Part shown: piece by piece, positions 1-64,000 of the stretch | How the letters are laid out: each line of letters begins with the position of its first letter | Numbering within the stretch: position 1 is the stretch's first letter | Assembly: GCA_002269645.1 (NCBI GenBank) | Contig: NIVC01000108.1 | Location: 1 to 64,000, forward strand | DNA from: Macrostomum lignano | Lineage: Eukaryota | Direction of reading: 5' to 3' | DNA length: 64,000 bases | Translations under genes and position numbers: made by a program | The notes under the pieces: generated by a model | Told to the model about the DNA's origin: nothing | Seen by the model: only the letters and a program-made list of their open reading frames with translations | The model's database searches: none

Positions 1-1416
1 ATGTAAACAATCATAGAAGCGTCATTTAAAAAATCATAGAAGCGTCATGTAAACAATCATTAGAAGCGTAATTTAAAAAATCATGGAAGCGTCATGTAAA
101 CAATCATAGAAGCGTCATGTAAACAATCATAGAAGTGTCATTTAAAAAATCATAGAAGCGTCATTAAAAATCATAGAAGCCTCATTTATAAACTAATGAA
201 AGTGTCATTTAAAAATTAAGAAGCATCATGGTAGAATAAAAGAAGCATCATGTCAGACATGAAGGGTGTCATGTAAAAGTTAAATGCAGCTATAATGCTG
301 TGCTGGGAGAAAAAACTGAGACGTAAGGCTCTCAGAGAATATGAGACGTAAAGGCTCTCAGAGAATAACTGAGATTACGGGGGGGGGGGGGGGTTTCTGA
401 GATGTCAAGCAAAAGTCAGAAGCTATTCAAAGTTCATGTACTTTACTCAATTTTTGTATTGCATTCTTTGTTGGCTCGCCATGGGGGGGGGGCGCTGATA
501 GAAGAAGAGTCATGTAAAAAATAAAAGTAGCACTATGTATACATAAAAGAAAAGTCATGTCGAAGTTAAAAGATTCATTGGGAATTGCTGCTACGATGTC
601 AAAGCTTGGTGGAAATCGTTATAGTGCTGTGATTCTTAAAGAAGGAATCACTAAAATGTCAAGGCTTAGGGGAGAAGAATTGCTGAGATTTCAAGGCTTT
701 AGGTTGGGTTAAAGTTAGGTTAGGTCAGGTTTGGGTTGAGGGTTATATTTTATCGGGTTTTCAAGGTTAACAGGGGATTTTTTAGTTTTCAGGTTTATGG
801 GGGCCATCGCTGACATGTCAAGGCTTACGGGGGGAATAGCTGAGATGTCAAGGCTCACGGGGGTATAATGAGATTCAAGGCTAAAGTCAGAAGCTACATG
901 TAGTTTATTGAAAACTTATTGTAACTTTTTATTACATTATTTGATGCCTCCCCAGGGGAGGGATCGCTGTAATAAAAAAGCGTAATGTAAAAAATAAAAG
1001 AAGCTTCATGTCGAAGTTAAGAGATTCATTTGGGAATCCCTACGATGTCGAGGCTTGTAGGGAATCGCTATAATCCTGTAGTAGTGCTATTATGACTCTT
1101 AGAGAGAATTACTGAAATTTCAATGCTTTAGGGTTAGGTTAGGGTTATGGTTAGGGTTAGGGTTAGGGTTAGGCTAGGGTTAGGGGTTAGAAGGTTGACA
1201 GATATTTTTAGATTTCCAAGGCTTATTGGGGGCATTGCTGAGATGTCAAGGGGGGAAGTTGATATGTTAAAGCTTGTGGGGGGGAATTACTGACATGTCA
1301 AGGCTTACAAGGTTTGACAGGAGATTTTTTAAAGATTTCAAGGATACATGTAGCTTATTAAAAAAAACGTGTATTGCATTTCTTTGGCTCCCCCAACGGG
1401 GGGCGTAGATTGCTAG
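1..1416 (+). mobile_element. 3' part of an older Helitron-like unit (copy 0)
   Basis: Contains a degenerate 23-bp array related to satellite A. Ends in hairpin CCCCC-AAC-GGGGG (1390-1402) followed by CTAG (1413-1416), directly abutting the TC start of the next copy. Confidence 0.6.
1128..1190 (+). repeat. Interstitial telomere-like (TTAGGG)n, degenerate (weaker patch at 700-745)
   Basis: gggttaggttagggttatggttagggttagggttagggttaggctagggttaggggttag. Confidence 0.75.
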
Positions 1417-2777
1417 TCCTATTATACTAAAAATGAGTTGTCTGTATGTGTGAGTGAGATTAATTCAGAAAAAAGGGCTCAATTGATTTTTTTTCAAACT
1501 TTCACCATTTGATCAGAAATTTTTCTGGGACAGTACATGCATCTTGGCCTACTAAAAATTGCTCAATGTTAAAGGATTAAATATAAAAAAAAAACTATGT
1601 TTTTTGCAAAGGTCAAGCAGAATTTTTTACTTGAAATGCATTGTAAAAATGCTAAAGAAAAACCTGATTGACTGTGAGGTAAAGGTGGAGAAGATTTAAC
1701 AAGATTTGAAATGGAGGTCGGCCGGTAATTCTTCGAAACCGTAGCGTTGCGTTTGCACGAATAAAACCGGAAAATCGCACAGACAAATCACAACGAAATC
1801 TTCTCCTTTACTCCAACTGCCAGTTCTAAGTCCGGGGGGAGGGTAGTTGTAATTGTAGCGGAGCGGTCGTAGAGCGGCGACGGTCGTTCAGTTGTAGAAA
1901 CACCGGGGTAGATTTGACACCGTAGTAATCTTTTGTCGGTTTGCTGAGCTTGTTACTGTCAGTAGGGTAGATGCTGCCACCACTGTAATTTACGTATTAC
2001 GGAACGTTTAATGGTCTCAGAGCTTTCTTTAGATGAGACTGATTGGTTGTTTTACACCCCACAGGCAAAGGATTCAAGATAGGCTATGGCTTAAGTCAAC
2101 GGAAAAAATATTAAATGTTAAATTGTCGTTATTTATTAAAGCAAATATTATTATTAGTTTTTGCAGGTTAATTTTGGATTAAAGTAAAATTTATTGACGG
2201 ATGACTTCACTGGTGCTGGTGCCTAATAAACTAGCAAGATAGTGGGGAGAGATTTCCAAAAGGCTAGAAGGAAGGAGTAGAGAGAGACAACTGAGCATGA
2301 GTAGTTATATAAGCAAATAGTAAGGTAAACAACCAATGCATGAGGCAAAAATGAACCAACAAGGGGGCCATGCAATGGTTATTGGAAATTATAACCGAAA
2401 CATATATAGAATCGCTTAAATTCAATCATTGAAAAGACTGTTAACCAACAATCGGAAAACGAATAGCAACAGTGGGTCCACTCCTAGGGCCCACAAAAGG
2501 AGGGGTGAGTCATATTACAATGATTGGCCGCACAGGTTGGTATTCACGAAAAAATACTGGCACGCATTCAAAAATAAAAATTATTAAAATATAATTATTA
2601 AACGGTGGCAACCCCACTGCCACAGACTGAATTTCAATTCTGATAAAGATTGCATCACAACAAGTTAAAAACAGTGCCAAAGAAATTCACACATGACCTG
2701 ATTTAAATTGCATAACTAGGCCTAACTTGAATTGAGACTAATATTGGCTGACTGAGAAATTGATTATGTCATAACTT
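1417..2777 (+). mobile_element. Truncated Helitron-like head (copy 1), interrupted by a solo LTR
   Basis: Starts TCCTATTATACTAAAAATGAG. Colinear with the heads at 2810 and 5600 once 1675-2624 plus one GACTG is removed. Confidence 0.7.
1675..2624. mobile_element. Solo LTR (950 bp)
   Basis: Termini TGAGG...CCACA. 5-bp target duplication GACTG at 1670-1674 and 2625-2629. The uninterrupted empty site is visible in the sister copy near 5845 (gaatgactgaatttc). Confidence 0.8.
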
Positions 2778-3301
2778 ATCCATCCAATATACTAAAAATC
2801 AAATCAAAATCCTATATACTAAAAATGAGTTGTCTGTATGTATGTATGTATGTATGTATATGGGTATGCAATTGATTTCAGAAAAATTGGCTCAACCGAT
2901 TTTTTTCAAACTTGCACCATTCGATCAGAAATTTTCCTGGGACGGTACATGCATCTTGGCTAAGAAATTGCTCAATGTTAAAGGGATTAAATATTCGAAA
3001 AACATGCTTTTTTGCAAAGGTCAAGAAAATTTTTTGACTTGAAATGCATTGTAAGAATGCTAGAGAAAAAACTGACTGGCTGAATTTCAATTCTGATAAA
3101 GATTGCATCACAACAAGGTGAAAACAGTGCCACAGAAACGCACACAAGACTTGATTAAAATTGTGTAACAATATTGCTAACTTAAATTAAGACTGATACT
3201 GGCTGACTGAGAAATTGATTATGTCATAAATTTTTACTCTAACCGACTTGCTGTAAGAATTGAATTATAAGGGCCACAATTCATGTGCTCCAATTGAAAA
3301 A

Positions 3302-3367
3302 GATAGCCTAGATGCGAACAGACTGGACTACTAATGTAGCGACCTGGGTTCGAATCTTGGTAGCGCA
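3302..3367 (+). other. tRNA-derived/SINE-like segment inside the Helitron head (second copy about 6077-6142)
   Basis: A-box-like TAGCCTAGATG and B-box GGTTCGAATC at tRNA-like spacing. The cloverleaf is imperfect, so it is not called a tRNA gene. Confidence 0.55.
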
Positions 3368-3404
3368 AAATGATTTTTTATTAAAACACCTTAAAAACAA
3401 AAAA

Positions 3405-4810
3405 CTGCTAAACATAAAAGAAGCGCAATGTCAAACATACAAGAGCCACCATGTCAAACATAAAAGAGCCACCATTTCGAACAAAAAAAAGAGTTACCAT
3501 TAAGAACATTAAAGAGCCACCATGTCGAACATTAAAAAGCCATCATGTCAAACATAAAACAGACACCATTAAGAACATAAAAGAGCCACCATGTCAAAAC
3601 ATTAAAGAGCCACCATGTCAAACATAAAACAGACACCATAAAGAACATTAAAGAGCCACCATGTCGAACATAAAAGAACTACAATGTCAAACATTAAAGA
3701 GCCACCATGTCGAACATTAAAGAGCCACCATGTCAAACATAAAACAGACACCAATAAAAACATTAAAGAGCCACCATGTCGAACATTAAAGAGCCATCAT
3801 GTCAAACATAAAACAGCCACCATGTCAAACATTAAAGAGCCACCATGTAAAACATTAAAGAGCCACTATGTCGAACATAAAAGAGGTACCATGTCAAACA
3901 TTGAAGAGCCACCATGTCGAACATAAAAGAGCCACCATGTCGAACATAAAAGAGCCACCATGTCAACCATAAAAGAACCACCACGTCAAGCATATACATT
4001 ACTCCATGCCAAACATTAAAGAGCCACCATGCCAAACATTAAAGAGCCAGCATGTCAAACATAAAAGAGCCACCATGTCAAACATTATTGAGCCACCATG
4101 TCAGACATTAAAGAGCCACCATGCCAAACATAAAAGAGCCACCATGTCGAACATAAAAGAGCCACCATGTCAAACATAAAAGAGCCACCATGTCGAACAT
4201 TATTGAGCCACCATGTCGAACATAAAAGAGCCACCATGCCAAACATAAAAGAGCCGCCATGTCAAACATAAAAAAGCCACCATGTCAACCATAAAAGAAC
4301 CACCACGTCAAGCATATACATTACTCCATGTCAAACATTAAAGAGCCACCATGTCAAACATAAAAGAGCCACCATATCAAACATTAAAGAGCCACAATGT
4401 CAAAAATTAAAGAGCCACCATGTCGAAGATTAAAGTGCTACCATGTCAAACATAGAAGAGCCACCATGTCAAACATTAAAGAGCCACAATGTCAAACACA
4501 AAAGAGCCACCATGTCAAACATAGAAGAGACACCATGTCGAACAACTGAGCCATCATGTCAAACATAACAGAGACACCATGTCAAACATTAAAGAGCCAC
4601 CATGTCAAACATTAAAGAACCACGATGTCAATCATTAAAGAGCCACTATGTCAAACATATACGTGACTCCATGTCAAACATTAAAGAGCTACCATGTCAA
4701 ACATAGAAGAGCCACCATGTCAAACATAGAAGAGACACCATGTGTTCATGTCAAACATAGAAGAGCCACCATGTCAAACATAAAAAGAAGTGTCATGCCA
4801 AACAAAATGG
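3405..4810 (+). repeat. Satellite A, 23-bp unit ATGTCAAACATAAAAGAGCCACC (second block 6190-7136)
   Basis: Direct tandem periodicity visible in the sequence. Confidence 0.95.
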
Positions 4811-4849
4811 AGCCACTATAAAGCTAAGGAAATTATTGCACTAGCTACT

Positions 4850-5480
4850 TGATGTCTGGTGGATGCTTGCTATTTAAGGATGGATACTTGCTATCAGGGG
4901 GATGCTTGCTATCTGAGTGATGCTTGCTATTGGGGGAGGGATGCTTGCTATCGGAAGAATGCTTGCTATCTGGGGTAACTTGCTATTGGGGGATGCTTGC
5001 TCTTGGGGAGTGGAGGGTACTTGCTATCTGAGAGGGGGTTGCTAGCTATCTATAAGGATTCTTTGTATCCAGGGATGCTTGCTATCTGGCGGATGGTTGC
5101 ATGCTGTCTGGGGATGCTTGCATGCTGTCTGGGGATGCTTGCTATCTGGGCGATTCTTGCTATCTGGGAGATGCTTGCTATCTGGGGGATGCTTGCATGC
5201 TGTCTGGGGATGCTTGCTATCTGGGGATTCTTGCTATCTGGGGATGCTTGAGTGCTGTCTGGGGATGCTTGCTATATCTGGGGGATTCGTGCTATCTGGG
5301 AGATGCTTGCATGCTGTCTGGGGATGCTTGCTATCTGGGGGATGCTTGCTATCTGGAAGATGCTTGCATGCTGTCTGGGGATGCTTGCTATCTGGGGGAT
5401 TCTTGCTATTTGGGGGATGCTTGCTATCTGGGAGATGCTTGCATGCTATCTGGGAGATGCTTGCATGCTGTCTGGGGATG
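4850..5480 (+). repeat. Satellite B, about 17-bp unit GGGGATGCTTGCTATCT
   Basis: Tandem periodicity; explains the repetitive ORFs at 4997-5641. Confidence 0.92.
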
Positions 5481-5599
5481 TTTTCTTTACAGATGGAATG
5501 TCTGTTGTCTTTGTGAAAGCTTTATTTCGCTGTATTTTTGTTACTTTTAGAGAACAGATATTCTATTTAGATGTCCCCCATCGGGGGGCGAAGATTGCT

Positions 5600-7140
5600 T
5601 ATATACTAAAAATGAAATGTCTGTGTGTATGTGTGAGATAGATTCCAGAAAAAACGGCTCAATCGATTTTCTTCAAACTTGCACCATTCAATCAGAAATT
5701 TTCCTGGGACGGTACATGCATCTTGGCTAAGAAATTGCTCAATGTTAAAGGGATTAAATATTCGAAAAACATGCTTTTTTGCAAAGCTCAAGAAAATTTT
5801 TTGACTTGAAATGCATTGTAAGAATGCTAGAGAAAAACCTGAATGACTGAATTTCAATTCTGATAAAGATTGCATCACAATCACAACAAGTTGAAAACAG
5901 TGTCGAAGAAATGCACACACGACTTGATTTAAATTGCGTAACCAATATTGCTAACTTGAACTGAGACTGATACTGGCTGACTGAGAAATTGATTATGTCA
6001 TAACTTTTTACTTTAATTGACTTGCTGTAAGAATTGAATTATAAGGACCACAATTCATGTACTCCAATTGAAAAGAGATAGCCTAGATACGAACAGACTG
6101 GACTGCCAACGTAGCGACCTGGGTTTGAATCTTAGTAGTGCAAAATAATTTTTTTATTAAAAAACCTTGAAAACACGAAACTGCTAAACATAAAAAAGCA
6201 CAATGTCAAACATAAAAGAGGCACCATGTCAAACATTACATGGGCACCATGTAAAACATATACGTGACTCTATGTCAAACATTAAAGAGCCACCATGTAA
6301 AACATAAAAGAGTCACCATTTTGAACATTAAAGAGCCACCACATCAAACATTAAAGTGCCACCATGTCAAACATAAAAGAGCCATACCATGAAGAACATT
6401 AAAAAGCAACCATATCGAAGATAAAAGAGCCACCATGTCAAACATACAAGAGTCACCATGTCAACATGTCAAATATTAAAAAGCAACCATATTGAACATT
6501 AAAGAACCACCATGTCAAACATACAAGAGTCACCATGTCAAACATTAAAGAGCCACCATGTAAAACACAAAAGAGCCACCATGTAAAACATAATCATGAC
6601 TCTGTGTCAAACAATAAAGAGCCACTATGTTGAACAATAAAGAGCCACCATGTCAAACATTAAAGAGCCACCATGTCGAACATAAAAGAGCCACCATGTC
6701 AAACATTTAGGAGCCACCATGTCAAACATTTAAGAGCCACCATATCAAACATTTAAGAGCCACCATGTCAAACATATGTGACTTTATGTCAAACAATAAA
6801 AAGCCACCATTTCGAACATAAAAGAGCTATACCATGAAGAACATTAAAAAGCCACCATGTCGAACATTAAAGAGTCCCCATGTCGAACATAAAAGAGCCA
6901 TCATGTAGAATATTAAAGAGCCACCATGAATAACATTAAAGAGTCCCCATGTCGAACATAAAAGAGCCATCATGTAGAATATTAAAGAGCCACCATGAAG
7001 AACATTAAAGAGTCCCCATGTCGAACATAAAAGAGCCATCATGTAGAACATTAAAGAGCCACCATGTCAAACATTTAGGAGCCACCATGTCAAACATTTA
7101 AGAGCCACCATATCAAACATTTAAGAGCCACCATGTCTAG
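5600..7140 (+). mobile_element. Helitron-like copy 3 (head plus satellite A, 3'-truncated)
   Basis: Head is highly similar to 2810-3400 and is followed by satellite A at 6190-7136. Confidence 0.65.
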
Positions 7141-7215
7141 CTTCATGTATAGCTTCATTTACATCATGTATAGCTTCTATATCTGCCGGTCCCGCCTTCC
7201 GCAGCTCCGCCCGCA

Positions 7216-10200
7216 ATGCCGGCACGAAAGTCGCCGCTAATCGCCTGCGAGGACTGCGGCAAGCAGTTCAGGAGCCACTACATCCTCATCCTGCACGCCC
7301 GCTACCACCGCAAGGAGAGCAACTACATCTTTCAGCGGCATACGGCCGGCGGCTGCCAGCCTGAGGCCGACGACGCCGCCGCTGATTCCCAGCCGCGGTG
7401 CCTGGACGAGCCCGACGAGCCGCTGCCTTCGGCCGCCAGCCCGCCGGCCGAGCTCGGCCAGATGTCGCCGCCGCACCTGCCGAACCCGGAGGCTCCCCGG
7501 CCCGCCCTTGTAGAGGAGGATGAGGAGGAGGGGATGGTCGGGGACGATGATGACGGCGACTTCTCCGTCCAGGAGGCTGGCGGCGCGGCTCGCCGGCGCG
7601 CGCCTCGGCCTGGCGTCGAAGAGGCCGACTTTGACGACGAAGAGGAGTACGAGATGGAGAGCGCCGAGGAGCTGGAGTGCGAGATTTGCGATGCCAGGTT
7701 CCACCAGGTGTGCTTCTGGCTAATCAGGGAGCCTTGCTTCGATGTGTTCGCCCAGTGCCATCTAGCAGATCCCCCAGTCCCATCTAGCAGATCCCTCAGT
7801 TCCATTTAGCAGATTACAGTCCCATCTAGCAGATACCCCAGTCTCAATGTCAATCGCGGACCTGCCCGCCCAGGTGCTGGAGCTGCTGAAGCACATCCGG
7901 GTGCACCGGTACGAGCTGACGGAGTCGAACTACCAGCAGTACCGCAGGAAGATCGTCACCACCTACCGGCCCAACAGCGTTCGCCTGGACCTGCGCCGCC
8001 TCACAGACGAAGCCGCCGGTCAGGAAGTTTTCGGCGGCGGCCGCAGCCTGCAACCGGCAGCTGGCGGGCCTGGAAGGGCCGCCGAGGCCAGCGGGGCCAG
8101 CACCGAGTACGAGTGCGACTACTGCGGCAAGCGGTTCCCCACCGCCTCCAACCTGCGCCGGCACATCCCGGTGCATACGGGTGAGCGGCCGCACCAGTGC
8201 CCGTTCTGCGGCTGCCGGTTCGGAGACCGGTCCTACATGCTCAAGCACACGCGCTTCGTGCACAATGTTGAGCTGGCCAGGGTGCAGAAGGCCAAGACCA
8301 GGCCGCGGTACGCCAATAGCGCCTGCTTTAAGGTGAGCGCTGCGCTCATTAGCCACTGAAAGTAGAAACTGAAGTGTCTTTCAATAATAATAAACCCGGA
8401 GTGTTTCTTTGGCAAGATATCTTGATGTTTTCGTAAAATTCCAAACCGTGGAGGTTTCTTAGAATCTCGGCTGTGAGGGTTTCTTAGAATCTCGGCTGTG
8501 ATGGCTTCTTAGAATCCCAATCGTGGTTTCTTAGAATATCAGCTGTAAGGGTTTCTTAGAATCCCAATCGTGGAGGTTTCTTAGAATCCTAATCGTGGAA
8601 TTTTCTTAGAGAATATCAGCTGTGAGGGTTTCTTAGAATCCCAATCGTGGAGGTTTCTTAGAATCCTAATCGTGGAATTTTCTTAGAATATCAGCTGTGA
8701 GGGTTTCTTAGAATCCCAATCGTGGAGGTTTCTTAGAATATCAGCTGCGATGGTTTCTTAGAATCATGATCGTGGAGGTTTCTTAGAATCCTAACCGCGA
8801 GGGTTTCGTAGAATCCAAACCGTGGAGGTTTCTTAGAGCCCTAACCGCTGTAAAATCTGAAGACTGCGATTTAAGCTGACGAGAAAACGTGGGACCCAAA
8901 ATGGCCAAATTAGCTACTTATATATTTGAGGTTCTGCAAGTGAACAATACGACGTACATAAATTATGCAACCCAAGATGTACATGTACAATATATTAGAA
9001 TATAACTTGCTCACTCAGAGAAAATCGAAAACAATATTGCAAGACATTTACTTCTCTCCCCGAAAACTAAAAAGCTTAAAACGCGGAATGTTTTCGTAAA
9101 ATCCCCAACTGTGGAGGTTTCTTAGAATCCCCAACCGTGGAGGTTTCTTAGAATCCCCAACCGTGGAGGTTTCTTAGAATCCCCAACCGTGGAGGTTTCT
9201 TAGAATCCCCAACCGTGGAGGTTTCTTAGAATCCCTAACTGTGGAGGTTTCTTAGAATCCCCAACCGTGGAGGTTTCTTAGAATCCCCAACCGTGGAGGT
9301 TTCTTAGAATCCTAACCGCGAAGGTTTCTTAGAATCCCCAACTGTGGAGGTTTCTTAGAATCCCCAACCGTGGAGGTTTCTTAGAATCCCCAACCGTGGA
9401 GGTTTCTTAGAATCCCCAACCGTGGAGGTTTCTTAGAATCCTAACCGCGAAGGTTTCTTAGAATCCCCAACTGTGGAGGTTTCTTAGAATCCCCAACCAT
9501 GGAGGTTTCTTAGAATCCCCAACCGTGGAGGTTTCTTAGAATCCCCAACCGTGGAGGTTTCTTAGAATCCCCAACCGTGGAGGTTTCTTAGAATCCTAAC
9601 CGCGAAGGTTTCTTAGAATCCCCAACTGTGGAGGTTTCTTAGAATCCCCAACCGTGGAGGTTTCTTAGAATCCCCAACCGTGGAGGTTTCTTAGAATCCT
9701 AACCGCGAAGGTTTCTTAGAATCCCTAACTGTGGAGGTTTCTTAGAATCCCCAACCGTGGAGGTTTCTTAGAATCCCCAACCGTGGAGGTTTCTTAGAAT
9801 CCCCAACCGTGGAGGTTTCTTAGAATCCTAACCGCGAAGGTTTCTTAGAATCCCCAACTGTGGAGGTTTCTTAGAATCCCCAACCGTGGAGGTTTCTTAG
9901 AATCCCCAACCGTGGAGGTTTCTTAGAATCCTAACCGCGAAGGTTTCTTAGAATCCCCAACCGTGGAGGTTTCTTAGAATCCTAACCGCGAAGGTTTCTT
10001 AGAATCCCCAACTGTGGAGGTTTCTTAGAATCCCCAACCATGGAGGTTTCTTATAATCCCCAACCGTGGAGGTTTCTTAGAATCCCCAACCGTGGAGGTT
10101 TCTTAGAATCCCCAACCGTGGAGGTTTCTTAGAATCCTAACCGCGAAGGTTTCTTAGAATCCCCAACTGTGGAGGTTTCTTAGAATCCCCAACCGTGGAG

Positions 10201-11109
10201 GTTTCTTAGAATCCCCAACCGTGGAGGTTTCTTAGAATCCTAACCGCGAAGGTTTCTTAGAATCCCTAACTGTGGAGGTTTCTTAGAATCCCCAACCGTG
10301 GAGGTTTCTTAGAATCCCCAACCGTGGAGGTTTCTTAGAATCCCCAACCGTGGAGGTTTCTTAGAATCCTAACCGCGAAGGTTTCTTAGAATCCCCAACT
10401 GTGGAGGTTTCTTAGAATCCCCAACCGTGGAGGTTTCTTAGAATCCCCAACCGTGGAGGTTTCTTAGAATCCTAACGCGAAGGTTTCTTAGAATCCCTAA
10501 CTGTGGAGGTTTCTTAGAATCCCCAACCGTGGAGGTTTCGTAGAATCCCCAACTGTGGAGGTTTCTTAGAATCCCCACCGCGGAGGTTTCTTATAATTTC
10601 AATCGCTAGGTCGTTTTAGCCACAGAGCATTAAATGAATTCTAACCGCTCTAAGAATAACAATGTCCAATCCGATCCCCGCTGCCCCATCAATATCTGCA
10701 GTGCCAGATCTGCAACAGGTACTTTGAGAACGCGGACATTCTGGCCGTCCACCTGGAAAAATACCACAGCCGGCCGGGCCAGAGCTCCCGCCACCAGCAG
10801 CAGCAGCAGCCGCGCCATCACGGCGGCGCCGATGCTGACGAGGAGGCCGAGGATGAGTACCCGGAGGAGGAGGACGCCCTGCTGGGCGGGCACAGGCCGG
10901 CCGACCCGGACACGGAGACCCTATTCTCCTGCGACCAGTGCGACTTCATCTCGGCCGACCTGGCCCAGCTACACGCCCACCTGACCGAGCACGCGGACCA
11001 TCAGCAGCAGCAGCAGCAGTCCCAGTCTCCGCCTGCCACGGCCGCTGCCGCCCCATCGGCTAGCGACGAGCCGAAGCCTCGCCTGACCGTCACCATCTCG
11101 GACGGCTGA
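7216..11109 (+). CDS. C2H2 zinc-finger protein, 6 fingers, about 452 aa, 3 coding exons
   Basis: Exons 7216-7707, 7874-8332 and 10702-11109, all phase 0 with GT-AG junctions. Splicing restores fingers split by introns (CEICDARFHQ|VLELLKHIRVH and ACFK|CQICNRYFENADILAVHLEKYH). A TGERP linker is present. Acceptor ttccgcag ends at 7204, just before the ATG. Confidence 0.9.
8445..10595 (+). repeat. 26-bp minisatellite CCCCAACCGTGGAGGTTTCTTAGAAT in zinc-finger intron 2 (blocks 8445-8845 and 9100-10595)
   Basis: Tandem array with a periodic 25-bp variant CCTAACCGCGAAGG. Confidence 0.95.
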
Positions 11110-11149
11110 GTACGCCGGCACTGAGGTTAATGGTGACTGGCTTTTGTGA

Positions 11150-11335
11150 CTCCCAGATCCTCGGATTGGGTGTCTGGAATCCCAGATCCTCAGATAGGAT
11201 CTCTGGCATCCCAGATCCTCGGATTGGGTGTCTGGCATCCCAGATCCTCAGATTGGGTGTCTGGCATCCCAGATCCTCAGATTGGGTGTCTGGCATCCCA
11301 GATCCTCAGATTGGGTGTCTGGCATCCCAGATCCG
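11150..11335 (+). repeat. 29-bp repeat, about 6 copies, just after the zinc-finger stop codon
   Basis: Unit CCCAGATCCTCAGATTGGGTGTCTGGCAT. Confidence 0.9.
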
Positions 11336-12130
11336 CATAAGTTTCGCAAAGCAACATTATTGGCCATAACGCATTGCTGCAGTCACATCCGCATATTTTG
11401 TATTTGCACCTCCTTTGTTCAACCCGGCGACATGGGTTCTGTTCTCGCTGCTTTGATGTTGTGCATTTTTATTTATCATGTTAAAGTAAGTCTACTGTTT
11501 TAGCTTGCATATATGAATATGCATTGTAATTAATTAATAACTAACTGTAACTAATAACTAACTAACTGTAAGTGTATTTATTGTGGCTATATTTATTCAC
11601 CATATACAACAAAACCCGCTGTTTCATACTTGGCGTGGCTTACTACTAAAAGTAGGCTGGTGCCGGTGTCTTTGCGAGTGTCTATATATATACATATATA
11701 TGCTTATTAGCACTCTGCGTAATCACCATGCTAAGCCATCGCGGTTGCACCTGTTCATACTGTAGAGCTGTGTAACACTAGCTTCAATAATGAAACTGCT
11801 TTGTTGCACTGCTATTTTTATTTATTAACTCAGTGCAAAGCTCAAGTGTGAAAAATCTTTTAAGCCTCTGGTCAGTTTAACCGGGTTTCAACTGGAAATT
11901 GGTGGACAATCGTATCCCAACAAAGTCTCAATGTTACTTTAAATCAAATTAATTTCAAAATTAGGCTTAAACCTCTACTGCAAGTAGGCTTGTAGCGTAT
12001 ATTTTGTATATAATCGAATTACATGTTAAAGATTTGAATGCGAAATCAAACACTTTGTAAAATTAATTTGTTATACTACTAGCACGATAAATTGGCACCA
12101 ATTCGAATCGAGTGCAAAGGTTTCCACAGG

Positions 12131-15100
12131 TCACATGCGCAGGATGGGATAACTCTGCCAGTAAGTGGGGCGCGAGCCGCTATGCTGCTGCTGCCTAGCA
12201 ACCGGCCCAGCCGAGTGGACAGGCAGGCCGCTGTAGTGCAGGGAGAGCCGCAGCAGCCGGTCCAGCTGCAGTCTGGTCTCGGCCGGCCTGATGACGTCAT
12301 CGATCCACAGCTGGCCTGCGGCTTTGAAGGCGTCGGCGCCGGGCTCGGCCGCGTCCAGCCGCTCGGACAGGCGGCCGTTCGGCCAAGCGAGCAGGAAGTC
12401 CGGGCTCATGCAGCGGCCGCCCTGTGGGTTCGGGGTTAGATTCCGTGTGTGGAGCTGTGGCTCGCCTTGAAAACTGAAGCCTTCAAGATCTTGAAAACCA
12501 TTTTCTGGGCGTCGATTTGCAACGGTCCCTCGGCCATCAAGGTTGCCACTCCCCAGGAATTCCAGCGGGGATCCCCAGCCCGCCTCACCATGAGGAAGTA
12601 GTCGCAGCCGGCTGCGTCGCCAACGATGAGGCTGAGCCGGGGCAGCGGGAAGGCCGCCGACAGCGCCATCATCCGCGCCTTCGCTCGCAGGCAGGCGGCC
12701 GCCGATTCTGCGAGCGCTTCGGAGCCGGCGGGCTCGGGCAGGTCCAGCTCGGTGTGCACCAGCGACACCAGCGGGAGGCCGCGGTGACCGCACAGCTCCA
12801 GGAAGTGCGCGCCTTTGACGGCGTCCTTCTCGCCAAGCCGCGTCCAGCTGCCCATCAGCCCGACAGTGCGACTGGGGGTGGGGGATGCGGGAACTGAATG
12901 ACGGGCAGACAGACACACAGACTGACTGACAGGCAGGCAGAAAGTTGCTCACCCGCAGATGCGGCCGAAGCCGCATACGAGGCCGTGGCTGAAGGTGGGC
13001 TTGAACTCGAGCAGCTGGCTGGAGTCCAGCAGCCGGGCCAGGATGTTCAGCAGGCCGATTCGGCGCGCCTCGCCCTCCCGCGGCAGCAGGTTGAGGCCGA
13101 GGCTGGCCAGCTCGGCGCCGGGGAACATCGGGTCGGCGGGCGGCTCAGCGGGCGGCGGCGGCGGCGGCCTCGGCAGGGTGCCGGCGATCTCCCGCATCAG
13201 CCGGAAGCCTTCGGCCTCGTCGCCAGCGAAGTGGTCGGAGCAGCCGCTTGTGTGCGAGTGCAGCGCCGCGCCGCCGAGCTCATCCGCGCTGACAACTTCG
13301 CCGAGAGCGGCCTGGACGAGCGGCGGGCCGCCCAGGAAGACGTGGCCGATGCGGTCCACCATGACCACCTGGTCGCACATGGTCGGCACGTAGGCGCCGC
13401 CGGCCGTGCTGGAGCCGAGCACCAGCGCCAGCTGGGCGACGCCGCGCGCGTTCAGCGTCGCCTCGTTGAAGAAGGTGCGGCCGCCGTGCTGCGCGTCCGG
13501 GAAAATCTCCGACTGGGGAGGCATGGGGAGTATGGGGATCAGGAATGGGGAGTATGGGGATCAGGATGGGGAGTATTGGGATCAGGAATAGGGAGTATGG
13601 GGATCAGGAATGTAGAGTATGGGGATCAGGAATGGGGAGTATGGGGATCAGGAATGGGGAGTATGGGATCAGGAATGGGGAGTATTGGGGATCAGGAATG
13701 GGGAGTATGGGGATCAGGAATGGGGAGTATGGGGATCAGGAATGGGGAGTATGGGGATCAGGAATGGGGAGTATGGGGATCAGGAATGGGGAGTATGGGG
13801 ATCAGGAATGGGGAGTATGGGGATCAGGAATGGGGAGTATGGGGATCAGGAATGGGGAGTATGGGGATCAGGAATGGGGAGTATGGGATCAGGAATGGGG
13901 AGTATTGGGGATCAGGAATGGGGAGTATGGGGATCAGGAATGGGGAGTATGGGGATCAGGAATGGGGAGTATGGGGATCAGGAATGGGGAGTATGGGGAT
14001 CAGGAATGGGGAGTATGGGGATCAGGAATGGGGAGTATGGGGATCAGGAATGGGGAGTATGGGGATCAGGAATGGGGAGTATGGGATCAGGAATGGGGAG
14101 TATGGGGATCAGGAATGGGGAGTATGGGGATCAGGAATGGGGAGTATGGGGATCAGGAATGGGGAGTATGGGGATCAGGGTGTTAAGGTTTCAGGAATCT
14201 CAGCTTAGGATTCTCAAGCCTCGCTTAAGCACTCAAAGACGAAGTGTGCGCTTGTACCTGCAGCGGTAGGAAGGCCCCGCCGCTGTCCACCAGGTAGACA
14301 ATGGGAATGCGGCAGGTGCCGCTGAGCTCCTGCAGGCGCAGCATCTTCTTGACGCCGATGGGGTACAGGGTGCCGCCCTTCACTGTCGCGTCGTTGGCTG
14401 CAGCGATGCACAGGCGATCGCTGATGCGCCCGAAGGCTGTAGGGAGTTGAGATTTGAGGAGTTGAGGAGGCTATTAGTGAAATTGGGCTATCAGTGACGA
14501 TGGGGCCATCAGTGATCAGTGACAATGAGGCTATCAGTGACAATGAGGCTATAAGCGACAATGAAGCTATCAGTGACAATGAGGCTATCAGTGACAATGA
14601 GGCCATCAGTGACAATGAGGACATCAGTTACAATGAGGCTATCAGTGACAATGAGGCCATCAGTGACAATGAGGCCATCAGTTACAATGAGGCTATCAGT
14701 GACAATGAGGCTATCAGTGACAATGAAGCTATCAGTGACAATGAAGCTATCAGTGACAATGAGGCTATCAGCGACAATGAAGCTATCAGTGACAATGAGG
14801 CTATCAGCGACAATGAGGCCATCAGTGACAATGAGGCCATCAGTGACAATGAGGCCTTCAGTGACAATGAGGCCATCAGTGACAATGAGGCCATCAGTGA
14901 CAATGAGGCTATCAGTGACAATTAGGCTACGAGTATCAGTGACAATGAGGCCATCAGTGACAATGAGGCCATCAGTGACAATGAGGCCATCAGTGACAAT
15001 GCCAATCTGTCTGCCGGACGCTCACCGGTGATGGAGCCGGCAGCCGGCACGGTGCCGTAGGGCATGCCGTGGCCCGCCAGCCGGTTGATCTCGCAGAACT

Positions 15101-15329
15101 TGCCGCTGTCGAACAGCATCCGCAGGCGCTGCCTCGGCGCCACCTTCTTGTTGACGCTGCAGTGGCGCTGGTGGCCGCGCGGCCCCCCGCCGGCGCTGGC
15201 CTCGGCCTCGAGGGCGTCCAGCGCGGCCTGCAGGCGGCGCATCTCAGCGGCTGCTTCAGCGAGGCCGCCCAGCTGCAGCTTCGCCAGCGGGGAGCCGAGC
15301 AGGGCGCGCAGTGGCCGCGTGGTGCGCAT
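12131..15329 (-). CDS. Methylcrotonyl-CoA carboxylase beta-like (MCCC2-like paralog) carboxyltransferase, about 538 aa, 5 coding exons
   Basis: Exons 15026-15329, 14258-14436, 12953-13512, 12589-12871 and 12131-12421 join in frame (1617 nt). Motifs: [51 protein letters not shown]. The true N-terminus is uncertain. Confidence 0.88.
13522..14180. repeat. 22-bp minisatellite in MCCC2-like intron 2
   Basis: Unit GGGGAGTATGGGGATCAGGAAT. Confidence 0.95.
14490..15000. repeat. 18-bp minisatellite in MCCC2-like intron 1
   Basis: Unit ATCAGTGACAATGAGGCT. Confidence 0.95.
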
Positions 15330-15350
15330 GCGGGCGGCTGCTGCGGAGTG

Positions 15351-16425
15351 GCAATGGTCTAGCAATCCACCCTGACACCTGACTGACGGCAGCAATGGTC
15401 TAGCAATCCACCGACACCTGACTGACGGCAGCAATGGTCTAGCAATCCACCCTGACACCTGACTGACGGCAGCAATGGTCTAGCAATCCACCCTGACACC
15501 TGACTGACAGCAGCAATGGTCTAGCAATCCACCCTGACACCTGACTGACAGCAGCAATGGTCTAGCAATCCACCCTGACACCTGACTGACAGCAGCAATG
15601 GTCTAGCAATCCACCCTGACACCTGACTGACGGCAGCAATGGTCTAGCAATCCACCCTGACACCTGACTGACGGCAGCAATGGTCTAGCAATCCACCCTG
15701 ACACCTGACTGACGGCAGCAATGGTCTAGCAATCCACCCTGACACCTGACTGACGGCAGCAATGGTCTAGCAATCCACCCTGACACCTGACTGACAGCAG
15801 CAATGGTCTAGCAATCCACCCTGACACCTGACTGACAGCAGCAATGGTCTAGCAATCCACCCTGACACCTGACTGACGGCAGCAATGGTCTAGCAATCCA
15901 CTCTGACACCTGACTGACGGCAGCAATGGTCTAGCAATCCACCCTGACACCTGACTGACGGCAGCAATGGTCTAGCAATCCACCCTGACACCTGACTGAC
16001 AGCAGCAATGGTCTAGCAATCCACCGACACCTGACTGACGGCAGCAATGGTCTAGCAATCCACCCTGACACCTGACTGACAGCAGCAATGGTCTAGCAAT
16101 CCACCGACACCTGACTGACGGCAGCAATGGTCTAGCAATCCACCCTGACACCTGACTGACAGCAGCAATGGTCTAGCAATCCACCCTGACACCTGACTGA
16201 CAGCAGCAATGGTCTAGCAATCCACCCTGACACCTGACTGACGGCAGCAATGGTCTAGCAATCCACCCTGACACCTGACTGACGGCAGCAATGGTCTAGC
16301 AATCCACCCTGACACCTGACTGACGGCAGCAATGGTCTAGCAATCCACCCTGACACCTGACTGACGGCAGCAATGGTCTAGCAATCCACCCTGACACCTG
16401 ACTGACAGCAGCAATGGTCTAGCAA
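15351..16425. repeat. 41-bp satellite between BRAP and the MCCC2-like gene
   Basis: Unit AGCAATGGTCTAGCAATCCACCCTGACACCTGACTGACGGC. Confidence 0.95.
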
Positions 16426-16804
16426 AGATGAATTCGGGGAAGCTGAGGCTCTTTGAAGGGGAACCTGGGGAAGCAAATCCATATTATTATCCAATGAATA
16501 ATGGAAGATTAAATAAATATACCAATAAAGACAAGCTGCAATCAGTGAGCCAATGAGCAAGCAGACACAAAAGTACACAAAGTGATCCGTGCAGCATGGA
16601 TATTTATATTTAGCTATGTAGAAATTTCAACAGGAAATACAGGCTTAAAAAAGGAACAGGAAAGCAAAGACGCTAACACGAGTTGAGTAATAAATTGTGA
16701 TAGCCTTGATACGTCATATAATATTCGAACTAATTGTATTTGAATGCTGATGCAGAACAACTGAGGGGCTGAAATGAGCGGCTCGTGCTGGGGGAAACCA
16801 TCAG

Positions 16805-17577
16805 TCACTTCCTGCCGCTCCTCTTCTTGGCGGACTTGGAACCGCTGGCACCCTGCTGCGGCTGCTCACCGACCACCAGCTGGCTGCCGACTGCTTCATC
16901 CTGAGTCAGCTGACCGGCCAGCTGCTGTCCAGCCTCCAGGTGTGCGTACAGGTCCCTCATCTCCTCCCGCAGCTGCTCCAGCTCCTCTTCCTTCTTGCGC
17001 AGCTCGGCTACGCGGCGAGCCTGGAAGATGGGATTGGTGGGGATGAGGCTGGGAAGCAGGGTTGAGATGCAGTTGGAAAACTGGGCGAGGATGAGGCCGG
17101 GAAGCTGGGTTGAGATGGAGTTGGAAAACTGGGCGAGGATGAGGCCGGGAAGCTGGGTTGAGATGGAGTTGCAAAGCTAGGCAAAGATGAGGCTGGGAAG
17201 CTGGGCGAAATTAGGACTGAGTCGAGAATGAGACAAAACAGCAATTTCTTTTCGCTCCGACTCCAGCCCTTTCCCACGATTCGCACCTCCTCAGCCTGCA
17301 GCCGCTCCTGCAGGTCGCGCTGGTTGGCCAGCATGCCCGAGTTGAAGCCGCGCTCTTCGTCCAGCTCCTTCTGCAGCTTCTGCAGCCGGCTGTTCGTCTG
17401 GCCAAGCCGCTTGTCCAGTGCGGCCCGCTCGCGTCTGGCCTCCTCCAGCTCGGCCATGGTGCGGAGCCGCTGCTCCCGCTCCTGCTCCGCCTGTGGTGGT
17501 AGCGTGTGCGGGACTGGCTGACTGATAGCAGGCAGGCAGACAAACAGACAGACAGACAGACAGGCAGACAGATAGCC

Positions 17578-17628
<51 letters not shown>

Positions 17629-17633
17629 TAGCC

Positions 17634-17700
<67 letters not shown>

Positions 17701-17749
17701 TAGCCAGACAGACAGACAGACAGACACACAGACACAGACAGACAGACAC

Positions 17750-17820
<71 letters not shown>

Positions 17821-17863
17821 CAGACAGACACACAGACAGACACACAGACAGACAGACAGACAC

Positions 17864-17902
<39 letters not shown>

Positions 17903-17993
17903 CACAGACACAGACAGACACACAGACAGACAGACACACAGACAGACAGACAGACAGACAGACACACAGACAGACAGACAGACAGACAGACAC

Positions 17994-18068
<75 letters not shown>

Positions 18069-18087
18069 CACAGACACAGACAGACAC

Positions 18088-18142
<55 letters not shown>

Positions 18143-20375
18143 CAGACAAAAGGACACGCACCTGCAGCGCTGTCTCGCGCAGGTTTGCAGCCTGCTGCTC
18201 AAGCTGCTCCTCATAGTAGAGCCGCTGGCTCTCCAGCTGGGAGGTGAGCAGGTAGGTGTACTCCAGCGTCACCGCGTCCAACTTATCGTCCGGTACGTCG
18301 CCGCCGACCTGCACGAGTTTGCCGTCGGCCTTGTTCTGCACCAGCCGGTGGACGAAGTTGTCGCCGCAGTAGTCCCAGACCCGGTCCGTGCCCACCTGGA
18401 CGAGTTGCGTTTGCGGTAGCATTTAGAGTTGGCGAGAGCACACAACCAACCAATACTGTACGCAGGCACTCACACACAGCTCACACACAGCTCACACACA
18501 GGTCACACACAGCTCACACACAGGTCACACACAGGTCACACACAGCTAACACACAGCTCACACACAGCTCACACACAGGTCACACACAGCTCAGACACAG
18601 CTCACACACAGCTCACACACAGCTCACACACAGCTCACACACAGCTCACACACAGCTCAGACACAGCTCACACACAGCTCACACACAGCTCAGACACAGC
18701 TCAGACACAGCTCACACACAGCTCACACACAGGTCAGACACAGCTCACACACAGCTCACACACAGCTCACACACAGGTCACACACAGCTCAGACACAGCT
18801 CACACACAGCTCACACACAGCTCACACACAGCTCACACACAGCTCACACACAGCTCAGACACAGCTCACACACAGCTCACACACAGCTCAGACACAGCTC
18901 AGACACAGCTCACACACAGCTCACACACAGGTCAGACACAGCTCACACACAGCTCACACACAGCTCACACACAGCTCACACACAGGTCACACACAGCTCA
19001 GACACAGCTCACACACAGCTCACACACAGCTCACACACAGCTCACACACAGCTCAGACACAGCTCACACACAGCTCACACACAGCTCAGACACAGCTCAG
19101 ACACAGCTCAGACACAGCTCACACACAGCTCACACACAGCTCACACACAGCTCACACACAGCTCACACACAGCTCAGACACAGCTCAGACACAGCTCACA
19201 CACAGCTCACACACAGCTCAGACAGGGTGTACAGCAGCCCTGGCATTCTAATCGTCAGGCATTTGCACTCCTTGGGGTTTGGCTCTCATGTGTGTGAATG
19301 GATTTCTCGTGAATTTTCCGCCGAGCTGCTCTGCCTCCCAACGACTCACCTCCATAGCGAAGGTGTGGCTGGTGCTCCTGAAGTGCTCATACGCGTGCCC
19401 GCCGGTGTAGCGGCCGCAGCCAACGTAGCCGCAGATCAGGCAGATCCACAGACTGTCGGTGTCGCCGCACAAGGAGCAGCTGTTGCCGTCGGAGCTCTGC
19501 GGGGTGGCAACGTAGCGGCACACGGGGCAAGAGGCCTCGTGCCACTTGTCCAGGCAGCGCAGGTGGAAGCTGTGGTTGCACAGGATGGTCAGGATGCCCT
19601 TGAGCGGCTCGTCAAGCCGGTCCAGGCACACTGGGCAGGTGGGCAGCTCCACCAGCTCGCGCACGGGGAACTGGGCGCCGCGGGACCGGGTCTCCACGCG
19701 GGCCACGTAGGCCAGGCAGCAGGTGAGCTCGGGCTCCAGCGAGCTGAACGGCTCGCCGTGCTTGGCGCTGTAGAACTGGTCCGCGGCGGCCTGGTCGGTG
19801 AACTGCAGCAGCACCATGAACTGGCCTGGCGACCGGTCCCTGATGATCTTCATCTCCAGCAGCTCGGAGCCGCTGTCCGCCACGAACTGAGCCAGGTCAA
19901 TCACCGTCATGTGCGCCGGCACCGCCAGCATCACCAGCACGGAGGGCCGGGCCGAGCCCCAGTCTCCCGTGTCCTTCATCAGGTGCAGCATGCCGTGCGT
20001 CAGGCCGGCTGACGGGTTGCCGGAGAAAAATGCCCGCTCGATGGCGGCCGACGGAGCCGCCGACAGCGCTGGCGGCTTCGGCTCCGTGGACGGCTGCGAT
20101 TCAGGCGGCTGCTCCGCCATTGCTGCCAGGGCCTGCGGAGTCACCGATGCAATGCGGATTTCGTGAGGAACTCGCTGGCCTCGGCACTCGGCTGCTGCCG
20201 CGGCTTCTGCGGTGTCCGAGGCGGCCGCGGCTGCCGGCTTGCTGAGGCAGCGGGTGTAGAAGGGGGCGCAGTAGCTCAGGTGCGCTACTGGGCTGTCGGG
20301 AGAGTCGCAGCTGTCAGTCAGCTCAAACAGCAGCACCAGCAGGCTGGGCCGGGGGCTCGCGTCAGCGCTGTCCAT
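16805..20375 (-). CDS. BRAP: BRCA1-associated protein BRAP/IMP (BRAP2 domain, RING, ZnF-UBP, coiled coil), about 559 aa, 4 exons
   Basis: Exons 19350-20375, 18162-18395, 17287-17490 and 16805-17020, all phase 0. Motifs: [63 protein letters not shown]. Confidence 0.95.
17525..19222. repeat. BRAP intronic microsatellites: (CAGA)n at 17525-18148 and (CACACAGCT)n at 18470-19222
   Basis: Direct inspection. Confidence 0.95.
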
Positions 20376-20409
20376 GCCATGGGGCGGCCTGCAGCGGCGG
20401 GGCGAGGCT

Positions 20410-21052
20410 GGTGACACACCTGGCTTGGGGCATGGAGCTGGTGACACACCTGGCTTGGGACATGGAGCTGGTGACACACCTGGCTTGGGACATGGAGCTG
20501 GTGACACACCTGGCTTGGGGCATGGAGCTAATGACACACCTGGCTTGGGGCATGGAGCTAATGACACACCTGGCTTGGGGCATGGAGCTGGTGACACACC
20601 TGGCTTGGGGCATGGAGCTGGTGACACACCTGGCTTGGGGCATGGAGCTGGTGACACCTGGCTTGGGGCATGGAGCTGGTGACACACCTGGCTTGGGGCA
20701 TGGAGCTGGTGACACACCTGGCTTGGGGCATGGAGCTGGTGACACACCTGGCTTGGGGCATGGAGCTGGTGACACCTGGCTTGGGGCATGGAGCTGGTGA
20801 CACACCTGGCTTGGGGCATGGAGCTGGTGACACACCTGGCTTGGGGCATGGAGCTGGTGACACACCTGGCTTGGGGCATGGAGCTGGTGACACACCTGGC
20901 TTGGGGCATGGAGCTGGTGACACACCTGGCTTGGGGCATGGAGCTGGTGACACACCTGGCTTGGGGCATGGAGCTGGTGACACACCTGGCTTGGGGCATG
21001 GAGCTGGTGACACACCTGGCTTGGGGCATGGAGCTGGTGACACCTGGCTTGG
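20410..21052. repeat. 30-bp satellite between the XRN1 poly(A) signal and the BRAP acceptor
   Basis: Unit GTGACACACCTGGCTTGGGGCATGGAGCTG, with 28-bp variants. Confidence 0.95.
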
Positions 21053-21064
21053 GTCATGAAGTAG

Positions 21065-21070
21065 TTTATT
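21065..21070 (-). terminator. Probable XRN1 polyadenylation signal AATAAA
   Basis: TTTATT on the + strand, about 430 nt past the XRN1 stop and immediately before the satellite. Confidence 0.55.
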
Positions 21071-21500
21071 AAAGAAAATGAATGAAAGAACGCCAGAAAT
21101 ATATTTTCTTGAACACAACAGGCAGTACCAGGTGGAGCGGCTATATTATCTTATCTACCAAACGGCAGAGGCTCTGCAGCGAATTGCTTGCAGAAGCAAT
21201 ACAAGCAACACCAAAAACAATAAAAATATTGATGAGGCTGCAGGCAGAACGCCGGAGCGGCATGAACACTTGAGACTTAAAAATCGGAGAGAGAATTAGA
21301 TGAAGCTAATAATTATTAAACTGGCGGGAGTTACAAACCGCTCGAACGCTAAGAGTCGGAGAAACATGTCAAAGCAGTAGAAATCCAGCAATTAGAGCTA
21401 AATTTGAGTCACACAAGCACTGGAGGGAGATGTCAAAACAGAACGAAGTCTTCAGTTATCTAGTCTACAGCTCAATAGGTACTCAACAGAGTTGAGCAGT

Positions 21501-24379
21501 TCAACTGCCCGGCTGCTGCTGAGACCCCAGGCCGTCCAGGTTGATGCCCAGCCGCTTCTTCGGGGCAGATTTCGGTTTCTTCGAGCCGTTCGAGCGCGGC
21601 TTTTGTTGCTGCTGCTGCTGTTGTTGTTGCTGCTGCTGCTGGTGCTTCGAAGTTGCAGACGCAGTTGCGGCAGCTGCGGGCTGGTCGGCAGCGGGCTTCG
21701 GGATCTGCAGCATGGCCCGCAAGGCCTGCTCCACTGCCTGGGCCTTCGGGTCCTGCGGCTGCTGCTGCTGTTGTTGCAGATTCTGTCTTTGCTGCTGCTG
21801 CTGTTGCAGATTCTGTCTTTGCTGCTGCTGCTGTTGCAGATTCTGTATTTGCTGCTGCTGCTGTTGTTGCAGATTCTGTATTTGCTGCTGCTGCTGTTGT
21901 TGCAGATTCTGTCTTTGCTGCTGCTGCTGTTGTTGCAGATTCTGTCTTTGCTGCTGCTGAGCTGAAGCAGGCTGGTAGGTGTAATTTGACTGCGGCTTAC
22001 TGTACTGCTGCTGGTGAGATCTCTGCCTTTGATGCTGCGGCTGCTGTTGGGGCTGCTGTTGCACTTTTAGCGAATTGCAATAGTCGCAGAGTCTGCGCAC
22101 CTGAAGAGAGAAAATTTAAGGAATAAAGAAGCAGAGAAGTAAGAGTGCCTTTGTCCACTTGGGAACTGTCTAAGCAAGCTTTTGAGCACTGCACCTGTGA
22201 GTGTGGGACCAGTACTTTACCTGTGAGTGTGGGACCAGTACTGTACCTGTGAGTGTGGGACCAGTACTTTACCTGTGAGTGTGGGACCAGTACTGTACCT
22301 GTGAGTGTGGGACCAGTACTTTACCTGTGAGTGTGGGACCAGTACTGCACCTGTGAGTGTGGGACCAGTACTGTACCTGTGAGTGTGGGACCAGTACTTT
22401 ACCTGTGAGTGTGGGACCAGTACTGTACCTGTGAGTGTGGGACCAGTACTTTACCTGTGAGTGTGGGACCAGTACTGCACCTGTGAGTGTGGGACCAGTA
22501 CTGTACCTGTGAGTGTGGGACCAGTACTTTACCTGTGAGTGTGGGACCAGTACTGTACCTGTGAGTGTGGGACCAGTACTTTACCTGTGAGTGTGGGACC
22601 AGTACTGCACCTGTGAGTGTGGGACCAGTACTTTACCTGTGAGTGTGGGACCAGTACTTTACCTGTGAGTGTGGGACCAGTACTTTACCTGTGAGTGTGG
22701 GACCAGTACTGCACCTGTGAGTGTGGGACCAGTACTGTACCTGTGAGTGTGGGACCAGTACTGCACCTGTAAGTGTGGGACCAGTACTGCACCTGTGAGT
22801 GTGTGACCAGTACTGTACTTGTGAATTTGGGATCAGTACTGCACCTGTGAGTGTGTGACCAGTACTGCACTTGTGAATTTGGGATCAGTACTGCACCTGT
22901 GAGTGTGTGACCAGTACTGCACTTGTGAATTTGGGATCAGTACTGCACCTGTGAGTGTGTGACCAGTACTGCACTTGTAAATTTGGGATCAGTACTGCAC
23001 CTGTGAGTGTGTGACCAGTACTGTACTTGTGAATTTGGGATCAGTACTGCACCTGTGAGTGTGTGACCAGTACTGTACTTGTGAATTTGGGATCAGTACT
23101 GCACCTGTGAGTGTGTGACCAGTACTGTACTTGTGAATTTGGGATCAGTACTGTACCTGTGAGTGTGTGACCAGTACTGCACTTGTGAATTTGGGATCAG
23201 TACTGCACCTGTGAGTGTGGGACCAGTACTGCACTTGTGAATTTGGGATCAGTAATGCACCTGTGAGTGTGTGACCAGTACTGCACTTGTGAATTTGGGA
23301 TCAGTACTGCACCTGTGAGTGTGTGACCAGTACTGTACTTGTGAATTTGGGATCAGTACTGCACCTGTGAGTGTGTGACCAGTACTGTACTTGTGAATTT
23401 GGGATCAGTACTGCACCTGTGAGTGTGTGACCAGTACTGTACTTGTGAATTTGGGATCAGTAATGCACCGGTGTGTGTGTGACCAGTACTGTACCTGTGA
23501 GTATGTGACCAGTACTGTACCTGTGAGTATGTGACCAGTACTGTACTTGTGAATTTGGGACCAGTACTGCACCGGTGTGTGTGACCAGTACTGTACTTGT
23601 GAATTTGGGATCAGTAATGCACCTGTGAGTGTGTGACCAGTACTGTACTTGTGAATTTGGGATCAGTAATGCACCTGTGAGTGTGTGACCAGTACTGTAC
23701 TTGTGAATTTGGGATCAGTAATGCACCTGTGAGTGTGTGACTAGTACTGTACTTGTGAATTTGGGATCAGTACTGCACCTGTGAGTGTGTGACCAGTACT
23801 GTACTTGTGAATTTGGGATCAGTACTGTACCTGTGAGTGTGTGACCAGTACTGTACTTGTGAATTTGGGATCAGTACTGTACCTGTGAGTGTGTGACTAG
23901 TACTGTACTTGTGAATTTGGGATCAGTACTGCACCTGTGAGTGTGTGACTAGTACTGTACTTGTGAATTTGGGATCAGTAATGCACGTAATTCGTTCAAT
24001 CCAGCACTACATGTACTTAATTGGCTGCCCTGTGGACGATTCAAGCAGAATATCTGCGTACTAACCGAGGCCGATTCTGCTTAACTCCAGCCTCGCTCGC
24101 GCCCCCGACTCACCACATCAAGCTTGGCCTCGGGCCGGGACCGCATCGGCTGCCCCTCCATCACGAAGCCGTTGGGGAATCGAACCACGGCGGAGCAGGC
24201 GTCCCCGTACACCTGGAAGTCTATGGCCGGGACCGGCCAATCCCATTCGGCTAGCAGGGAGTTCAGCAGGCGCTGGGACTCGTGCTCAGCCGTAGGCTGG
24301 TTTCGGGCCGGTGAAGCGGTCTGCTGCACAGGCTGCTGCTGCTGCAGGGCGGACACCAAGGCTGAGAAGTTGAACGACC

Positions 24380-24421
<42 letters not shown>

Positions 24422-27400
24422 TTGGCTGCTGGTTTGCTCTGCCCTGCTGCTGCTTGTGCTGCTGCAGGTCGGCCCACAGCTGAACATGCTGATCCGGCCG
24501 GTCCTTGCAGGCCACGGTGAGCCGGATGTTGGGGTTGGTCCGCTCGCCGTGGCTCAGGTTGAGAATGGCGGTGCCGCTCACCAGGCAGCAGCCGTCGACG
24601 CCGCGGATTTTGATGCCGCCTTCGAAGGGCTCGTCAAGGAGAAGCTCCAGCTCCGGGTCGCTTTCGCGCACGCCTGGCGGGAAAAGGGCGCAGAGAATAT
24701 GGTCTGGGGCAGCTCTGTGTGCAAGGAGGAGCAGTGCATAACACACTGAGGGAGCAGTGCATAACACACTGAGGAGGCAGTGCATAACACACTGAGGGCG
24801 CAGTGCATAACACCGAGGGAGCAGCGCATAACACACTGATCAGAGGGAGCAGTGCATAACACACTGAGGGAGCAGTGCATAACACACTGAGGGCGCAGTG
24901 CATAACACACTGAGGGCGCAGTGCATAACACACTGAGGAGGCAGTGCATAACACATTTGCAGTTACTAAGGATGCTCACAGGCCCGGATACCGATGATGG
25001 TTCCCAGACTGTCAAGCGGCGGGCCCGTCCCCGGCCGGCAGAGGACCACGCGGTCCTTGAGGCGGTGGACAGCGGCCGGGTCGGGCTGGCAGTGCTTGGT
25101 GTCGGACTGGCAGCGGTACAGGTGGCCAGCCGGGATCTCCGTGGCGGACACGTCCGGCTTGGGCAGTTTGGGCAGCTGGGAGTCCAGAGCCTGGCGGATG
25201 AGGCTGACGGAGCGCCCAGACAGGATGCTGCTGCCGACAGGCACCCGCTCGGCTCCGTAGCACGGCAGGCTGCGCAGGAACTCCGTCAGGCGCTCAACAG
25301 GCGGCTCGGCCCCGCCCCAGATCTGCTCGGCTGACAGGTCGCCAGTGTCCGAGCCGTGCTTGCCTGCCAGACAGCGGAACAGCTCGGGAAATTCAGCGGC
25401 ATAGTCGCACAGCACCTGGGCCAGCGACGGCGAGTACTGCCAGCCAATGGAGGCGTCCTTGCGGGTCCAGCCGGCCACCTCCTGTCCGGGGGGGGGGTGA
25501 GTTTTTTGCATAGTTACTATATAGGTCTTAATTTCCAGCCCAGGTAGGAAGAAAAGCCCGGACTCACCTGCTCAGCCCGGTTGAACTTCAGCTCCAGTCC
25601 GATGTTCAGCCGGCGGCTGCGGGTGTCCGTCGCCGACGAGCTGACGTTGGCGTCCAGGTCTGATGGCGAAAGCGGCTTCTTCGGCTGCTGCGGCAGAGAG
25701 ACCAGCACCGTGCCGGTGATGCGGGACACCAGGTGGCCGGAGAAGCCTGCGGGTTGTTTGTGGGAACAGGGGCGGATTCCATTGGGTTCGGTTGGAACAG
25801 GGGCGGATTCCATTGGGTTCGGTTAGAACAGGGGCGGATTCCATTGGGTTCGGTTGGAACAGGGGCGGATTCCATTGGGTTCGGTTGGAACAGGGGCGGA
25901 TTCCATTGGGGTTTGGTTGGAACAGGGGCGGATTCTATTGGGTTCGGTTGGAACAGGGGCGGATTCCATTGGGTTCGGTTGGAATAAGGGCGGATTCCAT
26001 TGGGTTCGGTTGGAACAGGGGCGGATTCCATTGGGTTTGGTTGGAACAGGGGCGGATTCCATTGGGTTCGGTTGGAACAGGGGCGGATTCCATTGGGTTC
26101 GGTTGGAACAGGGGCGGATTCCATTAGGTTCGGTTGGAACAGGGGCGGATTCCATTGGGTTCGGTTGGAACAGGGGCGGATTCCATTGGGTTCGGTTGGA
26201 ACAGGGGCGGATTCCATTAGGTTCGGTTGGAACAGGGGCGGATTCCATTAGGTTTGGTTGGAACAGGGGCGGATTCTGAGAAAATTTTGAGGCGCACCTG
26301 TTCTCTGAGCCAGGGCCTGGGCAGACAGGAAGCAGTCCTCAGAGTCCACCACGCTGAGGTCGGGCTGCCGCCTCACCCTGAGCTGCAGGCGCACCTTGGT
26401 CTGCTTGAAGCCCAGCACCGGGCCGCTCATGCCGTACCAGTTGCCCTTGGCAACGAACGCCAACTCGCCAACCGGCAGCACGTCCTCCATGCGCAGGGCG
26501 GGCCCGGACTCCGGCACCGGCTCTGGCAGGCAGCGCTGCAGCACGAAGGGCAGCGCACCCTGCGACCACTGGGCCGCTTGCGGGCGGTGCCGTCCCGGTC
26601 GAAGTCCAGCACACGGCCCAGCAGCGTCTTGGCGGTCAGCAGACAGGGCGTCTCGTCTGGAGCGGGGAAGGGGCAGCTGTGAGCACACTGGGGATTTGGG
26701 GCAGCTGTGAGCACACTTGGGATTTGAGGCAGCTGTGAGTACACTGGGGATTTGGGACAGCTGTGAGCACACTGGGGATTTGGGACAGCTGTGAGCACAC
26801 TGAGGATTTGGGACAGCTGTGAGCACACTGGGGATTTGGGACAGCTGTGAGCACACTGGGGATTTGAGGCAGCTTTGAGCACACTGGGGATTTGGGACAG
26901 CTGTGAGCACACTGAGGATTTGGGACAGCTGTGAGCACACTGGGGATTTGGGACAGCTGTGAGCACACTGGGGATTTGAGGCAGCTTTGAGCACACTGGG
27001 GATTTGGGACAGCTGTGAGCACACTTGGGATTTGAGGCAGCTGTGAGCACACTTGGGATTTGAGGCAGCTGTGAGCACACTGGGGATTTGAGGCAGCTGT
27101 GAGCACACTTGGGATTTGAGGCAGCTGTGAGCACACTGGGGATTTGAGGCAGCTGTAGATAGCAAGATCCCAGGCACTCACCGCCAACGGAGATGCCGTA
27201 CCGGTTCCAAGACTCCTGCCGCACCAGATCCCACTGGCTCTTCATGAGTGCTGCGTCCCTGTCGGAGAGCTGCTCGCACTGGATGGCGCCGTCCGGGCCG
27301 AGCGTGTAGCGCCGGGTGGTTGAGCTGACGGCCACCGCGTGCACCTCGCTGAGGTGCGGCCAGCCGGCCAGCACAGTTTTGCCCAGCAGGGCGGCGGCCG

Positions 27401-30400
27401 CCCGCTGCACCCGGTCTTCGTCAAACTCGCAGTCAGTGAGGGTGAGCACGGTGTTCTCGCCCCGGCTGGCGAACTGGAACACCTTCACGCCGGCTTTGCG
27501 CAGCTCGGCGGTGAACGGCAGGCCGCGCAGCACGGGAAAGCCGGGCAGGTGGGCGGCGCGGCACACGGGCGGCGCCAGTTTGTCGGCGCTAATCCGGAAA
27601 CCAAACGGCTCGATCTCGGTGCGCCTGCAGTTGCGGCTGGCCGGGTCCCACTGGAACAGCAGGTGCGGCCGGAAGCAGTTCCTGGCCCGCTCCTCCTCGG
27701 TGAGCTGCGGCAGGCGGGGCCGCATGGCCGCCAGCAGCTCGTCCTCGTCAATGAATGGGATCAGCACCACGGCCTCCCAGTCCTGCTTCTTGCCGTTCAG
27801 GTCGGTCTCGAACTCGGCCGGGTAGAACTGCTGCACGGGCGAGTCGACCGAGTCCATGAGCGGCCGGAGGCAGTCGGGCAGCAGGGGGCCGCTGGCCGCG
27901 GGCAGGACGGCCATGAGCTGCTGGAAGGGCAGAAACGGGTGGCCGAGGTCGAACTGCAGGTCCAGGTCCGCGAAGTCGCGCACGTCCGAGATGTAGCTGA
28001 AGATCGGTGGGTTGGGGGAAGCTCTTTGGGGTCTGGAATTTAAAAACCACCGAGCCATGTAAAACATGTCCACCCGGATCCTCTACCCGAATCTTTCAAC
28101 AGGATCCTCCACCCGGATTATTTACCAGGATCTTTCAACAGGATCCTCCAGCCGGATCCTCTACCAGGATCTTTCAACAGGATCCTCCAGCCGGATCCTC
28201 TACCAGGATCTTTCAACAGGATCCTCCAGCCGGATCCTCTACCAGGATCTTTCAACAGGATCCTCCAGCCGGATCCTCTACCAGGATCTTTCAACAGGAT
28301 CCTCCACCCGGATTATTTACCAGGATCTTTCAACAGGATCCTCCAGCCGGATCCTCTACCAGGATCTTTCAACAGGATCCTCCAGCCGGATCCTCTACCA
28401 GGATCTTTCAACAGGATCCTCCACCCGGATTATTTACCAGGATCTTTCAACAGGATCCTCCAGCCGGATCCTCTACCAGGATCTTTCAACAGGATCCTCC
28501 ACCCGGATTATTTACCAGGATCTTTCAACAGGATCCTCCAGCCGGATCCTCTACCAGGATCTTTCAACAGGATCCTCCAGCCGGATCCTCTACCAGGATC
28601 TTTCAACAGGATCCTCCACCCGGATTATTTACCAGGATCCTTCAACAGGATCCTCCAGCCGGATCCTCTACCAGGATCTTTCAACAGGATCCTCCAGCCG
28701 GATCCTCTACCAGGATCTTTCAACAGGATCCTCCACCCGGATTATTTACCAGGATCTTTCAACAGGATCCTCCACCCGGATTATTTACCAGGATCTTTCA
28801 ACAGGATCCTCCAGCCGGATCCTCTACCAGGATCTTTCAACAGGATCCTCCAGCCGGATCCTCTACCAGGATCTTCCAACAGGATCCTCCACCCAGATCC
28901 TCCACCCGGATCTTTCAACAGGATCCTCCACCCAGATCCTCCACCCGGATCTTTCAACAGGATCCTCCACCCGGATCTTCCACCACCACCAGGATACTAA
29001 ACCAGGATATTTCACTCGGATCTTCCAGACGGATCCTCCACCAGGATCCTCTACCAGGATCTTCCATTCATGATCCTTCACAAGGAAACTTCCTAAACAC
29101 TGGACCCGGATCACCGTAACCCGGTCAATTTCTAAGCGAGGGACCTTTTAAAACCTTTTTACACATACTACAAAGAGATTAGCTCGATAGTGTTCTCTTG
29201 CTACTATTAGTAGGCGATATCTAATAGGCCAGCTACACAAAATAGCAGAGAGCCACTCACGGAGCGTAGTGCTGCGGGTAGAACCAGCCCCACGAAGGCA
29301 CGCCCCTGTAGTAATAGTACAGCACCCACTGCAGGCCGCGCACGTACTCTCGGGTCTGCCGACGGCGCTCTGTCTCGTCGAATTGCAGGCCCATCTTGCC
29401 CTGCACGAATTGAGAAAACATGATATCATGAATTTAGTTCGCACAAGTCTACTTACAGTAGAAACATAGGGATTTCACTATCGGAACTACACTGACCTGA
29501 TAGTACTCCTGCTTCATCATCTGCATCTCGTCGGCGAGGAAATCATCCTCACTGGTGGAGTCCGAGTCCTCGGTCCCGGCGCTGTTGCCGCTGGCCCCGT
29601 CGGCCAGGAGGTTGTCCAGCAGGTCGGGCGGCTGGCCGAGCCGCTCCAGCTCACGCGCCATCCGCTCACCTTGGCGGCCCTTCATCCAGCGCATGTCGCT
29701 GCACTTCTCGCGCAGGGTGTCATCGTCGAACTGGGCCAGGGTGGCGAAGTAGGCCTGGGGGGCGGCGGGAGGTGGGGAGACTGAGGACTGCCGCACTTCA
29801 GGTATCGGGACTTCTGTCTGGCTGCAGTGTGACAGGGAATTCTATCTGGCTATAGAGCAGGGGAATTCTATGTTGGTTATAGGATAGGGGAATTCTAAAA
29901 TGTTGGTGTAGCACAGGGGAATTCCATAATGCTAATGAAGGACAGGGGAATTCTAAAATGCTAATGTAGGACAGGGGAATCCTATAATGCTAATGTAGAC
30001 CAGGGGAATCCTATAATGCTTATGTAGGACAAGGGAATTCTATTATGCTAATGTAGGACAGGTGAATTCTAAAATGCTAATGTAGGACAGGGGAATTCTA
30101 AAATGCTAATGTAGGACAGGGGAATTCTAAAATGCTAATGTAGGACAGGGGAATTCTATAATGCTAATGTAGGACAGGGGAATCGGACATACTAAACATG
30201 TCTCTCTACTTTCCCACCAATCAAAAGCAGTTGCGCACCTGCAGCCGGTGCAGGGCAATTTCTCCATTGCACTGCAGGTAGCCATCTAAAGTGGGAAGCA
30301 CTTTCTTGTAGGTGTTCCACAGCATCGGCAGGGCCTCTGAATGGATGTGCAGATCCGGAAGGTGAGGCAGGAAGTCGTTGCCAACCAGGAAGCCGAGCAG

Positions 30401-33400
30401 CACCCAGTCGTCGATGATTCGCTCGAGATCGTAGCCGAATTTGAGGTCGGCTCGGAGGCTGCGAAACTCGATGTCGATGTAGTCGCGTAGCAGTGACAGG
30501 TGCAGCAGGAAGAAGGTGATGGTCTCCGGGGCGCTGGCCTTGCCGTGAGACTTCTTGTCCTTTTTGCCGCCGAACCGAACCTGCAGAGGAGAGAGCGATC
30601 TTTCTTAGGTATTTGTAAATTGAATTCTCTGAAATACTCTATTTACTTTGCTTACTACTCATCGCCAGTTGTCAGTAGCCTGCTAAGGATATAAAAATTT
30701 ATTTTAAGAGACTCGAAATTTGAAGTGAGAAGTGAGTGATAGAACCCACTTGCTCCTAGACTCTGCTTTAGCCTACTTTTAGACATATTTAGCGCGAATT
30801 ACTATCGACTTTTCCGATGAGAAATCAGACCTGTCAGTTATGGCCATAGACTAAGCTCTTAAAGCACCGAAACAATGAAAACACTCGAGTTGAAGTTGCA
30901 CATCTAGGGGCGTCTACAGAATTCTGAAGTACACGAATTGCCTACTGCTCACCTCCTCTCTGAGCAGCGAGAAGTGCGCCTGATGGCTGGCCAGGCCCAG
31001 CATGATGAGGTCAGCGTCCAGGCCGTACAGGCAGTGCCGGGTGTCGGGTCATAGTCCGGCAGGCTGCGCTCATAGCGAATGAACTCCATGATCTTGTGCT
31101 CACCCTCGCCGGGAGTCTGGTGGCCAGACAGCACAACCCGGATACCCCGCCACAGCGGGTCCTCGGCCACCTTGCGCTGGGCAAACTCGGTCAGGGCGTC
31201 CTGCAGGCGGGCCATGAATGGCGTGCCTGGCGTGATGCAGTTCGAGTCGAAGCGGGACTCGGACGGCAGCGTCTCGCCTTTGCGGATGGCCCGCGCCTCC
31301 TGCGACTCGGCCTCCTTGGCTGAGCGGAACCGGCGGGACCGCTGCTGGTTCATCTTGGCTCTGGGGGCGAGCGGGGGGAGAAACTTGGGATTCTTTGACA
31401 GACATGGGATATTGGGATCAGCTGACAGATATGGGATATTGGGATCAGCTGACAGACATGGGATATTGGGATCAGCTGACAAATATGGGATATTGGGATC
31501 AGCTGACAGATATGGGATATTGGGATCAGCTGACAGACATGGGATATTGGGATCAGCTGACAGATATGGGATATTGGGATCAGCTGACAGACATGGGATA
31601 TTGGGATCAGCTGACAGATATGGGATATTGGGATCAGCTGACAGACATGGGATTTTGGGATCAGCTGACAAGCATGGGATATTGGGATCAGCTGACAGAC
31701 ATGGGATTTTGGGATCAGCTGACCCCCATGGGATATTGGGATCAGCTGACAGACATAGGGATCTTAGAACAAACTGAGAGAAATGGGATCTTGGGATCAG
31801 GAACATGGGGATCTTCCACGTTGCATATAAAGCAGCAAACACAAAAAATTACCTGGGAGCAACGCCATCAACGGCCATGAAGAACACTTTTTTAGGCTTG
31901 ATCATGCGAAAGATGAAATCTACATAGTTCATCACATTCTTGAACATCTGCTCCTCGGACATGCGGAAGTGAATATTGTCATCCTCGGGATGCGAGCACG
32001 GGTGAATGATGCCGTTCATGTCCAGGTAGAGATTGTCAAACTCCGGGATCTGAGCAGTTAATGTGGTTTAAAATAGCTAATTTTTTACTCATGACCACTT
32101 GAGCAATACAAGACAATAAAATATCAATCAGTTTTTCAAATATGCTGCTTTATTGCCTTAATATCATCATATTGGCAATGACAAGACAAAGTTGTTATCA
32201 AATATTAAGTGCTACTGCTAGTAGCTATAAATATATTTTAAAGTGTTGGCAAGCACCCTGAAACAAAGACATTATTCCATAACTAGTCTAAGGCCAATTT
32301 TGCCCATACGAGCACATAAAAGTATGTGGTTATTATATCCTGGCCAGCACTTATCCACACTCATATAGGGTATACAATGGCCCTGACACCCCCCTTAGAC
32401 AAAGACTAGAAAAAATCAAAGGGGAGACCAAGCAAATTTTTACAAAAAAAAACAAAGCTACCTCTTTGCCTCCTTTTCAAGTCTTTACCTTCCAGAATCA
32501 GCTTCTAGTCAATTCAACAACAAGCCAATTTGGCAACAACCAATTTGGTGACAAGTTGGTTTGGCGACAACCAATTTGGCGAATGCTAAAACCTAAAGCA
32601 TTAAGCTACTACAACTCATTGAATTCTAAATATGTATATATAAACACTGCCTTTTGCCTTTACCATTCTATGCTTAGGTGCAACCTAGGGATTCACCCAG
32701 CCATTTCTATTAGCAACACATAAGTAAATTGCTATTGAACAAAATAGTAGTCATGTGACTACTCTTAGCTAATAGTGACTTACATGTATATATTGTCAAT
32801 AGAAATGGCAAAATGATTCCCAAGGTTACATATGTATATGCCATTAAATATAGAAGAAATGTTTTTATCATGTCAAATTGTATGTTTTCAAAAATATATA
32901 TAACATTTTATACTTTCTATAGAGATAGGGTGCTGATCATTTTGGCAAAAGACCATTTTGGAGAATCTATTTTAGCAAATAAAATGACCATTTTGGCAAA
33001 GCCTATGGAGCTTAACAAAACATTTGTTTAACAAAACAAGACAATGAAATGCTAGCATAAGTTTATCTCTAATAGAGAAATTAATATCCATTTCTTATAA
33101 TTAAGTGATAATAAGAGTGGACTGACTATATTATATGTTAAGAAATAACATATAATATAACATATTATAACAAAGGCAAAGGCATTATAACATATAACAA
33201 AGGCAATAAAAGTTGTAATAATTTTGAGCACATAATTTTGAGTTGTAGCTAGTAATTCAATACTTTTAATTTAATATTCAATTAAATAAAGGTAAATAAA
33301 CTATATTAAATATTTTGTTTGCTGAAGTAGTCATTGCATTTGCCAAAGTAGATTCTTCAAAATGGTCTTTCATTAAAGTGGGCTTTGCAGATGTAGGCTT

Positions 33401-34607
33401 TTGCTGAAATGGACTGAAACCACAGAGACATAGGCACTAGCATATGCTGGGGGATACATGGCCATGTATACTATTTTCCTATCTGACCCAACATATTAGC
33501 CATAGTGTGGATCATGCTAAGTGCACGCGAGAAATGACCCAAAGCTAATTCCCAAAAGCACGCCGACGACAAGCGAATGCACACCGATGCATGCCAATAA
33601 ATTAAAATTCAAATTGAAGACAAAAAACGTATTTTAAATTGCATTGTATAAAACAAAGCAACAAATGACGTACAAAAGAAATGATATATCTTTAAAAACA
33701 TGTATTTTTTCATACAATAATTCATTTAACAGTCTTATACACTGTTTATTTACAATAGTTTTTTTCAAAAGTTAAATACAATAATACGTATATTATGTCT
33801 GCTTACCATTGCATTGGCAGCTTTGCCACATCAGGTGCCAGGCACGCGGCACGCGGCGCATGCCAGGCACGCCAGTATATTTATGTAGTGTGCATTATGC
33901 ACGCCAAATGCATGCCACTTACCTAATTGCACGCCGGTGCACACCACTTTTGAAAATGCACGCGGGAAAATTCTCGCGTGCACTACATGATCTACACTAT
34001 GGCATATTAGGCTTAAATACTTTGACGGTTATTTAGCATTTGTTGAGAAAAAAATGCCACTAAATTACTACTGATTGCTAGCAACTTGCTGGTGGCTTTC
34101 TGAGAGGGACATTTTGTGCTTGTTACTTGTATCTCAACATTAGTTTTACTAAAATACATTTTACATTTAAAACTGACAAAAGGCATGTTGCCAAATTGAC
34201 TATCACTGAATTGATTTGTCACCAAATTAACTGGTTCCCTTAGAATCTGCCCCCCCCCCTCAAAAAACTTTTGGTTGTGCTACTGCTTTGAGCTACCTAT
34301 AATGGTATCAAAATCCTGGTAGTAGAAGTAAAAATTATTAGCCTAGGCCTAATCAAAAAAAGTAGGCCTAATACATCATATTTGTTTTATGAATAATGCA
34401 TCAGCTATAAGTACATTTTTGCAAGTATGTAGACCTAAATAATAATACTAATATGATCCTAAAAGCCAAAAATATTTATATTAATAAAACAAAATATTTG
34501 TACAAAAACTGAAGTCAGAGACTCAAAAATACCTCATGTTCTCGAACAATTTCTGACAGACATGGATATCGCTCGCTTATCCATCTGAAAAACTTGGGCA
34601 CACCCAT
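21501..34607 (-). CDS. XRN1: 5'-3' exoribonuclease 1, 12 exons, about 1478 aa once two 1-bp deletions are corrected
   Basis: Exons 34533-34607, 31853-32049, 30953-31360, 30239-30580, 29497-29754, 29261-29400, 27182-27996, 26298-26656, 25568-25746, 24980-25481, 24114-24673 and 21501-22100. Motifs: [99 protein letters not shown]. Frameshifts at about 31044 and 26577. Confidence 0.95.
22190..23985. repeat. 26-bp satellite grading into a 52-bp dimer, XRN1 intron 11
   Basis: Monomer ACCTGTGAGTGTGGGACCAGTACTGT. From about 22800 it alternates with ACTTGTGAATTTGGGATCAGTACTGC. Confidence 0.95.
24725..31760. repeat. Private minisatellites in XRN1 introns: 23-bp (24725-24960), 31-bp (25760-26275), 28-bp (26670-27155), 39-bp (28070-29110), 29-bp (29840-30182) and 27-bp (31395-31760)
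   Basis: Each array has a different unit and lies wholly within one intron. Confidence 0.93.
33499..34003. mobile_element. MITE with terminal inverted repeats (TIRs) of about 35 bp
   Basis: GCCATAGTGTGGATCATGCTAAGTGCACGCGAGAA versus the reverse complement of the right end GCCATAGTGTAGATCATGTAGTGCACGCGAGAA. ATATTA flanks both sides. Confidence 0.75.
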
Positions 34608-35286
34608 GATTCAAAATTTAAACTCTGTTTGTTGTTGAATTAAAAAGCAGCAATCAAGTTGAAGACTTTGTGAGCAGTCCTATGCCAGGTTCAGGTAAAA
34701 CTACAGCAAGTAAAATCGTAATAAGATAAATAATATCTTTAACGCCTCAACCTGTACGAAAATTATTTAAAATTGATGTAATCAAAAGCGAAAAGATATC
34801 TGCGTAGACAACGCTTTAGAAACAAATGTTTAAAAATAAAAATTGTGCAGAGTACTAAAAAACCATAATTTTACTTATTTTGCCCAAAAATAAATTTTGC
34901 AGAAAGGCAGTGTTAAAAATGTGCCAGTCTTTACATAAAGTAAAACAAGTGTTAAATGCTAAGTAGTGTATACTTTAGTTTTATTACTTTTTAGTATAAG
35001 AATTACTTTAAAAAATTCTACTGAACAATACTTGCAGAACTCTTACTCTTTATGTTGACTATTACTTAACTTTCTTGGAAAAGTATTTTCGAAAACAATA
35101 CACTACGGAGATAGGGAGTTTTATTTTTTTCAGCACAAAAATGGTTACTGATTCCGATAAGAGGCCGACCCAGTGTTTATCCTTTGATATGTTGTGCCTT
35201 TCATATAGCTCAATTGATATTCAAAAATCTTTTCGTTCAGAATATTAAGATTCTATGTTTATTTTATAGGCCCCCTATCCAATTCC

Positions 35287-35696
35287 GGCAATGTCCTAGT
35301 TTCCCGCGTTAAATTATTTTGACCCGATTTTTGTCGTTTTCAGCACAAATCATGGCTGGATGACCTCGAGCACTGCAAATATCATACCTCCTGCTAATTT
35401 GCAGCCATCAACTGACCTCTGTGACATTGAGATCAGTCACTGCGATCTGGTGCTGTTGACACTTGACAGTTGATGCTGAGTCGACTATGCATTGGCTGGC
35501 AACCTATCATCTAATAGCAAACTCATGGAACTGCAGCCACCGTCAGGAAGCTTTCTGTACTGGCTGACACATTACTACACCGTGTAATACTCCTTTTAAG
35601 ACCTAAGACTCATTTTAAACTTAATAAACTTGCTTTTGTTTGTTCATTTTAAATTTCAGGTCAAAATAATTTAATGGGTGAAACTAGGACATTGCC
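35287..35696. mobile_element. MITE, 17-bp TIR, 8-bp target-site duplication (TSD)
   Basis: GGCAATGTCCTAGTTTC ... GAAACTAGGACATTGCC. TSD CCAATTCC at 35279-35286 and 35697-35704. Confidence 0.85.
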
Positions 35697-36029
35697 CCAA
35701 TTCCTTACATAACAAAAACATACAATTCTACATGTCCTGTGCCTAAAAACTATTAAAATGGCACAGCTTGGCTTGTTTGGTTTTAGGAATCTATTTATCA
35801 TTATGAGCTGACTGTTTGATGTTTAATAATATATATAATAGGGACAACTAAAACTACCAGGACGTGAAACAAGCCATATCATGGCAAAAAGTTTGTTCAT
35901 TCTTCTATGGTCCTATAGCTGAGATACTTTAATTAGATTGAAAAATAAAATTAGAATTGGTGCAGAAATGTCGTGAAATTTTTTCTTATATAACTAGCAA
36001 GTCGTAGTAGAACCCTTGCTGTACCTGTA

Positions 36030-36327
36030 CATACATGTGCAACCTCCAAAATTCGGTCAGCCGTGCGACTTAGTTTTAACAAAAATGCGACGTAGTTTTT
36101 GGCCAAAAATGCGACTTACATATAAAAAAACCCGAAAGCAAAATTAACGCAACTTTGGGTAAACGGCAGGAGTAACTATGACTGTTTTATTAAGCTGAAA
36201 TGCCTCGTCAGCTACTTAGTACTACTCTTCAGGTTATTTTTTGGGTGGGCATTTTTGCGACTTCCTTGATTGGCCGCCAAATTGGTCGGCCGGATCGGCC
36301 GACCCGGCCGACTGTTGCGCATGTATG
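36030..36327. mobile_element. hAT-like MITE (CATACATG family)
   Basis: CATACATGTGCAAC ... GTTGCGCATGTATG. 8-bp TSD TACCTGTA. Confidence 0.85.
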
Positions 36328-37143
36328 TACCTGTACAGAGCCAAATGTGTTTTATTAAAATTCTGAATAGGCCCTAATATAAACAAAATGGTGTACAATA
36401 GTACAATACTTGTGGCGAATGGTCATAACAAAGTATAAAAGAACAAAGACATAAAAAAGAATAAAAACTTATAAGAAAAAGTGGTATATGTATGTTTGAA
36501 GCAAGGCAACTTTTAACAAGTGCCTTACCAAGCCTTTAAAAATGTTTATAAATCTTTGAGTGACATTATCGATAGTAGTAGACTTCTTTTTAGTGGGAAG
36601 GTAAGCCTTAGTACTTGCCAAGAGAAAAGAATAATTTTTGCACATGAGTCGCGTGTGTTGGTAAGTAAATAATAAAGTAGCTATAACATAAATATAAAAA
36701 ATTGAATAGCCATTGATAATTTGACAAAGATGACACCGTTTTCCATAGGCCCCCTATGATACTTTTTCTATAAATTCCCTTGCAAGAATGCTCTTATCAA
36801 AAATAATATCTATTCCATTGATGATTGATACCCTCCTTTGCAGTTGCATGTCTTTTAATAGCAAAAGAGTTATTTTTCAAAATTGAAACCATTTTACATG
36901 GGAGCCTCTATAGGCCAATGGTTCTTATAAATGCTCATATGCACTGTTATGATCTAAAATAATTATTTTAGTCAATTTTGAGGAAACAATTGCATAATGC
37001 TTTGAAATTGACTGGGAGATTTATCTCAATAAAATTTGGCAATGCCATTTTCTGACGCTTATATGAATTGGGCTTAGTTGGAAAAGAAAAGATTCTTGTT
37101 CATTTAGTTTTAGAGTTATAGTTTGATCTGCATCCCCAGATGC

Positions 37144-38023
37144 TAGAGCTCGAACGGGATCCCAATCTCAAATTCTTGGGATCCCGAAGATTTTTCGGGA
37201 ATTCGGGATCGGGATCCCGAAGGCTTAGAGAACTCGGGATTCGGGAGCACAATAGATTAATAATGAAGATGATGCTTTCAACAATCAAGAGCAGTAATCA
37301 ATACTAAGCTAATTTTTGTAACAGCAACTATAAATATGTTGAAAGTCTGACCTTGAATTCACTAAATAAAGCAGCAGATTTTTACTTAGTAACAGATTTG
37401 TAAAGAGTTGTACTCGTAAATAACGAACTAACGAGTAGGCCTAATGATAGTTTGTTAGGAATAAACAAATTTAATGCTTGTTAGTTGTTCCTACGATTCC
37501 TATGACAGAAACTAAAGTGTCTATAGAAGTGTCTGAATAAGTGTCGGCAAATGTTTAATATGTTTTTCATGAAGAGATTCCAGAAACAGAATTTTACAAG
37601 AAAAAAGCAGTATAACTAATGCAATTCAATATTACATTAATGCAGAACAGTCGCCTTTCGTGCAATTTTTAGCCACCTTGTAACTCTTACTTTCAGAAAA
37701 AGTCTACAATGGCTCTTGATTCCTTTTTATTTAGGCGCTCGAAAGTTAGCTATACTTTGCAAAAAGGGTCTGGATCAAGAATTGACAATTAGTATTGACT
37801 ATTAGGGCATTAGGCTAGAGCTATTAGATCAACCATCAAGGCTGAATAGCATAGATAGTCAGATAAAACTATCCTTGAATCCTTGATTCATTAGTTAGTA
37901 TGTAATATATTCCCAGATCCTGGATTCCCAAATCCTGAATACTAATCCCGAATCCCAATCCCGAAATTATTTTCAATCCCAATCCCGCCCGATCCCGAAA
38001 ATTCTGCTCCCGTTTGAGCTCTA
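37144..38023. mobile_element. hAT-like MITE (880 bp)
   Basis: TAGAGCTCGAACGGGA ... TCCCGTTTGAGCTCTA. 8-bp TSD CCAGATGC. Subterminal GGGAT/ATCCC repeats. Confidence 0.88.
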
Positions 38024-39513
38024 CCAGATGCTGCACTTTTGTAGCATGGCTTTGTTTCTTAACTACAGATGAACAATTTTTAGAGCTTATTAAAAAGTTA
38101 TAGAAGCCCCTTGGCCTTGGCAGTCAACTTACTTGAGTATATTAGAATAAAAAAGGCTTCTATCACAAAACAAAAACATTAATTTTGTATAGTCAGAGAC
38201 AAAAAATAAGCCCCCAATTATTTTCTTAGTAGTATTTCTTAGTTTTATATTTTCTTAGTAGTTTTAGTTGTTCCTGATATATAACAGAGATGATAAACCA
38301 AATGAAATTAAATACTTTACTTTAGTTAGTTAGTTAGATGATATTGATAGGTCTAGAATTCTGCCATAGTTATACATTGATATGGCCATAAGAAGTTGAG
38401 GATAATATTATAAAAATAATTGTATTACCTTTTTGTAATCTACATGATACAAAATCGTTAATGAAGTGATCACAAAATGAATACCCTCTTCATTTTCATT
38501 ATCATATCAGATTCTACATTTGCCAAATTTACTATTTAAGGGATCATATTATGAAAATGAATATTTAGTGTGGCTTCTCATTGATTTGTATTTTTAATTA
38601 TTTAATTTCATTATGATAAAGTGAAGACTGACCTTGCTTTGACTTTTTTAATGGGGATCTAATAATAAATCAATGGCAATGCATCAACTAGGTGCAAGAG
38701 GATCATATCATATAACAAAACAGTGCAACAAAGGGGATTGCATAATAAAAGAATGCCAAAATCCTTTGCTAAAGTTTATTGATATTATAAAATTTTAACC
38801 TTATGAAGTGTTACTAGAGTTTTCAATGTGAAATTTTGACCTTGTGAAAATACTGTATTAAATAGTAAAAATAAATGAATATTGCTAGTTTTAAAGCTTT
38901 AAGTGCCTAGGGTTGGGGTCTTATGCAATAGATTTTTATCTCCTATAAGCATTGTGTAGATATACTTTGTCTTTACCACTAAGTTAGTAGAGTAGTTTTT
39001 GAAGTACTACTATCAAAATAATTTTGAAGGTAAGCCTAGTGGAGGCTAGATTGAGATTTTTTATTTTAAATGCAAGGAGAATTATTAGGTTCTGTGAACA
39101 GGGATTTATGGGGCCAAAGGGGTAGCTTCTCTCTTTGATAGACATGAAAAAATGAGAGAATCAAGTTAATTTTTGCAAGAATATAATGCCACCTCTTTTA
39201 TTACCCCAGACCCTAGAATATAAAATATGATAATCAAAAAAGCCTTTTGGTGTTAATTATAGAACAATGGTAGCTTTTACAATATTTACTCTTAAGCAAC
39301 TTATAAAAGTTCCAATCCAATATTAAAACTGTATAATTTAGTTAGAGTTTAGTAATTATTGCAGAAATGGCTAAAACTTGATTAGCTGCTTTGACAGATA
39401 ATTGGCTGTTTATAAATATTTATCCATACAATTATAATTACAAATTCAAGCTACAAAAAATCAATTTAAAAAACCTTTATGGATTACAAATCCATGCTTT
39501 GCAGCAAAAAGCC

Positions 39514-42435
39514 ATGTATTACTTGAGGATCCTATTCTCATTGGTGTTTCCTTTCTTTGTTGCCAAGGCTGGGTTAAAGAAGAAATCGCTATCTTTTTCT
39601 GGAGCATTGCTAGGTGAGCTGAGTTGTGCTAAGAGTCTAAGAGTCTTAGTGGAAAAAACAAAGCTGAAAAACACCAATCTCACTAGGATAGTTCTGGAAT
39701 GCAAATTGCAGACTTACATGGGGAGGCTGCAATTGCCAGAGGCAGCTGCTGTGAAGCACTGCAGCCTTCCAGCACCAAGGCCTTGGTCTGTCAGTCAGTT
39801 GGCAATCTGCAGGCCTCAGAGCCTCCCCACCTACTGTTTCAGGCTATGCCATTGGCGCCCTGCTGGCCTACGCCAACGCTTGCTATGTGGCAGCCCTGCT
39901 GGCCTTCTTCGCCTCCGGCTCCTATGTGACCCGCCTGGGCGCCCATCGGAAGGTCCGTCTGGAGGCCGACTTTGAGCAGGGCGCGCAGCGCAACTGGATA
40001 CAGGTGTGTGGGCCTGAGTTATTTGTTGCCATGAAACCGGCTCCCTAAGCCTTAACAAATTATCACGATATTCGCTGAGCTTACGTTCCATCCTTGGAGC
40101 AAAGGATCGCACGTGGCAGAGTGGCCTGACCTCTCTCCTGAATTCATCCCGGACTGCCCCGACTTCCCCCTCCCTTCACGCAGGTCCTCTGCAACGGCCT
40201 TGCCGCGGCCCTGTGCGCCGTCGCCTACCTCGCCTTCGCCTCGCCTCCGCGACCCGAGCTGCCAATCGACCTCGCCCGCTACCCGTCGCCTTCTTACGTC
40301 TCCCTGGCCCTGCTGGCCGCCCTGGCCGCCTGCTGCGGCGACACCTGGGCCTCCGAGGTCGGCGCCGCTTTCGCCTGGGGCCAGCCGCGCCTCATCATCG
40401 GCCTTCGCCGAGTCCCGCCGGGCACCAACGGCGGCGTCTCCCTGGTCGGAACGGCGGCCAGCTGCGCCGGCGGCGGTATTGTTGGCCTCGCCTACTGGCT
40501 GGCCGTCTGCGCCGCCGTGCCCGCCGACGACCTGATAGCCGCGCCGCCACAGCTGCCGCTCCTGCTGGCCGCCGGTGCCGCCGCCGGCTTCATCGGCTCG
40601 CTGGTGGACTCCCTGCTGGGCGCCACCCTGCAGTACTCAGGTGAGTTTAGCTCAGCTGAGATCTGGTGTATTACCTGTCTGCTCATCTCCTTGGCCACCT
40701 CGCACCACAGAATATACACAGAATGCGGATTCGAGCATTTTTGTTTAAAAAATCGGTGCAAGAATTGAAATTACACCAGCCTACTCTTGTTGTGAAGCTT
40801 TGATAAGTAGGGCTTGAGTTTTTGCCATAGACTATTCTAAGAGCGACTTTTATTCTTTGCTTTCAAATGAAAACTAAGTTCAGTGTGAGCTTTTCTGCGC
40901 AGCATGGCTGGAAAATCCACTGTCAACCACTTGTTGGGCTGTCTATCGCAGACCAACAGCAACTGCGAGAACGATGGCAGCACCTTGCTGACCGAGTTTC
41001 AGGCCAAAGTAACAGCAAGTGCAAGTGCGCCCAGTCCTGGTCCGCAGGGCGATGGTCTGATTTCAGCAGACTCCACTGAGGAAGCTCAAGACCTGCCTGC
41101 TGGCACAGTTGGCTGGATCATTCCCAACAAGGCAGTATATCTGCAGTCTGTCAGATGGAGCGCTCCTTCACGACAACGGACAAAGAGTTGTTCGTTCTGA
41201 AGGACGTGAGCAAACGGCTTCAGGAAAAGTTCTTTCCCATTGTTCTTGCAAATATTCAGACGCACAGCTCGGATCACGGCGAACGCTGTGCTAAGGCAAT
41301 GGCTAAGTTGTTTGCCAGACTTCGCCTGCATCACTGGTGCAACAGCCAGAGGACGCTCGCTCAGCAGAGAAAGCGGGGGCGTACGACAGGAATAAAGAGA
41401 GCTGAAGAGAGGAAGAAGCTGATGCGATTAAATGCTGTTTAACTGTTGTTTGTTGATGATGCGAATGAATTCTGCTTAACTGGAGTTCTTCAAAGTGTTT
41501 GGTTTGTTTAGATGATAAAATACGAAAAAATTATACAATTTTACACTTGGTCCTCCAGGTTACTTATTATTCTTCGCTAATTTATACTACTAGCTATAGA
41601 CTTCACAACAAGAGTAGTGCACACGAATTTTAATTCGGCTTCATTGAAATCGCTCGATTTGGCATTCTGTGTATATTCTGTGCCTCGCACCCTTGACATC
41701 CTCATTGGCGCCCCTTGACATCCTCATTGGCGCCCCTTGACATCCTCATTGGCGCCCCTTGACATCCTCATTGGCGCCCCTTGACATCCTCATTATCGCC
41801 CCTTGACATCCTCATTGGCGCCCCTTGACATCCTCATTGGCGCCCCTTGACATCCTCATTGGCGCCCCTTGACATCCTCATTGGCGCCCCTTGACATCCT
41901 CATTGGCGCCCCTTGACATCCTCATTGGCGCCCCTTGACATCCTCATTGGCGCCCCTTGACATCCTCATTGGCGCCCCTTGACATCCTCATTGGCGCCCC
42001 TTGACATCCTCATTGGCGCCCCTTGACATCCTCATTGGCGCCCCTTGACATCCTCATTATCGCCCTTGACATCCTCATTAGCGTCCCTTGACATCCTCAT
42101 TAGCGTCCCTTGGCACCTCATTGTTGGCCCTTGGCACCTCATTGTTGGCCCTTGACATCCTCATTGGCGCCCCTTGACATCCTCATTAGCGCCCTTTGGC
42201 ACCTCATTAGCGCCCCTTGGCACCCATTGTTGGCCCTTGGCATTCAGTGGCGCCCCTTCGCTTCCCAGGCTTCGACATCGACACGGGGCTGGTGACGGAG
42301 CACCCCGGGCCGCGAATCCGCCACATCAGCGGCTGCCGGGTGCTGAACAATCACCTGGTTAACCTGCTGTCATCCGTTATCACCTGCCTGCTGCTGCCCC
42401 GACTGGCTTTGGCAGCGACGCCTTGGCTGCTGTGA
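39514..42435 (+). CDS. TMEM19: Transmembrane protein 19 (DUF92 family), about 294 aa, 4 exons
   Basis: Exons 39514-39613, 39843-40003, 40184-40640 and 42269-42435 join in frame (885 nt). Motifs: KKKSLSFSGA, QRNWIQVLCNG, GDTWASEVG, GTNGGVS, DSLLGATLQYSG, LNNHLVN. Confidence 0.93.
40904..41442 (+). pseudogene. Nested intronic ORF, 179 aa if one missing base near 41151 is restored; resembles a P-element/THAP9-type transposase C-terminus
   Basis: Two overlapping ORFs (40904-41200 and 41155-41442) join with +1 nt. Acceptor-like ttttctgcgcag lies directly before the ATG. Pattern GWIIPN...ERSF...H...LFARLRLHHWCN...RKKLMRL. The family resemblance is from memory, not from a search. Confidence 0.45.
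41690..42240. repeat. 22-bp minisatellite in TMEM19 intron 3
   Basis: Unit CCTTGACATCCTCATTGGCGCC. Confidence 0.95.
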
Positions 42436-42531
42436 GCACCTGCCGGTGTCAATCCAGGGCTCCTGATCACTGATTTCCAGCTGTTCTGTACATGCCTAAT
42501 TGCCGCCACTGATATAATCCGCTATACTAAG

Positions 42532-42537
42532 AATAAA
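42532..42537 (+). terminator. Probable TMEM19 polyadenylation signal AATAAA
   Basis: About 100 nt after the TMEM19 stop. Confidence 0.55.
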
Positions 42538-42744
42538 GCCAACTTTGCCAGATAATTCCGTATCTTGATGATAAAATTCAACTGCCATTGGTTTCCAAAT
42601 ATACTGCTGCATTTTTAATGGGAGTAAGTTTACAAGAGTGAATGATGACTGTTTGTTTGATTCTTTTGTTAGGGAACAATTGGCAAGCTTTGTTGCTCCT
42701 TTATAGTTTTAGATTTATTCTAAGTTATACTAGTTATAGCCAGT

Positions 42745-43270
42745 GTGACACAGCCATTAGTGTAATACTGTCATTAGTCACACAGCCATTAGTGTAATAC
42801 TGTCATTAGTATCACACAGCCATTAGTGTAATACTGTCATTAGTATCACACAGCCATTAGTGTGACTCTGTCATTAGTATCACACAGCTATTAATGTGAC
42901 ACTGTCATTAGTATCACACAGCCATTAGTGTGACACTGTTATTAGTATCACACAGCCATTAGTGTGACACTGTCATTAGTATCACACAGCCATTAGTGTG
43001 ACACTGTCATTAGTATCACGCAGACATTAGTGTGACACTGTTATTAGTATCACACAGCCATTAGTGTGACACTGTCATTAGTATCACACAGCCATTAGTG
43101 TGACACTGTCATTAGTATCACACAGCCATTAGTGTGACACTGTCATTAGTATCACGCACCCATTAGTGTGACACTGTCATTAGTATCATACAGCCAGTAT
43201 CACACAGCCAGTATCACACAGTCAGTATCACACAGTCAGTATCACATAGCCAGTATCACACAGCCAGTGT
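42745..43270. repeat. 34-bp satellite between TMEM19 and LIG3
   Basis: Unit CACACAGCCATTAGTGTGACACTGTCATTAGTAT. Confidence 0.93.
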
Positions 43271-43381
43271 CGCATATTAATCATACAACACTGGCCTCAT
43301 CCCTGTCCCCCCCCCCTCTCAGCGCATTGTCCCGTCCGCGGCCGCCAGCAGCGCCCCATCAGCGAAAGCAGCAACCAGGCA

Positions 43382-44878
43382 ATGTCGAACGTCGGCAGCT
43401 TCGGCTGCGAGTACGCCAAGCGCGGCACGGCCGGCTGCAAGCAGTGCAAGCAGAAGATTGACAAGGACACCCTGCGCCTCTGCAAGGTGGCCGCCAACCC
43501 GTTCTCGTCCGAGGGCGGCGAGATGAAGATGTGGTACCACGCCGGCTGCCTGTTCTCCACGTTCGAGCGGGCCCGCGCCACCACGCGGGTTGTGGAGTCG
43601 CTGGACGATTTGGACGGCGCCGAATCGCTGCAGGACGCCGACAAGAAGCTGCTGCAGCGCCTCATCGACGATCTCGCCGAGAAGCGGCGCAACAAAGCGG
43701 CCGGCGGCGCCAGGGCGTCACCGAAGAAGCTGGTGCAGACCACCCTGCCCGTCAGCCCCGCTGGCAAGGCCTCCGCCGGAGCCTCCGCTGCCGCCTCCTC
43801 TGCCGCCGCCTCTGCCGCCGCCTCGACCTCGCCAACTCGAGCGCCGCTGTCGATGGCCGGTCCAGGCGACTCGCCCGAAGACGCTGCCAAGGACAACGCG
43901 TTTCGCACCTTCCGCAAACTCGTGGCCGAAATTGCAGACCGGCCGGGCTATTCGGACAAGACCCGGGTGCTGGCCGAGTTTCTAGCCAAGTAAAATGGCC
44001 TGACTCTGGTGCTTCCCTCTGGCTGCTTCTTAGTCAACCCAGTGTCTCCCAGTGAGTCACTGCTGACCCACCCAAGTGTCCCCCAGTGAGTCACTGCTGA
44101 CCCACCCCAGTGTCCCCCAGTGAGTCACTGCTGACCCACCCCAGTGTCCCCCAGTGAGTCACTGCTGACCCACCCCAGTGTCCCCCAGTGAGTCACTGCT
44201 GACCCACCCCAGTGTCCCCCAGTGAGTCACTGCTGACCCACCCCAGTGTCCCCCGGTGAGTCACTGCTGACCCACCCCAGTGTCCTTCAGTGAGTCACTG
44301 CTGACCCACCCCAGTGTCCTTCAGTGAGTCACTGCTGACCCACCCCAGTGTCCTTCAGTGAGTCACTGCTGACCCATCCCAGCTAAGCCATCAACTCTGC
44401 CGCGCCAAATTTTTTCGCAGAGGCTCCACGGGCGGCGGCTTCAAAGGCGACCTGAGCCTGCTAATTCGCCTGCTGCTGCCGGGCGTTGAACGCCGCGTCT
44501 ACAACGTGAAGGATCGCCAGCTGCTGAAGATTTTCAGCGGCATCCTCGGCGCGCCCATTGACGCGATGCAGGTGGGAGAGACCGGCTCCCGCGTTTTCTG
44601 GTGCAGCTGGCAATCCAAGCCGCTCGCGGTTGACTGAGTCGCCCGTCCTCCCTCAAATGTCTTTCAGGAACTGCTCAACTCCAATGGCGACATCGCCGAG
44701 ACAGTCGGCATCGAGTTCGACAAGCGGGGCAGCGGCGCCGCCAAGAGCAGTCTGAGTATGCAGGAGGTGGACGCCTTCCTGGACCGGCTGGCCGGCCTTA
44801 GCCGCGAGGACGACCAGGGCGCCGCCTTCAAGCAGCTGGCCGCCAAGTGAGACAGATAGATAGTTAGACAGACAGACA

Positions 44879-44911
<33 letters not shown>

Positions 44912-44973
44912 ACAGACAGACAGACAGACAGACAGAAAGGCAGGCAGACAGACAGACAGACAGAAAGGCAGGC

Positions 44974-45043
<70 letters not shown>

Positions 45044-47635
45044 ACAGACAGACAGACAGACAGAAAGGCAGGCAGACAGACAGACAGAAAGGCAGGCAGA
45101 CAGACAGACAGGCAGGCAGGCAGAAAGGCAGGCAGGCAGGCAGACAGACGCATAGCAGTCCCATCACTGTGTCACAGCAGCCAACTGCTCCCCTCCACCC
45201 AGGTGCACCGGCAACGACCTGCGCATGGTGCTGCGTCTGGTGCGCCACGACTTGCGCATGAACGCCGGTTCCAAGCACATCCTGGACGCCATCGACCCCA
45301 ACGCTTACGCGGCCTTCCAGGCCTCCAGGAACCTGCACGACGTGCTCCAGCGAGCCCTGGCCGCCAAGGCCAGCCCCGTGAAGCGAAACCTCAGCGTCCG
45401 GGCCGCTCTCATGACGCCCGTCCTGCCAATGCTGGCCGAGGCCTGCCGCTCCGTTGAACACGTGAGATTTGATTTGAGTCACACTGGCAGCTGTGTGATG
45501 GCTGAGATCTGTGAGATGTGAGATTTGAGTCACACTGGCAGCTGTGTGATGGCTGAGATCAGTGAGATCAGCTGAGATCGGCGCTCACCCCTCCCTCAGG
45601 CCATGCGCCGCTGCCCGAACGGGTTCTACGCGGAGATCAAGTACGATGGAGAGCGGGTGCAGGTGCACAAGCAGGGCCAGCAGTTCTCCTACTTCAGCCG
45701 CTCGCTCAAGCCTGTGCAGCCGCACAAGGTAAGTAGCCAGGTATTTGTCAAGTACTTGCGTGTCAGTCACTGCCAGCCCCTGCAAGCCGAACTGCTATCC
45801 CCATTCTCCAACTCGCAGGTGGCCCACCTGAAGGAGTTCATTCCGCGCGCCTTCCCCGGCGGCGACAATCTGATTGTGGACGCCGAGGTGCTGCTCATGG
45901 ACACCAAGACCGACAAGCCGCTGCCGTTTGGCACCCTCGGCGTGCACAAAAAGGAGGCCTTTAAAGATGCCACCGTCTGTCTGTTTGTGTTCGACTGTCT
46001 GCAGTTTAACAATGACAATCTGATGCTGCGGCCTCTGAAGGAACGGAGAGAGGTGCGTTGGATACAAAGCTTTGCTTCTCTTCTACTAAGTACTCGCGTA
46101 CGTAAGCTTTCGTGTGCTTAGGTACTCGCGTACGTAAGTTTTCCTGTACTCAAGTACTTGCGTACGTAAGTTCTCGTGTGCGTAAGTACATGTACTCGCG
46201 TACATAAGTTTTTCTGTACTCAAGTACTTGCGTACGTAAGTTCTCGTGTGCGTAAGTACATGTACTCGCGTACATAAGTTTTTCTGTACTCAAGTACTTG
46301 CGTACGTAAGTTATCGCGTACGTAAGTTCTCGTGTACTTAAGTACTTGCGTACGTAATTTCTCATGTACTTAAGTACTCGCATACTAAAGCTCTTGAGTA
46401 CTTTTACGATTAAATAGTATCTGTCGGATCACTTGCAACCAGGTTCTGGAGCGCAGCATGCAGGAGGTGAAGCATCGAGTCCACCTGTCTGAGGCCGAGC
46501 TCATCCGCAGTCCGGCGCCTCTGGAACGCCTGCTGAAGCGCGTCTTCAACGAGGGTCTCGAAGGCCTGGTGCTGAAGTCGTTGGACGGCGTCTACGAGCC
46601 CGGCAAGCGGCACTGGCTGAAGATGAAGAAGGACTACCTGCACGACGGAGCCATGGCGGACTCCGCCGACCTGGTGGTGCTGGGCGGCTACTACGGCACC
46701 GGCAGCAAAGGCGGCCAGCTGTCCATCTTCCTCATGGGCTGCCACGACGGCGAGGGCACCTGGCGAACCGTCTGCAAGTGTGCCAACGGCTTCGATGATG
46801 CCACGGTGGCCAAACTGCAGAAGTCCATCGACTGGGTCAAGTGAGCTGATGGTCTTTGTTGTGAATGCCAGCTGGTCACGTGATCAGTGATTCCAGACCC
46901 ATACCGGGAGCTGCTACCTGGTCACGTGATCAATGATCCCAGTAATGGTCACGTGACGCGGCTTTGCCCCTCCCCCGCAGGTACGACCGCCGCTCGCCGC
47001 CCAGCTGGCTTCGCTGCAGCAGCGGCCTCCTGCCCGACTGCCTGGTGCGCGACCCGAAGGCCTCCCCGGTGTGGGAGATCACTGGCGCCGAGTTCTCGCA
47101 CTCCTCGCAGCACACGGCCGGCGGCGTTGGCATCCGGTTTCCCCGGGTCACAAAGGTCCGCGACGACAAGACCTGGCGGGAGGCCACCAACCTCCAGAGG
47201 CTGCAGAAACTCGCCGCCGAGTCCAAGCGCTTCACTGGCGACGCCGGCGGCGATGGCGGCGACGACGATGACGAGGACGACGGCGAAGCTGCGGCCGCCC
47301 CGCCGCCGAAGAAGGCGCCAGCCGGCAGGAAGCTGGCGAAGTCGGCGGAGGCCTCGTCGTCGTCGCCGCCGAAGCGGCAGCGGCTGCAGCTGCCCGACGC
47401 GCTGAAGTCGGCACGGATCTGCTTCGCCGCCGAGGTGCTGCCGGCCGAACGGCGCGAACTCGAGCGCCTCGTCTTCGCCTACGATGGCGACGTGGTTGAC
47501 GAAGCGGCTGACGCCACCCACCTTGTGCGGCCGGACGGCGCCGCGGCCGGCGACTCGGCGCCCGGGGTGGCCGTTGGCAGCGTCAGCTGGCTCAGGCGGT
47601 GCCTGGCCGCGCGGCGGCTCCTGCCGGTCACGTGA
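43382..47635 (+). CDS. LIG3: DNA ligase III (PARP-type zinc finger, adenylation, OB and BRCT domains), about 870 aa, 8 exons
   Basis: Exons 43382-43989, 44421-44571, 44668-44846, 45203-45461, 45600-45728, 45819-46052, 46443-46840 and 46981-47635 join in frame (2613 nt). Motifs: EYAKRGTAGCKQC...WYHAGC zinc finger, EIKYDGER active site, EGLVLK, YEPGKRHWLKMKKDYL, SIRFPR-like GIRFPRVTKVRDDK. Confidence 0.96.
44035..46400. repeat. LIG3 intronic repeats: 34-bp (44035-44385), (CAGA/CAGG)n (44865-45150) and degenerate GTAC-palindrome repeats (46085-46400)
   Basis: Direct inspection. Confidence 0.9.
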
Positions 47636-48228
47636 CCCAGTAATTGTTAGACACCTGTGTAGACTATTTTAATTAACCCTTACTATGGTTTGCTGTCGTT
47701 TGCGTTGGCCTCTCTTTCCTGGGCTATTATTATTAATCCTTGCACCGCAGGCGTGCTCGAACCACCGCTGCTCTGTGACTCGTCTGTTTTATTTGTAGTT
47801 GAATTTTTTTTATTACTTTTTACTCTGTGTGTGTTGGCCAGTCCTTTATAAAGGAACTTTAATCAGCATAGCCGTACTACTCATTTTATTCATATAAGTA
47901 GTATGCATGTATATCGTGTATGCCAGTGCCTTTTTATTGTCGCTAAATGAGTAGACAGTTCTACTATAATCATCCAATAGCTTAATTCATTTCAACTCTG
48001 TCCATGACAAAGAATCTTTCTTAATTGGCTCTCGTGCACCAATTTCCAAATGTTAAATACAATTATTTATGTACTTTTATGTGCACAGACTCCTGCATCA
48101 GATTACATTCCGCACATTAAAAAGCAACTGACTTAGCGTCCGTTCTTCTTTCGTCTTTTTCTTTCTGGGAGATTCCAAACGCCAGCTTAAGGGCACGACC
48201 CGATTTTGTTCGAGTTTTGTTTCCATCT

Positions 48229-48862
48229 TCACATTCAGTAACACGTGTGAGAGGCCTTACCGCAGCTTCACACTCTCAGTCACACGGGTGAGAGGCCTTA
48301 CCGCAGATTCACACTCTCAGTCACACGGGTGAGAGGCCTTACCGCAGATTCACACTCTCAGTAACACGTGTGAGAGGCCTTACCGCAGCTTCACACTCTC
48401 AGTCACACGGGTGAGAGGCCTTACCGCAGATTCACACTCTCAGTCACACGGGTGAGAGGCCTTACCGCAGATTCACACTCTCAGTAACACGTGTGAGAGG
48501 CCTTACCGCAGCTTCACACTCTCAGTCACACGTGTGAGAGGCCTTACCGCAGCTTCACACTCTCAGTCACACGGGTGAGAGGCCTTACCGCAGCTTCACA
48601 CTCTCAGTCACACGGGTGAGAGGCCTTACCGCAGCTTCACACTCTCAATCACACGGGTGAGAGGCCTTACCGCAGATTCACACTCTCAGTCACACGGGTG
48701 AGAGGCCTTACCGCAGCTTCACACTCTCAGTCACACGGGTGAGAGGCCTTACCGCAGCTTCACACTCTCAGTCACACGGGTGAGAGGCCTTACCGCAGCT
48801 TCACACTCTCAGTCACACGGGTGAGAGGCCTTACCGCAAATCAACACTCTCGCAGTCACACG
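48229..48862 (+). repeat. 41-bp satellite, about 15 copies, whose unit translates as HTLSHTGERPYRS
   Basis: Unit CACACTCTCAGTCACACGGGTGAGAGGCCTTACCGCAGCTT. Confidence 0.95.
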
Positions 48863-48965
48863 TTTGCGAGTTTGCGACCGCAGATTCGAGCTGCGCCATC
48901 AGCGCAAGCTGCATTAGAGGCTGCACACAGGTGACAAGAAGAGACCTGCGAACTTTGCGGAATGA
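48862..48965 (+). pseudogene. Decayed C2H2 zinc-finger fragment
   Basis: With two 1-bp gaps and one TAG it reads VCEF(C)DRRFELRHQRKLH*RLHTGDKK..CELCGM. This has exact C-x2-C-x12-H-x3-H spacing, a TGxK linker and the start of the next finger. Confidence 0.7.
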
Positions 48966-49299
48966 ATACAGTTTTGCCTAGTCTTTCAAAATTAATTGCA
49001 CTTGCAAAATGACATGTTTTGACTTGTACTTTTAATAGTGTGTGCTACAATAATTCATTCGGTGTTGCATCGTGAATATCGATTTCAAGGACCTTTAGAA
49101 GTTATTGTTGTATCATGGATTGTTGTATCATGGACGGTACAACGGTAACTTCCATATTCTGTGGTAACTTCTAGTGGTCCTTGATTAATCAATCAACTTA
49201 TTTGTCGTCGGATTTAATATGCGGATACTAGCGAGGTCTATCTAATTTCTATGTCGATAAGCACTACTTTAATTATATTCAAATTGAGCCACGTGCAGA

Positions 49300-51736
49300 T
49301 CACAGCCTGCGCTTGTGCACCACCAGGCTGTGGTCGCCGGGCGCGCGCACCACACCGTCGGGTCCCAGCAGGATTTCGTCCCGACGCAGCCGGCAGTCCT
49401 CGGTCGGCTCGAAGCGAAACTTCTGCAGCAGAGTGACGAAGAAGATGAACAGCTCCATGCGAGCCAGCGTCTCTCCCAGGCAGGCTCGCTTGCCGAGGCT
49501 GAAGGGAATGAGGTACTCGGAGGCCTTGTAGGTCCCGGTCTCGGGATCAATAAACCGATCCGGCTTGAACTCGTGCGGCTCAGGGAACAGCTCGGGGTCC
49601 ATGTGGACTGAGTACAGGTTGGGCAGCACCAGACTGTCCGGTGAGATGGGCAGTCCGTCCAACTCCACCGCCTGCAGGTGAGACGATCGAGAATGGTTCG
49701 GGATGAGCGTTCACGGAGATTGTGCAGCATAAATACCAGCAACTCAGCTCGCCTCACCTCAGAGACTCGATGCTCGACGCTCATCGGCACCAAATTAGCG
49801 ATTCGCTGGGTCTCATCGAGGAATGCCTGCACTTTGTGCAGACCGCGCTTGTCCTTCATGCTGACCTCGCGCAAGCCGATGCTGGCGGCGATCTCGGCGT
49901 GACAGGCCTCCTGGTACTCCGGGTGAAAGCTGCAGTACAGCAGGGCCCAGCGCAGTGTTGTGGCGGTGGTCTCGCTGCCGGCCAGGTACAGGTCCAGCAC
50001 AGTTCGCACCAGCTGCAGGTTGTCAAAACTGCCGACTCCCCCGGAAGCCTGTCGCAGCCGCTGCTCCTGCAGATAGGCCTCAACAAAGCAGCTGGGCTCG
50101 CTGGACTCATCGTAGTTGCGGTCAATAGCCTGGATTTTCTCCCGGCAGTGGTCCATGATCCACTTCTCGCTCTGTAGGTACCGCCCGGTGCTCGGCGCCA
50201 GAGCGGTTAGCCAGGCCGGCAGCTGGGGAAAGAAAAACATGAGCTCGGTGTCCAGGCCGGCTTGCGTCAGGGCCTTCGTGTGATGAAGGAAATTGTCCAG
50301 CTTGGGGTCCTCATATCCGCTGCGTTGGGCGAATACGAGACTGCCAATCACGTTCACTATGGCCTTCGTGATGTGCACTGCAAACCATGGTGACTGATGT
50401 AATTTATGGCGAGGAAAATCCTGTAATTTGTGACATTATAAAAGTACTAAAGGCTCTTTCACACCAGCATCAAATCAAACCAATTTTTTAATGACCCCAC
50501 GGCCTCTACATATCGTTACTTTGTGCTGCATCAGCTGTGATTTGATAGCTGAAAATCCCTTTCTCAGAATAAGTGGCACGACCCTTTCTTCGAAAGCAGT
50601 TGGGCTTGTATAATTACCATTAATGTTAATCCATGTTAAGCTCAATAATAGAGTCCATTGAGTCCAGTCACCTTTGCTATGCAATCAATACTCGTTGTTA
50701 TGCAATCAATACTCGTTGCTATGCAATCAATACTCGTTGCTATGCAATCAATACTCGTTGCTATGCAATCAATACTCGTTGCTATGCAATCAATACTCGT
50801 TGCTATGCAATCAATACTCGTTGCTATGCAATCAATACTCGTTGCTATGCAATCAATACTCGTTGCTATGCAATCAATACTCGTTGCTATGCAATCAATA
50901 CTCGTTGCTATGCAATCAATACTCGTTGCTATGCAATCAATACTCGTTGCTATGCAATCAATACTCGTTGCTATGCAATCAATACTCGTTGCTATGCAAT
51001 CAATACTCGTTGCTATGCAATCAATACTCGTTGCTATGCAATCAATACTCGTTGCTATGCGATCAATACTCTGCTATGCAATCAATACTCTGCTATGCAA
51101 TCAATACTCTGCTATGCAATCAATACTCGTTGCTATGCAATCAATATACTCGTTGCTATGCAATGGGGCCCAAAGATTAAAACAAATTCGAAAATACAAT
51201 TCCAGAAGTTTAGCAAAATCCTCACCATTCAAATCCGTCTCCTGTCCGCTCAGGTCGCTCAGCTTTGCAGCGAGTTCTTGCGCCTCCGTCTGGATCTGCT
51301 GCTCCGAGAGGCTCCTGCCGAGGCCGAAGTCCCGCAGCACTCGCAGGGTGAAGCGGCGGTGCTCCAGCCACAGTGCACCTTCCGATAGCAAGAGGCCGCG
51401 GCCCTGGGCCATGACCTGGTAGAGAGGCTGGTTCGGCCGCTGCGAGAACTGGTCGGCCCGGCCTACCAGCGCCGCCTTGATCTGCTGGTAGCCGGAGATC
51501 AAGATGAACTCCTGCGTGCCGAGTACAACGGAGATGACGTCACCGTAGGCTGCTCGCATTTCGTTCAAGAATCGATACCAACGGAAGCCCGGTTCGACAA
51601 AAGCTCTGTACAGCATGTAGGGCAGGCTGCCCAGGACAGGCAGGCCAATCGGACCGCGGCGCCGCAACCGCTGGAACAGGTGGCGGCCCAGCAGACCGGC
51701 CAGGAGGGCCGCGGCTAACGGTTTAACGATCTGCAT
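49300..51736 (-). CDS. Cytochrome P450, CYP2 clan, about 500 aa, 3 exons
   Basis: Exons 51226-51736, 49758-50377 and 49300-49671 (1503 nt). Motifs: WLEHRRF, LYLAGSETT (I helix), ETQR (ExxR), FKPDRF (PERF-like), FSLGKRACLG (heme-binding). Confidence 0.93.
50684..51160. repeat. 21-bp minisatellite in CYP intron 1
   Basis: Unit GCTATGCAATCAATACTCGTT. Confidence 0.95.
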
Positions 51737-52499
51737 GCGGAATAGTGAAGAGTCTGCAGGCAAGTTTGCTTAGAGAATTTGCTTCCAAGTTTCTGTAAAG
51801 AACTAAATACTGCTTTAGAGTCAACACTCGCGTGCATACCAGACATGAAGTGCAGTTTTTATTTGCACACTGCTACCTTCTTTCACACAGAGTGTACATT
51901 TGAACCTCCTCCCTGTCCCTTATCTTTCTGTCCTCCCCTTTCACACAGAATGTACATTTGAACCCCCTCCCTGTCCCTTATCTTTCTGTCCTCCCCCTTT
52001 CACACAGAATGTACATTTGAACCCCCTCCCTGTCCCTTATCTTTCTGTCGTCCCCACTGGCGGCTCTCTGCGTACATGCACTGTTCTCTCTAGTAGCAAG
52101 AGAACAGTGCACATTTGATACCAAACTATACAAGTACTTTGCATGTAGGTATGGCTACTTGAATTAACTCCCTTTGGTGAACAATTCACACTGTAGAAAT
52201 AATTACATGTAAGCATGTATGGAATTAGCCAGTTCTAGCAATCTAGTCCCCCCTTTCAGGGCGGCCAATTAGCAAAAGAAGAAATTTGTTTATGAGAATT
52301 TTCTTAAAAGCATTCCTTTTTAATCCTTAAAATCGTTTACTCTGCTTTTGCAATGAATCCAGTTGCAGGGGGGTATATGTCCCCATGTCCCCCCAGTAAA
52401 AGCTATGGAGCGACATGGCAATTCTTTGTCCCTCCATCAATTCTTTGTTACCTTGTGACCCATTATGGAAATCAATAATTTTGCTTCAGGTGGACAAAA

Positions 52500-53450
52500 T
52501 ATAGCCCCTGCAGCGCAAAAAATGAGTGTCTATGGTGCTAAACTTGATTGATTGTGGCGCTAAAATAAGTGCATGCACACCAAAATAAGTGTCTGCCTGC
52601 GACGCCAACATGTGCCTAGTGCGCTAACAGGAGTGCCTGCGGCGCTAAAATGAATTCCTGCGGCTCTAAAATGAGTTCCTGTGGCTCTAAAAGGAGTGCC
52701 TGCGGCGCTAAAATGAGTTCCTGTAGTGCTAAAATGAGTTCCTGCGGCTCTAAAATGAGTTCCTGTGGCTCTAAAAGGAGTGCCTGCGGCGCTAAAATGA
52801 GTTCCTGTAGTGCTAAAATGAGTTCCTGCGGCTCTAAAATGAGTTCCTGTGGCTCTAAAAGGAGTGCCTGCGGCGCTAAAATGAGTTCCTGTAGTGCTAA
52901 AATGAGTTCCTGCGGCTCTAAAATGAGTTCCTGTGGCTCTAAAAGGAGTGCCTGCGGCGCTAAAATGAGTGCCTGCGGCTCTAAATAAAAGGAGTGCCTG
53001 CGGCTCTAAAATGAGTTCCTGCAGTGCTAAAATGAGTGCCTGCGCGGCGCTAAAATGAGTGCATGTGGCGCTAAAATGAGTCCACGGTTTTCAAATGCAA
53101 GTACGAGCGTACATGTAAGCCTAGAGAGGGCAGACTTCTTTAACCAATTACCGCCTGCAAATGTCCGGCTGGCAAACGTCGGCTGGCAAACGTCTGTTGG
53201 CAAACGTCGGCTGGCAAACGTCGGCTGGCAAACGTCGGCTGGCAAATTTCCCACAGGAAAACGTCGGCTGGCAAACGTCTGTTGGCAAACGTCGGCTGGC
53301 AAACGTCGGCTGGCAAACGTCGGCTGGCAAATTTCCCACAGGAAAACGTCGGCTGGCAAACGTCTGTTGGCAAACGTCGGCTGGCAAACGTCGGCTGGCA
53401 AATGTCCCACAGGAAAACGTCGGCTGGCAAACGTCCGGCAGGCAAACATC
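52500..53450. repeat. 21-bp array with an 84-bp higher-order repeat (52640-52990) and a 14-bp GGCAAACGTCGGCT array (53165-53450)
   Basis: The 28-aa periodicity of ORF 52650-52988 reflects the 84-bp higher-order unit. Confidence 0.88.
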
Positions 53451-53697
53451 GTAGACCCACTAGCGAAGCGAGCAACTTTTACCTTGTTTTGAGCTGTTAT
53501 TGCCTGCTGCATGTTGCTTGTTGATATTGCCTGTTCCGTTTTCAGCATCGGTTCCAGAACCGTGTTCTGGTTTGATGAACCACAGGGTTCATCGGTTCGA
53601 CGCTTTTCACTTTCCTACCGATTCTGGTTCTGGAACAAATCTTCCTGAAAAGCCTAAGAATTTCAGCAGAAAATTCATACAACTTCATGTACAGGTA

Positions 53698-54951
53698 CGA
53701 GCGGTGCACTAAAAAAGTCCTGAGCCTCGGTGTGAAAGAGAGAATTGGGGCAAATACAGTCAGCTTTTTTCTACATAGTCTCCCTTGACCAAGAAGCACT
53801 TGTGACATCTTGATCGCAGTGCTTCGATGCCGCTCTGAAAGAACTGCTTTGAGCACCCCTCGAACCAGGAGGTCGCAGCATCCTTCAGTGCCTCATCAGT
53901 GTCAAATCGCTGCCCACGGAGCGCCCGCTTGAGATGCGGGAACAGGTGAAAGTCGCTGGGGCAAGGTCTGGTGAATAGGCTGGGTGCAGCAGCTCTCGGA
54001 ACCCTGCAACACTGACAGCCGCCTTTGCCAGTCCACTGGTGTGGGCAGGTGCGTTGTCGTGCAGCAGCACCACACCACGGCTCAGCATTCCCCGCCGATT
54101 CTCCTTGATTGCCTCACAACGGCAGTAGCACAACTTCCAGCAGCAGTGGGCCTTTGTCATCCCAAAAGATGGTGAGCATTATCTTGCCTGCACTGCATCC
54201 AGTCCGTGCCTTCAGTGGTGCTGGTGCACCAACTGGCAGCCACTGATTCGACTCCTCCTTTGACTCGGGATCATGGTGGTGGATCCATGTCTCATCACCG
54301 GTCACGCAGCAGGACAGAAAGCCGGCATGATCTGGATCGTAAGTTTGCAGGACAAGCTTCGCATACTGCAACCGCGCGGACTTCTGCTCGCTTGTCAAGA
54401 TTCGCGGGATCCACCGGGCCGAGACCTTCGACAGATGAAGATGCTGGTGCAGGATCTCGATGACCTGTGGGTCAGAGAGCCCGCTTTCCGTGTCTGCCAC
54501 AGGTTCCCTGACCTTTACTCGCCGGTCGCCATCAACCAGGGCCGCGCTGGAGGCGCTGGATGTTGTCAGCAGTGACAGCAGTCCGGCGGCGTCCGCATCG
54601 AGGGTCATCTTCGAGAGAGTCGCGGCCACGCTTGAACTCGTCTGCCCATACGCTTGACAGTGGCGTATATGAGGGGGCAGCCCCAGCATACACGGCGCCA
54701 TGCGACTTTGGATTTCAACAGTTTTTGAGCCCTCCAGGGTCAGGAATTTGATCACTGCCCTGTACTCAATTTTCAGTTCTTGAGAATTTGCCAATAGGTA
54801 GCTGAAAATATTAAGGTGCTATGGAACTTATGTAATGCCTAGAGAGCTGAAAATTTTGTCAAAGACTATTAACATATTATTGTGTTAGAGCATCGAGTTT
54901 CAGCGCTTTGTGACATGGAATCTTGGTCGAACTTTTTTAGTGCCCAGCTCG
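53698..54951 (-). mobile_element. Full-length but defective mariner (Tc1/mariner, DD34D) element, 1254 bp
   Basis: TA TSDs at 53696-53697 and 54952-54953. 21-bp TIRs match 19/21 (CGAGCGGTGCACTAAAAAAGT). Transposase remnant 53760-54794 with SARWIPR, VTGDETW, HDNAPAH, YSPDLAP and GDYVEK motifs; several frameshifts. Confidence 0.95.
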
Positions 54952-56323
54952 TACATGTAATTGTATACATGAATAAATCGATTCCTCAGCTCCTGGCGCA
55001 TTGTTGCAGTTTGCCATACGTACGTACGACAAACGATCGTAGGTGAGAGCAATTCAAAGCATATGTGAAAGCAGAAATTATACAACTACGACCAGATCAC
55101 TGAACTTTCGTTTTTACCTCGATTGCAGCTATCTATTGAGTTCACCTTTAAGTAGTACAGTCCTTAACTCATGGAGAGTTTAGAATGATATATCATAAAA
55201 ATTGATCATGATTCGTTGCTTGAATCCGCTATTATAAAATCTGTTGCTTCTTAATTAACTGTGATTGTATATGAGTGTACTGCTGAGCACTCCATACCCG
55301 TACAGCAATCCGACATCGGCAACATCGACCGCGGTTTCCGATGTCTTGGCTAAAGACGGAAATGGCCGCGTACTTTTTACACGACGTCAGCTGATCGACG
55401 TATAACGTCGTTATCCGAAGCGTAATGTACGAGTTAATATAAGTACTGATTCACCAGCGATGTTCACCGACGTTGGATACGTCAGCGTACGACCGAATGT
55501 TGTACGAGTTAGTATTTATAGGAACTGTTTAATAAAAAGTCTATAGTAGTAGTGCGCGTATGGATAATCAAAACTCGTCCTTGATGCAGAAATGGCCGTC
55601 TCAGTTAAATGGCTGACTAGCTGTAGGTGTTGAAAGCTGTTGAATGCATAACAATTCAATGGCAGGTGAAATTATGCATCCAAACTTCAGTTATATTTGA
55701 CAGTGTAATTTTAACGGATTAGGAACGGGCTAAACGGGAGATCTCCATTTCGGTTTGTCTTTGCGATGCTGGTCTTTCTGTTGACTATTTTACATGTAAG
55801 AGTATACTAATGTGCAAAATTAGCAAAATATATGATAAAAATCGTTAATTTTGTCGGATTAACTTTATAACCAATGTTTTCTTTTGCAGCAAGAACAATA
55901 GGAAGAGACTAGTTCGTATTAACCTTTTCGAAGAAAACTGCACGATTTCAAAAAGTAGTGGTTCAATGCACGTACACCAGCCAGCTAGCGCGGCATGCAT
56001 GCAGGAAATGAATTGAAATTGAAAATCAAAATATCTGCTGAAACTAAAAGACAAATTGAAGGACAAGCATGATCAGACTGCACACTGACTGACGACTCAA
56101 TGAAATGAAGAATAAAAAATTAAAGTCTATATTTTAGTAAATTTAGATGATGTAAAAAATTTGCATGCGAATGCGAAACTAGAGGACAGCCACTTATTGT
56201 TGCCGCCGATTACATAGCTAGGCCCTAGCTTTAATATTATACTTATACTATAGGCCTTTGCCATAGCCCATACAATGGGTGAGCTATATTTTATAATATA
56301 AGCCAATAAGCCATTGTGAGGGT

Positions 56324-56530
56324 CAGGGGCGTAGCCAGGAATTTCCTATGGGGGGATACACCAAGGTGAATTTTCTACGGGGGGGAAACACCAAGGTAAA
56401 AGTGCTATGACAGAGTCACATGGTAGCATGTACAGCAACAAAAGTCAACAAAAAAGTTTTGGTCAGGCTCTTTGGGGCCTGGGGGGGATACATCTACGCC
56501 CCTTCCCTATGCCCCTTCCCTACGCCCCTG
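56324..56530. mobile_element. hAT-like MITE (207 bp)
   Basis: CAGGGGCGTAG ... CTACGCCCCTG. GTGAGGGT on the left; on the right the same 8-mer follows a 5-bp slippage. Confidence 0.7.
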
Positions 56531-57053
56531 GTGAGGTGAGGGTGTATACATGCATACATGCATAATCTATTAGTATTACTACTATAATTTCTAAATTATG
56601 ATTTGACTTCCTTCATTTTAAAGCACTTTGCTGTAGTTTATTAATCTCTATAGCAATAGCATAGGTTTTGACTTTTTGACTAGAATCAATTTTCCAATTT
56701 ATAGGCAAAAACAACCTAGAAATTTTTGGGAAATGATCTGTGCACTATGACTATTGGCTTATATGCTATATATGCTCTATTTCTAATTCTAAGTGAAGCT
56801 GCATAAAATATATTGAAGTTAGGCCCTAATAATTTTGATGTTGGCAATGGAATTAGCCACCTTGCCACAAAGGAAATCATATATCATCAAAAGCCAAAGC
56901 TAGTCTTTGGTCAATAGGTACAGTAGATTATTGTGCTATATTTATAATTTATTTAGTGCTAAAAATAATTATAAGATTGGATCTTTGTAGTAAAATTGTT
57001 GCATATACTTTTTTATTTGTCCTTTTTGCATTTTAGGTAGGCCTATTACATAA

Positions 57054-57847
57054 GGCTCATTCCATATAAGCATGGTCGTAACATGACAGGTTATTTTTAC
57101 TTATAAAATGAAATCTAATAATAGAATATACTAAACCAATATTTTAAATGAAAGATTATTTTGTCTAGAATATATTTATAGAGTTTCATATAGATATCAT
57201 CATTAGTATAGATGCTATTAAACCTTAAATGACACTTATGGTCGTAACGACAGGATTTTTGACATATAAAAACTAAAAGGTAAAAGTCTTATAACATTTT
57301 TCATTTTTGATATTTTGCAATACATTTTTAAAATTTGACTAAGAACATCTTTAGAAATCATACTCTTTTATTAGAATATATAAACTCAAAAGGCAACAAA
57401 GATACAAAAGAAAAGGCAGCCTTATGGTCGTAACATTATGGTCGTAACATATTTTTTTCTGTCAATTCAGTAACTTTGAGGTACTAATACATTAAAAATA
57501 TAATAGATTATTTGGTCACCAATGCTTTTTGCCTTTTATCTGATGATGCAAGTACTATACTTTTATCTATAGTTTGTTTCAACCTTCAAAAGCTTTCTAT
57601 TTGTTTTTAAGAGGTACAAAATCTTAATGATGTCTTTTGCTTCAAAAAATGTCCAAATTTTTACAAAAATGACTTTTTGCCAATTGATAACATACTAATC
57701 CAACATTTTACCATTCCTTTATTCTTAGATTGTATATATTGCACAATATAAACATTTGGTAAAAAAATAGGCTAATTAGGCAATGGCAAGCAAAAATATT
57801 GACTTTTTTCTATTTTCCAAATATGTCCATCTTATATGGAATGAGCC
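57054..57847. mobile_element. MITE with 17-bp TIR and 4-bp TSD
   Basis: GGCTCATTCCATATAAG ... CTTATATGGAATGAGCC. ATAA on both flanks. Confidence 0.75.
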
Positions 57848-58283
57848 ATAAAATATTTCCATTTTCTCATTTTTCTTAAAATTTTGCAGGATACTTCAAG
57901 TCAAAGTTATCTAAAATAATAGCAAAATATATCTTTGTTAGTCATATAAGCTATTAAACTCTTATCTTAACATTAAAATTTCAATGCAAATAGTTTCTAC
58001 GAACAAAGACTAGGCCTAAGGTGTTTAAATGAACATTAAAAAACCTAAATATTAAATGAAAGTGTTTTGAAAATATAGATTAAAATTAAGATTTGATTTA
58101 ATCTAATTTAAGGTCTATAATCAAATAAATTATCAGTTTTCTTTATAGACCCTAGGCATAGGCATATAGACCCTATTTATCAAATTTTTGGTCATGCCTT
58201 TTATTTTAACTGTTTTTTTCTATGATTTGTATAAATTTTGGGGTCTTAAAGATCAACAAATTTTAGCCTTTAAGTTACCTATT

Positions 58284-58455
58284 CATACATGCGCAACTTT
58301 GGGAATCACCCGGCCGTTTCTATTGGCAACACACACATGTAAGTCGCTATTGGCTGAGAGCAGTCACGTGACTACTATTCCGTCCAATAGCGACTTACAT
58401 GTGTATGTTGCCAATAGAAACGGCCGAGTGAATCCAAAGGTTGCGCCCAAGCATG
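58284..58455. mobile_element. Foldback MITE (CATACATG family, 172 bp); decayed sister at about 32676-32840
   Basis: About 63-bp inverted arms around a GTCACGTGAC-containing spacer. 8-bp TSD TACCTATT at 58276-58283 and 58456-58463. Confidence 0.85.
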
Positions 58456-58649
58456 TACCTATTGGTCTATGATTTTTTTTAGCATTGGCTTTAAGTAGTA
58501 TATATTGATTAAGCCTAGTGATATAACTGGGTGGTTGCTCAGAAACAAGGAATTATAATTTTTCTAATAGTCTTAATAGGCCCTCTAGAATCTTTTTATT
58601 AGACTGAATTATATAGTTATTAGTTCTATATAAAACAATATATAAAAAG

Positions 58650-59700
58650 CCCTCTAGACTGCAACTGCAGTAACAAAGCCTGTGTCCACTATCCTTCTAG
58701 CTGTAGCTCCAACTGCAACTGCAATAGCACAGCCTGTGTCTACCATCCCTCTAGCTGTAGCTCCAACTGCAACTGCAGTAGCACAGCCTGTTTCCACTGT
58801 CTCTAGACTCCAACTGCAGTAGCACAGCCTGTGTCCACTGTCTCTAGACTCCAACTGCAGTAGCACAGCCTGTGTCCACTGTCTCTAGACTCCAACTGCA
58901 GTAGCACAGCCTGTGTCCACTGTCTCTAGACTCCAACTGCAGTAGCAAAGCCTGTGTTCACTGTCTCTAGACTCCAACTGCAGTAGCAAAGCCTGTGTTC
59001 ACTGTCTCTAGGCTCCAACTGCAGTAGCACAGCCTGTATCCACTGTCTCTAGACTCCTAATGCAGTAGCACAGCCTGTGTCCACTGTCTCTAGGCTCCAA
59101 CTGCAGTAGCAAAGCCTGTGTTCACTGTCTCTAGGCTCCAACTGCAGTAGCAAAGCCTGTGTTCACTGTCTCTAGGCTCCAACTGCAGTAGCAAAGCCTG
59201 TGTTCACTGTCTCTAGGCTCCAACTGCAGTAGCACAGCCTGTGTCCACTGTCTCTAGACTCCAAATGCAGTAGCACAGCCTGTGTCCACTGTCTCTAGGC
59301 TCCAACTGCAGTAGCAAAGCCTGTGTTCACTGTCTCTAGGCTCCAACTGCAGTAGCAAAGCCTGTGTTCACTGTCTCTAGGCTCCAACTGCAGTAGCAAA
59401 GCCTGTGTTCACTGTCTCTAGGCTCCAACTGCAGTAGCAAAGCCTGTGTTCACTGTCTCTAGGCTCCAACTGCAGTAGCAAAGCCTGTGTTCACTGTCTC
59501 TAGGCTCCAACTGCAGTAGCAAAGCCTGTGTTCACTGTCTCTAGGCTCCAACTGCAGTAGCAAAGCCTGTGTTCACTGTCTCTAGGCTCCAACTGCAGTA
59601 GCAAAGCCTGTGTTCACTGTCTCTAGGCTCCAACTGCAGTAGCAAAGCCTGTGTTCACTGTCTCTAGGCTCCAACTGCAGTAGCACAGCCTGTGTCCACC
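58650..59700. repeat. 41-bp satellite directly upstream of pirin
   Basis: Unit CTCCAACTGCAGTAGCAAAGCCTGTGTTCACTGTCTCTAGG. Confidence 0.95.
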
Positions 59701-59732
59701 GTCCCTCTCAAGCTTTCAGCCTCCAGCGCCAG

Positions 59733-61225
59733 ATGTCGCGCCGCGTGTCCCAGAAATTGCCTGGCATCGAGCAGGACGAAGGCGTGGGCGCCCGGGTCCG
59801 CCGCAGCATCGGCAGGCCGGAGGTAGCCCGCCTGGACCCATTCCTGCTGCTAGACGAGTTCCGCGGCTCCGCGCCCGCCGGCTTTCCGGACCATCCGCAC
59901 CGCGGCTTTGAGACCGTCACCTACGTGCTGGAGGGCGCCGTTCGCCACGAGGACTTCCTTGGCAACCAGGGCGTCATCAGGCCCGGCGACCTGCAGTGGA
60001 TGACGGCCGGCAGGGGCATTGTGCACTGCGAGATGCCGCACGGGGAGGTCGAGTGCCGCGGCCTGCAGCTCTGGGTGAACTTGCCGAGGACTGACAAGAT
60101 GTGCGAGCCGGCCTACCAGGTAAGGGGCTTCTGGGGTGCGGGATTCCTGGATTCCCTCCCAGTCTGGTTGCGGGAGTGAAGGATTCTCCCTTATCTGTCT
60201 GTGGGATTCCCCCTATCTTTGTGTGGGGTTCCCCCTTTTTCTGTGGGATTCCCCTCATCTGTGTGGGATTCCCCCTTATCTGTGTGGGGGATTCTCCCTT
60301 ATCTGTGTGTGGAATTCCCCCTTATCTTTATATGGGATTCCATTTTATCTGTGTTGGATTCCCCCTTTTTTGTCTGTGGGATTCCCCCTTATTGATTTGT
60401 GGGATTCCCGTTATCTGTGCGTGGGATTGCCCCTTTATCTGTCTGTGGGAATCCCCCCTTATCTGTCTGTGGGATTTGACTTACAAATTTTCTCATTCAA
60501 TCCTCATATTTGCGTATCATTCATGGCCTGTCCCGCGCAGGACCTTCGCTCCTCCGACATCCCCAGCCGCAGTCAGGGCGGCGTCACCGTCCGCGTCATC
60601 GCCGGCGAGTCACTGGGTGCCAAGTCGCCCGTGTTCACCCGCACCCCCACCCTGTATCTGGACGTCACAGTGCAACCGGGTGAGCGGCGGGGGATGTCCT
60701 ACACTGGCTACTCATGCAGCTGACAGCAGTAGGCTGATGCGGATATTCCATACTGGCTACTCATGCACTCTGACAGCAGTAGGCTAGGCAGGATAAACAG
60801 TAGTTAAGCGTGTGATAAAGTTAAATAACCTTCAACACTCCCTCCCCGGTTCGCTGGCAGGCGCCAAGGAGTTCACGCAGCCGGTGCCGCAGGACTGGAA
60901 CGCATTCATATTCGTGCTGAGCGGCCGGGCCGAGTTCGGCAGCAGCGGGGCCGGGGCCGTCATCGGCGAGGCGCACGAGACCCTGCTGCTGGACCGCTCC
61001 GGCCCGGCTGTGCGGGTGGCCCCCGTAACCGGGGCCGCCGCTGCCTGTCGCTTCGTGTTGATCGCCGGCCGGCCGCTCGGCGAGCCTGTGGAGCAGTGGG
61101 GCCCCTTCGTCATGTGCAGCAAGGCCGAGCTGCTCCAGGCCAAGGAGGACTATCGGAATGGCCGCAACGGCTTCGAGCGGGCGCCCGGTTGGGCTTCTTT
61201 TGTCGTGCGGGAGCAGGCCGACTGA
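59733..61225 (+). CDS. PIR: Pirin (bicupin, iron-binding), about 296 aa, 3 exons
   Basis: Exons 59733-60119, 60541-60679 and 60861-61225 (891 nt). Motifs: LDPFLLLDEF, GFPDHPHRGFETVTY, WMTAGRGIVHCEMP, GLQLWVNLP, GPFVM. Confidence 0.95.
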
Positions 61226-61257
61226 GTCTTGGATTTGGGCTCGTGCATCATTTGCTT

Positions 61258-64000
61258 TTCTGATCCCCTACCCCTAATGTACACTCTCACCGGCTGATCC
61301 CCTACCCCTAATGTACACTCTCACCGGCTGATCCCCTACCCCTAATGTACACTCTCACCGGCTGATCCCCTACCCCCATTGTACACTCTCACCGGCTGAT
61401 CCCCTACCCCCAATGTACACTCTCACCGGCTGATCCCCTACCCCCAATGTACACTCTCACCGGCTGATCCCCTACCCCCAATGTACACTCTCACCGACTG
61501 ATCCCCTACCCCCAATGTACACTCTCACCGACTGATCCCCTACCCCCAATGTACACCCTCACCGACTGATCCCCTACCCCCAATGTACACTCTCACCGGC
61601 TGATCCCCTACCCCCAATGTACACTCTCACCGGCTGATCCCCTACCCCCAATGTACACTCTCACCGGCTGATCCCCTACCCCCAATGTACACTCTCACCG
61701 GCTGATCCCCTACCCCCAATGTACACTCTCACCGGCTGATCCCCTACCCCCAATGTACACTCTCCCCAACCGATTCCTACTCCCAATGTACACTCCCCAA
61801 CCAATCCTTACCCCCAATGTACACTCTCCCCATCTGATCCCTACCCCCAATGTACACTCCCCAACCGATCCCTACCCCCAATGTACACTCTCCCCAACCA
61901 ATCCTTACCCCCAATGTACACTCTCCCCATCTGATCCCCTACCCCCAATGTACACTCTCCCCATCTGATCCCCTACCCCCAATGTACACTCTCCCCATCT
62001 GATCCCCTACCCCCAATGTACACTCTCCAAAACTCCCCATCCTCCAGTTTACCCTATAGAGTACTGTGCTATCAATGCGTTTGTATGCTCACAAGGGTTT
62101 TATATTCCACTCTGTTGTGGAATATTCCTGTTTGATTCAAAAATTTTTTTTCTATCTAAAGTTTTGTAATGCAAAATTGTGCTTAGCTTTCCAAAACCGT
62201 TGCAGATCTCTCGATAATTTTTGACATCGCTTTTACATGACTCTAGTTTTGCAGCGACATGTTTATGTAGAAATATTTTTGTTGAATTATACTTAATTAT
62301 AAAGGTGTGTTCTAAATTCTTCTTCTTCTATATTCATTATTAATTTGCTTATTATTTGCATGAGTTAGTAAAAAAGTAATATTTTATTAGATATTCAAAA
62401 CACTGTTTTTTCCTATCATAGATTACTAATCTAGCCTATCATGGGTGCAGGAATAGAATGGATTGCTAATCTAGCCTATCATGGGTGCAGGAATAGAATG
62501 GATTGCTAATCTAGCCTATCATGGGTGCAGGAATAGAATGGATTGCTAATCTAGCCTATCATGGGTGCAGGAATAGAATGGATTGCTAATCTAGCCTATC
62601 ATGGGTGCAGGGATAGAATGGATTGCTAATCTAGCCTATCATGGATGCAGGAATAGAATGGATTGCTAATCTAGCCTATCATGGATGCAGGGATAGAATG
62701 GATTGCTAATCTAGCCTATCATGGGTGCAGGAATAGAATGGGTTGCTAATCTAGCCTATCATGGGTGTAGGAATAGAATGGATTGCTAATCTAGCCTATC
62801 ATGGATGCAGGAATAGAATGGATTGCTAATCTAGCCTATCACAGATGCAGGAATAGAATGGATTGCTAATCTAGCCTATCATGGGTGCAGGAATAGAATG
62901 GATTGCTAATCTAGCCAATCATGGGTGCAGGGATAGAATGGATTGCTAATCTAGCCTATCATGGGTGCAGGGATAGAATGGATTGCTAATCTAGCCAATC
63001 ATGGGTGCAGGGATAGAATGGATTGCTAATCTAGCCTATCATGGGTGCAGGGATAGAATGGATTGCTAATCTAGCCTATCATGGATGCAGGAATAGAATG
63101 GATTGCTAATCTAGCCAATCCTGGGTGCAGGGATAGAATGGATTGCTAATCTAGCAAATCATGGGTGCAGGAATAGAATGGATTGCTAATCTAGCCTATC
63201 ATGGGTGCAGGAATAGAATGGGTTGCTAATCTAGCCTATCATGGGTGTAGGAATAGAATGGATTGCTAATCTAGCCTATCATGGATGCAGGAATAGAATG
63301 GATTGCTAATCTAGCCTATCACAGATGCAGGAATAGAATGGATTGCTAATCTAGCCTATCATGGGTGCAGGAATAGAATGGATTGCTAATCTAGCCAATC
63401 ATGGGTGCAGGGATAGAATGGATTGCTAATCTAGCCTATCATGGGTGCAGGATAGAATGGATTGCTAATCTAGCCAATCATGGGTGCAGGGATAGAATGG
63501 ATTGCTAATCTAGCCTATCATGGGTGCAGGGATAGAATGGATTGCTAATCTAGCCTATCATGGATGCAGGAATAGAATGGATTGCTAATCTAGCCAATCA
63601 TGGGTGCAGGGATAGAATGGATTGCTAATCTAGCCAATCATGGGTGCAGGAATAGAATGGATTGCTAATCTAGCCTATCATGGATGCAGGGATAGAATGG
63701 ATTGCTAATCTAGCCTATCATGGATGCAGGAATAGAATGGATTGCTAATCTAGCCTATCACAGATGCAGGAATAGAATGGATTGCTAATCTAGCCTATCA
63801 TGGGTGCAGGAATAGAATGGATTGCTAATCTAGCCAATCATGGGTGCAGGGATAGAATGGATTGCTAATCTAGCCTATCATGGGTGCAGGAATAGAATGG
63901 ATTGCTAATCTAGCCTATCATGGGTGCAGGGATAGAATGGATTGCTAATCTAGCCTATCATGGGTGCAGGAATAGAATGGATTGCTAATCTAGCCTATCA
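61258..64000. repeat. 34-bp satellite (61258-62035) and 40-bp satellite (62410 to window end)
   Basis: Units CTGATCCCCTACCCCCAATGTACACTCTCACCGG and CTAATCTAGCCTATCATGGGTGCAGGAATAGAATGGATTG. Confidence 0.95.

What the first reader, a model, noticed from the sequence alone, without database searches (positions are those of the whole stretch)
15341..34607. Putative XRN1-BRAP-MCCC2-like operon with satellite-filled spacers
Seen: three co-oriented genes. Only about 675 nt separate the XRN1 AATAAA (21065-21070) from the BRAP acceptor (20389), and about 640 nt of that is a 30-bp satellite. About 1075 of the 1464 nt between the BRAP stop and the MCCC2-like acceptor is a 41-bp satellite. Almost no unique DNA is left for independent promoters. 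Known: polycistronic units resolved by SL trans-splicing occur in flatworms and nematodes. Inference: one promoter upstream of XRN1 drives all three genes, and expandable satellites act as the intercistronic regions, possibly tuning downstream processing by copy number.
Basis: partly seen in the sequence, partly recalled or inferred. Interest (0 to 1): 0.7.

Follow-up and report, generated by a model that had tools for sequence, protein, structure and literature searches.

The report
Flatworm operon candidate with minisatellite spacers
Three same-strand genes of the flatworm Macrostomum lignano look like one trans-spliced operon whose spacers hold tandem repeats, but repeat-filled operon spacers are already published for this species and the repeats fill the introns just as much, so the locus is ordinary.

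Summary
The window is Macrostomum lignano contig NIVC01000108.1, positions 1-64000. On the minus strand lie XRN1 (34607 to 21501), BRAP (20375 to 16805) and an MCCC2-like carboxyltransferase (15329 to 12131). A 30-bp array (652 nt) and a 41-bp array (1075 nt) sit at the stated places.

The operon reading is plausible but not shown. M. lignano has spliced-leader trans-splicing, and about 15% of its genes are in predicted operons. Ustyantsev and Berezikov (2021) already reported that repeats inflate operon spacers. This trio meets their distance criterion. Public gene models for both downstream genes begin at or within 4 nt of the acceptor AGs. I had no RNA data, so independent promoters in the 442-nt and 379-nt unique 3' regions remain possible.

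The idea that the satellites are special, tuning spacers is not supported. Ten of 14 XRN1 and BRAP introns are 63-94% tandem repeat. Three genomic copies are 98.7-99.4% identical outside repeats, yet they carry 18, 22 and 75 units of the 30-bp array and 5, 9 and 26 units of the 41-bp array. Intronic arrays vary as freely.

Verdict: an ordinary member of a known kind, of low interest.

The parts
34608..39390 (.). AT-rich, repeat-poor region between XRN1 and the divergent DUF92/TMEM19-like gene. It is the likely site of the promoter that drives XRN1 and, under the operon model, the whole unit.
   Evidence: 33% GC and 1.7% tandem repeat over 4783 nt. There are no long ORFs. DUF92 hit on the + strand at 40517-40768. 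The promoter role is inferred, not shown.
21501..34607 (-). XRN1 (5'-3' exoribonuclease 1). It has 12 coding exons, and 7 of its 11 introns are 73-93% minisatellite. This copy carries two 1-nt homopolymer deletions, at about 31045 and about 26573.
   Evidence: Pfam XRN_N, XRN_M and XRN1_D1. Exon-8 deletion shown against L002 and L003.
21059..21500 (-). XRN1 3' UTR: unique sequence at 41% GC, ending in AATAAA (21070-21065), 6 nt before the array.
   Evidence: Conserved in all three copies apart from a 13-nt and a 2-nt indel.
20407..21058 (-). Spacer 1 minisatellite. The 30-bp unit is CATGCCCCAAGCCAGGTGTGTCACCAGCTC in the sense orientation, 21.9 copies.
   Evidence: TRF score 1213. The orthologous arrays have 18.0 copies in L002 and 75.0 in L003. 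The unit contains one ATG.
20389..20406 (-). Unique C-rich tract plus CTGCAG: the predicted trans-splice acceptor of BRAP. It matches the published [T/C]TNCAG motif.
   Evidence: Sequence, motif. The L002 gene model starts at ctgcagg|CCG.
16805..20388 (-). BRAP (BRCA1-associated protein, RING and UBP zinc-finger E3 ligase). It has 4 coding exons, ATG at 20375, and three introns that are 63-94% tandem repeat.
   Evidence: 100% identical to PAA90509.1 (BOX15_Mlig006518g1). Exact exon mapping. Intron repeat cover.
16426..16804 (-). BRAP 3' region: unique sequence at 39% GC with no canonical AATAAA. Variant hexamers lie at 16740, 16610/16608 and 16488.
15351..16425 (-). Spacer 2 minisatellite. The 41-bp unit is TTGCTAGACCATTGCTGCCGTCAGTCAGGTGTCAGGGTGGA in the sense orientation, 26.4 copies.
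   Evidence: TRF score 2031. The orthologous arrays have 5.4 copies in L002 and 9.4 in L003.
15338..15350 (-). Unique CACTCCGCAGCAG: the predicted trans-splice acceptor(s) of the MCCC2-like gene.
   Evidence: Sequence. In all three copies the public model starts at cagcagcc|GCC, which fits an exon start right after the second CAG.
12131..15337 (-). MCCC2-like carboxyltransferase. ATG at 15329. It is the last gene of the co-oriented run, and a convergent zinc-finger gene follows at 7207-11109 (+).
   Evidence: Pfam Carboxyl_trans.

Best explanation
This is a three-gene, SL-trans-spliced operon candidate of Macrostomum lignano, of the kind already described genome-wide. The proposed mechanism has four steps.
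1. Pol II starts in the AT-rich region upstream of XRN1 and transcribes XRN1, BRAP and the MCCC2-like gene as one precursor.
2. XRN1 mRNA is cleaved and polyadenylated just after AATAAA (21070-21065).
3. The 35-nt spliced leader is added at the AG at 20389, 13 nt before the BRAP ATG. It is added again at CAG 15341 or 15338, 8-11 nt before the MCCC2-like ATG.
4. The arrays are discarded with the intercistronic RNA.

The two satellites are not dedicated spacer elements. They are neutral, fast-changing, locus-specific minisatellites of the sort that fills most long non-coding transcribed segments at this locus. Only the processing signals at each end stay unique.

Shown: the gene identities, the anatomy, the repeat cover, the copy-number variation, and the positions of the public gene-model starts. 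Inferred: polycistronic transcription and SL addition at these sites.
For: Organism and published background:
- The window is M. lignano Mlig_3_7 contig NIVC01000108.1.
[quoted passage not shown] After repeats are subtracted, distances between trans-spliced genes peak near 100 bp. The published operon rule is a repeat-adjusted distance under 1 kb plus a trans-spliced downstream gene (PMC8629364).
- About 7% of assembled transcripts are multi-SL precursors, and gene models were cut at SL and poly(A) sites (PMC5730564).

This locus:
- The unique residue is 24 nt from the XRN1 AATAAA to the AG. From stop codon to AG it is 460 nt (spacer 1) and 392 nt (spacer 2).
- The co-oriented run of exactly three genes is bounded by opposite-strand genes.
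- The BRAP acceptor CTGCAG fits the published motif.
- The 3' ends of both spacers (array, then 10-18 unique nt with a short C-rich tract, then CAG) look like the 3' ends of the cis introns here.
- Public 5'-partial models begin right at the AGs. This holds for the MCCC2-like gene in all 3 copies and for BRAP in L002.
- Each 30-bp unit carries an ATG, so the array cannot sensibly be part of a mature 5' UTR.
- Gene order and both arrays are shared by three contigs.
- All three genes have human homologues, the class enriched among trans-spliced genes.
Against: - No RNA evidence was available to me: no SL reads, no poly(A) reads and no bridging transcripts.
- About 60% of trans-spliced M. lignano genes are not in predicted operons.
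- The 442 nt and 379 nt of unique AT-rich DNA upstream of the arrays could hold internal promoters.
- Raw spacers are long: up to 2758 nt in L003.
- BRAP has no canonical AATAAA.
- The MCCC2-like acceptor does not match [T/C]TNCAG, although only 44% of published sites do.
- The BRAP model starts in L001 and L003 lie 4 nt and 25 nt downstream of the exon start that the AG predicts, so they are not exact.
Confidence: 0.6

Rival explanations
1. The three genes are independent transcription units. BRAP and the MCCC2-like gene each have their own promoter, in the upstream gene's 3' UTR or last exon, or in the array itself. Their pre-mRNAs start upstream of or within the array, and SL trans-splicing removes the array as an outron. 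The genes are trans-spliced but not polycistronic.
For: - About 60% of trans-spliced genes in this species are not assigned to operons.
- 442 nt and 379 nt of unique sequence at about 40% GC precede the arrays.
- In M. lignano, 2 kb or less of upstream DNA sufficed for the reporters tested.
- Raw distances of 0.6-2.8 kb are long for intercistronic regions.
Against: - The candidate promoter DNA overlaps the upstream gene's 3' UTR.
- The distance from any such promoter to the acceptor would vary 4-5 fold between near-identical copies.
- The published rule would class the pairs as operonic if the downstream genes are trans-spliced.
- The spacers resemble the local introns, not the repeat-poor 33%-GC region upstream of XRN1.
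Confidence: 0.27
2. The arrays are ordinary cis-spliced introns in the 5' UTRs. A short non-coding first exon of BRAP (or of the MCCC2-like gene) lies upstream of the array and is spliced to the AG in front of the ATG.
For: - The array, then 10-18 unique nt with a short C-rich tract, then CAG is the layout at the 3' ends of the cis introns here.
- The repeat units contain weak donor-like AG|GTGT sites.
Against: - No GT[G/A]AG donor lies between the poly(A) signal and the array. In spacer 1 only 6 nt lie there.
- The public models are 5'-partial and begin at the AG, with no upstream exon.
- The unit GTGTG and GTGTC do not fit the species' donor consensus GT[G/A]AG.
Confidence: 0.07
3. The 30-bp array encodes a repetitive N-terminal extension of BRAP. 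An ORF at 19248-21029 runs from the array into exon 1.
For: - The ORF is open through the array.
- An older ab initio prediction (UniRef A0A1I8IVP2, P0004) starts with array-encoded residues.
Against: - 28-nt variant units shift the frame inside the array.
- Copy number is 18, 22 and 75 in near-identical copies, whereas the truly coding 33-bp repeat in XRN1 is fixed at 6.3 copies.
- The RNA-based models start after the AG.
- The M. lignano sequence just after [10 protein letters not shown] resembles the extreme N-terminus of human BRAP. This comparison is from memory and was not tested.
Confidence: 0.02
4. The arrays or their lengths are long-read assembly artefacts.
For: This contig has homopolymer indels that look like PacBio errors. 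Array lengths in assemblies are error-prone.
Against: The same arrays lie at the same sites in three separate contigs, and their flanks differ by SNPs and indels. The existence of the arrays is therefore secure, although exact copy numbers may not be.
Confidence: 0.03

Closest known systems
Macrostomum lignano SL operons with repeat-inflated intergenic regions (Ustyantsev and Berezikov 2021, PMC8629364; annotation from Wudarski et al. 2017, PMC5730564)
   Same: Same species and same assembly. Adjacent co-oriented conserved genes. A short unique spacer once TRF repeats are subtracted. Three genes (18% of predicted operons have three). A single 35-nt SL.
   Different: No known difference. This locus was not described individually, and I could not see its SL or T-fill tracks. 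Here the spacers are almost pure single-family minisatellite rather than mixed repeats.
Caenorhabditis elegans SL2-type operons
   Same: Polycistronic precursor. The upstream 3'-end formation is coupled to trans-splicing of the downstream gene. Unique spacers are about 100 nt. The genes are functionally unrelated housekeeping genes.
   Different: C. elegans uses a dedicated SL2 and a U-rich element in a spacer of about 100 nt. M. lignano has one SL. The raw spacers here are 0.6-2.8 kb, and no U-rich element is evident in the 24 unique nt of spacer 1.
Operons of parasitic flatworms (Schistosoma, Echinococcus and others; PMC12582326)
   Same: Flatworm lineage. A single SL type is used for operonic and monocistronic genes. 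Operons are inferred from proximity plus SL evidence.
   Different: That study used a threshold of 300 bp or less. The raw distances here would fail it. XRN1 and BRAP do not occur in the main text of that paper.
Satellite-containing introns of Drosophila Y-linked genes kl-3 and kl-5 (PMC6508621)
   Same: Tandem-repeat DNA lies inside a Pol II transcription unit and must be transcribed through and discarded.
   Different: Those are megabase arrays in cis introns with a dedicated expression programme. Here the arrays are 0.2-2.3 kb, and there is no evidence that they have any effect.

Membership tests
M. lignano SL-resolved operon (published operational definition) | The genes are immediately adjacent, on the same strand, and not interrupted by an opposite-strand gene. 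| tested here: met
   XRN1, BRAP and the MCCC2-like gene are all on the minus strand. The flanking genes are on the plus strand.
M. lignano SL-resolved operon (published operational definition) | Intergenic distance under 1 kb after subtracting TRF and RepeatMasker repeats. | tested here: met
   From stop codon to AG: 460 nt (spacer 1) and 392 nt (spacer 2) of non-repeat DNA. From the AATAAA to the AG in spacer 1: 24 nt. Only TRF repeats were subtracted.
M. lignano SL-resolved operon (published operational definition) | The downstream gene carries the 35-nt SL on its mRNA (SL-containing reads map at its 5' end). | not testable with these tools
   No RNA reads were available. Indirect evidence only: the public 5'-partial models begin at the AGs, and one acceptor matches [T/C]TNCAG. 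The SL sequence itself is not in the window, which is expected for a trans-acting RNA.
M. lignano SL-resolved operon (biological definition) | A single promoter and a polycistronic precursor that spans the spacers. | not testable with these tools
   This needs bridging reads, RT-PCR, and CAGE or chromatin data.
C. elegans-type SL2 operon | A specialised downstream SL and a U-rich element in an intercistronic region of about 100 nt. | tested here: not met
   A single SL is reported for the species. The spacer 1 unique sequence is 6 + 18 nt, C-rich, with no U tract.
Functional (length-sensitive) regulatory satellite | The array is specific to the regulatory position, and its copy number is constrained or tracks function. 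| tested here: not met
   The same class of array fills 10 of 14 XRN1 and BRAP introns. Copy numbers are 18, 22 and 75 for the 30-bp array and 5, 9 and 26 for the 41-bp array, in copies 98.7-99.4% identical elsewhere. Intronic arrays vary equally, and only a coding repeat is fixed. Any link to expression was not testable.

The most novel reading that the evidence does not exclude
The length of the intercistronic minisatellite sets how much polymerase reaches the downstream cistron, or how efficiently that cistron is trans-spliced. Under this reading, the 4-5 fold differences in array length between the three near-identical genomic copies give copy-specific XRN1:BRAP:MCCC2-like expression ratios. 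More broadly, transcribed non-coding segments in M. lignano would be preferred sites where locus-specific minisatellites arise. That would fit the contrast between most long introns and spacers (63-96% repeat) and the 4.8-kb upstream region (1.7% repeat).
Probability: 0.08. Interest if true: 0.6.

Novelty: new member of a known kind. Interest (0 to 1): 0.22.

Why it matters
It matters little beyond annotation. The locus is a clean worked example of why raw intergenic distance fails as an operon criterion in M. lignano. It also shows how minisatellites break or mislead gene models. In this copy XRN1 is annotated only as a 677-aa fragment, and an older BRAP prediction runs into the array. If the minority reading were true, the three copies with 18, 22 and 75 units and with 5, 9 and 26 units would be a ready natural experiment on spacer length and operon output, in an animal where transgenesis is available.

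Tried and rejected
1. RNA-level evidence. The protein searches found no transcript-derived (Logan or transcriptome) contigs for M. lignano BRAP, only three NCBI genome models. SL-bearing 5' ends could therefore not be read.
2. Supplementary tables of PMC5816591 and PMC5730564, and a full-text search for Mlig006518, gave nothing on this locus.
3. I tested whether the acceptor regions are diverged copies of the repeat units, which would make the arrays decoy acceptors. Local alignment of the flanks against the units was no better than shuffles (209/500 and 358/500 shuffles reached the observed score). Rejected.
4. Two protein searches for XRN1 did not return the M. lignano XRN1 models.
5. I searched for an SL RNA gene or SL remnant in the window and found none.
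6. The reading that the 30-bp array codes for a BRAP N-terminal extension was rejected (see the rival explanations).
7. The bacterial promoter and terminator scan was not used, because it does not apply to an animal genome.


Full report
**What the sequence is.** BRAP exon 1 is 100% identical to NCBI protein PAA90509.1, 'BOX15_Mlig006518g1, partial', of Macrostomum lignano. That protein's contig, NIVC01000108.1 (assembly GCA_002269645.1, Mlig_3_7), matches the window base for base, with window coordinate equal to contig coordinate. The window is therefore from a free-living flatworm in which spliced-leader (SL) trans-splicing and operons are documented.

**Checking the observation.** TRF reports a 30-bp array at 20407-21058 (21.9 copies, 97% matches) and a 41-bp array at 15351-16425 (26.4 copies, 97% matches). 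Read on the minus strand, the layout is as follows:
- The XRN1 stop is at 21503-21501.
- A unique 3' UTR of 442 nt ends in AATAAA (21070-21065).
- The array begins 6 nt later.
- After the array come 18 unique nt (CCTCGCCCCGCCGCTGCAG), ending at 20389.
- The BRAP ATG is at 20375, 13 nt after the AG.
- The BRAP stop is at 16807-16805, followed by 379 unique nt, the 41-bp array, and CACTCCGCAGCAG.
- The MCCC2-like ATG is at 15329.

Pfam confirms the gene identities: XRN_N, XRN_M and XRN1_D1 for XRN1; Carboxyl_trans for the MCCC2-like gene; BRAP2, RING and zf-UBP for BRAP.

**Gene models and surroundings.** XRN1 has 12 coding exons from ATG 34607 to stop 21501, and all 11 introns have GT...CAG ends. 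BRAP has 4 coding exons. The co-oriented run contains exactly three genes:
- Downstream lies a convergent zinc-finger gene at 7207-11109 (+).
- Upstream lie 4.8 kb at 33% GC and 1.7% repeat.
- Beyond that lies a divergent DUF92/TMEM19-like gene on the plus strand.

**What is already known.** Ustyantsev and Berezikov (PMC8629364) report the following:
- About 30% of M. lignano genes receive one 35-nt SL, and about 15% lie in predicted operons.
- The top motif at trans-splice acceptors is [T/C]TNCAG.
[quoted passage not shown] After TRF and RepeatMasker intervals are subtracted, distances between trans-spliced genes peak near 100 bp.
- Their operon rule is a repeat-adjusted distance under 1 kb plus a trans-spliced downstream gene.

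Wudarski et al. (PMC5730564) found that about 7% of assembled transcripts are multi-SL precursors. They cut gene models at SL and poly(A) sites. They also give tandem repeats as about 13% of the genome.

**Does this trio fit?** The geometry does. The non-repeat residue is 24 nt from the XRN1 AATAAA to the AG, and 460 nt and 392 nt from the stop codons.

I could not obtain RNA data, because no transcript contigs for these genes are in the searchable collections. No supplementary table or paper mentions the locus. The indirect evidence is the public, RNA-seq-derived gene models, which are 5'-partial and open to their first base:
- The MCCC2-like model starts at cagcagcc|GCC in all three genomic copies. 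That fits an exon start right after the second CAG.
- The BRAP model in copy L002 starts at ctgcagg|CCG, one nt after the AG.
- The BRAP models in L001 and L003 start 4 nt and 25 nt downstream of the exon start that the AG predicts, so they are less exact.

CTGCAG fits the published motif. CCGCAG and CAGCAG do not, but only 44% of published sites match. Each 30-bp unit contains an ATG. A mature 5' UTR running through the array would therefore carry about 22 upstream ATGs, which argues that the array is removed.

**Are the satellites special to the spacers?** They are not.
- The window is 36.7% tandem repeat.
- Ten of the 14 mapped XRN1 and BRAP introns are 63-94% repeat. On approximate boundaries, both long MCCC2-like introns are about 84% and 89% repeat.
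- Each array has its own unit and leaves roughly 13-130 unique nt at each intron end.
- The 3' ends of the spacers (array, then 10-18 unique nt with a short C-rich tract, then CAG) cannot be told apart from the 3' ends of introns.
- Not every intron carries an array. XRN1 intron 1 (2.5 kb, 33% GC) has 2.5% repeat, like the upstream region.

**Three-copy comparison.** The assembly holds two further copies, L002 (NIVC01004258.1) and L003 (NIVC01001281.1). Both have the same gene order, including the convergent zinc-finger gene. Outside repeats the copies are 98.7-99.4% identical, and the junction sequences are essentially the same. Every array is present at the same site in every copy whose fetched locus reaches it, but most copy numbers differ:

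| Array | L001 (window) | L002 | L003 |
|---|---|---|---|
| 30-bp, spacer 1 | 21.9 | 18.0 | 75.0 |
| 41-bp, spacer 2 | 26.4 | 5.4 | 9.4 |
| 28-bp, intronic | 17.4 | 44.4 | 37.3 |
| 23-bp, intronic | 9.8 | 27.9 | 23.7 |
| 4-bp, intronic | 155 | 103 | 228 |
| 33-bp, coding, XRN1 last exon | 6.3 | 6.3 | 6.3 |

The spacer arrays behave like unconstrained intronic DNA. This does not disprove a length effect, but it gives no support for a designed or tuned spacer. Assembled array lengths also carry some uncertainty.

**Explanation.** The most likely reading (about 0.6) is an SL-resolved operon, XRN1 to BRAP to MCCC2-like, driven from upstream of 34607. The arrays would be neutral filler in the intercistronic RNA. 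The main rival (about 0.27) is independent promoters in the 442-nt and 379-nt unique 3' regions, with the arrays removed as outrons. About 60% of trans-spliced genes in this species are not in predicted operons, so this rival is serious. Minor rivals are cis-spliced 5'-UTR introns, a coding N-terminal repeat, and assembly artefact. Each has specific evidence against it (see the rival explanations).

**Ideas that failed.** I suspected that the acceptors were diverged repeat units, but the alignments were no better than shuffles. No SL sequence is in the window.

**Verdict.** The locus is an unremarkable new member of a known, published kind. Interest is low. The only open and mildly interesting question is whether array length affects downstream expression, and the three copies would allow that test.

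Noticed in passing
window about 31045 (XRN1 exon 3) and about 26573 (XRN1 exon 8), minus strand: This copy of XRN1 has two 1-nt deletions in homopolymer runs (GG to G, and CCCC to CCC) that break the reading frame. The exon-8 deletion is absent from the other two genomic copies, which carry full 1474- and 1477-aa models. This explains why NCBI annotates only a 677-aa C-terminal fragment here (26490-21501). It is either a long-read consensus error or a real pseudogenising change in one copy.
   Followed up: partly
window 21758-21959 (minus strand, XRN1 last exon): A 33-bp tandem repeat lies inside the coding sequence, in the Q-rich C-terminus of XRN1. It is fixed at 6.3 copies in all three genomic copies, unlike most of the non-coding arrays, which vary.
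   Followed up: partly
window 40.8-43.4 kb, plus strand: The same layout recurs on the other strand. Downstream of a DUF92/TMEM19-like gene there is an AATAAA at about 42533 and arrays at 42748-43268. An earlier array lies at 41690-42258. Then comes a C-rich tract ending in CTCAG at about 43321, about 60 nt before the ATG (43382) of a DNA ligase III-like gene (zf-PARP and DNA_ligase_A_M). This may be a second repeat-filled operon spacer.
   Followed up: partly
window 19248-21029 (minus strand): An ORF is open from the 30-bp array into BRAP exon 1. An older ab initio prediction (UniRef A0A1I8IVP2) starts with array-encoded residues. This shows how minisatellites whose unit is a multiple of 3 can mislead gene callers.
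   Followed up: yes
window 1128-1190: About 10 copies of TTAGGG (telomere-type repeat) lie 1.1 kb from the start of the contig. This could be an interstitial telomeric sequence or proximity to a chromosome end.
   Followed up: no
window 3410-4743 and 6186-7137; 8440-8844 and 9092-10597: Unlike the locus-specific arrays in the three genes, these pairs of arrays share a unit. The first pair shares the 23-bp unit AAACATAAAAGAGCCACCATGTC. The second pair shares a 25/26-bp unit, TTTCTTAGAATCC...GTGGAGG. The second pair lies within the span of the zinc-finger gene.
   Followed up: no
window 54114-54794 (minus strand): A mariner-type transposase fragment (Pfam Transposase_1, E 4.8e-09) lies in a lower-GC, repeat-poor block.
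   Followed up: no
It may be a diverged paralogue rather than the true MCCC2 orthologue.
   Followed up: no
L001, L002 and L003 unique flanks: The three copies are mosaic. In the XRN1 3' UTR, L001 is the odd one out (a 13-nt and a 2-nt indel). In the BRAP 3' region, L002 is the odd one out. This suggests recombination or gene conversion between copies, or chimeric assembly.
   Followed up: no
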